Shown piece by piece: positions 1 through 64,000 of a stretch of 64,000 bases of DNA. The stretch lies in NCBI GenBank assembly GCA_050729815.1, contig JBOHLV010000102.1, positions 12,772 to 76,771 of the forward strand, read 5' to 3'. The stretch comes from Stellaceae bacterium. GTDB lineage: Bacteria > Pseudomonadota > Alphaproteobacteria > ATCC43930 > CGMCC-115725. The notes under the pieces are model-generated. The model searched no databases, was not told the DNA's origin, and was given only the letters and a program-made list of their open reading frames with translations. Numbering within the stretch: the first letter of the stretch is position 1; each line of letters starts with the position of its first letter. The translations under genes and the position numbers were made by a program.

Positions 1-112
1 GACCTCGACCATCCGAGCACTCTACCGTGATGCAGGATTCCGGCAAGATTCAGGCAAATAAGCTGCTGTTCAGGCGTGTCCGGTCGGCTACAGTGTCGGC
101 GGAGACACGCAA

Positions 113-628
113 ATGGATTTGAAGCAACACATACGCGGAATTCCGGACTTCCCCCGGCCGGGGATCCTGTTCTACGACATTTCCACTCTTTTGGCGCATG
201 CCGAGGCGTGGCGCAAGACGGTCGATTTCTTGACCGAGACGTTGCGGCCGTATCGACCGGACCTCCTGGTCGGCATTGAATCACGCGGCTTCCTGGTTTC
301 GGCGCCCCTGGCCTATCGCCTCGGTTGCGGTTTCGTCATGGTGCGCAAGAAAGGCAAGCTGCCTGGCGGCATCATTCCCCATACCTACGATCTCGAATAC
401 GGCACCGACACCATCGAGATTCAAGCCGATGCGGTAAAGTCGGGTCAGCGCGTCGCGGTGGTGGACGATCTCCTTGCCACCGGTGGCACGCTCGGGGCGG
501 CGATCCAGCTCGTGCGCCTCGTCGGCGGTGAGGTGGCGGCCGCCGCCTGCATCATCGAACTCGCCTTCCTCGACGGCCGCGCGAGGCTCGATGTCCCGTT
601 CACCGCCGCCGTCAGCTACGATTCCTGA
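113..628 (+). CDS. apt: adenine phosphoribosyltransferase
   Basis: 171-aa ORF. It has the PRPP-binding motif [13 protein letters not shown] and an N-terminus [18 protein letters not shown] typical of Apt. Confidence 0.9.
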
Positions 629-783
629 CATGATCGAACAGGGCCTGATCGCCGCCAGGGCCAAACCTCATGCGCGAGGGCCAAACCCCACGAATGTTGC
701 GACCAGGCCCGCTTGACGAAGCCCCCTCTTCGGTGCCACCTGACCTGTACTCATCCCTTCGATCCGTCAGGTAATCCTGCGAT

Positions 784-2253
784 ATGTGGAGACCGGAACA
801 GCGCATCCGATACAGCCCCGCCGCCGGCCGAATACCGAGCCGAGCGGAAGCAGCCGCCTCGCGTCTCTTCTCGCCGGTCACCGTGGGGCCGATCACGCTG
901 GCGCAGCGGACCTGGGTGCCGGCCATGGTGCCGTGGCGCGCGACCGAAGAGGGTTTCGTCACCGACGAGGTCCTCGACTGGTATGCGCGGTTCGCGCGCG
1001 GCCGTCCCGGTGCCATGGTGGTCGAAGCGACCGGCATCCGGGACATCGCGAGCGGCCCCTTGCTGCGCATCGGCCACGACCGTTTTCTCCCCGGACTTCA
1101 AAAGCTGGTCGAGACGGTGCGGCGTGAAAGCGGTGGCGAGACCCGGCTCTTCATTCAGATCATCGATTTTCTCGCGATCCGCCGGCGTCCCGAGCGCGGC
1201 CGTTTCCTGACGCAATTCCTGGGCATCACCGAGGGGCACCGCCGAGCGCTCGGCGAGCGGCTCAGCGACGACGAAATCCGCGCCCGTTTGATGGCGCTCT
1301 CGCCGGCGGAATTGCGCGGCGTGCTGACGGCCGGCGAATGGGAGGCGCTGGAGTCGGGCTATCGCGAGCACGTAACCGACATGGCGTTGCGCCAGATCGC
1401 CTCTCTGCCGACGGTGTTGCCCGATCTCTTTGCCGATGCCGCCGAGCGGGCGCGTCGCGTCGGCTTCGATGGGGTCGAGTTGCATTACGCCCATGCCTAT
1501 ACGATGGCGTCGTTCCTGTCGGCCACCAACGATCGTAACGACGGGTATGGGGGGCCGCGGGAACATCGGGTGCGCCTGCCGCTCGAAGTCTACGATGCGG
1601 TGCGCCGCCGGGTCGGACAGGATTATGCCATCGGCTGCCGCTTCCTTGCCGAGGAAAGCATCGCGGGCGGCAGCACCCTCGACGATGCGGCCTATTTCGG
1701 TGTCGAATTCGCCCGGGCGGGGATGGATTTCCTCTCGACCTCCCGCGGCGGCAAGTTCGACGACGCGAAGCAGCCGGCGGTCGGTGCCGCCGCCTATCCC
1801 TATACCGGGCGCAGCGGCTATGAATGCATGCCGCAATATCTCTCGGACGAGCGGGGGCCCTTCGGCCGCAACATGGCGCCGACCAAGACGATCCGCGACG
1901 CGGTGCATGCCGCCGGTCTCGCTGTGCCGATCGTCTGTACCGGCGGCATCCATAATTTTGAGATGGCGGAGCGGGCGCTGGTGGAGGGCGTCTGCGACAT
2001 CGTCGGCGCGGCACGACAGTCGCTCGCCGATCCTGATTGGTTCCGCAAGATCGAACTCGGTCTCGGCGATCAGGTGCGACGCTGCGAATACACCAATTAT
2101 TGCGAGGGTTTGGACCAGAAGCATAAGCCCGTGACGTGTCAGCTCTGGGATCGGGACGCGCTTGATGAGCCGGGGGCGCGCCTCACCCGCGACGGACGCC
2201 GCCGTCTCGTCGCGCCCGACTGGCAAGCGCCGGTCAGCGCCGCGGAATCTTGA
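784..2253 (+). CDS. Old Yellow Enzyme-family NADH:flavin oxidoreductase with C-terminal Cys-containing extension
   Basis: LFSPVTVGPITLAQR N-terminal region and GFDGVELHYAHAYTMASFLS match the OYE/FMN oxidoreductase core. The tail contains CEYTNYCEGLDQKHKPVTC. The start is uncertain (ATG 784 is the only in-frame start upstream of the conserved N-terminus). Confidence 0.8.
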   Translation: MWRPEQRIRYSPAAGRIPSRAEAAASRLFSPVTVGPITLAQRTWVPAMVPWRATEEGFVTDEVLDWYARFARGRPGAMVVEATGIRDIASGPLLRIGHDRFLPGLQKLVETVRRESGGETRLFIQIIDFLAIRRRPERGRFLTQFLGITEGHRRALGERLSDDEIRARLMALSPAELRGVLTAGEWEALESGYREHVTDMALRQIASLPTVLPDLFADAAERARRVGFDGVELHYAHAYTMASFLSATNDRNDGYGGPREHRVRLPLEVYDAVRRRVGQDYAIGCRFLAEESIAGGSTLDDAAYFGVEFARAGMDFLSTSRGGKFDDAKQPAVGAAAYPYTGRSGYECMPQYLSDERGPFGRNMAPTKTIRDAVHAAGLAVPIVCTGGIHNFEMAERALVEGVCDIVGAARQSLADPDWFRKIELGLGDQVRRCEYTNYCEGLDQKHKPVTCQLWDRDALDEPGARLTRDGRRRLVAPDWQAPVSAAES

Positions 2254-3838
2254 TCCCCGCCGCCTCGCGGTCCCAGGTCGCGGCTGTCACCCCACGCTCG
2301 CGCAGCTTGAACTTCTGAATCTTGCCGCTTTCCGTCGCCGGCAGGGTATCGCAAAACTCGATATAGCGCGGCACCGCAAAATAGGGCATGCGCGGCGCGC
2401 AGAAACGCACAAGGTCGGCGGCGTCGAGCACGCCGCCCGAGTGCAGCACTATCGCGGCCATCACCTCATCCTCGGCGAGGTCAGAGCGGACCGGAAACAC
2501 GGCGGCTGTCGCGACCTCGGGATGGCTCAACAACACCTGCTCAACCTCGAATGAGGAGATGTTCTCGCCGCGCCGGCGAATGGCGTCCTTCAGCCGATCG
2601 ACGAATTTGAAATAGCCGTCGCGATCGCGGATCACCCGGTCGCCGGTATGGAACCAGCCGTCGCGCCAGGCCTCGGCGGTCTTTTCCGGCGCCGCGAAAT
2701 AGCCCCTGGCGAAGGCAAGCGGCTCATCCGCGCTGAGGATGAGTTCACCCTGCCCGCCATCGGCAACGTCGCGATCCCGGTCATCGACGATGCGCGCGGC
2801 GAAGCCGGGGCAGACGCGGCCCATGAGTCCGGGCCGCTGCCCTTCGATCCCGGTGCCGATGACGAAGTTGGTCTCCGTCGAGCCATAGCCATCGAGAAGA
2901 TGAATACCGGTGCGCCGGGTAAACTCTTCGTGGAAATGGCCCGGCACGCCGGGCGCCAGCGCGATTGGGACGCGGTGCGCCCGTTCCTTGGGATCGGGCG
3001 GGCGCGACAGCAGGATCGGCACCATGGCGCCAAGCAGATAGGCCACGGTGGCGCCGCGCCGCGTCAGCCCATCCCAGAAACGCGATGCGGAAAAGCGCGG
3101 CTCAAAGATCGCGGTTGCGCCGGTGATTAGTGCCTGGAAAAACGTGTTGAGCGCGTTGGTGTGGAACAGCGGCAGGGTCGTGCACAGCACGTCGTCGGCG
3201 TCAATGCCGAGGAGATGCGCGGTATGGACGCCCCACCAAAAATATTGTGCGTGAGGGCAGCAGACGCCCTTCGACGGCCCGGTCGTGCCGGAAGTGTAGA
3301 GCACCGCGAACAAATCCTCGGGCCGGGGCGAGGCTGTATCGACGGCCGCGCCAAGCGGCGGCATTGATCGCGCGATCGCGGGTGGCGTTACGCCCTCGCC
3401 GGGCGCGTCGATGAGCCAGATGGCTTCAAGTGGCAAGGCGGCGAGATCGAGGTGATCGAGCGACGACAGGAATTCGGCTTCGATCACCAGGAGTCGCGCC
3501 GCCGAATTGCCGAGAATATGCTGAAGCTGCGCGCCGCGCGACGCGACATTGATTGGCACCAGGATCGCACCAAGCCAGCCGCAACCGAGCATCGTCTCGA
3601 TGAACTCGGGCCGGTTGGAAGAGATGAGCGCGACCCGGTCGCCGGGTTTGATGCCGGCGGCCAGAAGGCGTCCCGCCGCCCGCGCGGCGATGACGGGCGC
3701 TTCCCCAAAGCTCGCTTGCCAGGCGCCGGCCGCGACCAGGGGCTTGTCGCCGAATCGTTCCGCCTGGCGGCGCAGCAACGCGGGAAGGCATCGCTCCTCC
3801 GGAGAAAAAGGTAGCGCCCGAAGACGGTCTTCTTGCAT
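2234..3838 (-). CDS. AMP-dependent acyl-CoA synthetase/ligase
   Basis: 534-aa ORF with AMP-binding motif YTSGTTGPSKGV and GDRVIRDRDGYFKFVDRLKD. Its start overlaps the stop of the upstream gene by 1 nt. Confidence 0.85.
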   Translation of the reverse strand: MQEDRLRALPFSPEERCLPALLRRQAERFGDKPLVAAGAWQASFGEAPVIAARAAGRLLAAGIKPGDRVALISSNRPEFIETMLGCGWLGAILVPINVASRGAQLQHILGNSAARLLVIEAEFLSSLDHLDLAALPLEAIWLIDAPGEGVTPPAIARSMPPLGAAVDTASPRPEDLFAVLYTSGTTGPSKGVCCPHAQYFWWGVHTAHLLGIDADDVLCTTLPLFHTNALNTFFQALITGATAIFEPRFSASRFWDGLTRRGATVAYLLGAMVPILLSRPPDPKERAHRVPIALAPGVPGHFHEEFTRRTGIHLLDGYGSTETNFVIGTGIEGQRPGLMGRVCPGFAARIVDDRDRDVADGGQGELILSADEPLAFARGYFAAPEKTAEAWRDGWFHTGDRVIRDRDGYFKFVDRLKDAIRRRGENISSFEVEQVLLSHPEVATAAVFPVRSDLAEDEVMAAIVLHSGGVLDAADLVRFCAPRMPYFAVPRYIEFCDTLPATESGKIQKFKLRERGVTAATWDREAAGIKIPRR

Positions 3839-4818
3839 CAGGATAGCTCCGGCGGCCGTGCCAGCCCGAAATGCCGCAGCAGCGCGACGAAGGCGGCGAG
3901 GCGATCGGCCCGATAGGCATCGACATCGATGCGCTCGTAATTGAAAAAGCCCTGGCCGGTCTTGAGGCCGATCCTTCCTTCCGCCATGTTGCGCCGGATG
4001 ATCGGCGGCGCGGCATAGCGCGGATCGTCAAGCGCTTGCGTCAGATATTCGCTCGCATAGTGGAGGATATCGCCACCGCCCCAATCGATGAATTCGAGCA
4101 GCCCTAATACGGCGAAGCGAAAGCCGAAGCCGAATTTGACCGCCTTGTCGATGTCCTCGGCGCTCCCGACGCCTTCCTCGACCATGCGGGCCGCTTCATT
4201 CATGGCGAGCGCCTGGATGCGCGGCACGATATAGCCCGGAGACGCCGCGCAAACGACCGGAACTTTGCCGACTTCTTCCAGAATATGCCGCAAACTTGCC
4301 GTTGCTGCTGGGTCCGTCGCCACCCCGGGCGAGAGTTCGACGAGCGGTACGAGATAGGGCGGGTTCAGCCAATGCGCATTGAGGAACCGCTCGGGACGGA
4401 CGACCGCATCGGCCAATTCCTCCACGAGGATCGTGGAAGTGGTGGAGGCGATGATCGCCTCCGCCGGTGCGAGCGGCGATATCCGCGCCAGAATCTCGCG
4501 CTTCAGTGCGACGATCTCCGGCACGCCCTCGAAGACGAACTGGGCCGTGCTCAATGCCACGGCGGTATCGGCCTCGGCATCGATCCGCACCCGCGCCAAG
4601 ATGCGGTCGACATCGCGCTCGGCGAAGAGGCCAAGACCGGAGAGCGTTGCCAGAGTATCGCGTATCTCGTCGCGCGCTTCCCGGGCGAGTCTGGCGAAAT
4701 CATCACCGTCGCGCGACTTCACGTCGATCAGCGCGACCTCATATCCTGCATAGGCGAAGACGATGGCGATCCCGCGACCCATGCGTCCGGCGCCGATGGC
4801 GGCAATGCGCGGCTTCAC
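3838..4818 (-). CDS. 3-hydroxyacyl-CoA (3-hydroxybutyryl-CoA-type) dehydrogenase
   Basis: Rossmann N-terminus IAAIGAGRMGRGIA and the HWLNPPYLVPLVE region are typical of HADH. I trimmed the ORF-track start (4920) to GTG at 4818, which forms a GTGA overlap with the upstream stop. Confidence 0.8.
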   Translation of the reverse strand: MKPRIAAIGAGRMGRGIAIVFAYAGYEVALIDVKSRDGDDFARLAREARDEIRDTLATLSGLGLFAERDVDRILARVRIDAEADTAVALSTAQFVFEGVPEIVALKREILARISPLAPAEAIIASTTSTILVEELADAVVRPERFLNAHWLNPPYLVPLVELSPGVATDPAATASLRHILEEVGKVPVVCAASPGYIVPRIQALAMNEAARMVEEGVGSAEDIDKAVKFGFGFRFAVLGLLEFIDWGGGDILHYASEYLTQALDDPRYAAPPIIRRNMAEGRIGLKTGQGFFNYERIDVDAYRADRLAAFVALLRHFGLARPPELS

Positions 4819-5906
4819 GCGAAACCCCGGTCGAGAAAATTTTGGAGCGCGGTCAGGTCCAGATCGCCGAGACCGATGCTGGCGAGGCTGCGTCCGGTCG
4901 CCGCGAAATCTTCGCCGCAAATCGCCGCACCGATGGCAAGAAACCCGTTGATGAGCGGGGCCTCAACCCTGGCGAGGCGCGCGAGCGAGGACAAAAGGGC
5001 AAGGCCGAGCGCCACATCCTCCCGCATATAGCGATGCTCGGTAAGGACGATATGCTCCCGCCAATCGCCCGATTCGGTCAGCTTGTCATGCGATCCGCGA
5101 CCGTACATCCATTCCTCGCCCTCCCTCGCATAATGGTGAGCGAGCGGAAAGTGCGGCGGCGGATATTGGAGCGCGATGCGAAGCGCGATGCGTTCGGCAT
5201 CGAGCGCGTCGGTGACACGGCGGACCGCGGGCTGCGTGCCCTCCTGATGAATATCCCACCGTTCGAAATGTTCGAGCGGCGCCGCATTCATGGTGATGAG
5301 CGGCGGATGAATGACGGCCCCCGCATTCATCAGCGCCCCCGAGAGCGCGTCGCCGCACGGCTCGATCACACCGGGGAATGCGCGGTTAATGATATCGAGC
5401 GCGTGCGTCGCGCGACGCATCGGAAACACGCCGGTCGGCAGCCGCTTGCCACGGGCTGAGATGCGCACCTCGAACGGCCCCTGTTTGCGGCAGAGCCAAG
5501 GTAGCGTGCCGCTCTCGGCGAAGGCGACGTCGGCATGATTGCCGGCCTCGCGCACGATCTTCGCCATCAGGACCGAACCGAACGTACCCGGCGGCAGGAA
5601 TACGATTTGGCCATCCGCCAAATGGCGCGCGAGGGCCGACGCGATCGCCTCTTGCGCGAAGGCTGGCACAGGACAGAGGATGAGCGCCGCGCCCGCGACC
5701 GCCGCGCCGATCTCATCGGTGATGAGCGCCGGCCGCGCCTCTTGCCGGCCGCGATAATCGATGACGCCGATGGTGCCGCCCGCCGTGCGATGGGCGGCAA
5801 CCGCGTCCCCGTCGCGCCGCCAGAGGCGTACCTCATGGCCGGCAAGGGCAAAATCGCCCGCGGCCGCGAAGGACCCGTTGCCTCCTCCCAAAACGGCGAT
5901 CTTCAC
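4815..5906 (-). CDS. NAD/NADP octopine/nopaline dehydrogenase-family oxidoreductase
   Basis: 363 aa. The N-terminus MKIAVLGGGNGSFAAAGDFALAGHEVRLW is typical of the opine dehydrogenase family. Substrate unknown. Confidence 0.65.
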   Translation of the reverse strand: MKIAVLGGGNGSFAAAGDFALAGHEVRLWRRDGDAVAAHRTAGGTIGVIDYRGRQEARPALITDEIGAAVAGAALILCPVPAFAQEAIASALARHLADGQIVFLPPGTFGSVLMAKIVREAGNHADVAFAESGTLPWLCRKQGPFEVRISARGKRLPTGVFPMRRATHALDIINRAFPGVIEPCGDALSGALMNAGAVIHPPLITMNAAPLEHFERWDIHQEGTQPAVRRVTDALDAERIALRIALQYPPPHFPLAHHYAREGEEWMYGRGSHDKLTESGDWREHIVLTEHRYMREDVALGLALLSSLARLARVEAPLINGFLAIGAAICGEDFAATGRSLASIGLGDLDLTALQNFLDRGFA

Positions 5907-5920
5907 GAAAGGCGTTCCTT

Positions 5921-6655
5921 TCAGATGGTGAGGCTGCCGATGCTCGATCCGCCGCAGACGAACAAAGTCTGGCCGGTGACGAAGCCCGATTCGGGCGCCG
6001 CAAAAAACATGACGGCATTGACGATGTCTTCCGGCCGGCCAAGCCGTTTCACCGGGATCGCCGCGGCGAGTTTTGCCTCGCGTTCGCTACCGGCCGGCAC
6101 GATCTCGTGAAACATCCGGGTGCCGGCGATCGGGCCGGGCGCCACCATGTTGACCGTGATGCCGAAGGGCGCGAGCTCCAAGGCCCAGGTGCGGCCCATG
6201 CCGATGATGCCGGCCTTGGTTGCGGAATAGGCGGTGCGGCCAATCGTGCCAAGCGCGGCGCGCGACGAGATCATGACGACGCGGCCGAATTGCCTCTCCT
6301 TCATGCCGGGGAGCGACGCCTGCAACAGGATGAGGGCGGCACCGAGATGGAGCTGCGCGAGGTTCTGCACATCCTCGGCGGTCGCTTCGTCGATGAGCTT
6401 GTGCCGCGTCACGCCGGCCGAATGGATGAGATGCGATACCTGGTGCCGTGCCGCAATATCGGCGGCGACGCGTTGCGTCGCGGTGATGTCGATGAGATCG
6501 ATCTCGATCGCTTCGAGCCGCGGATGCGATAGCGCCGGCTTTTCGCGGGCGAGAGAGATGACGGCGAAGCCGCGATCCAGCAATCGCGCGACGATCGCGG
6601 CGCCGATGCCGGCCCCGCCGCCGGTGACGATCGCGGTGCCCGACGGCGCGCTCAT
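5921..6655 (-). CDS. short-chain dehydrogenase/reductase (SDR)
   Basis: TGGGAGIGAAIV cofactor motif and YSATKAG (YxxxK). The start is set at ATG 6655, which forms an ATGA overlap with the upstream stop. The longer ORF-track version has an Arg/Pro-rich spurious extension. Confidence 0.85.
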   Translation of the reverse strand: MSAPSGTAIVTGGGAGIGAAIVARLLDRGFAVISLAREKPALSHPRLEAIEIDLIDITATQRVAADIAARHQVSHLIHSAGVTRHKLIDEATAEDVQNLAQLHLGAALILLQASLPGMKERQFGRVVMISSRAALGTIGRTAYSATKAGIIGMGRTWALELAPFGITVNMVAPGPIAGTRMFHEIVPAGSEREAKLAAAIPVKRLGRPEDIVNAVMFFAAPESGFVTGQTLFVCGGSSIGSLTI

Positions 6656-7455
6656 GTCCCGGCTACCAGGGCAAGGACGCGGAGCGGACTGCCCGATCCC
6701 TTCCGCACCTTCAAGGGCGCGGCGAAGATCACCGCGCCGGTCGGCGGCAGGAGGTCGAGATTGGTGAGGCATTGGAGGCCGTAACGGCCCTTGCCATGCA
6801 TGTAGTAATGCGCGGGATAGGGCGGATTGAAATGATTGGCCTGCCCCCCATCGGTGCCGATCGTCTCGGTGCCGAAACCATGGACATCGCGCTCCTCGAC
6901 CAGCCATTTGACCGCTTCGGGGCAGGGGCCCGGCGAATGTGCGCCGTCATCGCCCATATTGGCGTAATCGCGATAAGGCAGCTTCGACCAGTCGGTGCGC
7001 AGCAGCACCCAATTGCGCGCCGGGATGCGGCCATGTTTCGCCTCCCACGCCGTGATATCGGCGACGGAAAGCTCATAATCGGGATTGGCCGCCGATTGCT
7101 TGCTGATGTCGATGACGCATGCCGGCGCGATGAACGCCGAGACCGGGATCGTATCGACCGAATTGTTCGGCAGATCCTTGCCCGAGACCCAATGGATCGG
7201 CGCATCGAAATGCGTACCGGTATGCTCCCCCATCGAGAGATTGTTCCAGTACCAGGCCGGCCCGCGCTCGTCATAGCGCGAGATTTCCTCCATCCGGAAC
7301 GGCGCGCATTGGCCGAGTTCCGGCGGCATGACGATGGTCGGAAATTCCGGCGCGAGGGTGTGGGTCAAATCGATCACCTTGACCTCGCCAGTCGCAACCG
7401 CGGCGGCGAGGCCGAGGAGGTCGGCGGTGAGGGCGCCCTTCCTGTTGCCGCTCAT
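6652..7455 (-). CDS. cyclase-family protein (kynurenine formamidase / isatin hydrolase fold)
   Basis: 267 aa with the metal-binding motif HTGTHFDAPIHW that is characteristic of the putative-cyclase/arylformamidase family. Confidence 0.8.
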   Translation of the reverse strand: MSGNRKGALTADLLGLAAAVATGEVKVIDLTHTLAPEFPTIVMPPELGQCAPFRMEEISRYDERGPAWYWNNLSMGEHTGTHFDAPIHWVSGKDLPNNSVDTIPVSAFIAPACVIDISKQSAANPDYELSVADITAWEAKHGRIPARNWVLLRTDWSKLPYRDYANMGDDGAHSPGPCPEAVKWLVEERDVHGFGTETIGTDGGQANHFNPPYPAHYYMHGKGRYGLQCLTNLDLLPPTGAVIFAAPLKVRKGSGSPLRVLALVAGT

Positions 7456-8693
7456 GTGCCAAGCTCCCGTTCGAGTGCCTTCGGATTGGTGGCGAGCCGT
7501 CCGCGCACATCGTTCGCGATGTCGCCGACATAGACATCCTCAAGGCCGCGGCGCAGCGCATCGATCGTCGCATTGGCGAGCGCCGCCGGTGTCACTTTGG
7601 GCGGCGGCACGGTCTGGTACCATTCGGTGTCGAGTGGGCCGAAGAACATGTTCACCACCTTGACGCCGCCGGGGCGCAGTTCGGCGCGCAGGCACTGCGC
7701 CGCCGAAAGACATGCCGCCTCGGTCGCCGAAAAGGCGCCGAACGCCGGCCAGTTCATCAATGCAAAGACCGACAAGAGATTGACGAGCGCCGCGGCGGAA
7801 TTGACGCCATCGGCGCCGCGGGCACGCAGGGTCGGGCCGAAGGCTTGGGCGAGGCGCGTCAGGCCGAGATAGCGGATGTCCATCTCCTCCCGCGCCACGT
7901 TGAGGCCCTTGCGCTCGATGAGGCCGCCGGCGCGGACATGCTCCGCCGTGTTGATAAGGATATCGACGCGGCCACCGATCTCGCCGGCAATGTCCTCGAC
8001 CGAGACGCTGTCCGTCATGTCGAGCGGCACGATCTCGACCCGCGGAATTTCGCGCAAACTCGCCTCGCCCGGGAATGGCTTCCACGGATCGGCGATGCCG
8101 ACGAAGATGATGCCCGCCTCTGCCGCGGACATCGCCTTTGCCATCGCCTGGCCGACGGCATTGCGCCCATCGCTGATGAGAACGCGCCGGAATTTCGGAT
8201 CACAAGTCAGCTCGCGCCATTCGGGATCGTCGGCCATGTGAAGCGTATCCTGTTCGGGAAGCGCGATCGCCACCGCCTCGCCGCTGCGGTCGAGCTTCAA
8301 CGCCAGCCGCACGCGCGCCCCCTCACGCACATCGCCATGAAGATGGGTCACGATGGAGGGGCCGCAATCGAGCACGACGACCCCGACCCGCCACGGCATG
8401 CGCTCGCGAAAAAAGACATCGATCGAGGTGCGGATCGTGGTCTCGGCGAGCAGCCTGCCGCCGTTCGGCACATCCTCGAACGGCAGGCGCGGCGACAGGC
8501 ATTTGGGACAGGCATCGCGCGGCGGATAGATGATTTCGTGGCAATCGCCGCACACCTGAAGGGCGAAACGTCCCTCCGCCGCCGCCGCGGTCAGGCCCTG
8601 CGCGGTGCGGCTGCGCGTCTTCAGCGGCAGGAGCGGCTGTCGCGTCTTCTTGAGGGGGTCCTTGCGTTTCGGCTTCGTCAAGGGTTCGGTCAT
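7452..8693 (-). CDS. DUF35 (Zn-ribbon + OB-fold, acyl-CoA-associated) domain fused to a degenerate SDR-like domain
   Basis: The N-terminal half has CGDCHEIIYPPRDACPKC (CxxC...CxxC) plus an OB-fold region. The C-terminal half aligns by eye to SDRs, but it has ISDGRNAVGQ in place of TGxxxGxG and FSATEAA in place of YxxxK. Confidence 0.7.
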   Translation of the reverse strand: MTEPLTKPKRKDPLKKTRQPLLPLKTRSRTAQGLTAAAAEGRFALQVCGDCHEIIYPPRDACPKCLSPRLPFEDVPNGGRLLAETTIRTSIDVFFRERMPWRVGVVVLDCGPSIVTHLHGDVREGARVRLALKLDRSGEAVAIALPEQDTLHMADDPEWRELTCDPKFRRVLISDGRNAVGQAMAKAMSAAEAGIIFVGIADPWKPFPGEASLREIPRVEIVPLDMTDSVSVEDIAGEIGGRVDILINTAEHVRAGGLIERKGLNVAREEMDIRYLGLTRLAQAFGPTLRARGADGVNSAAALVNLLSVFALMNWPAFGAFSATEAACLSAAQCLRAELRPGGVKVVNMFFGPLDTEWYQTVPPPKVTPAALANATIDALRRGLEDVYVGDIANDVRGRLATNPKALERELGT

Positions 8694-9868
8694 GCGTTTG
8701 CTCCTTGAAGCAAAACGGCGCCGCTCGCAAGGCCGCGATCATAGGTGATCATGCCGAAGCCGGAAACGAGGCCGATCCGTGCATCCGGCACCGCCGCGCC
8801 AATGGTTTGTCCTGTCACCTGGCGCAGCGCCTCGACGAGGCCGAGATAGCCGCCCGCGGCGCCGGCCTGTCCGACCGACAACTGCCCGCCCGAGACGTTG
8901 TGCGGGAACGTCCCGTCCCAGGTCAGGCTATGGGCGCGGACGAATTCCGCGGCTTCGCCTTTCTTGCAGAAGCCCAGATCCTCGATCTGCATCATGCAGA
9001 TGACGGGATAATCGTCATAGGTCTGAAGGAAATCGACATCAGCGGGCGTGATGCCGGCCATGCCATAAAGCTCGTCCAGATCGAGCGCCCAGCCGCCGCG
9101 ATACTGCACGGGATCGTCGGAAAAGGCGTTGTGACGCTCAATGGTGCCAAGAATCCGCGCCGCCGGCAGATGGAGCGAGCGCGCCACATCCTCGCGGCAA
9201 ACGAGGAATGCCTCGGCGCCGGCGCAAGGCATGACGCAATCGAACAGATGGATCGGGTCGGAGATCGCGCGCGCATTCATATACTCGTCGAGTGTCAGCG
9301 GCTGTTTCATCAAGGCATGGGGAAAGGTGAGGGCGTTGTCGCGCTGCGCCACGCAAATCTTGCCGAAATCTTCGCGCGTCGCGCCATAGCGGTTCATGTA
9401 ATGCCTGGTGATGAGCGCGAAATTGGCGTTGGGACCGCCGGAGCCATAGGGATAGACCGCATCCTGCGCGAACCGCGAAAACGTCGTCAGCATGTTGCGG
9501 AAGGAATCGACATGGTTGGTGTCGCCGGCGACACAGGCGACGAACTCGGCATCGCCCGCCTGTACCGCGCGCGCGGCGCGGCGCAACGCGACCACCCCCG
9601 ACGCGCCACCCAAGGGCACATGATCGAGCCAGCGCGGGCTGAGCCCCAGATGCTGCGTCAGCCCGATCGCGGTATCGGGGCCGAGCGTAAAGCTCGATAC
9701 CGAAAGCCCGTCGATGTCGCGAGGGCTGAGGCCGGCGCGCGTCACGAGATCATGCAGCGCGCGGCCGATCCACCAATGGGCGCTGTTGATGGAATAGCGC
9801 CGGTAGGGGACCGTCACCGGCACCGCGACAGCGACGCCGTCATAGGATTGACGTGCGGTTTTCGCCAT
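8690..9868 (-). CDS. thiolase-superfamily protein (SCP-x/Ltp-like), apparently lacking thiolase catalytic Cys/His
   Basis: About 392 aa with a thiolase-like fold by eye. The nucleophile region reads LGGASGVVALRRAARAVQAG (Gly where thiolases have Cys). The C-terminal region reads NVSGGQLSVGQAGAAGG (Gln where GHP has His). Start taken at ATG 9868 (MAKTARQ). Confidence 0.75.
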   Translation of the reverse strand: MAKTARQSYDGVAVAVPVTVPYRRYSINSAHWWIGRALHDLVTRAGLSPRDIDGLSVSSFTLGPDTAIGLTQHLGLSPRWLDHVPLGGASGVVALRRAARAVQAGDAEFVACVAGDTNHVDSFRNMLTTFSRFAQDAVYPYGSGGPNANFALITRHYMNRYGATREDFGKICVAQRDNALTFPHALMKQPLTLDEYMNARAISDPIHLFDCVMPCAGAEAFLVCREDVARSLHLPAARILGTIERHNAFSDDPVQYRGGWALDLDELYGMAGITPADVDFLQTYDDYPVICMMQIEDLGFCKKGEAAEFVRAHSLTWDGTFPHNVSGGQLSVGQAGAAGGYLGLVEALRQVTGQTIGAAVPDARIGLVSGFGMITYDRGLASGAVLLQGANA

Positions 9869-9873
9869 CCCGG

Positions 9874-10356
9874 TCAGACGAACAACTGAAGGCTGGGAAA
9901 CGCCGCATCGCAATTGACGAGATCGACCCGCTTCAACCGGATTTTGAGCGCGCCGTCGATGACGGTGAGATGGTGCGTCGCCCAGGCGGCGAGCAGCATC
10001 TGATCGTCGCCTCGTGTCTCGACGTAATGGAGCGGCGTCCAGGTGACATAGAGGTTTGCCGCGTCGTCGCGCCGCTCGACCAGCGGCGTCTGCAACAGAT
10101 GGTGCGAGCGGCTCGGCGGCTTCTGGCTGAACGTGCGGTCGCTCTTGAGGCGCTCGACCCGAATTCGAAGCAGCAGCTTGTCCTCATACATAAGCGAGGC
10201 GACGAGCCGCGGGTCGGTCTGACCCCATTCGAGCGGCATCCAGTAATGGCTGTCCTCGGCGAAGAGGTCGAGCCACTCGTCGAATTGCCGCCGGTCGAGG
10301 AAGCGCGATTCGCCGATGACGAACTGGATGAGGTCGGAATCGCTCGGCGCGGTCAC
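9874..10356 (-). CDS. aromatic ring-hydroxylating oxygenase beta (small) subunit
   Basis: 160 aa, SnoaL-like. FLDRRQFDEWLDLFAEDSHYWMP is typical of Rieske oxygenase beta subunits. There is a 4-nt overlap with the alpha subunit stop. Confidence 0.8.
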   Translation of the reverse strand: MTAPSDSDLIQFVIGESRFLDRRQFDEWLDLFAEDSHYWMPLEWGQTDPRLVASLMYEDKLLLRIRVERLKSDRTFSQKPPSRSHHLLQTPLVERRDDAANLYVTWTPLHYVETRGDDQMLLAAWATHHLTVIDGALKIRLKRVDLVNCDAAFPSLQLFV

Positions 10357-11666
10357 GGGCTCACATTCATGAATTTGAGCCAGGCGCGGAACTGGTTGCG
10401 CATCTGCGCCTCCGAGGTGCCATCGACGACGACATCGTGCCGCGCGTCTTCCCCGGCCTCATAGCGGCGGTCGAGATTGACCCATTCATTGCCACCGGAA
10501 AGAAGGCCGCGCTGCGCCCGCTCATACATTTCAAGATCGTCATGCCCGACGACCGAGGTCGGCGCATTGACGAGGCGATTGTACATGAGCGTCCGTTCGA
10601 GCAGCAGGTCGGGCGCATCGACGAGGCGGAAGGTCCAGGATTCGACAAGCGTCCGGTCGGGCGCCAGCGGCTTGAAGAGCCGCAAGAGCTGGATCGGCCC
10701 CTTGATCATCAGGTTCGGGAAATAGATGGTGTTATGGCGCGCCTCGTCCATGATCGCCCTGGCGCGGTTGTCGCCATAGGCGGCCGTCATCTTCTCGAAA
10801 TAGCCAGGCACGGCCGAATAATCGGAATGGATCGAATGGCTGACGCCGGTGTGGCCATGGCCGTTCTTCCAGACGCGGATGCCCATGGTCTCGAAGAACT
10901 CATAGGAACTCATGAAGGGGGCATAGATTTCAACCGCCATCGGCTTTGGCGTGCCGGGCGGCGCTTTCTGCCAGACCTCGACCGCTTTTCCGGCCGAGGA
11001 TTCATGGACGATCATCGGATGGCATGTATCGGTCTGGTTCTCGACCAGCATCTTCCAATTAGAGCGATGCACATAGCGCAAGACGCCGCCCGCGACCTTG
11101 AGCCGGCCGACCGGCGAGCGGTCGATCATGTTGTCGAAACTGGAAAGGGACGGTCCGAAAAAGTCGTCGAAGGAGATGCCTTCGGGGTTGAGCCGGGCGA
11201 AGACGAAGCCGCGATAATTTTGGACCAAACCGACCGAAACGAGTCCCGCGGCGGCATGAGTGTGGGACAAATCGGTCCCGTCATAGCCCTTCTTCAAGGG
11301 CACGGCGAGCAGGCTGCCGTCGGTGCGATAGCACCAGGCGTGATAGGGGCAGCGAAAGAACTTGCCGGTGTTGCCCGTGATGTCGGTGACGATCTGCGTG
11401 CCCTTATGGGCGCAACGGTTGTAGAGCACACGGATGCTGCCGTCGGTGTGGCGCACCATGATGACGGACTCGCGGCCGATCGTGGTCGTGAAGTAATCGC
11501 CGGAATTCGGCACCTGGCTCTCATGTCCGACATAGACCCAGGTGGTGGCGAAAAGCTGCTCCATCTCGAGATCGAAAATCTCGGGATCGGTATAGAGATC
11601 GCGATGCACTTCGCGCTCCCGCACCAGCGCCGCGATGGCATCGGGATGGCCACGGTATCGGGTCAC
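10353..11666 (-). CDS. Rieske [2Fe-2S] ring-hydroxylating oxygenase alpha subunit
   Basis: Rieske motif CAHKGTQ...CPYHAW and mononuclear iron motif DTCHPMIVH. Start set at GTG 11666, which forms a GTGA overlap with the iorB-like stop. Confidence 0.85.
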   Translation of the reverse strand: MTRYRGHPDAIAALVREREVHRDLYTDPEIFDLEMEQLFATTWVYVGHESQVPNSGDYFTTTIGRESVIMVRHTDGSIRVLYNRCAHKGTQIVTDITGNTGKFFRCPYHAWCYRTDGSLLAVPLKKGYDGTDLSHTHAAAGLVSVGLVQNYRGFVFARLNPEGISFDDFFGPSLSSFDNMIDRSPVGRLKVAGGVLRYVHRSNWKMLVENQTDTCHPMIVHESSAGKAVEVWQKAPPGTPKPMAVEIYAPFMSSYEFFETMGIRVWKNGHGHTGVSHSIHSDYSAVPGYFEKMTAAYGDNRARAIMDEARHNTIYFPNLMIKGPIQLLRLFKPLAPDRTLVESWTFRLVDAPDLLLERTLMYNRLVNAPTSVVGHDDLEMYERAQRGLLSGGNEWVNLDRRYEAGEDARHDVVVDGTSEAQMRNQFRAWLKFMNVSP

Positions 11667-13198
11667 AGGAAGCTCTCGATCGTCTGAACGGCGCCGTCCA
11701 GCGCGATGCCATCGGCATCGGCGAGCGCCGCCTCGCGCAGGCGCCGCACCCAATCCGCGGCGTCGGCACGCCCGTCGAGCCGCCGCGCCATCGCCATCAC
11801 GGTGGCGAATTTGGTCGCGCCGCTGGCATGGGTGTCGGAATAGCCTTTGACGAGGCGGTGCAGTTCAAGGATTTCGATCGCGAGGGCGCGGTCGTGTCCG
11901 GCGGCGTCACGCGCCGCGGCGAGCCAGGCGTCGCGATGCGCCAATTCACGCCTATGACGCAGCGTCCAGCGGCGATAGCCCCGCATCCCGGCAAGAAGGT
12001 AGAGGACGAGATACCAATGCAGCTTTCCCGTCTCGACCCGGCGGCCATGATTGACGAGACGTTCGAGCGCCCGGTAGAGCCAGGGCAGGCGTTCGATCGC
12101 GCGGCCGATGAATGCCGGCATCAAGCCGCAGATCTCCGCCATGCCGGGGTGCATGTATTCGGTGGTATAGACGATCTGGTCGCTGCGCAGGCCGACCTCG
12201 CGCGCGACCCGGTCGAAGCGGCTCGCGCGGGTCTTCAAATCGGCGACGCGGATGACATCGTCATAGGCCATGGCGCGGGCGATGTTCTTTGCCGCGGCGC
12301 GGATCAGGGCATGGTCAGGGTCAGCGTCGAGCACGGCGAACGGCTCGACGAGATCGAGATAGTCGGCGCCATAGGCGACATCCTGAAAATCGACGACGCG
12401 GCGAAGCCCCGCCGCGACCACGCCATGGACAGGCTCGGGCAATTTCCGCGCCCGATCGACAAGCGCATCGAATCGCGCATCGCCGACCGGCTCAAGCGCG
12501 GGATAAAGCTTGCTGTCGGCCGGGTCCGGCGGCGGTACCGGCGCGGTATCGCCCACCGCGTCGCAGCCTTGGGCAAAGGCGCGCAGGCTGGCCGTGACGC
12601 CGACCCCGCCGGCGCGGATCGTGTCTTCGAAATCGGCGCGCGAAAACGGCAAGGCGCCTGACCCGGCGAGGGCGCCGAACAGCACCGCCGAGATATGGCT
12701 CTCGCTCGCCTCGGCGATCGCCGCCATGTCGAAGGCGATGAAGCGTTTCGCCGCCCGCTCCGCCGCGGCATAGACATCGCGTGCCGCGCCGGCGCCGTCA
12801 CCCGGCACGATCTTTTCGGCGACGGCATAGGCGCGGTGCGATGACGCGATGAGGGTCGTGCGGTCGGGCGTGACGAGGCCGCGCGTGATCGCCCGTCCGG
12901 CCTCCATCAGTTCGGCGCCGATGACGATATCGACTTCGCCCGGCGCCGGCATCAGCGACAGCACCGGCCGCCGCGCCGAGCCGTCCGGTTCCAAGGCCTC
13001 GACATAATAGAGCGTGGCGCCGGTGCGCTGCGCCACGCCGGGCACCGAGGTCGATTGCGCGAGATAGGTATGGCGCTCGAACAGCGCCAAGAGCCAGTCG
13101 ACCAGCACGCCGCCGCCTTGTCCGCCCATCGCCAGCACCGCGATGGCGAGCGGCCGGCGGGTATCGAGGTGGGTTTCGGCCTGGGTCAGCGTGTCCAT
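11663..13198 (-). CDS. indolepyruvate/2-oxoacid:ferredoxin oxidoreductase, beta-like subunit (long form)
   Basis: 511 aa. The N-terminus AIAVLAMGGQGGGVLVDWL...STSVPGVAQRTGATLYYVE is typical of IorB-family proteins. Confidence 0.8.
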   Translation of the reverse strand: MDTLTQAETHLDTRRPLAIAVLAMGGQGGGVLVDWLLALFERHTYLAQSTSVPGVAQRTGATLYYVEALEPDGSARRPVLSLMPAPGEVDIVIGAELMEAGRAITRGLVTPDRTTLIASSHRAYAVAEKIVPGDGAGAARDVYAAAERAAKRFIAFDMAAIAEASESHISAVLFGALAGSGALPFSRADFEDTIRAGGVGVTASLRAFAQGCDAVGDTAPVPPPDPADSKLYPALEPVGDARFDALVDRARKLPEPVHGVVAAGLRRVVDFQDVAYGADYLDLVEPFAVLDADPDHALIRAAAKNIARAMAYDDVIRVADLKTRASRFDRVAREVGLRSDQIVYTTEYMHPGMAEICGLMPAFIGRAIERLPWLYRALERLVNHGRRVETGKLHWYLVLYLLAGMRGYRRWTLRHRRELAHRDAWLAAARDAAGHDRALAIEILELHRLVKGYSDTHASGATKFATVMAMARRLDGRADAADWVRRLREAALADADGIALDGAVQTIESFL

Positions 13199-13201
13199 GA
13201 G

Positions 13202-15352
13202 TCAGGCGAAGGAGATCCTGCGCCGCTCCCGGCGGCGCTGGAGCGCGGCGATCATTCGGGTCCGATACCGCGCCATAACGCGATCGAGCCGGCTCGGATT
13301 GTGGATAATGTCGGCGCGATAGAAGGAGGGGCAGAGCGCCGCCGCCTCCGCCACCTCGCCGCAATTGCCGCAGCCGACGCAAGATTGGTCGATCGCCGCC
13401 ACCGGCTCGTCCTTCAAGGGGTCGCTCGTGTGCTTTACCGACAGCGACGGGCAGCCCGACAAGCGGATGCAGGCATGGTCGCCGGTACAGACATCCTCAT
13501 CGACGCCGAAGCGCTGGCGCACCATGCGCTTGCCCTCTTTTACCGCCTTCTGGAACAACGGCTTCACCCGGCGCTGCTTGTTGAGCATACATTCCGAGGA
13601 GGCGACGATCACCTTCGGCCCGTCGCTCTTGTCGGTCAGCGCCTTCTTCAAGGTGTCGCGCATCTTCGCAACATCATAGGTGCGATCGATCTGGCGCACC
13701 CATTTGGCGCCGACGCCTTGGACCGCCTTCGCGATCGGGTGGAGGGTCGAGCGCGACCGGTTGGCCGCGCGGGACGACGGGATGTCCTGCCCGCCGGTCG
13801 CCGCCGAATAGAAATTGTCGACGACGAGCACGACGCCGTCATTCTTGTTGAAGACGGCATTGCCGATGCCGGAGGTAAGGCCGTTATGCCAGAAGCCGCC
13901 ATCGCCCATCATTGCGATCGCGCGCTTGCCCTCTTTCACATTGAAGGCGGAGGCGGAAGCGGGGCCGAGGCCATAGCCCATCGTCGTCGCGCCGATATTG
14001 AAGGGCGGCAGGATGGAGAACAGATGACAGCCGATATCGGCGGCGATGTGATGGGGGCCGAGTTCGCGCTCGACCAGCTTCATTGCGGCGAAGATCGGCC
14101 GCTCCGGGCAGCCGATGCAGAATCCCGGCGGCCGTGCCGGCACCGCTTTTGCCAAGGCCTTGCGATGCGCGTCATCGAGCGCGGGCGGCGCGTTGGGCGC
14201 GCGGATCGCCGGTGCCAGCGCGTCCGCGGCAAAGCGCCGGGCGAAGGCGCCAACGCCCGACGCCATCACCGCGGCGGTATATTCCCCCGCCATCGGCAGC
14301 ATGCCCTTGCCGAAGATTTGAGTCTGCAAATCGGCCCGGCGCAGGATCTTGTGCAGCGCCTCTTCGATGAAATCGGGCTGACCTTCCTCGACCATCAGCA
14401 CCGCCTTCTTGCCGGCGCAGAATTCCGCCACCTCCTCCGGCACCAGGGGATAGGTGACGTTGAGGACATAGAGCGGCACGCGGCTCGCGCCCCAGATATC
14501 GGCAAGACCCAAACCCTGAAGCGCGCGCAGCACGCCGTTATACATGCCGCCTTGGAGGATGATGCCGATCTCGGACAGATCGCCCGGCACGATCTCGTTG
14601 AGCCGGTGCTCCTTGATGAATTTGACCGCGGCGGGCCAGCGTTGCTCGACCTTCTCCTGCTCATGAAGGTAGGAGGCGGGCGGCAGCACGACGCGGTTGG
14701 TGTCGCGCCGCGGCGCGGCGAGCGCGTCCTTCACCGTGAATGAGGGCGGCCGGTTGTTTTTGGCGGGAAAGCTGCCGGTGACGTGGCAGGCGCGGATACG
14801 CACCTCCAGCATGACCGGCGTGTGGGAGGCCTCCGACAGTTCGAACCCCGCCTCGACCGCGCGCACGATGCTGGGCAGATCGGGCTTCGGGTCGAGCAGC
14901 CAGATCTGCGACTTCATCGCGAAGGCATGGCTGCGCTCCTGCATGATCGAGGAGCCTTCGCCGTAATCCTCGCCGATGATGACGAGGGCGCCGCCGGTGA
15001 CGCCGCCCGAGGCGAGATTGGCGAGCGCGTCCGCCGCGACATTGATGCCGACCGGCGCCTTGAAGGTGACGGCGCCGCGGATCGGATAATTGACCGAGGC
15101 GGCGAGGGTCGCCGCGGCCGCGGCTTCGTTGGCGCTGGTCTCGAAATGAACGCCGAGCTCGGCCAGGATGTCCTGCGCGTCGGCAAGCACGTCCATCAGA
15201 TGCGAGATCGGCGCGCCCTGATAGCCGGCGACATAGCCGACCCCGGATTGCAGAAGTGCCTTGGTGATCGCGAGAATGCCCTCGCCACGGAATTCCGCGC
15301 CGTCGCCGAGCCGTAAATCCTGTACTTCCCGCGCGAAGGATCGCTCCGCCAT
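13202..15352 (-). CDS. indolepyruvate/2-oxoacid:ferredoxin oxidoreductase, alpha-like (TPP and 4Fe-4S) subunit
   Basis: 716 aa with TPP motif GDGGFWHNG and ferredoxin-type cluster CVGCGNCGEVAEAAALCP. It is the first gene of the long minus-strand operon. Confidence 0.85.
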   Translation of the reverse strand: MAERSFAREVQDLRLGDGAEFRGEGILAITKALLQSGVGYVAGYQGAPISHLMDVLADAQDILAELGVHFETSANEAAAAATLAASVNYPIRGAVTFKAPVGINVAADALANLASGGVTGGALVIIGEDYGEGSSIMQERSHAFAMKSQIWLLDPKPDLPSIVRAVEAGFELSEASHTPVMLEVRIRACHVTGSFPAKNNRPPSFTVKDALAAPRRDTNRVVLPPASYLHEQEKVEQRWPAAVKFIKEHRLNEIVPGDLSEIGIILQGGMYNGVLRALQGLGLADIWGASRVPLYVLNVTYPLVPEEVAEFCAGKKAVLMVEEGQPDFIEEALHKILRRADLQTQIFGKGMLPMAGEYTAAVMASGVGAFARRFAADALAPAIRAPNAPPALDDAHRKALAKAVPARPPGFCIGCPERPIFAAMKLVERELGPHHIAADIGCHLFSILPPFNIGATTMGYGLGPASASAFNVKEGKRAIAMMGDGGFWHNGLTSGIGNAVFNKNDGVVLVVDNFYSAATGGQDIPSSRAANRSRSTLHPIAKAVQGVGAKWVRQIDRTYDVAKMRDTLKKALTDKSDGPKVIVASSECMLNKQRRVKPLFQKAVKEGKRMVRQRFGVDEDVCTGDHACIRLSGCPSLSVKHTSDPLKDEPVAAIDQSCVGCGNCGEVAEAAALCPSFYRADIIHNPSRLDRVMARYRTRMIAALQRRRERRRISFA

Positions 15353-15386
15353 GCCTCAGCTCTCCGCCGCCCCTATCGCGCGAGAT

Positions 15387-15415
15387 AGTTAAGGTCTAAA
15401 GCGATTCGCTGTCAA
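15387..15415 (-). promoter_or_regulatory. candidate sigma70-type promoter of the iorA-led operon (TTGACA-17 nt-TTAACT)
   Basis: Read on the minus strand, it lies about 30 nt upstream of the iorA-like ATG. The spacer contains the small palindrome AGCGAaTCGCT. Motif match by eye only. Confidence 0.3.
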
Positions 15416-15462
15416 TCAAGAGAGGGCGGCAAGATAAGGACGGGGCGCACCCACCCGCGTCA

Positions 15463-15491
15463 AACCGCCATCCTTGACTCGGGCTTTGGCA
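15463..15491 (+). promoter_or_regulatory. candidate sigma70-type promoter (TTGACT-17 nt-TTAGAT) for the divergent racemase-family gene
   Basis: Located about 45 nt upstream of ATG 15536 in an AT-richer patch. By eye only. Confidence 0.25.
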
Positions 15492-15535
15492 AAATTTTAG
15501 ATTTGAAATAACCCGGCGCGGGGTGGGGCGGACCG

Positions 15536-16324
15536 ATGCGGATTTTGTGGCAGAGTTTTATCGATCCGGCGGGGAACGCCGCCTATTTCGAGCGCCTCAA
15601 CGCCTACCTTAACGACATTGCGGCGCCGGACATGACGATCGATACCGTGGGGATGTCGCCACCCGACCGCGATTTTGGACGCTTGAGCGAATTTCGCTGC
15701 GCGATTCTGGCGGTGGACAATGCCATCGGTGCCGAGAAGGACGGCTATGACGCGTTCGTTCTCGGCCATTTCCAGGACCCGGGTCTTTATGAGGTGCGCG
15801 CGGCGGTGCATATGCCGGTCATCGGTACCGGCGAGGCCTCGCTCTTCGCCGCGGCGCAACTCGGCCGCCGCATCGGCCTCGTCTCGATCGATCCGGTATT
15901 CGAGGTCTGGCATCTGGAACAGGCCGAGCGCTATGGCCTTGGCGGCCGCGTCGTCGGGGTCTCCGGACTCGGCGCGGTGCCGGCGGATTTCGCTGCGGCC
16001 TTCGGCGGTGACGATGCGGCCTATAGGCGGATGCGGGCCTGGTTCATCGATTGCGCCCGGCCGCTTATCGACAAAGGCGCTGATGTCGTGATCCCTGCGG
16101 GGGTGCTGCCGGGCCTGCTTTTGGCGCGCGAGCGCGGGTTCAAGATCGGCCATGCGCCGGTCGTCAATTGCGCCGCGGTCGCACTCAAGGCCGCCGAGAT
16201 GTGGGTGGCGCTCCATCGCCTCGACGGGATCGAGCCGAGCCGCGGTCCGAGCTTCGCGCTGGCACCCCCGCGCGCGGTCGCGGATTTCCGGCAACTGGTG
16301 GCAGAGGGCCGCCGCGATGGTTGA
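15536..16324 (+). CDS. Asp/Glu/hydantoin racemase-family protein
   Basis: 262 aa. The overall pattern (DAFVLGHFQDPGL ... PVIGTGEASL ... ADVVIPAG) resembles hydantoin racemase / maleate isomerase-family proteins. Activity unknown. Confidence 0.6.
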   Translation: MRILWQSFIDPAGNAAYFERLNAYLNDIAAPDMTIDTVGMSPPDRDFGRLSEFRCAILAVDNAIGAEKDGYDAFVLGHFQDPGLYEVRAAVHMPVIGTGEASLFAAAQLGRRIGLVSIDPVFEVWHLEQAERYGLGGRVVGVSGLGAVPADFAAAFGGDDAAYRRMRAWFIDCARPLIDKGADVVIPAGVLPGLLLARERGFKIGHAPVVNCAAVALKAAEMWVALHRLDGIEPSRGPSFALAPPRAVADFRQLVAEGRRDG

Positions 16325-16325
16325 T

Positions 16326-17132
16326 TCAATAGCGGCAAGCGGCGAGGAAATCGCGCACCGCGGCGGTGAATGCCGCCGGCATCTGGTCGGGCAGCGGCAC
16401 CATGCCGTCTTCGATCTCGATGAGCGTGCTGCCGGCGATCGCGGCGGCGACGTTCCGCGCATTGGGATAGGCATGGGGATCGGCGGTCGGCGCGATCACC
16501 AGGGTCGGGCAGGAAATGAGCGGCAAGCGCCGGTCGATGGCATAGCGGGCGACGGCACGATGCCCCTCGGCGGCACGCGGCCCGGCTTTCAAGGCATCGA
16601 GGATGAAGCGCTCGAGCAGGTCGATCCGCCCCGGCGGATAAAACGCCTGGCGCAGCGCCCACAGCTCCATGAGGTGCCGGCCGTCGCCGCGCGACACGGC
16701 GTCGTCGATAGTGTGGCCCGCTGGCGCCGCCGCGCGCCGGGCGGCATCATTGTAAGGGCAGGCGGAGAGGATGAGGGCAGCGACACGGTCGGGACAGGCG
16801 GCGGCGAGTTCGGCCGCGATGGCGGCGCCGGTGTGATGGCCGACCACGGCCGCCCGCGCGATGCCAAGTGCGTCGAGGAGCTGCCGCGCCGCGTCCGCCC
16901 AGGCTTCGATCGAAGCCTCGCCCTCCGCCAGCGGATCCGAATCGCCATAGCCCGCGGTATCCATGGCGATCGCGCAATAGTGCTCGCCGAGCAGCGGCAG
17001 TACCTCGCGAAACTCATCCCAGGAGCGCGGGGTCTGGTGCAACAGCAACACCGGCGCGCCGGTGCCGCAGAGGGCGATGTGGATCCGGGCCGAGGCAACG
17101 GAGATGAAGGAACGCTCGACCGCCAGTGTCAT
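16326..17132 (-). CDS. alpha/beta-fold hydrolase-family protein with non-canonical nucleophile elbow
   Basis: 268 aa. PVLLLHQTPRSWDEF and VVGHHTGAAIAAELA align by eye with the HGxP and GHDxG regions of the epoxide-hydrolase/haloacid-dehalogenase-type alpha/beta fold. Confidence 0.75.
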   Translation of the reverse strand: MTLAVERSFISVASARIHIALCGTGAPVLLLHQTPRSWDEFREVLPLLGEHYCAIAMDTAGYGDSDPLAEGEASIEAWADAARQLLDALGIARAAVVGHHTGAAIAAELAAACPDRVAALILSACPYNDAARRAAAPAGHTIDDAVSRGDGRHLMELWALRQAFYPPGRIDLLERFILDALKAGPRAAEGHRAVARYAIDRRLPLISCPTLVIAPTADPHAYPNARNVAAAIAGSTLIEIEDGMVPLPDQMPAAFTAAVRDFLAACRY

Positions 17133-17181
17133 TTCGTTTCGGTACTACGCATAACGACAGGCAACAAGTAGGGAGTGGACA

Positions 17182-18330
17182 ATGAGACATCATCTCTTTC
17201 GCGCGGCAATCATGGTGGCGGGCGTCGTGCTCGTCGCCGGAACTGCCCGGGCCCACATCACCGTCGGCTTCGTCACGTCGCTCTCCGGATCGGGGGCATC
17301 GATCGGCGTGCCTTACAGTAAGGGCATGGACGCGGCCTATGAATATGCGAGCAGCGTCGACGGCCAGAAGATCAAGCTGATCCGGCTCGATGACGGCACC
17401 GATCCGTCGGCGGCGGCGCGCGACGCGCGCAAGCTGATCGAGCAGGATAAGGTCGACATTCTGATCGGCACCGCGACGACGCCCTCGGCCAGCGCGATGA
17501 TGGCGGTCGCCAACCAGCTTCACGTGCCGATGATCTCGCTGTCCCCGTTGAAGCCGACGCCCGGCGATACGTGGGGCATTTCCATCGTGCAACCGCCGCC
17601 GCTGATGATCAGCGTCCCCGTCGCCCGCATTGTCCGCGACGGCATCAAGCGCGTTGGCTTCATCGGCTTTTCCGACGCCTGGGGCGATCTCGTCTATCAC
17701 GGCGTCAAGACCGCGGCCGATGCCGGCAAGATCAAGCTGGTTGCCGCCGAACGCTATTCCCGCACCGACACGTCCGTCACCGGCCAGGCGTTGCGGATCT
17801 TCTCCGCCCATCCCGGCGCGGTGATGATCGGCGGTTCCGGGACGCAGGCGGCGCTGCCGATCCTGGCGCTGGCCCAGCTCGGCTATAAGGGTAAGTTCTT
17901 CGGCACCCCGGCGCTGCTGAATTCCAGCTTCATTCGCGTCGGTGGCAAGGCGGCCGAGGGCGTCGTCGTCTCGGCGGGGCCGGTCATCGTGGCGAACCAA
18001 TTGCCGAACGGCTTCTATGCCAAGAAGATCTCGCTCGCCTTCTTCGCCGCCTACAAGAAGGCGACCGGACAGGTCAGCACCAACGCGTTCTCGCCCTATA
18101 CCTTCGATACCTGGCTGATCTTCCTCGACGCGGCGAAGCGCGCCCTTGTCCATGCCAAACCCGGCACTGCCGCGTTCCGGATCGCCTTGAAGAACGCGAT
18201 CTTCTCGACGAAGGATCTGAAGGGGACCAACGGCATCTATAACTGCCATCCGGGCAAGACCTATTGTTCCGATCAGCGCGGCCTCGTGTTGGTGAAGCTG
18301 GTGAACGGCAAGTGGCAATACGCGCCGTGA
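17182..18330 (+). CDS. ABC transporter substrate-binding protein (LivK/branched-chain amino acid type)
   Basis: 382 aa with signal peptide MRHHLFRAAIMVAGVVLVAGTARA. ITVGFVTSLSGSGASIG is typical of type-I periplasmic binding proteins. GGGAG RBS upstream. Confidence 0.85.
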   Translation: MRHHLFRAAIMVAGVVLVAGTARAHITVGFVTSLSGSGASIGVPYSKGMDAAYEYASSVDGQKIKLIRLDDGTDPSAAARDARKLIEQDKVDILIGTATTPSASAMMAVANQLHVPMISLSPLKPTPGDTWGISIVQPPPLMISVPVARIVRDGIKRVGFIGFSDAWGDLVYHGVKTAADAGKIKLVAAERYSRTDTSVTGQALRIFSAHPGAVMIGGSGTQAALPILALAQLGYKGKFFGTPALLNSSFIRVGGKAAEGVVVSAGPVIVANQLPNGFYAKKISLAFFAAYKKATGQVSTNAFSPYTFDTWLIFLDAAKRALVHAKPGTAAFRIALKNAIFSTKDLKGTNGIYNCHPGKTYCSDQRGLVLVKLVNGKWQYAP

Positions 18331-18354
18331 TCCGTTGAGGCGAAGGCCGGCCCG

Positions 18355-19401
18355 ATGAATTCGCAGATCGCCGCCATTCTGGCGGTGGATGGGATCGCCA
18401 CCGGCGCGATCTACATGCTCATCGGGCTGGGCTTCGTCCTCATCTTCGCGGTGACGCGCGTGATCTTCGTGCCGTTCGGCGATCTCGCGGCGTTCACGGC
18501 GCTGACGCTCGCGGCGCTCGAGACGAGGCAGATTCCGGGCACGGTCGGCCTTGTCGCCGTGCTCGCCGTGATCGCGGTGCTGGCGGAAATCGCGGCGAAG
18601 CTGCGGGCGCGCGCCTATCGCCTCATCCCGCGGGCGATCTTCTTCTATTTCGTGCTGCCGCTGGCGCCGGCGGCGCTCGTCTGGCTGGTGGCCGGCGCGC
18701 CGCTGTCGATGGCGGAGCGCATCGGGCTAGCGATCGCGCTGATCCTGCCGATCGCGCCGCTGCTCGATCGGATCGCCTTCCGGCCGATCGCCGACGGCTC
18801 GGTGCTGCTGCTGCTCACGGTCGCCGTGGTGCTGCATTTTGCGCTGGTCGGGCTGGGGCTGATGTTCTTCGGCCCCCAAGGCGTTCGCACCGAAGCCCTG
18901 ACCGATGCCAGCTTTAATGTCGCCGGCATGGCGGTGAGCGCGCAGACGATTCTCATCGTGATCGCGGCGCTGGTCTTCAGTGGCCTGCTGTTCCTGTTCT
19001 TCGAATTCACCGCGATGGGGAAGGCGTTGCGCGCGACCGCGGTCAACCGCGCCGGGGCGCGGCTCGTCGGCATCCGGCCGGCGACGACCGGAACGATCGC
19101 CTATCTACTCGCCTCGCTGCTCGCCGCCATTTCCGGCGTGCTGATCGGGTCGGTGACGACAGTGTTCTATGACACCGGCTTCCTCATCGGCCTCAAGGCC
19201 TTCGTCGGCGCCATCTTCGGCGCGATGGTGAGCTATCCGCTCACCGCCCTGGGCACGATCCTGATCGGGCTTCTTGAAAGCTTCGCCTCGTTCTGGAGCA
19301 GCGATTTCAAGGAAGTCATCGTGTTCGGAATCCTGATCCCGGTCCTGCTATGGCGCTCCCTGAGCTATGGCCATGGCGATGAAGACGATTCCGAGGAATG
19401 A
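18355..19401 (+). CDS. branched-chain amino acid ABC transporter permease (LivH-like)
   Basis: 348-aa hydrophobic multi-TM protein with N-terminus ILAVDGIATGAIYMLIGLGFVLIF, typical of LivH. Confidence 0.85.
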   Translation: MNSQIAAILAVDGIATGAIYMLIGLGFVLIFAVTRVIFVPFGDLAAFTALTLAALETRQIPGTVGLVAVLAVIAVLAEIAAKLRARAYRLIPRAIFFYFVLPLAPAALVWLVAGAPLSMAERIGLAIALILPIAPLLDRIAFRPIADGSVLLLLTVAVVLHFALVGLGLMFFGPQGVRTEALTDASFNVAGMAVSAQTILIVIAALVFSGLLFLFFEFTAMGKALRATAVNRAGARLVGIRPATTGTIAYLLASLLAAISGVLIGSVTTVFYDTGFLIGLKAFVGAIFGAMVSYPLTALGTILIGLLESFASFWSSDFKEVIVFGILIPVLLWRSLSYGHGDEDDSEE

Positions 19402-21167
19402 CCCGGTTACACCTCCGCCTCGTCGCGGTTGCCGCGATCCTGTTGCTCGCCGCCGCGCCGGCGATCATCAGCCCGTTCAGCGTTTCCCTCCTCAATTTCA
19501 TCGGGGTCTATGCGCTGGCCGCGCTCGGCCTCGTGCTGCTGACCGGGATCGGCGGCATGCTGTCCTTCGGCCAGGCGGCATTCGTCGGCATCGCCGGGTA
19601 TGCCACCGCCTGGGCGACGGTGGATGAGGGCCTGTCGCCGTGGATCGGCTTGCTGCTCGCGCTTGCCCTTACCGGCGCGGTGGCGGCGGTGCTCGGCGCC
19701 GTGACGCTGCGGCTCAAGGGCCATTTCCTGTCGCTCAGCACGATCGCCTGGGGCCTCGCGATCTTTTTCCTCTTCGGCAACATCCCGGGCCTCGGCCAGT
19801 TCACCGGCATCGAAGGCGTGCCGCCGATCCCGATCTTCGGCTTCGTCCTCGGCAGCGACCGGCGGGTTTTCTATCTCATCTGGGCGGTCGTGATCGGCGC
19901 GCTTTGTCTGTCCGCCAATCTGCTCGCCTCGCGCGAGGGGCGGGCGATGCGGGCGCTGCGCGGCGGCCAGGTGTTGACCGAGAGCCTCGGCATCGATCCG
20001 TTCCGCGTCAGGCTCGTGACCTTCATTCTCGCGGCGCTGCTTTCGGCGCTGTCGGGATGGCTCTTTGCCCATATGAGCCGACTTGTCAGCCCCAGCCCGT
20101 TCGATGTCACCCACGGCATCCTTTATCTCTTGATGGCGATGGTCGGCGGCATGGGGCATCTGTCCGGCGCGGTGGTCGGTGCTGCGATCGTGACGCTGTT
20201 GCGCAACTACATCCAGGACTGGCTGCCGCTGATCGCGCCGGGCGCCTCGAGCCAGCTCGAGATCGTCGTGTTCGCGGTGCTGTTCATTCTGTTGTTGCAG
20301 CGGGCACGCGCGGGCCTCGTGCCGTATCTCCTGCGCTATCTGCCGCGCGCGACACCGGCGCCGCCGCCGCCGGCCGCGCCGCTCGACCGGCGGCGCCAGC
20401 CGCTGCCGGGCGCGCCGGTTCTCGCGGTCGCCGAGGTGTCGCGCCGCTTCGGCGGCCTCCTTGCCGTGAACAATGTCAGCTTCGATCTTCAGGCCGGTGA
20501 GATTCTCGGCCTTATCGGCCCGAACGGCGCCGGCAAGACCACGATGTTCAACCTCATCAGCGGCGCGCTGCGCCCCGATGCAGGGCGCGTCACGTTTTGC
20601 GGGACCGAGGTGACGCGGTTTCCGACGCGGCGGATCGCGCGGCTCGGCGTCGCGCGGACGTTTCAGCATGTGAAGCTCCGCGCCGATATGAGTTTGCGCG
20701 ACAATGTCCTGCTCGGCACCTATTCCCGTACCCGGGCGGGGTTCCTTGCCGGCGCGCTGCGGCTGGGGCGCGGCGAAGAGGCGCAAGCCGAGGGCGAGGC
20801 GATGCGGCAATTGTCCCGTGTCGGTCTCGACCGCCGCGCCCATGACCTTGCCGGCAATCTTTCGCTCGGCGAGCAGCGGCTCCTCGAAATCGCGCGCGCC
20901 CTCGCCGCCGATCCCGTGCTGCTGTTGCTCGATGAGCCCGCCGCCGGATTGCGGGCGAAGGAAAAGGCTGAACTGGCGACATTGCTGCGCGCGCTCAAGG
21001 GCGAGGGATTGACCATCCTCCTTGTCGAGCACGACATGGATTTCGTCATGGGCCTCGTCGATCGCAGCGTCGTCATGGATTTCGGCTCGAAGCTGTGCGA
21101 GGGCTCGCCGGCGGAAGTCCGGCGTGATCCGCGCGTTCAAGAGGCCTATCTCGGCGGGGTCGTGTGA
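19398..21167 (+). CDS. fused ABC permease (LivM-like) / ATP-binding (LivG-like) protein
   Basis: 589 aa. The N-terminal half is multi-TM. The C-terminal half has Walker [10 protein letters not shown], signature [15 protein letters not shown] and Walker [11 protein letters not shown]. Confidence 0.85.
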
Positions 21168-21913
21168 TGGCGCTGCTCTCGATCGAGGAACTCTCCGTCT
21201 CCTATGGCAAGGTCGAGGCGGTACGCGGGGTCTCGCTCGCGATCCAACCGGGGGAGATCGTCACCGTCATCGGCCCCAACGGCGCCGGCAAAACGACGCT
21301 GCTCGCCGCGGCGATGGGCCTTTTGCCTTGGCGTGGCCGCATGTTCTTCGACGGTGTCGATCTGAAGCGGCTCGATGTCGAGGCGCGGGTCGAGCGCGGT
21401 TTCGCCCTGGTGCCGGAGGGGCGGGAGCTGTTTTCGACCATGAGTGTCGCCGACAATCTCACCCTCGGCGGCTACAGCCGGCGGCGCGACCGCGGCGGTC
21501 TGCGTCCGGCGCTCGACGAAGTCTATGACCGCTTCCCACGCCTCGCCGAGCGCCGGCGTCAGCGCGCCGGCACGCTGTCGGGCGGCGAGCGGCAGATGCT
21601 GGCGCTCGCCCGCGCGCTGATGGCAAAGCCGCGCCTCCTCTTGCTCGACGAGCCGAGCCTCGGACTCGCGCCCATCATCGTCCGCGACGTGTTCCGCATT
21701 ATCGCTTCGCTGCGTGCGCTGGGCGTTTCGATCCTGCTAGTGGAACAGAATGCGCGCGCCGCGCTCGAGACGGCGGATGTCGGCTATGTGCTCGAAACCG
21801 GCGAGATCGTCCATTCCGGCAAGGCGGCCGACCTCATGCACGATCCGCGGGTGGCGGCGAGCTATCTCGGCTCGTCCCACGGTGGCCAGATGGATAGTTC
21901 GACCGTAAAATAG
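21164..21913 (+). CDS. branched-chain amino acid ABC transporter ATP-binding protein (LivF-like)
   Basis: Walker [10 protein letters not shown], signature LSGGERQMLALARAL, Walker B LLLLDEPSLGL. There is a 4-nt overlap with the upstream gene. Confidence 0.9.
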   Translation: MMALLSIEELSVSYGKVEAVRGVSLAIQPGEIVTVIGPNGAGKTTLLAAAMGLLPWRGRMFFDGVDLKRLDVEARVERGFALVPEGRELFSTMSVADNLTLGGYSRRRDRGGLRPALDEVYDRFPRLAERRRQRAGTLSGGERQMLALARALMAKPRLLLLDEPSLGLAPIIVRDVFRIIASLRALGVSILLVEQNARAALETADVGYVLETGEIVHSGKAADLMHDPRVAASYLGSSHGGQMDSSTVK

Positions 21914-21937
21914 GCGGCATCAGAGGGCGGAGGTGGA

Positions 21938-22165
21938 TTGGTCATGACCGGCAGCGATATCGATGTCGCCGCCCGGGATGGCGGCAGCTTCAAGGCCTAT
22001 CTTGCGAAACCGGCGATAGGCAGTGGCCCGGGGATCGTGCTGCTGCAGGAGATTTTCGGCATCATCGCCGATATTCGCGATGAGATCCGCGCGTTCCCGT
22101 TCGGACCGAAATCATGCCGCTTTGGCGGCGGCGCGCCCCCAGCAGGCAAAAATGATCGGCGATAG
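21938..22165 (+). pseudogene. N-terminal remnant of a dienelactone hydrolase-family gene
   Basis: The first ~55 codons (GGSFKAYLAKPAIGSGPGIVLLQEIFGI.ADIRD) resemble the DLH N-terminus. The frame then runs into the 3' end of the convergent methyltransferase gene and stops after 75 aa. Full-length DLH proteins are much longer. Confidence 0.45.
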
Positions 22166-22951
22166 CGCCGCCCATTCGGGATCGGCGCAGAGCTCTAGCA
22201 TGCGATCGAGCTCGGCATCGGTCAGCTTATCGGGCCCGGTGAGCCGCGGGCGAAGCTGCGTCAGCGACAGTTGAAGCCAGCGGGCTCCCGGCGAGCCGCC
22301 TTCCGTGACGAAGGCGCGGCCTTCATTGCCGATCTCGGTCAGTCCCGCCCGGCGCAGGAGGGCTGGCAAATGTCGGCCGTAATCGAGGGGCAGTCCGGCG
22401 GCCTCGAACTGACGGAAGCGAATGGCTTGCGTGCGCGCATGCTCCTGCCCTCCCAGCTCGCTGATCGGCAGGCTCGAGACGTTGTCGACTTCCTCGAGCA
22501 GCAGCCAGCCGCCAGGCCGTAGCGCCGCCACGAGCTTCACGAGGACGCGGTCGCGCTCCGGAATGTGCTGCAGGACGAGTCGCACGTGAATGAGATCGAA
22601 TTCACGCTCCTCGAGCGGGTCTTTCACGATATCGTGCCGCCGGATTTCGAGATTGGGCGCGGCGTCGAGTTTGAGGAGGTGGCTCGTGTCGAGATCGGTC
22701 GCGACGACCGAGCCGGTCTCGCCGACACGCCGGGCGAGCCACGCGGCGATCGAACCGCCGCCGGCGCCGAGCTCGAGACAGCGCCAGCCCGCGGCGACGC
22801 CGAGGCCGTCGAGCGCACGGATCGTGCCGGGATCGAGAAATGCCTCGATGGCATCGAGTCGGGCGCGCCCCTGCTGCCAGGAATTGTCAAAGACGTAGGA
22901 TTGTTGCGTCACGGCCAGGCAGCTCCCGTTCATCGCGAATCTCGGCCGCAC
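22112..22951 (-). CDS. class I SAM-dependent methyltransferase
   Basis: SAM-binding motif I CLELGAGGGSIAAWLA followed by VVATDLD. The start is ambiguous (22951 or ATG 22933). Confidence 0.75.
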   Translation of the reverse strand: MRPRFAMNGSCLAVTQQSYVFDNSWQQGRARLDAIEAFLDPGTIRALDGLGVAAGWRCLELGAGGGSIAAWLARRVGETGSVVATDLDTSHLLKLDAAPNLEIRRHDIVKDPLEEREFDLIHVRLVLQHIPERDRVLVKLVAALRPGGWLLLEEVDNVSSLPISELGGQEHARTQAIRFRQFEAAGLPLDYGRHLPALLRRAGLTEIGNEGRAFVTEGGSPGARWLQLSLTQLRPRLTGPDKLTDAELDRMLELCADPEWAALSPIIFACWGRAAAKAA

Positions 22952-23001
22952 GATAGTGCGCGGCGGTCCGCCGTGCCATCCCGATCTTGCGGTCGAATTC
23001 G

Positions 23002-24639
23002 CTATTGCCGGTCTTGCACGCGCAGGACGAAACGCTGCACCTTGCCGGTTTCAGTGCGCGGCAGGGCGACGAGATATTGGATCGCGCGGGGATATTTATA
23101 GGGCGCGATCTGGCCCTTGACGAATTCCTGCAATGCCTTGGTCATGCCATCGCCCGCGCCCGCCGGGTCTTTCAGGACGACGCAGGCCTTGACGATATGG
23201 CCGCGTTCGGCATCGGGCCAGGCGACAACGGCGCATTCGCGGATCGCCGGATGCTCGAGCAGCACCGCCTCGATCTCCGCGCCCGAAATGTTGTAGCCGG
23301 CGGAGATGATCATGTCGTCGGTGCGCGCCTCGAACCAGAAATAGCCGTCCTCGTCCATGCGATAGGCATCGCCGGTGAGGTTCCAGCCGTCGCACACATA
23401 GCTCTGCTGGCGGTCGGGATCGGCGAGATAGCGACAGCCGGTCGGCCCGCGCACGCCGAGCCGGCCGACCGTGCCGGTCGGGACCGGGCGCATCGCATCA
23501 TCGAAAATCATCGCGCGATATCCGGGGATCGCCTTGCCCGTAGCGCCGGGACGGACCGCATCGCCCGCCGCAGCGATGAAGATATGCAGCATTTCGGTCG
23601 AGCCGAGCCCGTCGATGATGGTAATGCCGGTAGCGTTGCGCCAGGCTTCGAGGATCGGGCCCGGCAGGAACTCGCCGGCCGAGACGCAGGCCCGGAGGCT
23701 CGATAGATCGCGGCGCGCCGCCAGTTCGGTCATGGCGCGATACATGGTGGGCGCGGTGAAGAGCGTCGTGACGCGATGCCGTTCGATCATCTCCAACAGC
23801 AGATCGGGCGTCGCCCGCGGCAGGAGCAGCGTCGAGGCGCCGACCCGCATCGGAAACAGCAATATCCCCCCGAGGCCGAAGGTGAAGCCCAAAGGTGGCG
23901 TGCCGCAGAAGATATCGGCTGCCGCGGGTTCGAGGGTGGAGCGCGGAAAGAGATCACAGATCGCGAGCACGTCGCGATGAAAATGCATCGTGGCCTTGGC
24001 GCGCCCGGTGGTGCCGGACGTGAAGGCGATCAACGCGACATCGTCATGCGAAGGGATGAAATTGGCGAAGCTGCCGTCCCTCTCCGCCATGCGCGCCTCG
24101 AGACCGTCGGCGGCATGCCCATGGAAATAGAGCGTGCGCGGCGGCGGCGAAAGCTGGGAAGATGCGGCCGCGAGCTCTTCGCCGAGCGACGCATCGCACA
24201 GGGCGAAGCCGATCCGCGCCTTCTCCAGCATATAGCGAAGCTCGCGCGCGCGGAGCAGCGGCATGGTCGTAACCGCGATCGCGCCGGCCTTCAGCACCGC
24301 GAACCAGCATGCCGCCAGCATCGGCGTGTTGGCGGCGCGGAGCAGCACGCGATTGCCCGGCACGACGCCCATCTCATCGGTGAGGATGGCGGCGATGCGG
24401 TTCGCGTTGTCGAGAAGGTCGGCATAGCTCCACACGCCACCTTCCTCGGACCGGATGCAGGGTCGCGCGCCGAAGCCCTTTTCGACCATGCGGTCCAAAA
24501 GCTCGACCGCCGCATTCATCCGCGTCGGATAGGAAAGCAACGCCGCATCCGTCTCGATCGCCGGCCATAGCTCGGCGGGCGGCAGATTGTCGCGTGCGAA
24601 ACTGTCGGCATAGAGGCTCGGATCAAGCATCGCGTTCAT
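23002..24639 (-). CDS. aryl-CoA ligase (2-aminobenzoate/benzoate-CoA ligase-like AMP-binding enzyme)
   Basis: 545 aa with AMP motif [11 protein letters not shown]. The N-terminal region [14 protein letters not shown]...[10 protein letters not shown] resembles anthranilate-CoA ligase-type enzymes. It is the last gene of the ACMR-like operon. Confidence 0.75.
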
Positions 24640-25802
24640 TGTCCTCGACCTAATTGCGCCGCGATCACGAGTTTCTGGATTTCCGTCGTTCCTTCATAGA
24701 TGCGCAAGGCGCGGATCTCGCGATAGAGCCGCTCGACCGGAACGCCGCGGACGACGCCCATGCCGCCCCAGAGTTGTACCGCGCCGTCGATGACGCGTTG
24801 CGCCGCCTCGGTTGCGTACATCTTCGCCATCGCCGCCTCGCGGGTGACGCGGTCGGCGATGCAATCCTTGGTCCAGGCGGCGCGATAGATCAGCAGCGCG
24901 GCGGCATCGACATCGGTCGCCATATCGGCGAGCCGCATCTGTGTCGCCTGGAATTCAAGGAGCCGCTTGCCGAAGACTTCGCGTTGGCCGACTCGCGCCA
25001 AGGCTTCGTCGAGCGCCCGGCGGGCGAAGCCGAGTGCCGCGGCGCCGACCGTCGAACGAAAGATATCGAGGGTCGCCATCGCGATCTTGAAGCCATCGCC
25101 TGGCCGGCCGAGCAGCCGATCCGCGCCGATGCGGCAATCCTCGAATTGGAGGGTCGCAAGCGGGTGGGGCGCAATCACCTCGATGCGCTCGACGATCTTG
25201 AGACCCGGGCTATCGGCATCGACGACAAAGGCGCTCAATCCCTTTGCGCCCGGCGCCTCGCCGGTGCGGGCGAAGACGACATAATGGCCGGCGATGCCGC
25301 CATTCGAGATCCAGGTCTTGCGGCCGTTGAGCACATAGGAAGCGCCGTCGCGCCGCGCCGTCGTTCGCAATGCGGCAACGTCCGAACCACCCTCCGGCTC
25401 CGACATGGCGAAGGCGGCGATCTGCGTGCCGGCTGAGACGCGTGGGAGATAGTGGCGCTGCAATTCGGGACTGCCGAAGAGCGCGATCGAGGCGCTTCCC
25501 AGGCCCTGCATCGCAAAGGCGAAATCGGCCAGGCCGGAGAACCGGGCCAGCGTCTCGCGAATAAGGGCGAGGCTGCGGACATCGAGTTTCTCATGCCTGC
25601 CGCCGAACGCCGCCGGCACGGCATAGCGCAGCCAGCCGGCATCGCCGAGCATCGCAACGAACCGCCGCGACAGCGCATCGACATCGGTTTCGTCATGGGC
25701 AAGGGGCGCGATTTCGGCGGCGGCCCAGGCATCGAGATCGTCGGCGAGGCGGCGATGCTCGGCATCGAAAAACGGCCAGGCGAGGAAGCTGCGATCCGCC
25801 AT
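24636..25802 (-). CDS. acyl-CoA dehydrogenase
   Basis: [15 protein letters not shown] and [13 protein letters not shown] motifs. Start set at ATG 25802 ([12 protein letters not shown]), sharing 1 nt with the upstream stop. Confidence 0.85.
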
Positions 25803-26611
25803 CAATCGCCCTCGAACACCGGTCGCTCTCTGGCGACGAAGGCACGATAGGCGCGCTTGAAATCCTCGGTTTCCATGCAGATTGCCTGGGCCTGCGCCTC
25901 GGCCTCGATCGCCCGGTCTACACCCATGTCCCATTCCTCATGCAGCATGCGCTTCGTCATCGCGTGGGCGAAGGTCGGGCCGGCGGCGAGGTTGCGCGCC
26001 GCCTCCTGCGCCCTGGCCAGCAATTCCGTTGGCGAGACCAGCGCATTCAAGAAGCCCCACCGCGCGGCCTCTTCCCCGGACATGCTGCGCCCGGTAAAGA
26101 GCAGCTCCGCCGCGCGTCCCTGGCCGATGATCCGTGGCAGGATGGCGCAGGCCCCCATATCGCAGCCGGCCAGCCCGACCCGCGTGAAGAGGAACGCGAA
26201 CTTCGCCGCCGCCGTGCCATAGCGCAGGTCCGCGGCCATGGCGAGGATTGCGCCCGCACCGGCACAGACGCCATCCACCGCGGCGATGATCGGCTGCGGC
26301 GCGGCGCGCATCGCCTTGACGAGATCGCCGGTCATGCGGGTGAAGGCGAGCAGCCCCGACATATCCATTTGCGTCAGCGGCCCGATAATGTCGTGAACAT
26401 CGCCCCCGGAACAAAAATTTCCGCCGGCGCCGGTCATCACCACGGCCTTCACGTCTTCGATATGGGCGAGCGAGCGGAACAGGTCGCGCAGCTCGGCATA
26501 GCTCTCGAAGGTCAGCGGGTTTTTCCGTTCGGGCCGGTTGAGGGTGATGGTTGCCACCTTGCCGTCGACTTGCCAGCCAACCTCGCGGGGCACGATCTCC
26601 GATGCGTTCAT
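25802..26611 (-). CDS. enoyl-CoA hydratase/isomerase (crotonase family)
   Basis: 269 aa. [15 protein letters not shown] and [21 protein letters not shown] are typical crotonase oxyanion-hole regions. Confidence 0.85.
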
Positions 26612-27105
26612 GGCGTCTCTCCCCGGCGGTGTGCCGACAGCTTCAACTGGCCGAGCAGTCGGAACAATTCATCGAGCTCGGCGTGCGTCATGCGGCCGAA
26701 CAGCCGATCGATCCAGGCTTCATGCACCGGTGCCATCGCATCGAAAAAGCGGCGGCCCTTCGCGGTGAGGCGGATGATCTGGCTACGGCGGTCGGCGGGA
26801 TGCGCCTTGCGCGCGACCATGCCTTCGCGCCGCAGCGCCTCGACCAGGCCTGTGACATTGCCGCCGCTCACCATGAGGCGCGAACTGAGCTCGCCCATGG
26901 CAAGGCCGTCGGGCGCGCGGTCGAGTTGTGCCAGCAAATCGAAACGCGGCAAGCTGGTGTCGAAATGTGCGCGAAGCAGATTGCGGACCTGCGCCTCGAT
27001 GAGGTTGGTGCAGGTGAGGAGCCGCAGCCACAGCTTCAGCTCCAGCTTGTCGTCATGGTCGAGCGCCGATTCGCGATCGACGACGCGAAACCCGTCGGGT
27101 GTCAT
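26608..27105 (-). CDS. MarR-family transcriptional regulator (embedded in the operon)
   Basis: 165 aa. The winged-helix region [45 protein letters not shown] is typical of MarR. It has 4-nt overlaps on both sides. Confidence 0.8.
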
Positions 27106-27881
27106 GGCATGACCTCGCCGCCGGCAACCACGATCGCCTGTCCGGTGACGGCGGCGGCGTCCGGCAGGCAGAGGAAGCGGACCGTCGCCGCCACTTCTTC
27201 CGGCTTGACCAGCCGTCCCTGGGGGTTGCCAGCCGTCAGCGCATCGCGTGCGGCGTCACGCGCGCGGCCGGTCTTGGCGACGATGTTGTCGAGCGCCGCC
27301 GTCACGAGATCGGTATCGGTATAGCCGGGACATACGGCATTGACCGTGACCCCGGTCTTGGCGAGTTCGCGCGCGAGCGACCGTGTCAGACCGATAAGCG
27401 CGTGCTTTGCCGCGCCATAGGCGGTGACATAGGCATATCCGGTGACACCCGCCGTCGAGGCGATGTTGACGATGCGTCCATGCCCCGCCGCGAGCATCGC
27501 CGGCAATGCCGCTTGCGTGCAGCGGAAGGCGGCATGGCAGTTGACGGCCATCATGCGGTCGAGGAGGGCGATGTCGGTCTTGAGGAACGGGGCGGATTCC
27601 GCGGCGCCCGCATTGTTGACCAGAATGTCGGCGGGTCCCGCGGCGGCAAAAGCGGCACGCGTCGCGGTGTCATCGGTGACATCGGCGACGCGATAGGCAC
27701 AGGCGACACCGAACCTTGCCTCAATATCGGCGGCGGTTTCTGCAAGTTTCTGCTCGCGACGCCCGATGAGGGTGAGACGGACGCCGAGCGGTGCCAGCGC
27801 CGCCGCCACCGCGGCGCCGATGCCGCTGCCGCCACCGGTGATGATGGCGTGCCGGTCGCCAAACGCGCGGCCGGTCGTCAC
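27102..27881 (-). CDS. SDR-family 3-hydroxyacyl-CoA-type dehydrogenase
   Basis: [16 protein letters not shown] and YGAAKHAL (YxxxK). Start set at GTG 27881, which forms a GTGA overlap with the upstream stop. Confidence 0.85.
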
Positions 27882-30136
27882 GACGAGGTCCGCGGCTGAT
27901 ACTGGCGCATCGCGCTGTATTGGTTGGGCCAGGGCAGCGTATATCCCTGCTCGGTGGCGGCGTGATGGGTCCAATAGGGATCATAGAGATGGGCGCGGGC
28001 AAGCACGCACAGATCGGCGCGACCCGCGACCAGGATCGAGTTGACGTCGGCATAGGTCGAAATGTTGCCGACCGTCATGGTCGGCATCTCGGCCTCATGG
28101 CGGATGCGGTCGGCAAACGGGGTCTGGAACAGGCGGCCATAGCGCGGGGACGCCTCGGGAACCGTCTGGCCCGCCGAGACATCGACGATGTCACAGCCAT
28201 GCGCCTTCAACATCCGCGCGACCGCGACCGCGTCCGGCCCGTCGAAGCCGCCCGGCACCCAATCGGTCGCCGAGATGCGCACGCTCATCGGCTTCCGCTT
28301 CGGCCAGGCGGCGCGCACGGCATCGAACACTTCCAAGGGAAAGCGCATGCGATTTTCCAGACTGCCGCCATATTGATCCATGCGCCGGTTGATCAAGGGC
28401 GTGATGAAGGTGGACAAGAGATAGCCATGGGCGAAATGCAGCTCGATGAGGTCGAATCCCGCCTCGTCGGCGAGCCGCGCCCCCCGCACGAAATCGTGGA
28501 CCACGATATCCATGTCGCCGCGATCCATCGCCTTCGGCACCTGGCTGTACGGGAAATAGGGCAAGGGCGACGGTGCGACCAGCGGCCAGTTGCCGTCATC
28601 TAGCGGCTCGTCGATCCCCTCCCACATCAACCGGGTCGAGCCCTTGCGGCCGGCATGGGCGAGCTGAAGCCCGATCTTCGCGGGGCTGTTGGCATGAACG
28701 AAATTGGCGATGCGGCGCCAGGCGCGGGCTTGCTCCGGCCGCCACATGCCGGCACAGCCGGGAGTGATGCGGCCTTCGGGCGAGATGTCGGTCATCTCGG
28801 TCATGACCAACCCGGCGCCGCCGATCGCGCGGCCGCCAAGATGGACAAGATGCCAGTCATTGGGCATGCCGTCGGTGGCGGAATACATGCACATCGGCGA
28901 CACGACGACGCGGTTGCCCAGCACCAAATCGCGCAGGCGGAACGGCGTGAACATCGGCGGCGGCGCCGGCTCAGCCGGCACGTTGACGCCGCTCTGGTTG
29001 GCCGCCTCGGCAGCGAACCAGCGGTCGAGCCGCGCGATGAAATCGGGATCGCGCTGTTTCAGATTCTCATGCGTGATCCGCAGCGATCGGGTGAGGAGGC
29101 TCGCCGCGAACTGAATCGGCACAAGGCGGCGGTGATACCGCTCGGTCTCCTCGAACCAGTGGAGGCTCGTCTCGGCGGCACGCTGCGTCGATTCGACGAT
29201 GGGACGGCGCTCGGCTTCATAAGCGGCGAGCGCGGCCGGCATGGCGCCATGGGCGGAAAGCGCCTCGGCGAGCGCGATCGCATCCTCCATCGCCAGCTTG
29301 GTGCCGGAACCGATCGAGAAATGCGCAGTGTGCGCGGCATCGCCGACGAGAACGACATTCTCGTGCGACCAGTGCGCGCAGCGCACGGTCGGAAAGCTGC
29401 GCCAGATCGAGCGGTTTTTGAGCAACGGATGACCGTCCAACTCGGCCGCGAAGAGATGCTCGCAATAGGCGACGGATTGATCCTCGCTCGCCCCATCGAG
29501 CCCGGCGCGCCGCCAGGTCTCATCGTTCGTCTCGACGATGAAGGTGGAATAGGTGGCATCGAAGCGATAGGCGTGAACGCGCCACAGCCCGTGCTCGTTC
29601 TCTTTGAAGATGAAGGTGAAGGCCGGAAATTGCCGCGTCGTGCCGAGCCAGGTAAAGCGGTTGGGCCGCCAGTCGATTTCGGGGCGGAAATGATCTGAAT
29701 AGCGCTCGCGGATGCTGCTGTTGGCGCCGTCGGCGCCGAGAACAAGGTCGGCATCACGCCATCGGCCGAGATCGCCGATTTCGGTCTCGAACGCCAGATC
29801 GACGCCGAGCGCGGCGGCACGGTCCTGGAGAATGTTCAGGAGCTGGCGGCGCGCAAGGCCGGAAAAGCCGTGGCCGGTCGAGGTCACCACCTCACCCCGG
29901 AAATGAATGTCGATATCGCTCCAATGGGCGAAGGCGTCGGTGATCGCGCCATAGGTTTCGGGATCCGCCGCCGCGATATTGCCGAGCGTCTCGTCCGAAA
30001 ACACCACCCCCCAACCGAAGGTGTCGTCGGGGCGGTTGCGCTCAACGACGCGAATGCGATGGGCGGAATCACGGGCCTTCATCAGAATGGCGAAGAAAAG
30101 ACCGGCCGGGCCGCCGCCGACCGAAACGATATTCAT
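27878..30136 (-). CDS. bifunctional FAD monooxygenase / OYE-type reductase (2-aminobenzoyl-CoA monooxygenase/reductase- or salicylyl-CoA 5-hydroxylase-like)
   Basis: The N-terminal domain has the FAD motif [19 protein letters not shown] and an aromatic-hydroxylase region. The C-terminal domain is OYE-like ([32 protein letters not shown]). Start set at ATG 30136, 6 nt after an AAGGAG RBS, rather than 30151. Confidence 0.8.
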
Positions 30137-30222
30137 CGCGCGCTCCTTCACATTTTCGCGCCGCTGCTCTATCGTGCCCGACGAAGCATTTTATATCTAA
30201 AGTGTTTTGGAAATAAAGTGGC

Positions 30223-30250
30223 TTGTGCCGATCCGGTCTTGCCGGCACAA
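30223..30250. promoter_or_regulatory. inverted repeat TTGTGCCG-12 nt-CGGCACAA in the divergent intergenic region (candidate operator or 5' UTR hairpin)
   Basis: Perfect 8-bp arms seen directly. It lies next to an AT-rich patch (30187-30222) between the ACMR-like operon and ridA. No functional evidence. Confidence 0.25.
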
Positions 30251-30285
30251 CAGACGCCGAAGGCGATCGAAAGAGAGAGACGAAT

Positions 30286-30678
30286 TTGCGGATCGTGAAA
30301 CCGGAGGGTTGGCCGACCCCCAAAGGGTATGCCCATGCGATCGAGGGCCGCGGTCGCCTGGTCTTCGTGTCGGGACAGGTGGGCTGGACGCCCGACGAAC
30401 GCTGGGAGACCGATGATTTCGTCGGACAATTGCGCCAGACCCTAAAGAACACGGTCGCGATTCTCGCCGCGGCGGGGGCTGAGCCGCGCCACATCGTGCG
30501 GATGACCTGGTATGTCGTGGACAAGCGGGAATATCTCTCCTGCCGAAGCGGGGTCGGCGCCTGCTGGCGAGAGATCATCGGTCCACATTTTCCCGCGCTC
30601 GCACTGGTCGAGGTGGCGGGACTGGTGGAAGATCGCGCCCGTCTCGAAATCGAAACCACGGCGCTGGTTTCGGACTGA
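30286..30678 (+). CDS. RidA/YjgF-family protein
   Basis: GYAHAIEGRGRLVFVSGQVG and the ARLEIETTA C-terminus are typical of RidA. The probable start is TTG 30286, preceded by AAGAGAGAGA. The ORF-track start at 30223 adds an atypical extension. Confidence 0.7.
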   Translation: MRIVKPEGWPTPKGYAHAIEGRGRLVFVSGQVGWTPDERWETDDFVGQLRQTLKNTVAILAAAGAEPRHIVRMTWYVVDKREYLSCRSGVGACWREIIGPHFPALALVEVAGLVEDRARLEIETTALVSD

Positions 30679-30695
30679 ACGCGGCGATGCCGGCG

Positions 30696-31532
30696 TCACA
30701 AATGATGCCGCGCCCCGAAGTCGGTGGCCCTGAAATTCGCCAGGTTGTCGCGAAGCGTGTCCTTGATCCGGTCTCCGCCCTCCCGCATTTCCTGCCATTC
30801 CGCGGTATTGATCCACGCGACCACTTCCTTTTCGAAGGACGGCCGCGCCTTGATGCGCGCAAACCATGCGGTGCTGAGCGGCCGCTCAGCCAGCCAGATG
30901 TCGATGACATTGACGTATTCGAGGCGCGACAGATAGGGCGCGAGGTTGACCTCCGCGAGCGTCAACTGGTCGCCGAGGAGCCATGGGCGCCCATCCGCGA
31001 GGATATGTTCGGTCTTCTGGAGCAGCTTCTCGATCGCTGCGACGCCACGGTAGATATGAGGCGCCTTGGCGCCATGGGCATGGATCGCGGTATAGCGGTC
31101 GCGTCGCTCGAGATCGATCACCTTGGCCAAATGTGCCGCCAATTCCTCCGCTGACATCCGGCGAAGCCGGTCCATGAACATTGCGGCGAAGCTGATGACG
31201 CCGATGGCCTGGTGCACGCCTTCGTCGCACGCCTTCGAATAGAGCCGCATCCCGGCCCGCCCGAACGGGTCGGCCGGCTTCATGGACGGGCCGTCGAAAC
31301 GATCGTCGATATACTCGGCGATCAAAGTCGACTCGACGATGACCTTGCCGTCATCGACCAGCGTCGGCACCACCGCCTTGGGATTGAGCCGCAGATATTC
31401 CAGGTTGAACTGGTCGCCCCTGAACAGATCGACCTCATGGCTTTCCCAGCCCGTCACCCCCTTTTCATGAAGGGCAAGCCGGGCCTTCTGCGAACAGACC
31501 GAATTGCCAAAATGATAGAGCGCAACGGACAT
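30696..31532 (-). CDS. glutathione S-transferase-family protein
   Basis: N-terminal thioredoxin-like region LYHFGNSVCSQKARLALHEKGV...VVPTLVDDGKVIVESTLIAEYI. Start set at ATG 31532. Confidence 0.8.
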   Translation of the reverse strand: MSVALYHFGNSVCSQKARLALHEKGVTGWESHEVDLFRGDQFNLEYLRLNPKAVVPTLVDDGKVIVESTLIAEYIDDRFDGPSMKPADPFGRAGMRLYSKACDEGVHQAIGVISFAAMFMDRLRRMSAEELAAHLAKVIDLERRDRYTAIHAHGAKAPHIYRGVAAIEKLLQKTEHILADGRPWLLGDQLTLAEVNLAPYLSRLEYVNVIDIWLAERPLSTAWFARIKARPSFEKEVVAWINTAEWQEMREGGDRIKDTLRDNLANFRATDFGARHHL

Positions 31533-31761
31533 GGCTTTCTCCCCACAGTCGGCGAAGCGGAGATGGCGGCTTCGAGACCGCCCAGATTCCACACTTTCGA
31601 TTGCGGATCAATCGGCGTCAACGGCGCCGATGCGCATCATCGTGACCCAATTCAGGCGCCCTGATCGGAAACGGTGCAAAACGTCAAACGGGGGCGACAG
31701 ATGGAACAAGCCCGGGATTTTCGCCGCCATGGGCGAACCCAAGCTCTACCGCATAAATGCG

Positions 31762-33060
31762 CTAAGCGGCGGTTGGACGCCGATCTGGCGCGCCACCAAA
31801 GTGACGGCCGGGCTTGCCGGGCTTGCCGCGTTTATGCCGCAATGCAGTAGGCGCCTTGGCCGGCAACGGCGCCGGCTCTTCCCCGAAGGTTGGCAACTTC
31901 TGTCTGGTCAATTTTTCGATATCGCGCAGAAGTGTCCGTTCGCCCCCATCACAAAACGAAATGGCGATGCCGGCCGCGCCGGCCCGGGCGGTGCGGCCGA
32001 TGCGATGGATATAACTCTCCGGCTCGTTCGGCAATTCGAAATTGAAGACATGGGTGATGCCGTCGACGTCGATGCCGCGCGCCGCAATGTCGGTCGCGAC
32101 CAGCACGCGGGTGCGGCCATCGCGGAAATCGCCCAGTGCGCGCTGCCGCGCATTCTGCGACTTGTTGCCATGGATCGCGCCGACGCTAAGCCCCGCGCGC
32201 TCCAAATGCTGGGCAACGCGATCGGCCGTGTGCTTGGTGCGGGTGAAGACCAGTGCACGCCGGATCGTCGCGTCTTGCAGCATCCGGGTCAACGTCGCGC
32301 GCTTCTCGCTCGCGGGGACGAAATGGACCCGCTGGTCGATGCGCAGGGCCGTGCTCGTGGCGGGCGTTACCTCGACGCGTACCGGATCGCGCAACAGGCC
32401 TTGCGCAAAATGCGCGATCGCATCGGGCATGGTGGCGGAAAAGAGTAGCGACTGGCGCTCCTTCGGCAGGCGGGCGACGACCTTCCGGATCGGTTGGATG
32501 AAACCGAGATCAAGCATCCGATCGGCCTCGTCGAGCACCAGCACGGTGACGCGGTCGAGCCGGACATGGCCTTGCTCCATCAGGTCAAGCAACCGACCCG
32601 GCGTCGCCACCACGATATCGAGGCCGCGGGCCAGCGCGTCCGTCTGACGCTTTTGGGTGACACCGCCGAAGATGACGGTGGAGCGAAGATGGAAATGACG
32701 GCCATAGGTTTGAAAGGAATCACCGATCTGGATCGCCAGCTCGCGCGTCGGCGTCAAGATCAGCGCCCGCATGCTGTTGCGCGGCCGCTCGACCTGGCGG
32801 GTGGCGAGATGTTGCAGGATCGGCAGCGCGAAGGCCGCGGTCTTGCCGGTGCCGGTCTGGGCGATGCCGAGGAGATCGCGGCCGGCGAGAAGATGCGGAA
32901 TCGCCTGCGCCTGGATCGGCGTGGGCTCGATATAATTCTCGGCCTTGAGCGCGAGCAGAAGCGGCTCGGCAAGGCCGAGGTCGGAAAAATGAACGGTCAC
33001 TGGATTGATGAACTTTCGCTTACGGCGGGTCGGTTGCGGGGCCGCGTCGCGGCGCCGCAC
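31762..33060 (-). CDS. rhlE: DEAD-box ATP-dependent RNA helicase (RhlE-like)
   Basis: Q-motif TPIQ, motif I AQTGTGKTAAF, motif II DEAD (LDEADRMLD), SAT, HRIGRTARAG and a basic C-terminal tail. The start is uncertain (GTG 33060 or GTG 33000). Confidence 0.9.
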   Translation of the reverse strand: MRRRDAAPQPTRRKRKFINPVTVHFSDLGLAEPLLLALKAENYIEPTPIQAQAIPHLLAGRDLLGIAQTGTGKTAAFALPILQHLATRQVERPRNSMRALILTPTRELAIQIGDSFQTYGRHFHLRSTVIFGGVTQKRQTDALARGLDIVVATPGRLLDLMEQGHVRLDRVTVLVLDEADRMLDLGFIQPIRKVVARLPKERQSLLFSATMPDAIAHFAQGLLRDPVRVEVTPATSTALRIDQRVHFVPASEKRATLTRMLQDATIRRALVFTRTKHTADRVAQHLERAGLSVGAIHGNKSQNARQRALGDFRDGRTRVLVATDIAARGIDVDGITHVFNFELPNEPESYIHRIGRTARAGAAGIAISFCDGGERTLLRDIEKLTRQKLPTFGEEPAPLPAKAPTALRHKRGKPGKPGRHFGGAPDRRPTAA

Positions 33061-33461
33061 TGCCAGCCAGTTATTGCGGCCTGCCCCGCGCGCATCGAGG
33101 TGCCATTGTTATCGGGTGAAAATTCTCGAAATGCTGTCGCGCCAAAACAGGTTAAGGCGCACACACCGCGCGATCGCGAGAAAGATAAGCGCACCGGATA
33201 TGCGATGTTGCATCGCGAAAGTCAAGCATAAGGCGAGAGCGTAACAAAATTTCGGCGTGACCGGCTTGTAATTTCGCCCTCGAAGCGCCTTATAGAGGCG
33301 ACGCCCTCGCTACTGCGGTTGCTCTGGCGCGAATCGCTCGCCCTCGTTTAAGCGCATGGGCCATCGGCTCGGCCCGTCTCCAACGATCATCTGTTTCCAT
33401 GCCGCTCGGTGGGTGGCGGCAAACCAAGGCTAGATGCCTCATTCACGCCAGGAGGCCAACG

Positions 33462-33644
33462 ATGTTCAAGCCGAACTACAATCAGCAACGGGCCGAGCGT
33501 CGCCGCGCCCAAGCCGCACGGCGCGACCAGAAGCTGAAGGACCAACAGGAAGCGACCGCCCGGCGCCGCGCGGCCCAAGCGGACGGCGACAAAGCGGAAA
33601 CTGACGAACGCGCGCCGGCCGACGACAAGGGCGAGTCGCGATAA
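33462..33644 (+). CDS. small basic hypothetical protein (60 aa)
   Basis: ATG 33462 is preceded by AGGAGG at the correct spacing. The product MFKPNYNQQRAERRRAQAARRDQKLK... is highly charged. No recognised domain. Confidence 0.5.
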   Translation: MFKPNYNQQRAERRRAQAARRDQKLKDQQEATARRRAAQADGDKAETDERAPADDKGESR

Positions 33645-33654
33645 AGAGGTTCAT

Positions 33655-33876
33655 ATGGCGATCAGGAAAAGAGTGGAGGCAAGCTTCGTCACCTTCGACA
33701 TTGTTTATGAAGACGGTTCGCGCAGCTCCAACCGCCGCGTGCCGGCCTCGGCGCTCAGCGGCTTCGATGGCGACGTGCCGGCCAAAGCCATTATCGAGGC
33801 CCAGGATCGCGAGATTGCGAATGCCTCGGGCCGTCCGCGGCCGGCGATCAAATCGGTCGCGCGTTCCGCACGGTGA
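33655..33876 (+). CDS. small hypothetical protein (73 aa)
   Basis: AAGAGG RBS. The composition is non-biased (FVTFDIVYEDGSRSSNRRVP...AIIEAQDREIANASGRPRPAIKS). It lies 10 nt after the previous stop. Confidence 0.55.
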   Translation: MAIRKRVEASFVTFDIVYEDGSRSSNRRVPASALSGFDGDVPAKAIIEAQDREIANASGRPRPAIKSVARSAR

Positions 33877-33910
33877 GGCGCGCCGACACAGCAGCTGAAA
33901 GAGACATGCC

Positions 33911-34186
33911 ATGATCGAGTCGAAGCGTACCAAGATCGAGAGTGCGAAGCGCACCGCGAGCGAAAAGTTTGCGCGAAATCTTGAACGCGACGCAGATTTT
34001 TGGCGCGAGAAGGAAAAACGCGACCAGGCGGTTGTCGCCAAGACGGCGCGCCTTAGGGCGCTGCGCCTCGCCAAGGAGGCCGAGGATCGGGACACCCGCG
34101 CCAAGGAAGACGCTGCGCGACACACCGCCGTGACTGCGCGCGCGACCGGTCGCAAATCCCGAAAGGGCGGCGCTAGCGTCGCCTAG
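33911..34186 (+). CDS. small charged hypothetical protein (91 aa)
   Basis: Lys/Arg/Glu-rich and predicted helical (KTARLRALRLAKEAEDRD). Same strand and spacing as the two preceding small ORFs. Confidence 0.5.
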   Translation: MIESKRTKIESAKRTASEKFARNLERDADFWREKEKRDQAVVAKTARLRALRLAKEAEDRDTRAKEDAARHTAVTARATGRKSRKGGASVA

Positions 34187-34241
34187 ACGGGAGCGGGAAG
34201 GGCGGCCATTTCGCGGCCATGGGCATATCCCCTCGATCCCC

Positions 34242-35793
<1,552 letters not shown>

Positions 35794-36064
35794 GGCGAGC
35801 TCCCTTCGAGGCGCGGCGCAGGGCCGCCAAGATATTCGCGGCGGTGAACGGCATCTCGGCATTGTAGACGCCCATCGGCGGCGGCGCGTCAAGGACGGCG
35901 CTTTCGGGGGGCGGCGTGAATGCCGAAGGTCCGGGCATCCGTTAACAGATTGCCGATCGCCTCGTCGCCGGCCTGGTTGATCATGTGCCGGGCGAACGTT
36001 CGATCCAAAAGCAGGGGTGGTTTTGCAGCGATAATGCGAGGTTTGTCTCCGGCACCGCCTAGGC

Positions 36065-36092
36065 TTGATCGGGGCCGGAAATGTCCCATATT
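36065..36092 (+). promoter_or_regulatory. candidate sigma70-type promoter (TTGATC-16 nt-CATATT) for hsp20
   Basis: Its position would give a ~95-nt leader, the usual size for ROSE-type leaders. By eye only. Confidence 0.3.
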
Positions 36093-36098
36093 CCTCCT

Positions 36099-36192
36099 GC
36101 GGCGGTGGCATTCAATGTCCGCCGTCGCCGGATCGAGCGGGTGCCTTGAGGGGCCCGCATCCTGGGCTCGCTCATGACGAGGAGGTCCGCCC
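36099..36192 (+). promoter_or_regulatory. ROSE-like RNA thermometer in the hsp20 5' UTR
   Basis: The terminal hairpin is CUCGCUC (36167-36173) / loop AUGAC / GAGGAG (36179-36184). The UCGCU element matches the U(U/C)GCU ROSE consensus. It pairs with the Shine-Dalgarno sequence and leaves a single bulged G (36170). The GTG start is at 36193. Confidence 0.55.
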
Positions 36193-36678
36193 GTGTCGCG
36201 CATGTCGTTATTCAATTCTCCGTTGCTTCTGGGGTTCGACCAGTTCGAGCGCGCCCTCGACCGGGTCAGCAAAGCTGCGGCCGACGGCTATCCGCCCTAC
36301 AATGTCGAACAGACCGGCGAGAATGCCCTGTGCATTACTCTGGCAGTGGCGGGGTTCGCGGCCACCGATCTCAGCGTTCAGGTAGAGGACAGCCAGCTCG
36401 TCGTGCGCGGCAAGCAGGCCGAGGAACGCGAACGCGTCTATCTCCATCGCGGCATCGCCGCGCGCCAGTTCCAGCGCTCGTTTGTGCTGGCCGATGGCAT
36501 TGAAGTGACTGGCGCGTCGCTCGATAACGGCTTGCTCAATATCGAGCTCGTGCGCCACGTGCCTGAGGGCCAAGTCCAGACCATCACTATCAACGCCGCC
36601 CGTTCCCAGCGCCAAGCTGTCGATACCGGCGCCCTCCAACCGGGGGTGGTGAATGGAAAGTTGCGCGGAGCGCCGTAA
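36193..36678 (+). CDS. Hsp20/alpha-crystallin-family small heat-shock protein
   Basis: 161 aa. YPPYNVEQTGENALCITLAVAGFAATDLSVQVEDSQLVVRGK and GLLNIELV are classic IbpA/HspA-type motifs. Confidence 0.9.
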   Translation: MSRMSLFNSPLLLGFDQFERALDRVSKAAADGYPPYNVEQTGENALCITLAVAGFAATDLSVQVEDSQLVVRGKQAEERERVYLHRGIAARQFQRSFVLADGIEVTGASLDNGLLNIELVRHVPEGQVQTITINAARSQRQAVDTGALQPGVVNGKLRGAP

Positions 36679-36703
36679 TCGGCACGCTCCGAGAGAGGAT
36701 CAG

Positions 36704-36922
36704 ACGATGACCGCAACCGAAAGATGGAAACAAATCCCGACGCAGGAATTCGTCGCGCTGGGGATGCAGAACCTCGCCTATATCAAGCAGGTGACCGTGG
36801 ATGAGCGTGCCGCCTTCGCGATTCATGCTGCCGACGGGACGCTGATGGCGGTGATGGACAGCCGCGACCTCGCCGAGGCCGCGATGCGTCAGCACGAACT
36901 TGAGCCGCTCAGCGTGCACTGA
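36704..36922 (+). CDS. DUF1150-family protein
   Basis: 72 aa (LAYIKQVTVDERAAFAIHAADGTLMAVMDSRDLA). This is the typical small partner gene downstream of hsp20 in alphaproteobacteria. GAGAGGA RBS upstream. Confidence 0.7.
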   Translation, partial: TMTATERWKQIPTQEFVALGMQNLAYIKQVTVDERAAFAIHAADGTLMAVMDSRDLAEAAMRQHELEPLSVH

Positions 36923-37000
36923 CGCAGCCCTTACATCATATAGCTTCGGTTCCTGGAACGTCTTAGGGGCGAATCGGCGAATCACCCCAGATTTTGTGTG

Positions 37001-37468
37001 TCATGCGGCGTGGCTCGCGGCCCGATCGGTGAGCAAGGCGTAAAGCGCCTCGGCGCGGTCGGTGCCGCGCAGCTTATCGCAGGTGGCGCGATCGCGCAGG
37101 AGGCGCGACACCCGGGCCAGCGCCTTCAGATGGTCGGCGCCGGCATTTTCCGGTGCCAGCAACAGGAAGATCAGATCCACTGGGCGATCGTCGATGGCAT
37201 CGAAGTCGATCGGCCGGTCGAGCCGTGCGAACAGGCCGTAGAGCCGGTCGAGCCGGGGCAGCTTGCCATGCGGCACCGCGGTACCCATGCCGATGCCGGT
37301 GCTGCCGAGCCGCTCGCGTTCGGACAGGGCTTCGAGAATTTCGCGCTCATCACGTTTCGCCATCAGGGTGAGCCGTCGCGCCATTTCCTGCAATGCCTGG
37401 CGTTTCGAGGTCACGCGCAGATTGGCGATCACGCTCGCGGGCGTGATGAGATCTTCGATCTCCATCAT
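37001..37468 (-). CDS. ptsN: PTS IIA-like nitrogen regulatory protein
   Basis: 155 aa with phosphorylatable-His region GIGMGTAVPHGKL. It lies downstream of rpoN. Confidence 0.85.
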   Translation of the reverse strand: MMEIEDLITPASVIANLRVTSKRQALQEMARRLTLMAKRDEREILEALSERERLGSTGIGMGTAVPHGKLPRLDRLYGLFARLDRPIDFDAIDDRPVDLIFLLLAPENAGADHLKALARVSRLLRDRATCDKLRGTDRAEALYALLTDRAASHAA

Positions 37469-37614
37469 ATCTCAGGTATCGGTGGTTTGAATCCCGGCTT
37501 CGGCCGTCTCGCGGAACCATATAGCTCCGTCATTTCCCAGTGCTATCCTGGGCGCGCATCTCGCGGCCTGTCAAGTAAAGCCAGCCATTCCAATTGGGGC
37601 ATTTCCGGGGCGCG

Positions 37615-39060
37615 CTAAACGAAGGCTGAACGGTCGCGGCGGCGCTGCACCGAGGACGGGATGCCCATCGCCTCGCGATATTTCGCCACCGTGCGCCGCG
37701 CGACTGCAATGCCCTCCGCATGCAACAGTTCAACGAGGCGGTCGTCGGAGAGCACCGACTCGCGCTCGGCGTCGACGAGGTGCTTGATGCGAAAGCGCAC
37801 GGCCTCCGCCGACAGGGAATCGCCACCATTCACGGCCGCGATCGAGGCGGTGAAGAAGTATTTGAGCTCGAAGATGCCGCGCGGGCTTGCAATGTACTTA
37901 TTCGAGGTGACGCGGCTCACGGTGCTTTCATGCATGCCGATCTCGGTGGCGATGTCGAGCAGCACGAGCGGCCTCAAATGCTGCACGCCGTGGCGGAAGA
38001 ATCCATCCTGCTGGCGTACGATCTCGCGCGATACTTTGAGAATGGTGGTGGCGCGCTGGTGCAGCGCCCTAACCAGCCAGTTCGCCTGTTGCAGCCGGCT
38101 GGCGAGGTAGTCGCGGTCCACCTTGCCGCGGCCTGCGGCGCTGAATTCCTCATAGTAGCGATAGTTGACGAGCAGCCGCGGCAGCGTTTCGCTATTGAGC
38201 TCGACGGCCCAGTTCCCACCGGGCAACGCCCGCAGCAAAACGTCCGGGACCAAAGGGCTCGCAATCATGGTGTCGAAGGCGAGGCCCGGTTTCGGGTCGA
38301 GCGCCCTGATTTCCGCCACCATCTCGGCGAGATCGTCGGCATCGACGCCGCACAGCCGCATCAACCCGGCGGCATCGCGGCGCGCCAACATCGGCAGATG
38401 ATCGAGGAAGCACTGCATCGCCGGATCGAGGCGGTTGCGGTCGCGCAGTTGCAGTGCGAGGCATTCGCCTAGATTGCGCGCGCAAATGCCGGGCGGATCG
38501 AACTGCTGGAGCCGGGCCAGCACCGCCTCGACCGCGCCGATGGAACAGCTGAGCCGCGCGGCCAACTCGCCGAGCTCGCCCACGATGTAACCGGCATCAT
38601 CGACCATTTCGACAAGCTCGGTGCCGATGACGCGCTCCACCGGATCGGCAATGTCGAGCGCGAGCTGCTCCAGGAGATGCTCGCGCAGAGTCGTCGGACG
38701 GGAGAGGCTGTGCTCAAGCCCGGGCAGCCCTTCGCTTGCGGCGGGCGACAGCCGCGTCGATTGCCAGGCCGCCGGATCTCCGCCGAAATCAAGCCGGCCA
38801 TCCCCGTCGGCACCGACGCTGGCGATCGCGTCGGTCAGGGCCGCGGCTTCGGCTGGCTCGGGCTGTGGCACGTCGCTGTCACCGGCCGCGCTCTCGCCAT
38901 TGTCATCACGTTCCAAGAGGGGGTTGGTCTCAAGCTCGCTTTCGACGAATTGCGACAATTCGAGGTGCGAGAACTGCAGCAGCTTGATTGCCTGCTGCAG
39001 TTGCGGGGTCATCACCAGCGCCTGCGTTTGCCGCAGGTCGAGCCTCGGGGCCAGTGCCAT
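37615..39060 (-). CDS. rpoN: RNA polymerase sigma-54 factor
   Basis: N-terminus LRQTQALVMTPQLQQAIKLLQ and C-terminal RpoN box ARRTVAKYREAMGI. Confidence 0.95.
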   Translation of the reverse strand: MALAPRLDLRQTQALVMTPQLQQAIKLLQFSHLELSQFVESELETNPLLERDDNGESAAGDSDVPQPEPAEAAALTDAIASVGADGDGRLDFGGDPAAWQSTRLSPAASEGLPGLEHSLSRPTTLREHLLEQLALDIADPVERVIGTELVEMVDDAGYIVGELGELAARLSCSIGAVEAVLARLQQFDPPGICARNLGECLALQLRDRNRLDPAMQCFLDHLPMLARRDAAGLMRLCGVDADDLAEMVAEIRALDPKPGLAFDTMIASPLVPDVLLRALPGGNWAVELNSETLPRLLVNYRYYEEFSAAGRGKVDRDYLASRLQQANWLVRALHQRATTILKVSREIVRQQDGFFRHGVQHLRPLVLLDIATEIGMHESTVSRVTSNKYIASPRGIFELKYFFTASIAAVNGGDSLSAEAVRFRIKHLVDAERESVLSDDRLVELLHAEGIAVARRTVAKYREAMGIPSSVQRRRDRSAFV

Positions 39061-39151
39061 GGCGTTCCGTTATAGCGGCGCGCACGCCCTTCGCAAGGCG
39101 ATTAATGCAAATTCGGGGCCAAGTCAGAGGTGAATCGTCGCAAACGTCGCG

Positions 39152-40411
39152 CTAAAAGAGATGCTTCAGCTTATAGACGAGGCGTTGCTCGATGCCCGCC
39201 GGCCGCGACGCCGCCTCGGCTACCGCCGGCACCGTCGCGATGATGTTGCCGCCGAGGCGAATGGTCAGTGTGCCCACCACTGCGCCCTTGGCGATCTTGC
39301 CTGCAATTTTCGGCGCCAGGGCAAGGCTCTTCTCGATTTTGACGCCATGACTCGCCGGCAAGGTCATGATCGCGCTGTTGCCGGCGGCGACGGGGATATG
39401 GGTCGGGTCGCGCAACGGGTTGTTGATCGCGCCGACAGTATCGCCGCGGCTCACCAAGCGACGGTTCTTGAAGAAGCGATAGCCGTAATCGAGCAGCGAT
39501 TCGACATCATTGGAGCTCGCGGTCCAGCTCGGCCCGCCCATCACCACCGCGATGAGCCGGCGCCCATTGCGCCGCGCCGTGGCATCGATGCAATGCCCGG
39601 ATTCGTCGGTAAGCCCGGTCTTGAGGCCGTCGACGGTGGCGTCGCGGAACAGCACCGGGTTCCAGCTCCGCTGCCGAATCTTGTTATAGGTGAAAAATTG
39701 CTGCTTCGAGATGTCGAGAATCCCTGGGAATCGCTCGATGATGGCGCGCGACAGCAGGGCGATGTCGCCCGCGCTGGTGTAGAGATCGGGCGCCGGCAGG
39801 CCGTTGACGTTGCTGTAGTGGGTATCGGCAAGCCCGAGCGTTGTTGCCGCCTTGTTCATCATTTCGACGAAGCTGCCTAGCGTGCCGGCCGTGGCTTCGG
39901 CCAGAGCGACCGCCGCGTCGTTGCCGGAATCGATCACCAGTCCGGAGATAAGCTGTGCCACCGTAACCGGCATGCCCGGCTGAATGAACATGCGCGAGCC
40001 GGTCGCCTTCCAGGCTTCGGTGCTGACCGGCACCGACTGCGTCAGCGACAGTGTCCCCGCCTTCAGCGCCTTATAGGTGAGATAGACCGTCATCAGCTTG
40101 GTCAGGCTGGCCGGCGCCAGATGAAGCCGCGGCGCTTTCGACGCGATCACCGTGCCGGTGGCGAAATCCAAGAGCACATAGCTTTTGATGTCGGGAAGTT
40201 GTGGCGGCGGCGGCACATCGGCCGGAAGCGCGATCTTGCCACCAAGGGCCACCGGCGGCGGCCCGGTATCCACCGGCACGGCCGTCGCCATCGCGGCGGC
40301 TTTGGCGCGATGGGCGTGTCGTGCCTGGTGGGCAAGTGCAGAGCCGGAAGCCACAATGGACAGCGCGAGCGCGAGACAGAATTCCGCGCGAAGCAGGAAC
40401 GAACGATTCAT
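39152..40411 (-). CDS. D-alanyl-D-alanine carboxypeptidase (PBP5/6-type serine hydrolase)
   Basis: Signal peptide, SxxK (ASLTK), SxN (SGN) and KTG motifs in the correct order. Confidence 0.85.
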   Translation of the reverse strand: MNRSFLLRAEFCLALALSIVASGSALAHQARHAHRAKAAAMATAVPVDTGPPPVALGGKIALPADVPPPPQLPDIKSYVLLDFATGTVIASKAPRLHLAPASLTKLMTVYLTYKALKAGTLSLTQSVPVSTEAWKATGSRMFIQPGMPVTVAQLISGLVIDSGNDAAVALAEATAGTLGSFVEMMNKAATTLGLADTHYSNVNGLPAPDLYTSAGDIALLSRAIIERFPGILDISKQQFFTYNKIRQRSWNPVLFRDATVDGLKTGLTDESGHCIDATARRNGRRLIAVVMGGPSWTASSNDVESLLDYGYRFFKNRRLVSRGDTVGAINNPLRDPTHIPVAAGNSAIMTLPASHGVKIEKSLALAPKIAGKIAKGAVVGTLTIRLGGNIIATVPAVAEAASRPAGIEQRLVYKLKHLF

Positions 40412-40474
40412 GGCGGACAGGTTTTCCCCGATCTGGCCGGGCCCGGCCCGGACTTGTCCCGACGTGGGGACAAT

Positions 40475-41767
40475 CTATGCAGGATTCGGGCGCAATTGCA
40501 CCTGTTGAAGCGGTTCGCCCGTTGGACGAATCGGTTCATCGGCAAGCGACGCCGCCGCGCCGATACGCGCCACCGCGCCCGCCACCGCCAGCCGTCGGCC
40601 GGCGCGGCTGAAGAAATCGCCATTGATCTGGGTCAGGCGCGCCATGACGTGACAGAACGACGCGACGAGCCGACGATCGGGCGCCGTTCCCTCCTGCCAG
40701 AAGCGGTCGATGCCCGTTTGATGGGTGAGACCCGGCAAATCGTAGATCGCCTTGCCGAGCGCGATCACCGGTACGCCGCGTGACAGCGCGGAAAGCCCGA
40801 CCGTGCTGTTGACCGTTACGATACCGCGGCTGTTCGCGATCAGCGTGCCGAGCGGGCCGCCCTCGATATAACCGACGCGGTCTTCAATGCCGCAATGGGC
40901 GGCTGTCGCATGCGCGATCCGGCGCCAATCCTGAAGTCGGCAATCGAAGGGATGCTCCTTGATGACGAGAAACGTGTCCGTGGGCGCATGCTGCGCAAAC
41001 GACCGGATGGCCACTCGAAGCGCGGGTGCCATGCGGCCCAAGGGCGAATGACGGCGAATCTGGGAATCACCATCGAGCTGCAATGGCAAGAGGTAATAAG
41101 GCCGCGGCGTTACCGCGAGGGCGCTCAACATCTTCCGCGTCCGGTGGTGGCGGATGGGCGCACCGGCGATACGACGGATCCAGCCCGCGCCCAGCGCGAT
41201 CGGATGTCGCGGCAGATGCGTCCGGTAGCCGGGATAGCGCCAAGCGAAGAGAAGGCTCCAGAGTTGGGAGATCGCGATTTCTGCCGCGCGCGACCGCAAA
41301 CCACCGGCGACGGCAACGCCCGTCCGCCATGACGGTAGCGTTGTTGCCGCCTCGCGATAGAAGGCCGGGTCGCGCGGCAGCGCGGAATAGCCGTTGACGC
41401 CGCCTTGCTCGAAGGTGATCCAGTCGGGGCGCAGATAGCCTTCCTCGAAGACGTGAACCCGGATGTCCCTCCTTGCGGCTACGCGAATCGCGACGACGTG
41501 AAGCGGCCGGCAATCGCCGAACAGGATGATGTCGGTGATGCCCCATGCCTCAAGGCGCGCCTCCAGAAAATCCGGCCAGTCCGAAATCGACCTCCGAAAG
41601 GAAATTGCGCCGGGAAGTCGCCAAGAGAGGCGGTCGCCGGCCGTGAAAAAGATGCGTTGCACGCTATGGCCTTGTGTTGCCAGAGCGCGGCCCAGCTCAC
41701 CGAAAAAACGCGTCGGCCCTTGCAGGACGAGGAAGCGGCGCTTGGCGTCGGCTTGCTCAATCATCAA
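40475..41767 (-). CDS. kpsS: KpsS/LipB-like capsular polysaccharide biosynthesis protein (beta-Kdo transferase family)
   Basis: 430 aa. FLVLQGPTRFF...FFTAGD and the conserved VFEEGYLRPDW motif are typical of the Capsule_synth (KpsS/KpsC) family. Confidence 0.7.
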   Translation of the reverse strand: MMIEQADAKRRFLVLQGPTRFFGELGRALATQGHSVQRIFFTAGDRLSWRLPGAISFRRSISDWPDFLEARLEAWGITDIILFGDCRPLHVVAIRVAARRDIRVHVFEEGYLRPDWITFEQGGVNGYSALPRDPAFYREAATTLPSWRTGVAVAGGLRSRAAEIAISQLWSLLFAWRYPGYRTHLPRHPIALGAGWIRRIAGAPIRHHRTRKMLSALAVTPRPYYLLPLQLDGDSQIRRHSPLGRMAPALRVAIRSFAQHAPTDTFLVIKEHPFDCRLQDWRRIAHATAAHCGIEDRVGYIEGGPLGTLIANSRGIVTVNSTVGLSALSRGVPVIALGKAIYDLPGLTHQTGIDRFWQEGTAPDRRLVASFCHVMARLTQINGDFFSRAGRRLAVAGAVARIGAAASLADEPIRPTGEPLQQVQLRPNPA

Positions 41768-42886
41768 CCGATTCCTCGGCCATTTCGTGCATTTTCGAGG
41801 GTTGGAGGGAACGGGTGATCGCGCCTTGCCAGCGCCGCAGGCGATTGAGAGTCCCGGGACGCCACCGCCGCCGGTCCGCGAGCCGCTCGATCGCGACTTC
41901 CGGGCTGCACGGCGCGCCGGTGAGCGGGTCGAGGTAGCGCGGATAGAGGATGAGCGTGCCGGCGACCAGTTCGGCCAGGGTGAGGTGCCGTCCGCGCCGC
42001 GGGATCGGCGTCATATCGGTGGTGAGGCCCCAGCCGGCATAGAATGGCCGGCCATAGACGACGACGCGCCGATGGCGGAGCAAGGCCTCGAACCCGGAGA
42101 GAGAGGTCAGCGTATGCACCTCGTCGACGGCCTCGATCACGGCAATGGTCGCGACGTCATGAACGACCATGTCCGCGTAGCGCCCAATGGCCCGATCGGC
42201 GAGGGCGCCGCGCCGGTGTCCCGCCGCGACATCGGGATGTGGCTTGAAGATGATGAAGGCATCGGGATTGGCCGCGCGCACGCGCGCCAGAAGCGCGAGG
42301 TTTCCCGCGATGCCGGCACCGCCCAGTACGACCGAGCGATCATCCGCGACTTGCCCCGGCACGAAGATCGTCCGGCGGAATGAGGGCCGGTCGAAGCTTG
42401 TCTGTCCGGCAAGTTGTATTTGCTGATGCCGCGCCGGACGAGTTCGCTGATCAGACGATCGGCGCGGGCCAGAAGCGCGACATCGAACGATGTGTCGTTG
42501 AGGATCGCTTCAAGGTCGCTCGGCTGGCCTGGATCGAAATAGATGCCGCGTTCATCGACGACGATCGAGACCGGAGGCACGCATTCGGCGCCGAGCCCGA
42601 CGGACCTGAGAAAGCCGTCTTCGACGCGAAGAAGGCGCACCCCGGCTTTCCCGGCGCGGTCCGCAAGCTCCGCCGGCTCGCGCGATGCCCAGACCGCGAC
42701 CACGCCATTTCTCGCTTCTGCGCTCGCGATGGCTTGGGCCGTGCCGCGGCAAAAGACGGGCACGGTCCCGGTCGCCCCGAGGAAACGACGCATCCACGCT
42801 CGTTTCCAAGGGGAAAATCCGAGACAGGCGACAACATTGGCGGGCACATTGCGAGGCGTGTCGGGATCGGCGCGGTTGCCGGTCAT
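41757..42886 (-). pseudogene. kpsC: KpsC-like (single Capsule_synth domain) gene interrupted by a frameshift
   Basis: Two overlapping ORFs in different frames. The upstream part (42886 down to ~42413) carries VEDGFLRSVGLG and GISKYNL. The downstream part (from ~42412 to 41757) continues with FVPGQVADDRSVVLGG...FKPHPDV. Together they form one ~400-aa homolog. The reading frame shifts by -1 somewhere in 42362-42412. Confidence 0.6.
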
Positions 42887-42887
42887 C

Positions 42888-43880
42888 TCAAATCTTGAAA
42901 CTTTCGAGCGTCTCCGGCGCGAACAACTCCTCCGGCGCCAAGCGGCGCGGCGACAATCCCTGCTCATGGTGATAGCGCAGGAACGTCTCGATCACATGAC
43001 GATTGGCATCGGAGCCATAAGGCCACCAATCCGGCCCCATGAGCTGTCGCGTGTCGTCGACCGCGCCGATCTGCCACGGCAGCATGGTCTTCAGCGCCGC
43101 GGAGATCATGAGATTGTCATAGGCGAGGCGCTTTGCCTCGGCGAATGCCTTGAACAACGATTGCGCGATCCATCGGTTGCGCTCATAGACGTCGCGGCGG
43201 ATCACCACCACATGCATGATCGGGAAGATTCGGGTCCGGACGTAATATTCGCGTTCGGCCGCGATATGGTCGGGGAACAGCCGGCGCACATCATCGGGCC
43301 GGGTGAAGAAGGTCGAGGGCGCGCGGGCGGTGTGTAGCGCGTCGATCTCGCCCGCCGCGATCATGCTGGACAGGGTTTGTGTCGCACCGATCGGCCGCAC
43401 CTCGAAGCGCGGCGGCAAATCGAGCGCGATCTTCTCGTCGCGGCCGGGTTCTTCCTCGCCGCCCGTTAGATAGTGAACGCTGTCCGGCGCGACGCCATAC
43501 TCGTCCGCAAGGATGCCGCGAATCCAGACCGGCGCCGTCATCTGATATTCCGGCACCCCGATGCGCTTGCCGACGAGATCGGCGGGCCGGGTGATCCCGC
43601 TTTTCGCCGAGACGAAGATGCTGCCGTGCCGGAACACGCGCGAGACGAAGGCGGGAATCGCGATGAAGGCGGGCGCGGCCGCCGCACGTGAGACGCAATA
43701 GGACGACAGTGACATCTCCGCCACGTCGAATTCGCGATAGCGCAGCATGCGAAAGAAGGTCTCTTCGACCGGCAGGCAGAGATAGGTGAGGTCGATGCCG
43801 TCCGGCACCACCCGCCCGTCCATCAGCGCGCGGGTACGGTCGTAATCCCAGCAGGCGAGGGTGAGGGAAAGGCGCGCCAT
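42888..43880 (-). CDS. 4,5-dihydroxyphthalate decarboxylase-like (NMT1/periplasmic-binding-fold) protein
   Basis: 330 aa. LTLACWDYDRTRALMDGRV...EETFFRMLRYREFDVAEMSLSSY...GKRIGVPEYQMTAPVWIRG...ETFLRYHHEQGLS matches my memory of PhtD-type decarboxylase-family proteins. No signal peptide. Confidence 0.6.
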   Translation of the reverse strand: MARLSLTLACWDYDRTRALMDGRVVPDGIDLTYLCLPVEETFFRMLRYREFDVAEMSLSSYCVSRAAAAPAFIAIPAFVSRVFRHGSIFVSAKSGITRPADLVGKRIGVPEYQMTAPVWIRGILADEYGVAPDSVHYLTGGEEEPGRDEKIALDLPPRFEVRPIGATQTLSSMIAAGEIDALHTARAPSTFFTRPDDVRRLFPDHIAAEREYYVRTRIFPIMHVVVIRRDVYERNRWIAQSLFKAFAEAKRLAYDNLMISAALKTMLPWQIGAVDDTRQLMGPDWWPYGSDANRHVIETFLRYHHEQGLSPRRLAPEELFAPETLESFKI

Positions 43881-45046
43881 CAGACCTCACCCCATACCGC
43901 CCGCGCGGTCTCGACGAGCCGCGCAAGCTTCGCTTCCTCTTCGGCTTCCGTCATCGGATTGCCGACGATCGAGCTGGCAAAGCCGCATTGCGGGCTGATC
44001 GCGAGTTGGTCGAGGGGCGCGGACCGTGCCGCGTCGTCGATGCGACGGCGCAGGGTGTCGGCGCTTTCGAGCTTCGGCGATTTCGACGACATAATGCCGA
44101 GCACGACGATCTTGTCGCCCTTCGGCAATTGTCGCAGCGGTTCGAACCCACCGGCACGTTCGCTATCATATTCGAGGAAATAGCCATCAACATTCACCTC
44201 GTTGAAGAGGATCTCCGCCACCGGATCATAGCCGCCGGCTGCCGCCCAATTGCCTTCGCGATTGCCACGGCATTGATGCAACGTCACCACGACCTCGTCG
44301 GGTAGGTCGGCCAGCGTCTCGTTGAGGCGCCGCGCATAGAGCTTCAGGAGCTGGTCGGGGTCGTTGCCCCAACGTGCGACGGTGGCGCGATGCAGCGGGT
44401 CGCAGAGGAAGGCGATGCTGGTATCGTCGAATTGGATATAGCGCGCGCCGGCCGCGACAAGCGCCGCGAGCTCCTGTCGATAGGCGGCGACGACATCGGT
44501 CCAGAACTGGTCGATATCCTGGTAATGACCCTCGCGGATGCCGTGATCGCCGCCAGCATACATGTGCAGCAGGATCGGCGCCGGGATCGTCACTTTGGGT
44601 ACGAGGTTGGAATTGGCCTTGAGAAATTCGAAGGCGCGGACGATCGGGCTCGGCCGCCACGCAATCTTGCCGGTGACATAGAGGCGTGAAAACGCCTGCT
44701 GCACGCCGGCGCTATTGCGCCAGGCGAGATCGCCCATCGGCATGCCGGTGCGGTTGGCGGAGAGCCCGTCCCAATTCATCACGAGTTCAAGCCACCAGCT
44801 TCGCCGGCGAAACTCGCCGTCGGTCGCGGCGCGAAGGCCGGCCCGCTCCTCCATTCGGGCGACTTCGCGGATACATTCATCCTCGACGGCGCGGAGCGCG
44901 TCATTGTCATGGGGACCGAGATTGCGGTCAGCGGTCTGGGCGCCAAGGAATTGCTCGCGCGCCTTCTTGAGCCGCGCCGGCCGCAACAGGCTGCCGACAT
45001 GATCGGCGCGAAATGGCGGCCGTGCGCTCATCGTGTGACGATCCAT
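43880..45046 (-). CDS. cobalamin-independent methionine synthase-like (MetE C-terminal domain/UROD-fold) protein
   Basis: FRADHVGSLLRP N-terminus and Zn-ligand-type motifs LHQCRGN and SPQCGF. The start may be ATG 45031 instead. Confidence 0.75.
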   Translation of the reverse strand: MDRHTMSARPPFRADHVGSLLRPARLKKAREQFLGAQTADRNLGPHDNDALRAVEDECIREVARMEERAGLRAATDGEFRRRSWWLELVMNWDGLSANRTGMPMGDLAWRNSAGVQQAFSRLYVTGKIAWRPSPIVRAFEFLKANSNLVPKVTIPAPILLHMYAGGDHGIREGHYQDIDQFWTDVVAAYRQELAALVAAGARYIQFDDTSIAFLCDPLHRATVARWGNDPDQLLKLYARRLNETLADLPDEVVVTLHQCRGNREGNWAAAGGYDPVAEILFNEVNVDGYFLEYDSERAGGFEPLRQLPKGDKIVVLGIMSSKSPKLESADTLRRRIDDAARSAPLDQLAISPQCGFASSIVGNPMTEAEEEAKLARLVETARAVWGEV

Positions 45047-45153
45047 CCTGATGCTTCAGATTTCATTGCGTCTTTCTCCTCCTCGCTCTAATTCTCGTAA
45101 TTGCGCGGCGGGCACCTATTTCCTTAAAAGGCTCATAGCGCGGGTGGCAGGCA

Positions 45154-45969
45154 ATGGCGATACGAAAAATTTCCCTCGTTCTGGCCGATGTCGACGGCAC
45201 GCTGGTGACCGAAGACAAAATCCTGACGCCACGTGCCCAGGCGGCGGTCAAGGCGTTGCGTGCGGCCGGCATTCGCTTTGCCATCACCAGCGGGCGGCCG
45301 CCGCGCGGCATGGCGATGCTGATCGATCCCCTGGCGCTCGACACGCCGATCTCGGCCTTCAATGGTGGGCTCTTCGTCAAACCTGACCTTACCATCCTCG
45401 AAGAAAAGACGCTGCCGCCCGATGTGGCGCGGCAGGCGGTCTCGCTGATCCGCAAGGATGGTCTCGATGCCTGGGTTTATAGCGGGCATGACTGGTTCAT
45501 CCCCAAAAAAGACGCGCCGCATGTGGACCGCGAGGCCTGGACGGTCAAGTTCGAGCCCAAGGTCGTCGACGATTTCGGCGAAGCGCTCGACCGCGCCGCC
45601 AAGATCGTCGGCGTCAGCGATGATCACGACGCGATCCGGCGCTGCACCGACGATGCCCGCAACGCCTTTGGCGACCGTGCCACGGCCGCCACGTCGCAGC
45701 CTTATTACCTCGACATCACCAATAAGGACGCCAACAAGGGCGGAGTGGTGGCGTATCTCACCCGCCATCTTGGCGTGCCGGCGACGGAGATCGCGACCAT
45801 CGGCGATCAGCCGAACGATCTCCTGATGTTCGAGCCTTCAGGCCTCAGCATCGCCATGGGCAATTCGCCCGACGAGGTGAAGGAGAAGGCGGATGTCGTC
45901 ACCGATTCCTATAGCGAGGAAGGCTTCGCCAAGGCGATGGAGCGACATATCCTCGGCAAATCGGGCTGA
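45154..45969 (+). CDS. Cof-type HAD-IIB family hydrolase
   Basis: Motif I LADVDGTLV, ITSGRPP, and the C-terminal IGDQPNDLLMF...GNS. Confidence 0.85.
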   Translation: MAIRKISLVLADVDGTLVTEDKILTPRAQAAVKALRAAGIRFAITSGRPPRGMAMLIDPLALDTPISAFNGGLFVKPDLTILEEKTLPPDVARQAVSLIRKDGLDAWVYSGHDWFIPKKDAPHVDREAWTVKFEPKVVDDFGEALDRAAKIVGVSDDHDAIRRCTDDARNAFGDRATAATSQPYYLDITNKDANKGGVVAYLTRHLGVPATEIATIGDQPNDLLMFEPSGLSIAMGNSPDEVKEKADVVTDSYSEEGFAKAMERHILGKSG

Positions 45970-45973
45970 TGGC

Positions 45974-47128
45974 CTATTCCGCCGCGGCGCGTTTCGGCGC
46001 TGGCGCGCGGTCCTTGAAATAGGGCAGCACCTCCTCCGCGACCGCCGCCTGGTTCACCATCGCCATTTCGTGCGGCATGGTGCCGAACTGGGTCTTGGTC
46101 AAGGAATAGCCGAAGCCGGCAAGGTCCTGATAGGCTGCAAGCTTCTCCCTGACGGTGTTGGGGCTGCCAACGATGACGGTGCCGAGATCGATAAGATCGT
46201 CCGGTGTTTGCGGACGGGTGCGGCCCATCGCACGCTGGCGCTTCACCGATTCGATGGTGCTGTAGCCCGGCGGTGACATCATCACCGGGTTCATCTTGAA
46301 GAACTTTCCATAGCTTTCGAGATAGGGCCGCGCCTCGCGTCGCGCCTTGTCGTCGGTCTCGGCGATATAGATCGCGTTCGACCAGGCGAGCTGCTCGGGC
46401 GCGGCGTCATAGCCGCATTTCGCCGCCTCCTCGCGAAATACATCGAAGATGCGTGCCACCGATGCGATCGGCGCCAGAGTCTGGCAATAGGTATAGCGCA
46501 TCTTCGCCGACCAGCGGATGGTGCTGATCGAGCCCGAGGACGGCGTCCAGATCGGCGGATGCGGCTTCTGATAAGGCAAGGGCCATGGATTGACATAGCG
46601 CAGATTATAGAACTTGCCCTCGAAGTGAAACGGGCCGGGCCGCGTCCAGGCTTCTATGATGAGATCGTGCGCTTCGAGGAAGCGGGGATTCGATTCCGCG
46701 GGATTGACGCCCATCGAATGATATTCGGCACCGATGCCGCGCACGAAACCGGCGATGACGCGGCCGCGGGTGATGTTGTCGAGGATGGCATATTCCTCGG
46801 CGATGGTGAGCGGGTTGCTGACGAGTGGCAAGGCGCGGCCCAGGATCGCGAGCTTGCCGCGCCTGATCTTGCGCGACAGGGCGCCGGCGAGCACCCCCGG
46901 CACCGGCATCATGCCATAGGCGGTCTGGTGATGCTCGTTGACGCACACGCCGTCGAAGCCGAGCTCGTCGGCACGTTCGAGTTCGTCGAGATACTGGTTG
47001 AAGAGATCGGCGCCTTTTACCGGGTCGTAATGGCTGTTGGAATAAGTGACCCAGGCCGATCCGTTCCGGTCGATCGCATCGAGATCGGCATGGGCATAGG
47101 GCATCAGGTGAAAATTGAAGATCTTCAT
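45974..47128 (-). CDS. LLM-class (luciferase-like) flavin-dependent oxidoreductase
   Basis: 384 aa. FDGVCVNEHHQTAYGMMP and the overall TIM-barrel LLM pattern. Confidence 0.8.
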   Translation of the reverse strand: MKIFNFHLMPYAHADLDAIDRNGSAWVTYSNSHYDPVKGADLFNQYLDELERADELGFDGVCVNEHHQTAYGMMPVPGVLAGALSRKIRRGKLAILGRALPLVSNPLTIAEEYAILDNITRGRVIAGFVRGIGAEYHSMGVNPAESNPRFLEAHDLIIEAWTRPGPFHFEGKFYNLRYVNPWPLPYQKPHPPIWTPSSGSISTIRWSAKMRYTYCQTLAPIASVARIFDVFREEAAKCGYDAAPEQLAWSNAIYIAETDDKARREARPYLESYGKFFKMNPVMMSPPGYSTIESVKRQRAMGRTRPQTPDDLIDLGTVIVGSPNTVREKLAAYQDLAGFGYSLTKTQFGTMPHEMAMVNQAAVAEEVLPYFKDRAPAPKRAAAE

Positions 47129-47916
47129 GTCGTGACCCTCCCAGACGCGATGAAATCGGTGATGAGATCAGCCGTTTCCTGCGGCTTTTCGAGATGGGGC
47201 AGGTGGCCGGCGCCGGTCAGGGTGGCGCGCCGCGATTTCGGAATCGCCTGTTGCCACGCGGCACCATAGGCCGGCGGCAAGAGGCGATCCTGATCGCCCC
47301 ATAGGATGAGCGTCGGTCGATCGATGCGATGAAGCCATTTGGCCAGGCCGGGATCGTGAAGCCGTGGCTGCCAGCCGAGCTTCGCCGTTATCATCCGGCC
47401 TTTCAAAAGTGCGTCCTCCGCCTCGGGCGCCATGATGCGGGCAAGCGCGTCTTCCGCCAGTTTCGGATCGACGAAAAGATCGGGAAGCAGCCGATCTTCC
47501 GTCACGGCGAAGGGATCGATGCCGGTGACGCCGGCGAGCTGGATGCCCCAGGGATCGATCAAGGTGAGCGAGGCGAGGCGCGAGGTGTTGCGGATTGCCA
47601 GCTCGGCCGCGACCCAGCCGCCAAGCGATGCGCCGGCAATATGGACGTCGCGCAAATCCTTGGCGTCGAGGAAATCGAGATAGAAACTCGCAAGGTCGGT
47701 GATCCGCTCGAGCCAGGGCGGTGCGTCGCCGCCGCCATAGCCCGGATGCTCGGGGATGATGACGTCGAACCGCTGGGCGAGGCGCTTATGAAACGGCGTG
47801 ATGGAAGCACCGACCCAGGCATCGTGCAGGAAGAGTAGCGGCGAGCCCGTGCCGCCGCGCGCGACCCGGATCCCGACGCCGCCAAGTTCCACCGTGTCAT
47901 ATCCGAATTCCAGCAT
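47125..47916 (-). CDS. alpha/beta hydrolase (canonical Ser nucleophile)
   Basis: PLLFLHD and nucleophile elbow GASLGG. There is a 4-nt overlap with the downstream LLM gene. Confidence 0.8.
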   Translation of the reverse strand: MLEFGYDTVELGGVGIRVARGGTGSPLLFLHDAWVGASITPFHKRLAQRFDVIIPEHPGYGGGDAPPWLERITDLASFYLDFLDAKDLRDVHIAGASLGGWVAAELAIRNTSRLASLTLIDPWGIQLAGVTGIDPFAVTEDRLLPDLFVDPKLAEDALARIMAPEAEDALLKGRMITAKLGWQPRLHDPGLAKWLHRIDRPTLILWGDQDRLLPPAYGAAWQQAIPKSRRATLTGAGHLPHLEKPQETADLITDFIASGRVTT

Positions 47917-48072
47917 ATCTTATTCTGTTCCATCTTCCGTGGTGGCGTGAACCGGTTATAGTCCCGTCGGAAGACTAAACCAATGCGCGGACGGGACAGG
48001 AATAAATCCCGTGACCCGATCATTCGCACTACGCATGCCACGCATGCCACGCGAAGCCAGGGAGCCATCAAC

Positions 48073-48921
48073 ATGAAGAATCCGTCGGAACTGCATCGGG
48101 ACATGGTCGCCTATTGGACCGGCATTGGCGCCGCCGCCTGGATCGAGCGCAGTGAGCGAACCGAGCGCATGCTGGCGCCGGTCGCCGAACGCTTGCTGAA
48201 GGTGGCGAAGCCGCAGCCGGGCGAAACCGTGCTTGATGTCGGCTGCGGCTTGGGGCCGACGACGACCGAACTCGCGCGGCTGGTCGGGCCGAGCGGGCGG
48301 GCCGTCGGGCTCGACGTGTCGCATGTGATGATCGAAGAAGCGCGCCGGCGCGGCGCCGACCTCGGCAATCTCGAATTCATCGCCGCCGACGCCGCGACCC
48401 ATTCCTTTTCGGCGCCGTTCGCCGATCTGCTGTTCTCGCGCTTCGGCGTCATGTTCTTCGGCGATCCGACCGCGACCTTCGCGAATTTGCGCAAAGCGCT
48501 GAAACCCACGGCCCGCGTCGCCTTCGCCTGCTGGCGTCGGATGAGCGAGAATCCCTGGATGCTGAAACCGCTGCTGGCCGCCTATGAGCATGTGCCGAAG
48601 CTGCCGCCGGCGGAGCCGAATGATCCCGGCCCGTTTGCCTTTGCCGACCAGGATCGGGTGACGCGAATCCTGACCGGCGCCGGCTATGCCGCGCCGCGCT
48701 TCACCGCGCTCGACATGACGGTCGATATCGCCGGCGGCGCCGGGCTCGACGCCGCGGTGCATCAGGCGATGACCATCGGTGCCACCCGCGGTGCCTTGCA
48801 GGACCAGCCCGATGCCGTGCGTGCCGCGGTGGCGACCGCGATCCGCGCCGCGCTGGTCCCGCACGCCCAGGACGGCAAGGTCGAGCTCCCCGCCGCGGTG
48901 TGGCTGGTCGAGGCCGGGTGA
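48073..48921 (+). CDS. class I SAM-dependent methyltransferase
   Basis: Motif I VLDVGCGLGPTT. Start set at ATG 48073 after an AGGGAG RBS. The ORF-track start at 47983 adds an Arg/His-rich extension. Confidence 0.8.
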   Translation: MKNPSELHRDMVAYWTGIGAAAWIERSERTERMLAPVAERLLKVAKPQPGETVLDVGCGLGPTTTELARLVGPSGRAVGLDVSHVMIEEARRRGADLGNLEFIAADAATHSFSAPFADLLFSRFGVMFFGDPTATFANLRKALKPTARVAFACWRRMSENPWMLKPLLAAYEHVPKLPPAEPNDPGPFAFADQDRVTRILTGAGYAAPRFTALDMTVDIAGGAGLDAAVHQAMTIGATRGALQDQPDAVRAAVATAIRAALVPHAQDGKVELPAAVWLVEAG

Positions 48922-49048
48922 GCTTAGCCAAACTCTTCTTGTCATTTGCGTGTCCCTGTCCGATTGTTCGCCCGGTTGTATTTGGCGACCATGTTTTACC
49001 GGTTTCGGCGCGGCCTCAACCGCGCACCGGCAACAATTGGGAGGGATC

Positions 49049-50308
49049 ATGAACCGACATCACATCGGCGGCGCCGCGCTGGCCGCGGCCGCACTGTTAT
49101 CGATGACTATCGCCATGCCGATCTCGGCCCAGGCGGCGAAACAGCCGATCAAGATCGGCTTCAGCATGGAGTTGAGCGGGCCGCTTGCGAGTGGCGGCAC
49201 CACGGCGCTTCGCGCGATGAAGATTTGGGAGCACGACATCAACGCCAAGGGCGGCCTCTTGGGCCGGCGGGTGAAGCTCGTCTATTACGACGACCAGAGC
49301 AACCCGGCCAACGTGCCCGGCATTTATGAGAAACTGATCGACGTCGACAAGGTCAATCTCCTCGTATCGTCCTATGGCACCAACCTCATCGCGCCGGCGA
49401 TGCCGGTTGCCATGGAACACAACATGGTCTTCATGACCCTGTTCGGCACCGCGGTGAATAACAAGTTCCATTACGGCAAATATTTCCAGATCCTGCCTAA
49501 CGGCCCGCAGAATGAGCGGGCGGTCGCGCAAGGCTGGTTCGATATCGCGATGTCGATGAATCCGAAGCCGAAAACGGTGGCGCTCGTGGCGGCCGACGCC
49601 GAATATGCCCAGAATGTCATCGGCGGCGCGCGCGAGGTGGTAAAGAAGCTCCCCCTAAAAATCGTCTATGATAAATCCTATCCGCCCTCGACCGTCGACT
49701 ATACGCCGATCATCCGCGCCATCGCGGCAACGCATCCCGACCTGATTTATGCCGCGTCCTATCCGCACGACACGGTGGGCCTGATCAAGGCGGCGCACGA
49801 GGTCGGCCTCAAGACCGAAATGTTCGGCGGCGGCATGATCGGCCTTGCGTTCGCGCCGATTGACCTGGCGCTGGGGCCGCTGATGAACGGTGTTACCGCC
49901 TTCGCCGTCTATGTCCCCGCGAAGACGATGCAGTTCCCCGGCATCAAATCCTTCCTGACGCGCTATCGGAAGATCGCCGGCAAGGCGGACCCATTGGGCT
50001 TCTACCTGCCGCCGTTCGCCTACGCCGAATTGCAGGTGCTCGGCGACGCCGTCAAGGGCGCGGGGTCGCTCAATCAGGATAAGCTCGCCAAATATATCCA
50101 CAGCCACACCTTCCATACCATCGTCGGCAAGGTGACGTTCGCCCCCGACGGCGAGTGGACGAAGACCCGCGCGCTCTTCGTGCAATACCAGGGAATCAAC
50201 AACAGCGGCCTCAAGCAATTCCAGGAACCCGGCCATCAGGTAATTCTCTATCCGCCGAAATTCGTCTCCGGGAAGCTCGAATATCCCTATTCGACCGCCG
50301 CGAAATAG
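49049..50308 (+). CDS. ABC transporter substrate-binding protein (Leu/Ile/Val-binding family), orphan
   Basis: Start at ATG 49049 after GGGAGGG. Signal peptide ...MTIAMPISAQA, then IKIGFSMELSGPLASGG. No permease or ATPase genes are adjacent. Confidence 0.85.
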   Translation: MNRHHIGGAALAAAALLSMTIAMPISAQAAKQPIKIGFSMELSGPLASGGTTALRAMKIWEHDINAKGGLLGRRVKLVYYDDQSNPANVPGIYEKLIDVDKVNLLVSSYGTNLIAPAMPVAMEHNMVFMTLFGTAVNNKFHYGKYFQILPNGPQNERAVAQGWFDIAMSMNPKPKTVALVAADAEYAQNVIGGAREVVKKLPLKIVYDKSYPPSTVDYTPIIRAIAATHPDLIYAASYPHDTVGLIKAAHEVGLKTEMFGGGMIGLAFAPIDLALGPLMNGVTAFAVYVPAKTMQFPGIKSFLTRYRKIAGKADPLGFYLPPFAYAELQVLGDAVKGAGSLNQDKLAKYIHSHTFHTIVGKVTFAPDGEWTKTRALFVQYQGINNSGLKQFQEPGHQVILYPPKFVSGKLEYPYSTAAK

Positions 50309-50326
50309 CGTTGATGCCCCAGCCGC

Positions 50327-50355
50327 CCCTCCGTCCGCCACACGCGGGCGGAGGG
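50327..50355 (+). terminator. GC-rich hairpin downstream of the binding-protein gene (possible intrinsic terminator without U-tract)
   Basis: CCCTCCGTCCGC / loop CACAC / GCGGGCGGAGGG gives 12 bp including one G-U pair, 19 nt after the stop codon. Confidence 0.3.
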
Positions 50356-50428
50356 TGGCGGGGTTGACGGCAAGCGCGTTACCGCTTACCTAAATTTTGC
50401 GATTCCATAAGTATTCCAATTTGCCGCC

Positions 50429-50953
50429 ATGACCGTGCTATCGATTATCACCGCGCCCGATCCACGCCTCAAGATCAAGGCGAGGGCGGTCGCCCGCGTC
50501 GACGACGAAGTGCGCCGGCTGATGGATGATATGATTGAGACCATGTATGCCGCGCCGGGCATCGGCCTTGCCGCGCCGCAGGTCGGCGTGGAGCGGCGCG
50601 TCATTGTCCTCGATATCGCGCGTGAGGGCGAGCCGCCGCAGCCCTTGTGCATCGCCAATCCCGAGCTGCTTTGGGTTTCGGATGAGTTGACGCAGCAGAG
50701 CGAAGGCTGCCTGTCGCTGCCCGAGCAATATGCGGATGTCGAGCGACCGAACCGCATCCGCCTGCGCTATCTTGATCATCAAGACGAAATCCGCGAACTC
50801 GAGGCGGAGGGCCTCTTGGCCACTTGCATCCAGCACGAGATGGATCATCTCGACGGCGTCTTGTTCGTCGATCACATCTCGGCCCTGAAGCGCAACATCA
50901 TCCTGCGCAAGCTTGCCAAGGCAAAACGCCAGAACACGCCAGTCCCGGCTTGA
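50429..50953 (+). CDS. def: peptide deformylase
   Basis: GIGLAAPQVG, EGCLS and HEMDH motifs are all present. Confidence 0.95.
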   Translation: MTVLSIITAPDPRLKIKARAVARVDDEVRRLMDDMIETMYAAPGIGLAAPQVGVERRVIVLDIAREGEPPQPLCIANPELLWVSDELTQQSEGCLSLPEQYADVERPNRIRLRYLDHQDEIRELEAEGLLATCIQHEMDHLDGVLFVDHISALKRNIILRKLAKAKRQNTPVPA

Positions 50954-51068
50954 CGGACCTTTCCCGCCAAGCCTCGAACCGTTCCGCATTTTCCGTCTTG
51001 GTATCTTGGCGTCTTGGTGGTTCAAATGTGGCTCCGATAGCATGTACCAACGGCGACGAGGACAGCAC

Positions 51069-51797
51069 ATGCGTTACGAGCTCTATTACTGGCCGGGCCT
51101 TCCGGGCCGCGGCGAATTCGTCCGGCTCGCACTTGAGGAGGCCGATGCCGACTATGCCGATGTCGCGCGCGGCAATGCGGCCGAGACTGGCGGCATGCCA
51201 ACGATGATGGCGGCGCTCGCCGGCAAGGACAGCGCGACCCCACCCTTCGCGCCGCCGTTCCTGAAAGCCGGCCGCCTCGTCATCGCGCAGACCGCGAACA
51301 TCCTCATGTTTCTCGGCGAGAAGCACGGCCTTGCGCCGGCGATGGATGCGGGACGGCTGTTTGCCAACCAGCTCCAGCTCACCGTCATCGATTTTCTCAA
51401 GGAAATCCACGACACCCATCATCCCCTCGCCGCCAGCCTTTATTACGAGGACCAGAAGGTGGAGGCGAAGCGCTATACCGAAATGTTCTTGAAGGAGCGC
51501 CTGTCCAAATATCTCGGTTATTTCGAGCGGGTGCTGGCCCAAAATCCACGCGGCGACAAATGGCTTGTCGGCGCCCGGCTCACCTATTCCGATCTCTCCA
51601 TGTTTCAGCTCGTCGAGGGGCTGCGTTATGCCTTCCCCAATGCGATGAAGCGCCAGACGCGGCGTACCCCGCTCCTCACCGCGCTCCACGACCGGGTGGC
51701 GGAGCGACCGCGGATCGCGCGCTATCTTGCAAGCCCGCACCGCATGCCGTTCAATGATTCGGGCGTCTTCCGCCACTATCCCGAACTTGACGCGTGA
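51069..51797 (+). CDS. glutathione S-transferase-family protein
   Basis: Start at ATG 51069 (MRYELYYWPGLPGRGEFVRLALEE) after a GAGGA RBS. GST-like N- and C-terminal domains. Confidence 0.75.
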   Translation: MRYELYYWPGLPGRGEFVRLALEEADADYADVARGNAAETGGMPTMMAALAGKDSATPPFAPPFLKAGRLVIAQTANILMFLGEKHGLAPAMDAGRLFANQLQLTVIDFLKEIHDTHHPLAASLYYEDQKVEAKRYTEMFLKERLSKYLGYFERVLAQNPRGDKWLVGARLTYSDLSMFQLVEGLRYAFPNAMKRQTRRTPLLTALHDRVAERPRIARYLASPHRMPFNDSGVFRHYPELDA

Positions 51798-51801
51798 GCC
51801 G

Positions 51802-53355
51802 TCAGTCGAGCGCTACCACCGGTTGCGAGACGGCGCCACCCGGAATCGCTGCTCCCTTGCGTAGGAGGAAGATGAAGGGCAGGCACGCCACCGTCAGGAT
51901 CAGCATCAGCTTGAAGACATCGACATAGCCGATCATCGCCGCCTGGCGCGTTACCTCGGCGTTGATCGCGGCAAGGCCGGCGGTCGAATTGAGGTTCCAG
52001 AACTGGCTGATGATCGGCAAATGGAACGCCTGTGCGAACGGCGTCACATGGGTGGCGAGATCGGCGTGGCTGATCTGAGTCTTCTGGACGAGGAAGCTCT
52101 CGGCGAACGAGATGCCGATGCTGCCGGCGACGTTGCGCACGAGATTGAACACCGCCGTGCCCTCGTTACGAAATTGCGGTGCGAGCGTGACAAAGGCGAT
52201 CGCGGTCAAGGGCGGGAAGATGAAGCCCATGCCGCAGCCCTGAACCAAGCTTGAAATGATGATGAGCCGGTCGTCCATGCCGAGCGCGTAGCTCGCCATC
52301 TGCCATTGCGCCAGCGCCATCATCGCGAAGCCGAAGAACAGCATCAGTCGCGAATCCAGCTTGCCGGTGAGGCGGCCGACAATCAGCATCGCGACCATGG
52401 TAGCGGCGCCGCGCGGCATCATCAGCCAACCGGCGCCGAATGCGGTATATTGCATCAGCCCCTGGAGCAGCGGCGGCAGCAATGCCATCGTCGACATCAG
52501 AATCATGCCGAGGATGGTCATAAACAACAGGCCCGAGGCGAAGTTTCGGTCCTTCAGCAGGACCGGTTGCAGGAACGGATGCTTCGCCATGGTGACATAG
52601 ACGCCGAACACCCAGAAGCAACACAGGGCGACGGCACCCTCAATGACGATTTCCGGCGAACTGAACCAGTCCTGCTGCTGGCCGCGATCGAGCATCAGTT
52701 GGAGCGAGGCGATGCCGATGCTGAGAAGCGCAAAGCCCTTGAAGTCGAACGGTCGGTGACGGCCACCCTCGCCGCCGGGCATGAAAAGCTGAGTGCCGAA
52801 GAAGGCCAGAACGCCAACCGGCATATTGATATAGAACACCCATCGCCAGGAATAATGGTCGGTGATCCAGCCGCCCAGCGTCGGCCCCAGGATCGGCGCC
52901 ACCATGATGCCGGCGCCCCAGATCGCCATCGCCTGACCGATCTTTTCCTTGGGGTTTATGTCGAGCAAGATCGATTGCGCCATCGGCACCAGCGCCGCGC
53001 CGAAGAGGCCCTGGATGAAGCGAAACACCACGATCTCGCCAAGTCCGGTCGCCATGCCACACAGCGCCGAGGCGACGGTGAAGCCAATGACCGATATCTG
53101 CACCACTGCCTTGCGGCCGAACCTGTCGCCCAGCCAACCGGAAAGCGGCGTCGCGATCGCGGCGGCGACGATATAAGACGTCAGTACCCAGGCGATCTGG
53201 TCCTGGCTCGCCGACAATGAGCCCTGCATGTGCGGCAGCGCGACGTTGGCGATCGTGGTGTCGAGCATCTGCATGGTCGTCGATAGCATCAACGACACGG
53301 TGAGAAGCCCCCGATTAGGTACCTCGAGGTTGGGTTTGCTGACCGCGGCGGCCAT
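51802..53355 (-). CDS. MFS drug efflux transporter, DHA2 (EmrB/QacA) family
   Basis: 517 aa, about 14 TM segments. NVALPHMQGSLSAS...GWLGDRFGRK motifs. Confidence 0.85.
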   Translation of the reverse strand: MAAAVSKPNLEVPNRGLLTVSLMLSTTMQMLDTTIANVALPHMQGSLSASQDQIAWVLTSYIVAAAIATPLSGWLGDRFGRKAVVQISVIGFTVASALCGMATGLGEIVVFRFIQGLFGAALVPMAQSILLDINPKEKIGQAMAIWGAGIMVAPILGPTLGGWITDHYSWRWVFYINMPVGVLAFFGTQLFMPGGEGGRHRPFDFKGFALLSIGIASLQLMLDRGQQQDWFSSPEIVIEGAVALCCFWVFGVYVTMAKHPFLQPVLLKDRNFASGLLFMTILGMILMSTMALLPPLLQGLMQYTAFGAGWLMMPRGAATMVAMLIVGRLTGKLDSRLMLFFGFAMMALAQWQMASYALGMDDRLIIISSLVQGCGMGFIFPPLTAIAFVTLAPQFRNEGTAVFNLVRNVAGSIGISFAESFLVQKTQISHADLATHVTPFAQAFHLPIISQFWNLNSTAGLAAINAEVTRQAAMIGYVDVFKLMLILTVACLPFIFLLRKGAAIPGGAVSQPVVALD

Positions 53356-53371
53356 GAGGTGGATTAATTGA

Positions 53372-54505
53372 TCAGCCGGTGCCGAAGAAGCGCTGAATAT
53401 CGGCCCACAGCGGATTGACGTGACCGGTATCGACCTCGACCGTCGCGCTCATCCCGGCGCGCAGCGGACGGGTGGGATCGGGATTGTTGATCTCGATCCG
53501 TACCGGCAGACGCTGTACCACCTTCACCCAGTTGCCAGTCGCGTTCTGCGCCGGCAGGACCGAAAATTCGTTGCCGGTGCCGGGGCTGAGGCTCGCCACG
53601 CGCCCTTTGAAAGTCTTGTCGGGATAGGCATCGACATAGACCGAGACCGGCTGGCCTACCCGCATATGGGTGAGCTGGGTTTCCTTGAAATTGGCGTCGA
53701 TCCAGACATGGTCGGTCCCGACCAGCGCGAAGGCCGGGCGCGCCGGGGTGATATAGGTGCCGATCGGTAGCTTGCTGACCAGGGTCACGGTGCCGTTCTC
53801 CGGCGCCCGCACCACGGTGTCGCCGAGATTGATCTGCGCCAGGGCGAGGGCGGCTTTCGCCTGCTGAACCTCGGGATGCTGGTCGACAGGCAGATCGGGC
53901 TTGCCGCCCAGCCCCGCGAGCGCGGCCGCGACCCCTTGGTCGGCGGTCGCGACCTGTGCCTTCGCGACATCGAGGGCGTGGCGCGCCTGGTCGAACTTGG
54001 CCTGGCTTACGGTGTGCGAACTGAGCAGGCGCTGTTCGCGGTTATATTCGCGCTGCGTCCAGGCGAGAGTATCGCGCGCCGCCTGCTGCTGCGACAACTG
54101 GCCGCGATAGCTCGCCCGCAATTGCGCAATCCTGAGCCGCGCGCCTTCGAGCGCCGCCTTCGCCTTGTCGCGGTCGGCAAGGAAGGTCGCCGGGTCGAGA
54201 CGGAACAGCACCTGTCCCTTTTTGATGTATTCGTTGTCGCGAATCGGCACGGCAATGACGCGGCCGGCAACATCGGCCGAGACCTGAAGCACATCGGCCT
54301 GGGCATAGGAATCATCGGTCGATTCATAACGGCCCGAGGTCAGATACCACCAGCCGCCGCCAATGATGACGGCGATCGGCACGATGAACATTAAAATGAG
54401 CCGGAGCCAGCGCCGCCGCGCCGGCTGCGTCACGGCTTCTTCCGGTACGGCGCCGGGACGCGGGCGGGTCGGGGCCTGACGTAGGGTTTCGGTCGAAGAA
54501 CTCAT
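53372..54505 (-). CDS. HlyD-family efflux periplasmic adaptor (EmrA-like)
   Basis: 377 aa with a single N-terminal TM, the YESTDDSYAQADVLQVSADVAGRV lipoyl-like hairpin and a long coiled-coil. Confidence 0.85.
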   Translation of the reverse strand: MSSSTETLRQAPTRPRPGAVPEEAVTQPARRRWLRLILMFIVPIAVIIGGGWWYLTSGRYESTDDSYAQADVLQVSADVAGRVIAVPIRDNEYIKKGQVLFRLDPATFLADRDKAKAALEGARLRIAQLRASYRGQLSQQQAARDTLAWTQREYNREQRLLSSHTVSQAKFDQARHALDVAKAQVATADQGVAAALAGLGGKPDLPVDQHPEVQQAKAALALAQINLGDTVVRAPENGTVTLVSKLPIGTYITPARPAFALVGTDHVWIDANFKETQLTHMRVGQPVSVYVDAYPDKTFKGRVASLSPGTGNEFSVLPAQNATGNWVKVVQRLPVRIEINNPDPTRPLRAGMSATVEVDTGHVNPLWADIQRFFGTG

Positions 54506-54972
54506 GATTCGCTATCCATCAGTTCGCTCGTGCGCAAGCCGCGCTCCGTCAGGTTCGCGCGAATCCGCACCAATAGGTCCAATAACTCGTCACGATCGAC
54601 GGTGCTAAGGCCGTAGAAGAATTCCTCTTGTAAGGTCTGTGCGACCTTTTCAAGCTGCGACATCATCGGACCGGTTCGCTCGGAAATGTAAAGGCGATGC
54701 ACCCGCCGATCGGCGGCATCGGCGCGCCGCTCGACGCAGCCGGCTTCCTCCATGCGGTCGATCAGGCGGCCGACGGTGATCGGTTCGAGATCGAGCGCCT
54801 CGGCCAGCGCCGCTTGATTGATGCCTTCATGGTGGCGCAACACGACAAGCGCCTGCCATTGCGCCCGGGTGAGGCCGAAGGCACGCGCACGCGCATCGAA
54901 CCGCTTGCGCATCAGCCGCGCAATGTCGTTCACCAGAAAGCCGAAACGGCGTTCGTCGGGCAGGGTTTCCAT
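54502..54972 (-). CDS. MarR-family transcriptional regulator (first gene of the efflux operon)
   Basis: 156 aa. LTRAQWQALVVLRHHEGINQAALAEALDLEPITVGRLIDRMEEAGCVERRADAADRR. Confidence 0.85.
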   Translation of the reverse strand: METLPDERRFGFLVNDIARLMRKRFDARARAFGLTRAQWQALVVLRHHEGINQAALAEALDLEPITVGRLIDRMEEAGCVERRADAADRRVHRLYISERTGPMMSQLEKVAQTLQEEFFYGLSTVDRDELLDLLVRIRANLTERGLRTSELMDSES

Positions 54973-54988
54973 GGCGCCGTCTTATATA

Positions 54989-55017
54989 ATAAGCATGCTT
55001 ATGATAAGCGTATTTAT
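54989..55017. promoter_or_regulatory. candidate MarR operator: perfect 14-bp palindrome ATAAGCATGCTTAT followed by a related imperfect copy
   Basis: The palindrome (54989-55002) lies 17 nt upstream of the marR ATG in an AT-rich patch. The second element, GATAAGCGTATTTAT, is at 55003-55017. Confidence 0.4.
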
Positions 55018-55231
55018 TTTCGCGCCGCTGCCATACGGGAATCGGGGTTGACCGCTTGTTGCGGCGCACAATCGCTCGCCATGGGGTCGCGGCAGGCGTA
55101 ATCTCGCCCAGCCGAACAGGGAGCGAGCATGGCCGACACCTACAACGACGCGGGAAGCCACCGGCAGGGCGGTAAGCCATCCAGCGGCTCCGCGGCGCTG
55201 GTGCCGGAACAGGCCGACGGAAGGGTAAAGC

Positions 55232-56209
55232 ATGGAATATGTCAGACTTGGCAAGACTGGCCTTGAGGTCTCGCGCATCTGTCTTGGCTGCATGACCTTC
55301 GCGATTCCGGGCCGCGGCGATCGCCCCTGGACGCTCGATGAGGAGCACAGCCGCCCGATCATCCGCCAGGCGCTCGAGCTCGGGATCAATTTCTTCGACA
55401 CCGCGAACGTCTATGCCGAAGGCTCGTCAGAGGAGATCACCGGCCGCGCCTTGAAGGATTTCGCCCGCCGCGAGGAAGTAGTGCTCGCGACCAAGGTCCA
55501 TGGCCGGATGCGGCCTGGTCCCAATGGCGCCGGCCTATCGCGCAAGGCGATCCTGGCGCAGATCGATGCGAGCCTCAAGCGCCTCGGCACCGATTATGTC
55601 GATCTCTATCAGATTCACCGCTTCGATCCGAAGACGCCGATCGAGGAGACGCTGGAGGCGCTCCACGATGTCGTAAAGGCTGGTAAGACGCGCTATATCG
55701 GCGCCTCTTCGATGCATGCCTGGCAGTTCGCGAAGATGCTCCATGTCGCACGCGCGAATGGCTGGACGCGGTTCGTCGCGATGCAGGACCATGTCAATCT
55801 CTTGAACCGCGAGGAGGAGCGCGAAATGCTGCCGCTCTGCCGTGACGAGGGCATCGGCGTCATTCCGTGGAGCCCCTTGGCGCGCGGCCGCCTGACCCGC
55901 ACCGCCGCGGACACCAGCAACCGCCAGGAAACCGACGCTTTCGGCAAGAATCTTTATATGCAGTATGAGGCGGACAAGGCGGTGATCGCAGCGGTCGGCC
56001 GGGTCGCGGCGGCACGCGGGGTGACGCGGGCGACGATTGCGCTTGCCTGGCTCCTCCGGAAGTCCGTCATCACCGCGCCGATCATCGGTGCAGCGCGGCC
56101 GAATCATCTGCCGGAAGCGGTGGCGGCCGTCGGGATGTCGCTGACGGAGGAGGAGATCGCGACGCTTGAAGCGCCCTATGTGCCGCATCCTTATGTCGGC
56201 TACCAATGA
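55232..56209 (+). CDS. aldo/keto reductase
   Basis: MEYVRLGKTGLEVSRICLGCMTF, FFDTANVY and the GASSM pattern are typical of the AKR family. Confidence 0.9.
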   Translation: MEYVRLGKTGLEVSRICLGCMTFAIPGRGDRPWTLDEEHSRPIIRQALELGINFFDTANVYAEGSSEEITGRALKDFARREEVVLATKVHGRMRPGPNGAGLSRKAILAQIDASLKRLGTDYVDLYQIHRFDPKTPIEETLEALHDVVKAGKTRYIGASSMHAWQFAKMLHVARANGWTRFVAMQDHVNLLNREEEREMLPLCRDEGIGVIPWSPLARGRLTRTAADTSNRQETDAFGKNLYMQYEADKAVIAAVGRVAAARGVTRATIALAWLLRKSVITAPIIGAARPNHLPEAVAAVGMSLTEEEIATLEAPYVPHPYVGYQ

Positions 56210-56332
56210 CCCGCTCGATCCATCGCGCCTTGTCGTCCGAGGGCTGGTTTTGATATTGTCTCGGCAACGATCGTAACTGGCGGCGCGTCCGAGGCACGTC
56301 GCGCGGGATACTGAAACAAACGGGAGGTATAG

Positions 56333-57577
56333 ATGGCTGATCGGATTCTCACCACGCATGTCGGGAGCCTGCCGCGCCCACAGAAGCTGCTCGACATCAC
56401 GCAAAGGCGGACTCTGGGCGAGCAATTCGACCAAGCCGCGCTCGATCGCGAGCTGAAAGATGCCGTTGCCGATGTCGTCCGCCGGCAGAAAGAGGTCGGC
56501 GTGGACCTCATCAATGACGGCGAAGTCGGCCACACGGTGGGCTGGGCCTATGATTACGGCGCCTGGTGGTCCTATGTGGTGAAGCGGCTGGGGGGCGTCG
56601 AAGCCGTCCCGATCAGCCTGTGGGCCACGACCTTGTCGGTACACACCAAGGCACCGATGGCGCCGAAGGATTTCGTCGTCGGCGCCTGGATCGATCGCCG
56701 GGACATGTCGCGGTTCGGGGACGCCTATATGGATCCGCATTCGGGTTGCGGGCTGCCCGAGCAGTTCATGACCAACAACAGCCCCCTGGTGAAAGGCCCC
56801 GTCACCTACAAGGGTCATGCCGAGATCAAGCGTGACATCGACAATTTCAAGGCCGGCCTCAAGGCGGCCGGGCTCGGCACCGAGGGCGCGTGGATGAACG
56901 CGATCGCGCCCGCGAGTTGCGCGCGCATGCCGAACGAGCACTACAAGACCGAGGAAGAACTGCTCTATGCCTGTGCCGATGCGATGCACGAGGAATACAA
57001 GGCCATCATCGATGCCGGGCTGATCGTTCAGCTCGACGACCCGGCGATCGGGGAAAACTGGGACCAGCAGAAGGAGGACCCCAGCATCGAGGGCTATCGG
57101 CGCTATACCAAGATGCAGATCGACGCGCTCAATCACGCGATCAAGGGGCTGCCGTCCGACAAGATCCGCTTCCATCTGTGCTGGGGAAGCTGGCATGGCC
57201 CCCATAGCACCGACTTCCCGATGAAGCATCTCGTGGATCTGATGCTGGCGATCAATTGCGACCAATACTCCTTCGAGGCCGCCAACGTCCGCCACGAGCA
57301 TGAGTGGAAGGTGTGGCAGACCGTCAAGTTGCCCGCCGGCAAGAAAATCCTGCCCGGCGTCGTCAGCCATTCGACCAATCTTATCGAGGACCCCGAACTG
57401 GTCGCGGACCGGATTTGCCGTTTCGCCGAGGCTGTCGGTCGTGATAATGTCATTGCCTCGACCGATTGTGGGCTTGGCGGCCGCGTCCATCCCCAAATCG
57501 CCTGGGCGAAGCTCAAGGCGATGTCGGAGGGAGCAGCGCTTGCGACGAAACGCCTGTGGCAGCGCGCGGCGGCGTAA
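56333..57577 (+). CDS. cobalamin-independent methionine synthase II-family protein (MetE-like)
   Basis: ILTTHVGSLPRP N-terminus and Zn-ligand-type motifs FHLCWGSWHG and STDCGLGG. GGGAGG RBS upstream. Confidence 0.75.
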   Translation: MADRILTTHVGSLPRPQKLLDITQRRTLGEQFDQAALDRELKDAVADVVRRQKEVGVDLINDGEVGHTVGWAYDYGAWWSYVVKRLGGVEAVPISLWATTLSVHTKAPMAPKDFVVGAWIDRRDMSRFGDAYMDPHSGCGLPEQFMTNNSPLVKGPVTYKGHAEIKRDIDNFKAGLKAAGLGTEGAWMNAIAPASCARMPNEHYKTEEELLYACADAMHEEYKAIIDAGLIVQLDDPAIGENWDQQKEDPSIEGYRRYTKMQIDALNHAIKGLPSDKIRFHLCWGSWHGPHSTDFPMKHLVDLMLAINCDQYSFEAANVRHEHEWKVWQTVKLPAGKKILPGVVSHSTNLIEDPELVADRICRFAEAVGRDNVIASTDCGLGGRVHPQIAWAKLKAMSEGAALATKRLWQRAAA

Positions 57578-57678
57578 GCCTGGCTGCTTGGTAACGGATT
57601 CGCCCGCACCGGCGGGTTGGCGCCGCGGCGGACCGGTTGCATAATGCCGGCTTCCGCCGTGGCGAACTGTTGTGGTCC

Positions 57679-59088
57679 ATGAGAGATATCGCGATCGAAA
57701 CCTGTCACCGTCTCCTTCAGCACATGGGGACGAGCGCCGAGGATACCGGCGGTGCCATCGCCATTGCTGGCGCCGACCCGATTGTCGCCAGTCCGCATCG
57801 CCTCGGCACGGCGGCGGCGGCGGCGCTGGCGGCCGAGGGCGTCGGCATCGCCGCGATCTGGCGCATGCGTTCGGGCCGCGGCCAGGATGTCTCGGTCGAT
57901 CTGCGCCGCGCCGTGGTACCAGGGCTGCGCACTGTCTTTCACGTGAGCCAAGGCGGCAAGCCGTTGCGCTGGCGGCCGCGCTCGGGTTGGCAGTCCTTCT
58001 TCCGCACTCGCGACAACCGCCAGATCTATCTCCTGCGCGTGCGCGACTATCTCGACATGCTGCTCGGGCTTCTGGAACTCTTGCAATGCACCAACGACAA
58101 TGGCGCGGTCGCGAGTGCGGTTGCGCGTTGGCACAGCGGCGACCTCGAGGACGCGATCGCGGCGGCGAAGCTCGTCGGCGTCGTGGCACGTCGGCGCGAT
58201 GAGTGGCTGGATCATCCCCAAGGGCAATGGCTCGCAGGTCGGCCGCCGATCGATCTGGAGAAGATCGCAGACGGTCCGCCCGAGCCGTTCGGCCCGGCGC
58301 CCCGACCACTTACGGGCGTGCGTGTCCTCGACGTGTCGCATGTGCTGGCGGGGCCGGCGGCATCGCGGCTCCTCGCGGAGCAGGGCGCCGACGTACTCCA
58401 CATCGCCTCCTATCGCCATCCCGACACGCTCGACAAGACGGTCGACACCAGTTTCGGCAAGCGCTCCGCCTATCTCGATCTCGACCGCGACCGGGATCGC
58501 GCCCGGCTCGCGGAACTGGTGCGCGGCTGCGACGTGTTCGTACAAAGCTGGCGGCTGGGTTCGCTGCAGAAACGCGGCTTCGGCCCGCGCGAGGTGGCAA
58601 AGCTGCGTCCGGGCGCGATCTATGTCTCCCTCTCGGCCTATGGCGCCGGCGGCCCGTGGGCAGCGCGCGGCGGCTATGACCCGGTGGGGCAGGTGGCGAG
58701 CGGCCTCGCCGTGGCGGAAGGCTCCTTCGAGGCCCCGACGCTCGCGCCGACCGGCACGGTCAATGACTATCTCACCGCCTATCTCGCCGCGGCGGGCGCG
58801 GTCGGCGCGCTCTATCGCCGCGCGCGGGAGGGCGGAAGCTACCAGGTCGAGGTCTCGCTTACCCGCTCCTCGATGTTCGTGCTGGATCTGGGCCAACTTG
58901 AGACCCGGCCGAAGCCGGAACAGGTCTTCGGCCTCGAAGCGTTGCCGTCGGACCTGCGCACCACCCTCTCGCCGCTGGGCGAGGTCGCCTATCCGGCGCC
59001 GATCACGGACTTCTCCGAGACCAAACCCTATTGGGAGCGGCCTTGCGGCGTCGTCGGCGCCGATCAGCCGGTCTGGCTGCCACGATAG
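57679..59088 (+). CDS. CaiB/BaiF family III CoA-transferase (long N-terminal form)
   Basis: LTGVRVLDVSHVLAGPAASRLLAEQGADV and the downstream GYDPV region. The start is uncertain (ATG 57679 or TTG 57637). Confidence 0.7.
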   Translation: MRDIAIETCHRLLQHMGTSAEDTGGAIAIAGADPIVASPHRLGTAAAAALAAEGVGIAAIWRMRSGRGQDVSVDLRRAVVPGLRTVFHVSQGGKPLRWRPRSGWQSFFRTRDNRQIYLLRVRDYLDMLLGLLELLQCTNDNGAVASAVARWHSGDLEDAIAAAKLVGVVARRRDEWLDHPQGQWLAGRPPIDLEKIADGPPEPFGPAPRPLTGVRVLDVSHVLAGPAASRLLAEQGADVLHIASYRHPDTLDKTVDTSFGKRSAYLDLDRDRDRARLAELVRGCDVFVQSWRLGSLQKRGFGPREVAKLRPGAIYVSLSAYGAGGPWAARGGYDPVGQVASGLAVAEGSFEAPTLAPTGTVNDYLTAYLAAAGAVGALYRRAREGGSYQVEVSLTRSSMFVLDLGQLETRPKPEQVFGLEALPSDLRTTLSPLGEVAYPAPITDFSETKPYWERPCGVVGADQPVWLPR

Positions 59089-59187
59089 TCTAGACGGGTG
59101 ACGGGTGCTCGGGCCGGTCGCGGGATCGCCTCGATATTATCCGGCTGCCGTCGTCATGGGGCGCCAGCAATCAAAGGGAGGATCGGT

Positions 59188-60156
59188 GTGCAGGCTTGGA
59201 TTGTCGAGCGCTTATCGCCCGAAGGCGAGCTTCGTTTGGCCGAGGTGCCGCTGCCCGAACCCGCCGGCGACGAGGCGCGCATCCGCGTTGCTGCGGTTGG
59301 GCTCAATTTCCTCGATACGCTGGTCGTGAAGGGCCAGTATCAGGTGAAGCCGAAACTGCCGTTCTCGCCCGGGGTCGAGGTGGCCGGGCAGGTAACCGCG
59401 GCCGGGCCGGATTCATCCTTCAGGATCGGCGAGATGATCGCCGGCAATTGCGATTTCGGCGGCTTCGCCGAAGAGGCGATTGTACGCGCCTCCGGTGCAT
59501 TTCGGATGCCGGCGGGCATGACGCCGCGCGATGCGGTCGCACTGCTCACCATTTATCCGACGGCGCATCTTGCGCTGCGGCACCGCGCTGGGCTCAAAGC
59601 CGGAGAGACGGTGCTGGTGACGGCGGCTGTGGGCGGGGTCGGCTCGGCGACGCTGCAACTCGCCAAACATTGGGGCGCGCGCGTCATCGCGGCGGCGGGT
59701 GGCGCGGCGAAGGTGACGCTCGCCCGTGAACTCGGCGCTGACCATGTCATCGATTATCGGGAGGAAAAGCTGATCGAGGGGCTGCGACGCCTCGCACCCG
59801 ATGGTGTCGATGTCGCAGTCGATTCCGTCGGCGGCGCCGTCACGGTCGATTGCCTGCGCGCCCTTGCCTGGGGAGGGCGATTGATGATCGTCGGCTTTGC
59901 CGGCGGCCAGATCGCCGAACTGCCCTCGAACCGGCTTCTTCTCAAGAACGCGGCGGCAATGGGCGTCTATTGGGGCGAGCAACGCCGCCACGACCCAGCG
60001 CTGGCCGACGGCATCGGGGCCGATCTGCTTCGGCTTCATGCCGCCGGCGCGATCCGGCCCCTCATCCGCGACGTCTTTGCCTTTGCGCAAGCGCCGGCGG
60101 CGCTTGCGGCGCTTGCGGCGCGCCGCAGCGTCGGCAAGGTCGTAATCGACCGTTAA
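59188..60156 (+). CDS. NADPH:quinone oxidoreductase / zinc-type alcohol dehydrogenase-like (MDR family)
   Basis: Start at GTG 59188 after GGGAGG. PFSPGVEVAGQV and nucleotide motif AAVGGVGSATLQLAK. Confidence 0.85.
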   Translation: MQAWIVERLSPEGELRLAEVPLPEPAGDEARIRVAAVGLNFLDTLVVKGQYQVKPKLPFSPGVEVAGQVTAAGPDSSFRIGEMIAGNCDFGGFAEEAIVRASGAFRMPAGMTPRDAVALLTIYPTAHLALRHRAGLKAGETVLVTAAVGGVGSATLQLAKHWGARVIAAAGGAAKVTLARELGADHVIDYREEKLIEGLRRLAPDGVDVAVDSVGGAVTVDCLRALAWGGRLMIVGFAGGQIAELPSNRLLLKNAAAMGVYWGEQRRHDPALADGIGADLLRLHAAGAIRPLIRDVFAFAQAPAALAALAARRSVGKVVIDR

Positions 60157-61211
60157 GCCGATCTGAGGAAGTTCTCCGCCGGTTCCTCATCCATGATGGT
60201 ACGAAAGACGCGAAGGTAATCCTCGGCCATGCGGCGTGCGGTAAAGCGCGCCTCGAACCGGCGGCGGATTTGAGGCCGCGACAATTGGCTGGCTTGGGCG
60301 ACGGCCGCGACCGCTTCGTCCTCGCTGGTGACGAGATAGCCGGTGACGCCCGGCTCGATGATCTCGGGCGCGGCACCATGGGGCCAGACGATGGCGGGTG
60401 TGCCGCAAGCCGCCGCCTCGATCATGACGAGGCCGAACGGCTCCTCCCAATCGATGGGCGACAACAACGCGATCGCGCCGGACAGGAAGTCTGATTTCTC
60501 GGCATCGGTGATCTCGCCGACATAATCGACATGCGGTAGTTGAAAAAGCGGCTCGATCTCGTTCTCGAAATAATCGCGGTCGGCGCGGTCGATCTTGGCC
60601 GCGATCTTGAGCGGCAGGCCACAGCGCGCGGCGATACGGATGGCGCGATCGACCCGCTTTTCCCGCGCGATGCGGCCGAGAAATGCGAGATAGGAGGGTT
60701 TCACCGGCTGCGGCGTCAGCAGATCCGCCGGCAGTCCGTGTGGAATCGTCGCGACCCAGCCTGCCTGCGGAATGAATTTGCGCTGCGCGTGCGAGATCGC
60801 AACTACCGGCGCGCGCGAAAAGGCGGTGAAGACCGGCTGATGCTCCAGGAGATCGAGCCGGCCATGCAACGTCGTCACGAACGGCGTCGATTGGCGCAGG
60901 AACAGCGAAAACGGCATATAGTCGAGATGAAAATGGAGGACGTCGAACTCAGCGGCACGTTGCCGCACCCGCTCCAGCATCAGCATATGGAGCGCAAACG
61001 GATCGAGCACCCGGGAATCGAAACGCAGGGCCACAGGCCATACCGCATCGAGCCGGGCCGTCGTTTCGGAATCGCCTGAGGCGAACAGTGTCACCTCATG
61101 TCCCATCCGCACCAACTCTTCGGTGATCCAGGAAACCACGCGCTCCGTACCGCCATAGCTCTTCGGCGGCACGGCTTCGGTCAAGGGGGCGATCTCGGCG
61201 ATGCGCATCAA
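60153..61211 (-). CDS. glycosyltransferase family 4 (GT-B, group 1)
   Basis: YGGTERVVSWITEELVRMGHEVTLFASGDS N-terminus and the C-terminal EPFGLVMIEAAACGTP (E-x7-E region). Confidence 0.85.
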   Translation of the reverse strand: MMRIAEIAPLTEAVPPKSYGGTERVVSWITEELVRMGHEVTLFASGDSETTARLDAVWPVALRFDSRVLDPFALHMLMLERVRQRAAEFDVLHFHLDYMPFSLFLRQSTPFVTTLHGRLDLLEHQPVFTAFSRAPVVAISHAQRKFIPQAGWVATIPHGLPADLLTPQPVKPSYLAFLGRIAREKRVDRAIRIAARCGLPLKIAAKIDRADRDYFENEIEPLFQLPHVDYVGEITDAEKSDFLSGAIALLSPIDWEEPFGLVMIEAAACGTPAIVWPHGAAPEIIEPGVTGYLVTSEDEAVAAVAQASQLSRPQIRRRFEARFTARRMAEDYLRVFRTIMDEEPAENFLRSA

Positions 61212-61378
61212 GTTGCTCCTTTGTTAGTCATCTCCCCCGTCTCCCATCGCGGTCCCTCCCGGACTCAAGAACGTCGCAAACCCTCACCTATTCCGGCAGG
61301 AAATGTTTCGATGCACCGAGGCCGGGAATATTTCGGCCGCAACCGCGTTGGAGAAGCATTACCGGCACGGGGAGAAGA

Positions 61379-63238
61379 ATGCTGGACAGTTACCATCATC
61401 TCATGGGCGTCGACCTACCATCGGAGCGGTGCTCGCGGAAACCCACCCAAGGCGATTTCGGCGAGGCGACGCGATTCGCGAACCGGCCCGCGGCATTCAT
61501 CATGCGGTGCATTGGCACCCGCCCATTCTCACATCTGTTGATTGCGGCGGCGGTAACCGCGGCGGCCGGCTGTTCCGTCACCACCCAATACGGCATCAAA
61601 TTCCTGATCGACGTGTTGGGCCGTGGGCCGGCCGCGGCGGATGGCCGCATCTGGATCGCGTTCGCGCTATTGGTGTCGTTAGTCGTGGGCGACACAATAT
61701 TTTGGCGTGTGGCCGGGTGGGTCGCGAGCCGCGCCTTCGTCAAGGTGACGGGCGATGTGCGGGCCGTGCTGTTCGGCCATCTTCTGGGCCATGCGCCGCG
61801 CTATTTCGCCGATCGCCCGCCCGGCGTCCTGACGAGCCGCATCGCCGCCACGTCGAATGCGCTCTTCACCCTCGAATATCTCTTCACCTGGAACGCGCTG
61901 CCACCGATCGTCGCGACGGTGGGGGCGATCGCCTTTCTGGTCACGGTGAGCCCGGCAATGACCCTGGGTCTCGCCGCCTTTGCCGCCATCCTGGTTGCGG
62001 TGCTTTATCGCATCGCCCGGCACGGCTGGCCCCTGCACCGGCATTTCGCCGACAAGGCCGCCGCGGTCGATGGCGAGATGACGGACATCATCGCCAATAT
62101 CGCGCTGGTGCGCACGTTCGGCGGCTTGGCGCGCGAGCGGCGACGGCTTGCGGAAGCGGTAGGCGTCGAGCTTGACGCGCGCGAGCATAGCCTCAAATAT
62201 ATCGAGAAGCTGCGTATCCTCCACGCCACGATTACGGTCGTGGTGACGGTGCTGATGCTGGCCTGGATCCTCATGCGCTGGAGCCGGGGCGACGCCACCA
62301 CCGGCGAAGTCGTGCTGGTGACGACGCTTGCTTTCACCATCCTCAATGCGACGCGCGACCTTGCCGTCGCGCTGGTCGAGATGACGCAGCATCTGGCACG
62401 TCTGGCCGAAGCACTCGCGACCCTCGCCGTGCCGCATGAGATCACGGATCATCCGGAAGCCGCCCGTTTCGTGTCGCGCCCTGCCGCCGCCGTCCGGTTC
62501 GAGCATGTCCGCTTCGCCTATACGCAAGGTACGCCGGTATTCACGGATTTAGACCTCGCCATTGAGCGCGGCGAGCGCGTCGGCCTCGTCGGTGAATCGG
62601 GTGGCGGCAAGACCACCGCGTTCGCGCTTCTACAGCGCTTCTATGAGGTCGATGACGGGCGCATCCTCATCGATGGCAAGGACATCGCCCTGGCGACGCA
62701 GGATAGTCTCCACGCGCTCATCGCGGTGGTGCCGCAAGACCCGTCGCTGCTTCAGCGCTCGATCCTCGACAATGTTCGCTATGCCCGGCCCGAGGCCTCG
62801 GACGACGAGGTGCGCGCCGCGCTCGAGGCGGCGCATTGCGCCGATTTCATCGCGACCCTGCCGGAGGGGCTGATGACACGGGTCGGCGATCGCGGTGCCA
62901 AGCTGTCGGCCGGCCAACGTCAGCGCATCGCCATCGCGCGCGCCCTCTTGAAGGACGCGCCGGTCCTGCTTCTCGATGAAGCGACCTCGGCGCTCGATAT
63001 CGATTCGGAAGAGGCGGTGCGGCATGCGCTCGGTCGGCTCATGGAAGACCGCACCGTGATCGCGATCGCGCATCGGCTATCCACGTTGCGCGATTTCGAC
63101 CGCATCGTCGTGCTCGACCGCGGCAGCATCATTGAGGACGGCGCGCCGACCCTGTTGATGCGCCGGCGCGGCATCTATCGTGATCTCGTCTCCCGCGAGG
63201 CGGCACGTCTTGTCACCCGGCCGCTCGACGCGGCGTGA
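61379..63238 (+). CDS. ABC exporter, fused transmembrane/ATP-binding protein (MsbA-like half transporter)
   Basis: The N-terminal half has 6 TM segments. Walker A GESGGGKTT, signature LSAGQRQRIAIARAL and Walker B VLLLDEATSALD. The start is uncertain. Confidence 0.85.
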   Translation: MLDSYHHLMGVDLPSERCSRKPTQGDFGEATRFANRPAAFIMRCIGTRPFSHLLIAAAVTAAAGCSVTTQYGIKFLIDVLGRGPAAADGRIWIAFALLVSLVVGDTIFWRVAGWVASRAFVKVTGDVRAVLFGHLLGHAPRYFADRPPGVLTSRIAATSNALFTLEYLFTWNALPPIVATVGAIAFLVTVSPAMTLGLAAFAAILVAVLYRIARHGWPLHRHFADKAAAVDGEMTDIIANIALVRTFGGLARERRRLAEAVGVELDAREHSLKYIEKLRILHATITVVVTVLMLAWILMRWSRGDATTGEVVLVTTLAFTILNATRDLAVALVEMTQHLARLAEALATLAVPHEITDHPEAARFVSRPAAAVRFEHVRFAYTQGTPVFTDLDLAIERGERVGLVGESGGGKTTAFALLQRFYEVDDGRILIDGKDIALATQDSLHALIAVVPQDPSLLQRSILDNVRYARPEASDDEVRAALEAAHCADFIATLPEGLMTRVGDRGAKLSAGQRQRIAIARALLKDAPVLLLDEATSALDIDSEEAVRHALGRLMEDRTVIAIAHRLSTLRDFDRIVVLDRGSIIEDGAPTLLMRRRGIYRDLVSREAARLVTRPLDAA

Positions 63239-63261
63239 GCGCGTGGGGCTTTCCCGCGCGC
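63239..63261 (+). terminator. GC-rich hairpin immediately after the ABC exporter stop codon
   Basis: GCGCGTGGG / loop GCTTT / CCCGCGCGC gives 9 bp with one G-U pair. No U-tract. Confidence 0.25.
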
Positions 63262-63292
63262 GCAATCCCTGATAGAGGCTTTGCCCCGCGGA

Positions 63293-63369
63293 GGGCCCGT
63301 AGTTCAGTTGGTCAGAACGCGCCGCTCATAACGGTGTTGTCGCAGGTTCGAGTCCTGCCGGGCCCACCA
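63293..63369 (+). tRNA. tRNA with CAU anticodon (elongator tRNA-Met or lysidine-dependent tRNA-Ile2), CCA encoded
   Basis: A full cloverleaf was folded by eye. Acceptor GGGCCCG/CGGGCCC, D stem GUUC/GAAC, anticodon stem CGCCG/CGGUG with loop CUCAUAA, T arm GCAGG-UUCGAGU-CCUGC, discriminator A plus CCA. G1-C72 is paired, so it is not an initiator. Confidence 0.9.
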
Positions 63370-63371
63370 AG

Positions 63372-63640
63372 CTTTTCGGTGTGGATCAGGACATAGCCCA
63401 GTGACATATGCGCAATGGCATGGCCGGGTGTTGCGGACAATACCTTGCCCAAGGTCGATTCCGCGGCGGTGCGACGCGTCTGGCGCTCATCGCTCAGCGA
63501 GCCGCCGCCGAGCATCGCATCCCCGCCCCACCGACCAGCGCCTCGATGTTGGCCGGGTCGAGGGCGACCGCGCGCTCGTCCAGTACCACGATATCCATCG
63601 GCCCGCTCCTCTCGGCGATGGAGCCTAACCATCGCCGGCG
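63372..63640 (-). pseudogene. possible frameshifted, 3'-truncated remnant of a TPR-like gene abutting the tRNA 3' end
   Basis: Two minus-strand frames carry TPR-like strings (VALDPANIEAL, then KVLSATPGHAIAHMSLGYVL). The reading frame runs straight into the tRNA gene without its own stop. Weak, by eye only. Confidence 0.2.
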
Positions 63641-63670
63641 AGGTCGCACAAGCGGCGGAATAAGGCGCGA

Positions 63671-63704
63671 TTGACATGACTCATAAGCGTACATATATCC
63701 GTAC
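63671..63704 (+). promoter_or_regulatory. yefM-yoeB promoter/operator: TTGACA-17 nt-TATATC with two GTAC cores 12 bp apart
   Basis: Perfect -35 at 63671-63676 and -10-like TATATC at 63694-63699. GTAC occurs at 63689-63692 and 63701-63704, flanking the -10. The ATG at 63708 implies a leaderless or near-leaderless mRNA. Confidence 0.4.
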
Positions 63705-63707
63705 GTT

Positions 63708-63959
63708 ATGGATCATGTCAGCTATACGGAACTCCGCCAGAACCTGGCGAAATTCCTCGATCTGGTGTGCGATGACCGCGCGCCGGTGATCGTCACGCGT
63801 CAGAATTCCCGCTCGGTCGTGATGATGTCGCTCGAGGAATTTGAGAGCATTGAGGAGACGCTGCATCTGTTGCGCAGCCCCGCCAACGCGGCGCGGTTGC
63901 AACGTTCCATCGCGCACGCCGAAGCAGATGAATTGACGGAGCACGATCCCGGCAAATGA
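63708..63959 (+). CDS. yefM: Phd/YefM-family type II antitoxin
   Basis: 83 aa. VSYTELRQNLAKFLDLVCDDRAPVIVTRQNSRSVVMMSLEEFESIEETLHLLRSPANA is a textbook YefM pattern. Confidence 0.85.
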   Translation: MDHVSYTELRQNLAKFLDLVCDDRAPVIVTRQNSRSVVMMSLEEFESIEETLHLLRSPANAARLQRSIAHAEADELTEHDPGK

Positions 63960-64000
63960 AGCTGCTTTGGACCGCCGAGGCCTGGGAGGAATTCGTTCAA
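63956..64000 (+). CDS. yoeB: Txe/YoeB-family toxin (5' end only, truncated by the window)
   Basis: ATGA overlap with the yefM stop. The first 15 residues MKLLWTAEAWEEFVQ match the YoeB N-terminus (MKL.W...AW.DY). Confidence 0.6.
   Translation, partial: MKLLWTAEAWEEFVQ

Follow-up and report, generated by a model that had tools for sequence, protein, structure and literature searches.

The window (the whole 64,000-nucleotide stretch of Stellaceae bacterium DNA that was analysed) contains an iad, or indole-3-acetic acid degradation, locus. A preliminary description had placed a pair of overlapping genes at 7452-9868 without recognising its context; two overlapping minus-strand open reading frames are indeed found there and the core reading of their products holds, but they are the iadG and iadH orthologues of a published auxin-degradation locus. 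The gene order in the window, IorA, IorB, Rieske alpha, Rieske beta, IadG, IadH, cyclase and SDR (Table 1), follows the literature order iadA-B-(C)-D-E-(F)-G-H-I-J, in which iadA and iadB have been described as IorA/IorB homologues, and recurs in loci of Achromobacter pulmonis, Bordetella, Aromatoleum and Bradyrhizobium. Both the order and the neighbours agree with the iad loci of Variovorax paradoxus CL14, Achromobacter and Bradyrhizobium. IadG and IadH are 73 and 59% identical, respectively, to their counterparts in the A. pulmonis locus, and in a comparison by lengths, annotations and published identities IadG, IadH and IadI of V. paradoxus have 390, 417 and 270 residues against 392, 413 and 267 here; the 417-residue IadH of strain CL14 is annotated only as an SDR.

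Table 1. Features of the iad locus in the window
Feature	Position	Strand	Evidence
AMP-forming acyl-CoA ligase	2234-3838	minus	Pfam AMP-binding
IadJ-like canonical SDR (TGGGAGIG, YSATK)	5921-6655	minus	Pfam, translation, alignment
IadI orthologue, isatin hydrolase, cyclase/kynurenine-formamidase fold	6652-7455	minus	Pfam Cyclase; 267 aa
IadH orthologue, DUF35 (zinc ribbon + OB fold) fused to degenerate SDR-like domain	7452-8693	minus	Pfam, family alignments, AlphaFold2; 413 aa
IadH SDR-like domain, residues 169-413	7455-8189	minus	adh_short 6.5e-14
IadH DUF35 module, residues 36-135	8289-8588	minus	zf-ChsH2 9e-10, OB_ChsH2_C 1e-10
IadG orthologue, SCP2-thiolase-like, without Cys/His/Cys triad	8690-9868	minus	Pfam, NCBIfam, PDB alignments; 392 aa from ATG
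IadE-like Rieske oxygenase beta subunit	9874-10356	minus	Pfam Ring_hydroxyl_B; synteny
IadD-like Rieske oxygenase alpha subunit	10353-11753	minus	Pfam Rieske, Ring_hydroxyl_A; synteny
IadB-like 2-oxoacid oxidoreductase beta, indolepyruvate:ferredoxin-oxidoreductase-type	11663-13198	minus	Pfam
IadA-like 2-oxoacid oxidoreductase alpha, indolepyruvate:ferredoxin-oxidoreductase-type	13202-15352	minus	Pfam

Stop and start codons overlap as ATGA at the G/H, H/I and I/J junctions, with an AAGGAG Shine-Dalgarno sequence upstream of the first, and iadI is translationally coupled to iadH. The genes iadG, iadH and iadI are invariably adjacent and in that order, and wherever the contig is long enough to show it, iadI immediately follows the fusion gene; the IadI of the window matches isatin hydrolase A (5NNB) with an E-value of 1.5e-119. 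At the other end, the IadA/IadB-like region (11663-15352) carries the Pfam domains TPP_enzyme_C, POR and DUF6537, and the real start of the Rieske alpha gene probably lies further downstream than the one called in Table 1. Neither an iadC reductase nor an iadF-type ligase was found in the window. Most iad loci have iadF between iadE and iadG; here a ligase of a different type lies further downstream, 31-37% identical to the ligase of the iadF position and 65-72% identical to that of Reyranella/Stellaceae-type loci, and is the probable functional counterpart of IadF.

Published deletions of iadF, iadG, iadH or iadI each lead to accumulation of C10H9NO4 (dioxindole-3-acetic acid) and a fall in anthranilate, both iadG and iadH being genetically required for anthranilate to form. 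The enzyme roles in that work were assigned solely from annotation, and the published iad accounts that we found name IadG and IadH only "ketothiolase" and "alcohol dehydrogenase," with no mention of missing catalytic residues, a DUF35 domain or aldol chemistry.

Catalytic positions of IadG

IadG matches Pfam Thiolase_C_1 (4e-32) and falls far under the curated cut-off of each NCBIfam thiolase/lipid-transfer model. In a PDB alignment with the true thiolase 7YVY, Gly-88 takes the position of the nucleophilic cysteine (LGGASG against ACASG) and Gln-334 that of the GHP histidine, as had first been read by eye, and the alignment reveals no C-terminal catalytic cysteine, so that the whole Cys/His/Cys triad is missing from the aligned positions. 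Gly-87, Gly-88, the YDDY motif (Tyr-284, Asp-285, Asp-286 and Tyr-287) and GQAG are invariant among 83 syntenic orthologues, and Gln-329 is a further key residue. Lacking the nucleophilic cysteine, the histidine and the acid/base cysteine, IadG is, to judge from its sequence, incapable of thiolysis.

The best solved homologues of IadG are two side-chain aldolases, the bile-acid C5 enzyme CtSal in complex with its DUF35 partner CtShy (9MYR, 4e-49) and the steroid C3 enzyme TcLtp2 with the DUF35 protein ChsH2 (6OK1, 7e-44). CtSal shares with IadG the glycine at the nucleophile position, a tyrosine (catalytic in CtSal) in a YDxY motif and an almost identical GGQLS.GQ.G segment, and its obligate complex with a DUF35 partner resembles the one proposed for IadG and IadH; TcLtp2 likewise has a thiolase fold without the catalytic cysteine and a DUF35 partner. 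The earlier label of an Ltp2-type enzyme is not strictly right, nor would Sal-type be: IadG has YDDY where TcLtp2 has YDHF and lacks the second catalytic residue of either aldolase. The segment GQAGAAGG aligned with the catalytic acid Tyr-344 of TcLtp2 contains no tyrosine, and the position of the essential Cys-304 of CtSal, or His-296 of Ltp2, is filled by Asp-286. Also at odds with an aldolase is the oxyanion-hole Gln-161 of CtSal, which aligns with Pro-146. Thiolase-fold enzymes that do retain the catalytic Cys and His, namely BbsAB (7PXP) and the archaeal thiolase/HMG-CoA synthase (6ESQ), share the SCP2-type fold and a DUF35 partner with IadG/IadH but perform thiolysis or Claisen condensation and are much more distant from IadG (E about 1e-25).

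A genuine ketothiolase (EC 2.3.1.16) would have to use another nucleophile, for example Cys-211 or Cys-215, two invariant residues in an FDCVMPC motif, and databases and literature do annotate the protein as "acetyl-CoA acetyltransferase / thiolase." However, the "DC" motif is also found in the aldolase Ltp2 and does not belong to a thiolase active site, and the loss of all three catalytic residues and the low NCBIfam scores both argue against such an activity. The pathway substrate poses a further difficulty, as its 3-hydroxyl is tertiary and not oxidisable to the 3-oxo group required by a thiolase and hence cannot yield a 3-oxoacyl-CoA, a constraint that applies equally to Ltp2 at steroid C17. 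CtSal, with the same glycine, was shown to be incapable of thiolysis, and the same work showed that glycine at this position rules the reaction out. We consider a ketothiolase very improbable.

Two-domain structure of IadH

The DUF35 zinc-ribbon/OB module fused to an SDR-like half, as originally proposed, is borne out by Pfam matches to zf-ChsH2 (residues 36-70), OB_ChsH2_C (74-131) and adh_short (171-361). Cys-48, Cys-51, Cys-62 and Cys-65 make up a Cys4 rubredoxin-like zinc ribbon and do not vary among 33 distant representatives or among 79 IadH orthologues. An AlphaFold2 model (pLDDT 92.6, pTM 0.92) depicts one rigid two-domain protein, in which the best fold match of the SDR-like domain is the NADP-bound SDR 5U4S (target-normalised TM-score 0.93). 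The preliminary description knew of no described DUF35::pseudo-SDR architecture, but DUF35::SDR proteins are very common, being present in 78 of the 80 genome loci that were kept from a set of at least 586 stretches confirmed by tblastn to encode an IadG relative. Fusions of ∼413 residues fall into more than 120 independent clusters when grouped at 90% identity and into dozens when grouped at 50%, and are found on complete plasmids of cultured strains. This recurrence refutes the idea that an assembly or sequencing error fused separate DUF35 and SDR genes; nothing was found in its favor, and its likelihood is practically nil.

The SDR-like half was aligned with E. coli FabG, two canonical SDRs of the same window and SDRs from the PDB. 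Here LISDGRNAVG pairs with LVTGxxxGIG (Ser-174, Asp-175 and on to Gly-181), INTAE with VNNAG (Asn-248 to Glu-251) and AFSATEAA with xYxxxKAx, placing Phe-321 and Glu-325 at the catalytic Tyr and Lys. Both defects noted at the outset are thus upheld. The cofactor motif TGxxxGxG reads SDGRNAVG (in the family, [ST]-D-G-[RK]-x-A-V-G), with Asp replacing its first Gly in 73 of 79 orthologues, and the Tyr and Lys of YxxxK occur together in none of the 79 syntenic orthologues, the former position holding F, Y, W, H, T, L, V or S and the latter E, Q, K, M, H, N and others. What IadH does share with classical SDRs (5U4S, FabG), apart from the fold, is the Asp of LDxTD (Asp-225), the first Asn of NNAG (Asn-248) and Ser-308 (Ser in 71 of 79 orthologues), so NAD(P) may still be bound. 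Mean column conservation is 0.74 for the SDR-like half and 0.73-0.77 for the DUF35 half, and because the two are equally conserved the former appears to be a maintained pseudo-enzyme domain, presumably inactive. Canonical TGxxGGIG and YxxxK motifs in distant family members (P0171 and P0168) indicate that the ancestral fusion was probably an active SDR.

The reaction proposed for IadG and IadH

From the homology, motifs, synteny and conservation observed, we infer aldol chemistry, the roles of the residues, a physical complex and an inactive SDR domain. The reading we favor, and hold to be fairly probable, is that IadG is a retro-aldolase of the Sal/Ltp2 kind with IadH as its DUF35 partner, the SDR fold of which is a non-redox module. 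A non-thiolytic retro-aldol cleavage of a 3-hydroxyacyl-CoA, assisted by a DUF35 partner with a degenerate SDR, had been suggested from the start and is the best supported reading, with CtSal and TcLtp2 as top homologues and a pathway substrate that fits. Because the next gene encodes an isatin hydrolase and the substrate is a tertiary alcohol, the most likely reaction is that of dioxindole-3-acetyl-CoA to isatin and acetyl-CoA. The same logic operates in TcLtp2, where a tertiary alcohol on the ring (C17-OH) marks the site of cleavage and a ring ketone and an acyl-CoA result, although there propionyl-CoA is released; the substrate of CtSal is a steroid secondary alcohol.

In the proposed mechanism, Tyr-284 of the YDDY motif would take the proton from the tertiary hydroxyl at C3 of dioxindole-3-acetyl-CoA; cleavage of the C3-CH2 bond would then yield isatin and the enolate of acetyl-CoA, to which Asp-286 would donate a proton. 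In CtSal the tyrosine of the YDxx motif is essential and neither Ala, Ser nor His could stand in for Cys-304, which leaves the catalytic role of Asp-286 a proposal only. IadH would contribute its Cys4 zinc-ribbon/OB domain as the bound partner that such enzymes need, and its C-terminal SDR fold, devoid of cofactor loop and Tyr/Lys dyad, may have been kept for a structural or docking role, with isatin being handed to the translationally coupled IadI. The DUF35 domain of CtShy is arranged differently, lying on the C-terminal side of an active MaoC hydratase, with a Cys3His zinc site, whereas that of IadH is N-terminal, with a Cys4 site, and fused to a degenerate SDR.

The same operon logic (Rieske alpha, Rieske beta, thiolase-like, DUF35, CoA ligase) is seen in the ibuprofen pathway of pIBU218, with the difference that the dioxygenase there acts on the CoA ester. 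IpfD shares 31% identity with IadG and likewise has glycine at the cysteine position, but its motifs are YDAF and GGGHLS, and IpfE is a stand-alone DUF35 protein of 132 residues with no SDR and no significant BLASTP match to IadH (E 0.11). The IpfD/IpfE pair has been credited with stripping an oxygenated ring of an acyl-CoA side chain.

A preprint reports that C8H7NO2 accumulates in an iadI deletion strain and in a strain expressing iadCDEFGH_JK2, and interprets the step as a "reductive removal" involving IadH as a dehydrogenase, which would require an active reductase. The formula is not that of isatin but that of dioxindole, which counts among the classical intermediates of the Bradyrhizobium/Variovorax pathway. 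The SDR half could accordingly be a non-canonical NAD(P)H-dependent reductase of isatin to dioxindole working beside the aldolase, and the retained Asp-225, Asn-248 and Ser-308, the fold closest to an NADP-bound SDR and the canonical motifs of P0171 and P0168 are consistent with this. On the other hand, the Tyr/Lys positions vary without the dyad ever being complete, an Asp replaces the Gly that contacts the pyrophosphate, and with isatin hydrolase as the next enzyme a reduction to dioxindole would be a detour requiring re-oxidation. The C8H7NO2 could also have been formed from accumulated isatin by a reductase of the host, and we judge a live reductase in IadH unlikely.

The SDR-like domain might instead have been repurposed, with its Rossmann pocket binding the ADP moiety of CoA esters or its surface recruiting IadF or IadI to channel the reactive isatin. 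The high conservation of the whole domain, the new T-D-G-R and N-T-A-E-H motifs conserved at the former cofactor-motif sites, the invariable adjacency and codon overlaps of iadG, iadH and iadI, and the preprint's finding that the IadF-I intermediates are undetectable and apparently channelled all lend themselves to this idea. Modelling of CtShy-CtSal, however, suggested flexible linkers that its authors considered inconsistent with direct substrate channelling, and such a function seems distinctly doubtful. If our preferred reading of IadG as a retro-aldolase and of IadH as its DUF35 partner with a non-redox SDR fold is true, the pair would not be the "ketothiolase" and "alcohol dehydrogenase" that the literature now names it.

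The iad locus and its surroundings

The thiolase-fold gene and the DUF35::SDR-like gene stand in an operon whose order agrees with the published table of the iad locus, the bacterial genes for degradation of auxin (indole-3-acetic acid, IAA), and with the loci of Achromobacter, Bordetella, Aromatoleum and Bradyrhizobium. The published order runs iadA (IorA), iadB (IorB), iadC, iadD/E (Rieske), iadF (ligase), iadG, iadH, iadI (cyclase) and iadJ (SDR), with iadG labeled a thiolase and iadH an SDR, and in the window the pair lies between the iadE/iadF and iadI/iadJ positions in the company of IorAB-type iadA/iadB and Rieske iadD/iadE genes. When the window proteins were compared by tblastn with 82 loci, the pair and the cyclase gene were adjacent and co-directional wherever the contig extends; in Achromobacter pulmonis, a member of the genus for which the iad names were coined, the order is IorA, IorB, Rieske alpha, Rieske beta, ligase, the relatives of our pair (73 and 59%), cyclase, SDR and SBP. 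The two proteins also agree, in length and annotation, with IadG (390 aa, acetyl-CoA acetyltransferase) and IadH (417 aa, short-chain alcohol dehydrogenase, a length far above that of a plain SDR) of Variovorax paradoxus CL14, where IadI has 270 aa and where IadG and IadH are reported to be 66 and 60% identical to those of a comparison genome. The tables of the CL14 paper score a Ruegeria gene between COG1878 and COG0183 as COG1545, the DUF35 COG, and its main text makes no mention of iadF, iadG, iadH or iadI. It is therefore as good as certain that the pair is not an orphan but the iadG and iadH of a known, actively studied pathway, and we use these names below.

The local arrangement departs from the published one around the ligase. 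Only a 5-nt gap (9868-9874) separates Rieske beta from iadG, leaving no iadF-type gene there, and a different AMP ligase is found downstream, accompanied by genes for a 3-hydroxyacyl-CoA dehydrogenase and an octopine-DH-like protein (2234-5906, minus strand), an arrangement common to the Reyranella and Stellaceae loci. No iadC-type reductase was found among the window ORFs of at least 220 aa.

Features of the iad operon and its neighborhood (window positions)
Feature	Positions	Strand	Context
AMP ligase	2234-3838	-	operon member
3-Hydroxyacyl-CoA dehydrogenase	3838-4920	-	operon member
Octopine-DH-like	4815-5906	-	operon member
SDR	5921-6655	-	operon member, IadJ-like
Cyclase-family protein (IadI)	6652-7455	-	operon member
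DUF35::SDR-like protein (IadH)	7452-8693	-	operon member
Thiolase-fold protein (IadG)	8690-9868	-	operon member
Rieske beta	9874-10356	-	operon member
Rieske alpha	10353-11753	-	operon member
IorB-like	11663-13198	-	operon member
IorA-like	13202-15352	-	operon member
325-aa shadow ORF	15497-16474	-	
Asp/Glu/hydantoin-racemase-family ORF	15536-16324	+	
Alpha/beta hydrolase	16326-17132	-	between transporter and iad locus
Branched-chain-amino-acid-type ABC transporter	17182-21913	+	beside the iad locus
AMP ligase	23002-24639	-	anthranilate-like cluster
Acyl-CoA dehydrogenase	24636-25934	-	anthranilate-like cluster
Enoyl-CoA hydratase	25802-26611	-	anthranilate-like cluster
SDR	27102-27974	-	anthranilate-like cluster
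FAD-monooxygenase::Old-Yellow-Enzyme fusion, 757 aa	27878-30151	-	anthranilate-like cluster

The stop codon of iadG and the start codon of iadH overlap in ATGA, preceded at a distance of eight bases by AAGGAG, and the same overlap recurs between iadH and the cyclase gene and between the cyclase and SDR genes; these three ATGA overlaps in a row make the four genes translationally coupled. IadH has 413 aa. The ATG start gives IadG 392 aa; a TTG further upstream would run into the preceding gene, and the orthologues start near the ATG. The longest ORF of the IadJ-like SDR (5921-6907, minus strand, 328 aa) would overlap the iadI gene by ∼250 nt, and this gene almost certainly begins at the ATG at 6655-6653, for a length of 244 aa and with the ATGA overlap.

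The Rieske genes are immediately preceded upstream by the IorA/IorB-type 2-oxoacid:ferredoxin oxidoreductase (IadA/IadB, 11663-15352, minus strand), and some 8 kb from the iad genes is a cluster (23002-30151, minus strand) resembling the 2-aminobenzoyl-CoA (anthranilate) pathway. Isatinate is an aryl-glyoxylate, i.e. a 2-oxoacid, so that IadA/IadB could conceivably turn it directly into 2-aminobenzoyl-CoA and feed this cluster. The divergent ABC transporter, made up of a Peripla_BP_6 binding protein, two permeases and ATPases, is similar to the IadK solute-binding system known from IAA uptake. The Arg/Ala/Pro-rich 325-aa ORF has no Pfam match and was rejected as a shadow ORF: the racemase-family ORF, on the other strand, is the true gene here and accounts for the spurious tblastn conservation of the shadow ORF in other loci.

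Active site and predicted reaction of IadG

Aligning by eye, the preliminary description had read Gly for the nucleophilic Cys of thiolases and Gln for the His of their GHP motif. Both readings are borne out by phmmer alignment to solved structures, clear-cut at the catalytic positions, in which G88 (LGGASG) takes the position of the nucleophile in the true thiolase 7YVY (ACASG) and Q334 (GQAG) lies opposite its GHP His. The acid/base second Cys is likewise absent from this alignment, IadG having YDDY instead of HDCF and a Cys-free C-terminal SGFGM, so the protein carries neither the C-x-S-G Cys nor the GHP His and second Cys of a true thiolase. The nucleophile position is Gly in all 83 syntenic orthologues, across which G87, G88, YDDY, GGQLS and GQAG are invariant throughout. 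Cys211 or Cys215 as a substitute nucleophile is unsupported, as the DC motif is present in the aldolase Ltp2 too. The sole Pfam match is Thiolase_C_1, and the NCBIfam models for SCP2-type thiolases and lipid-transfer proteins score 100-200 bits where the curated cut-offs are 400-750; by these matches, IadG has a thiolase fold and is outside all curated NCBIfam families.

The best PDB matches are the bile-acid C5 side-chain aldolase CtSal (9MYR, 4e-49) and the steroid C3 side-chain aldolase TcLtp2 (6OK1, 7e-44), thiolase-fold retro-aldolases both crystallised with DUF35 domains. G88 and Y284 of IadG, invariant in the orthologues, align with Gly89 and Tyr302 of CtSal, and IadG thus combines the fold, the Gly in place of the nucleophile and the Tyr of a Y-D-x-x motif in the manner of Sal and Ltp2. 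According to the CtSal paper, the Gly precludes thiolysis, Sal depends on the Tyr of Y302-D-C-Y as its base and uses Cys304 as the acid, and Ltp2 relies on Y294-D-H-F and Tyr344. Compared with the Tyr302/Cys304 dyad, IadG keeps the Tyr but has Asp286 for the Cys, which sets it outside the Sal clade; compared with the Ltp2 pair, it keeps the first Tyr but has Asp for His, and the segment opposite Tyr344 (GQAGAAGG) is Tyr-free, which sets it outside the Ltp2 clade as well. As read from the alignment, Y284-D-D-Y would be a third active-site solution among thiolase-fold aldolases, with Tyr284 as the base and, presumably, Asp286 as the acid. Citrate synthase is an example of the ordinary chemistry in which a carboxylate works on the α-carbon of acetyl-CoA.

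Activation of dioxindole-3-acetate with CoA would give a 3-hydroxyacyl-CoA with its hydroxyl on a quaternary ring carbon, and such a hydroxyl precludes oxidation to the 3-oxo compound that a thiolase requires; Ltp2, at steroid C17, became an aldolase under this constraint. Retro-aldol cleavage of dioxindole-3-acetyl-CoA would instead yield acetyl-CoA and the ring ketone isatin. We infer this cleavage from three observations: dioxindole-3-acetate accumulates, the locus has a CoA ligase, and an isatin hydrolase is encoded downstream. The first of these comes from a preprint on CL14 iad deletions, in which loss of iadF, iadG, iadH or iadI leaves less anthranilate and C10H9NO4 (dioxindole-3-acetic acid) builds up; its authors took the enzyme roles from annotation, and the term aldol is absent from its text. 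The last comes from the cyclase/kynurenine formamidase gene in the IadI position, which matches isatin hydrolase 5NNB with an E value of 1.5e-119, and also 5NMP and 4J0N, and this close homology to crystallised isatin hydrolases lends independent support to isatin as the product. The formula C8H7NO3 is that of isatinate. In the published pathway IadI is a broad-activity amidase, and the C8H7NO3 of the preprint is unexplained and stated not to be N-formylanthranilate. [quoted passage not shown] A literature search of incomplete coverage (IadG/IadH, dioxindole-3-acetyl-CoA, retro-aldol, DUF35+SDR) returned no aldolase or pseudo-SDR account and no paper describing IadG as Cys-less or IadH as DUF35-containing.

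A parallel case is offered by the ipf cluster of pIBU218 (ibuprofen pathway), ordered Rieske alpha, Rieske beta, thiolase-like, DUF35, ligase. Its thiolase-like IpfD is 31% identical to IadG, has Gly at the Cys position like IadG and carries a YDAF motif; on sequence it, too, has the look of an aldolase-type enzyme and not of a thiolase. In this locus (L086, 13228-16782) IpfD, called the thiolase of the ibuprofen pathway, is annotated in RefSeq as a hypothetical protein. Its partner IpfE is a stand-alone DUF35 protein, with BLASTP similarity to the DUF35 domain of IadH that is not significant (E 0.11) and a relation at the Pfam level only.

The DUF35 and SDR-like halves of IadH

Pfam matches (zf-ChsH2, OB_ChsH2_C and adh_short) uphold the reading of IadH as a DUF35 zinc-ribbon/OB domain fused to an SDR-like half. 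PF12172 and PF01796 exceed their cut-offs, giving a rubredoxin-like zinc ribbon with four ligands and, after it, an OB fold, and the zinc-ribbon ligands C48, C51, C62 and C65 are invariant, including in all 79 orthologues. The DUF35 domain sits in the gene that overlaps iadG downstream, and it is adjacent in 78 of 80 loci.

For the other half, the corrupted cofactor motif and the Phe and Glu in place of the catalytic Tyr and Lys, again first noted by eye, proved right throughout when aligned against FabG, two canonical SDRs from the window and PDB SDRs. The cofactor loop reads S-D-G-R-N-A-V-G for T-G-x-x-x-G-x-G, NTAE replaces NNAG, and F-S-A-T-E replaces YxxxK, with F321 at the Tyr position and E325 at the Lys position. 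Among the 79 orthologues the loop is [ST]-D-G-[RK]-x-A-V-G, the first Gly having become Asp in 73 and the sixth-position Gly Ala in 55. The Tyr position holds F in 27, Y in 24, W in 11, H in 7, T in 5, L and V in 2 each and S in 1; the Lys position holds E in 48, Q in 13, K in 6, M in 4, H in 3, N in 2 and A, G and I in 1 each. Tyr and Lys never occur together (0/79), Ser308 is retained in 71 of the 79, and betaproteobacterial iad loci have W-S-A-S-K or W-S-A-S-M at the YxxxK site.

The adh_short match is 6.5e-14, and AlphaFold2 predicts a single rigid two-domain body (pLDDT 92.6, pTM 0.92) whose C-terminal half superposes in the model on the NADP-bound SDR 5U4S with a target-normalised TM-score of 0.93 and an rmsd of 1.9. 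IadH therefore has a Rossmann-type SDR fold with neither the classical loop nor the catalytic Ser-Tyr-Lys set. Mean column conservation is 0.74 in the SDR half, with 47 invariant positions, versus 0.73-0.77 in the DUF35 part, and TDGR and NTAEH are new conserved motifs at the sites of the former cofactor motifs. This conservation, the new motifs, the rigid model and the superposition argue for a maintained pseudo-enzyme and not a decaying one. D225 (LDxTD), N248 and Ser308 are retained, so this half may still bind nucleotide, and the C8H7NO2 of the preprint, with the formula of dioxindole, would suit a live isatin reductase. We nevertheless think it likely that the SDR half is redox-dead. The combined explanation, in which the pair is iadG/iadH and forms an aldolase complex with a redox-dead SDR, is on balance the one we favor.

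Distribution and meaning of the cassette

The exact IadH sequence is annotated in a Stellaceae MAG, and the ∼413-aa architecture occurs in more than 120 clusters at 90% identity. An exhaustive search of 50%-identity representatives with IadH gave 186 matches at E ≤ 1e-30, dozens of them full-length down to ∼34% identity, and the pair is carried on complete plasmids of cultured Sulfitobacter, Roseibium (Labrenzia), Shinella, Agrobacterium and others. In species-representative genomes scanned with an alignment of IadG, at least 599 stretches matched, of which at least 586 encode an IadG relative. The pair architecture is common in Alpha- and Betaproteobacteria, and its recurrence in clusters, cultured-strain plasmids and genome loci rules out a fusion artefact.

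Two distant fusions, P0171 and P0168, have canonical TGxxGGIG and YCASK motifs, and their overlapping upstream partners are of the Gly-Gly/YDDY/GQxG type. These cassette members (L083, 2949-6557, and L087, 1-2607), with intact SDR motifs, are found in a non-iad context, P0171 having a family-III CoA-transferase and a TctABC transporter as neighbors and P0168 an AMP ligase. Pairs of this kind outside iad indicate that the cassette predates the iad locus and extends beyond it; the SDR of the fusion was probably active originally, its decay being specific to the iad clade. They also refute the idea that the dead SDR is a relic of a complex between an active 3-hydroxyacyl-CoA dehydrogenase and a true thiolase, because the partners of the canonical fusions are without the thiolase Cys.

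More tentatively, a YDDY aldolase, a DUF35::SDR and a CoA-activating enzyme might together make up a widespread acetate-removal cassette for β-hydroxy acids not open to β-oxidation. In its ancestral form, as in P0171/L083 and P0168/L087, the aldolase would be tied through DUF35 to a live SDR processing the carbonyl product. In the iad clade the reductase would have fallen silent, isatin then passing directly to isatin hydrolase, and the SDR domain would have persisted as the structural hub of an IadF-G-H-I metabolon containing reactive isatin.

Variovorax, like many other bacteria of soil and sea, uses the iad locus to break down the plant hormone auxin, and work is under way to engineer this locus into root commensals. 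In the current scheme, on annotation alone, the side chain is removed by a ketothiolase and an alcohol dehydrogenase. Our analysis suggests that a retro-aldol reaction free of cofactors most likely breaks the C-C bond, that the IadH dehydrogenase is mainly a DUF35 subunit for docking, its SDR domain being degenerate, and that IadI is, by homology, an isatin hydrolase. Relative to the literature found, what is new is the predicted aldolase complex of the Sal/Ltp2 kind with a distinct YDDY site, the N-terminal DUF35 fused to an apparent pseudo-SDR, and the proposed correction of the step to dioxindole-3-acetyl-CoA giving isatin and acetyl-CoA. As neither reductant nor free CoA would be needed, the predicted pathway stoichiometry changes, and as IadG likely needs IadH, the choice of genes for co-expression would be guided accordingly. 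If true, the Tyr/Asp site adds its solution to a small family of thiolase-fold aldolases, and the SDR half of IadH would be a clear-cut case, from nature, of a pseudo-enzyme domain that has been maintained.
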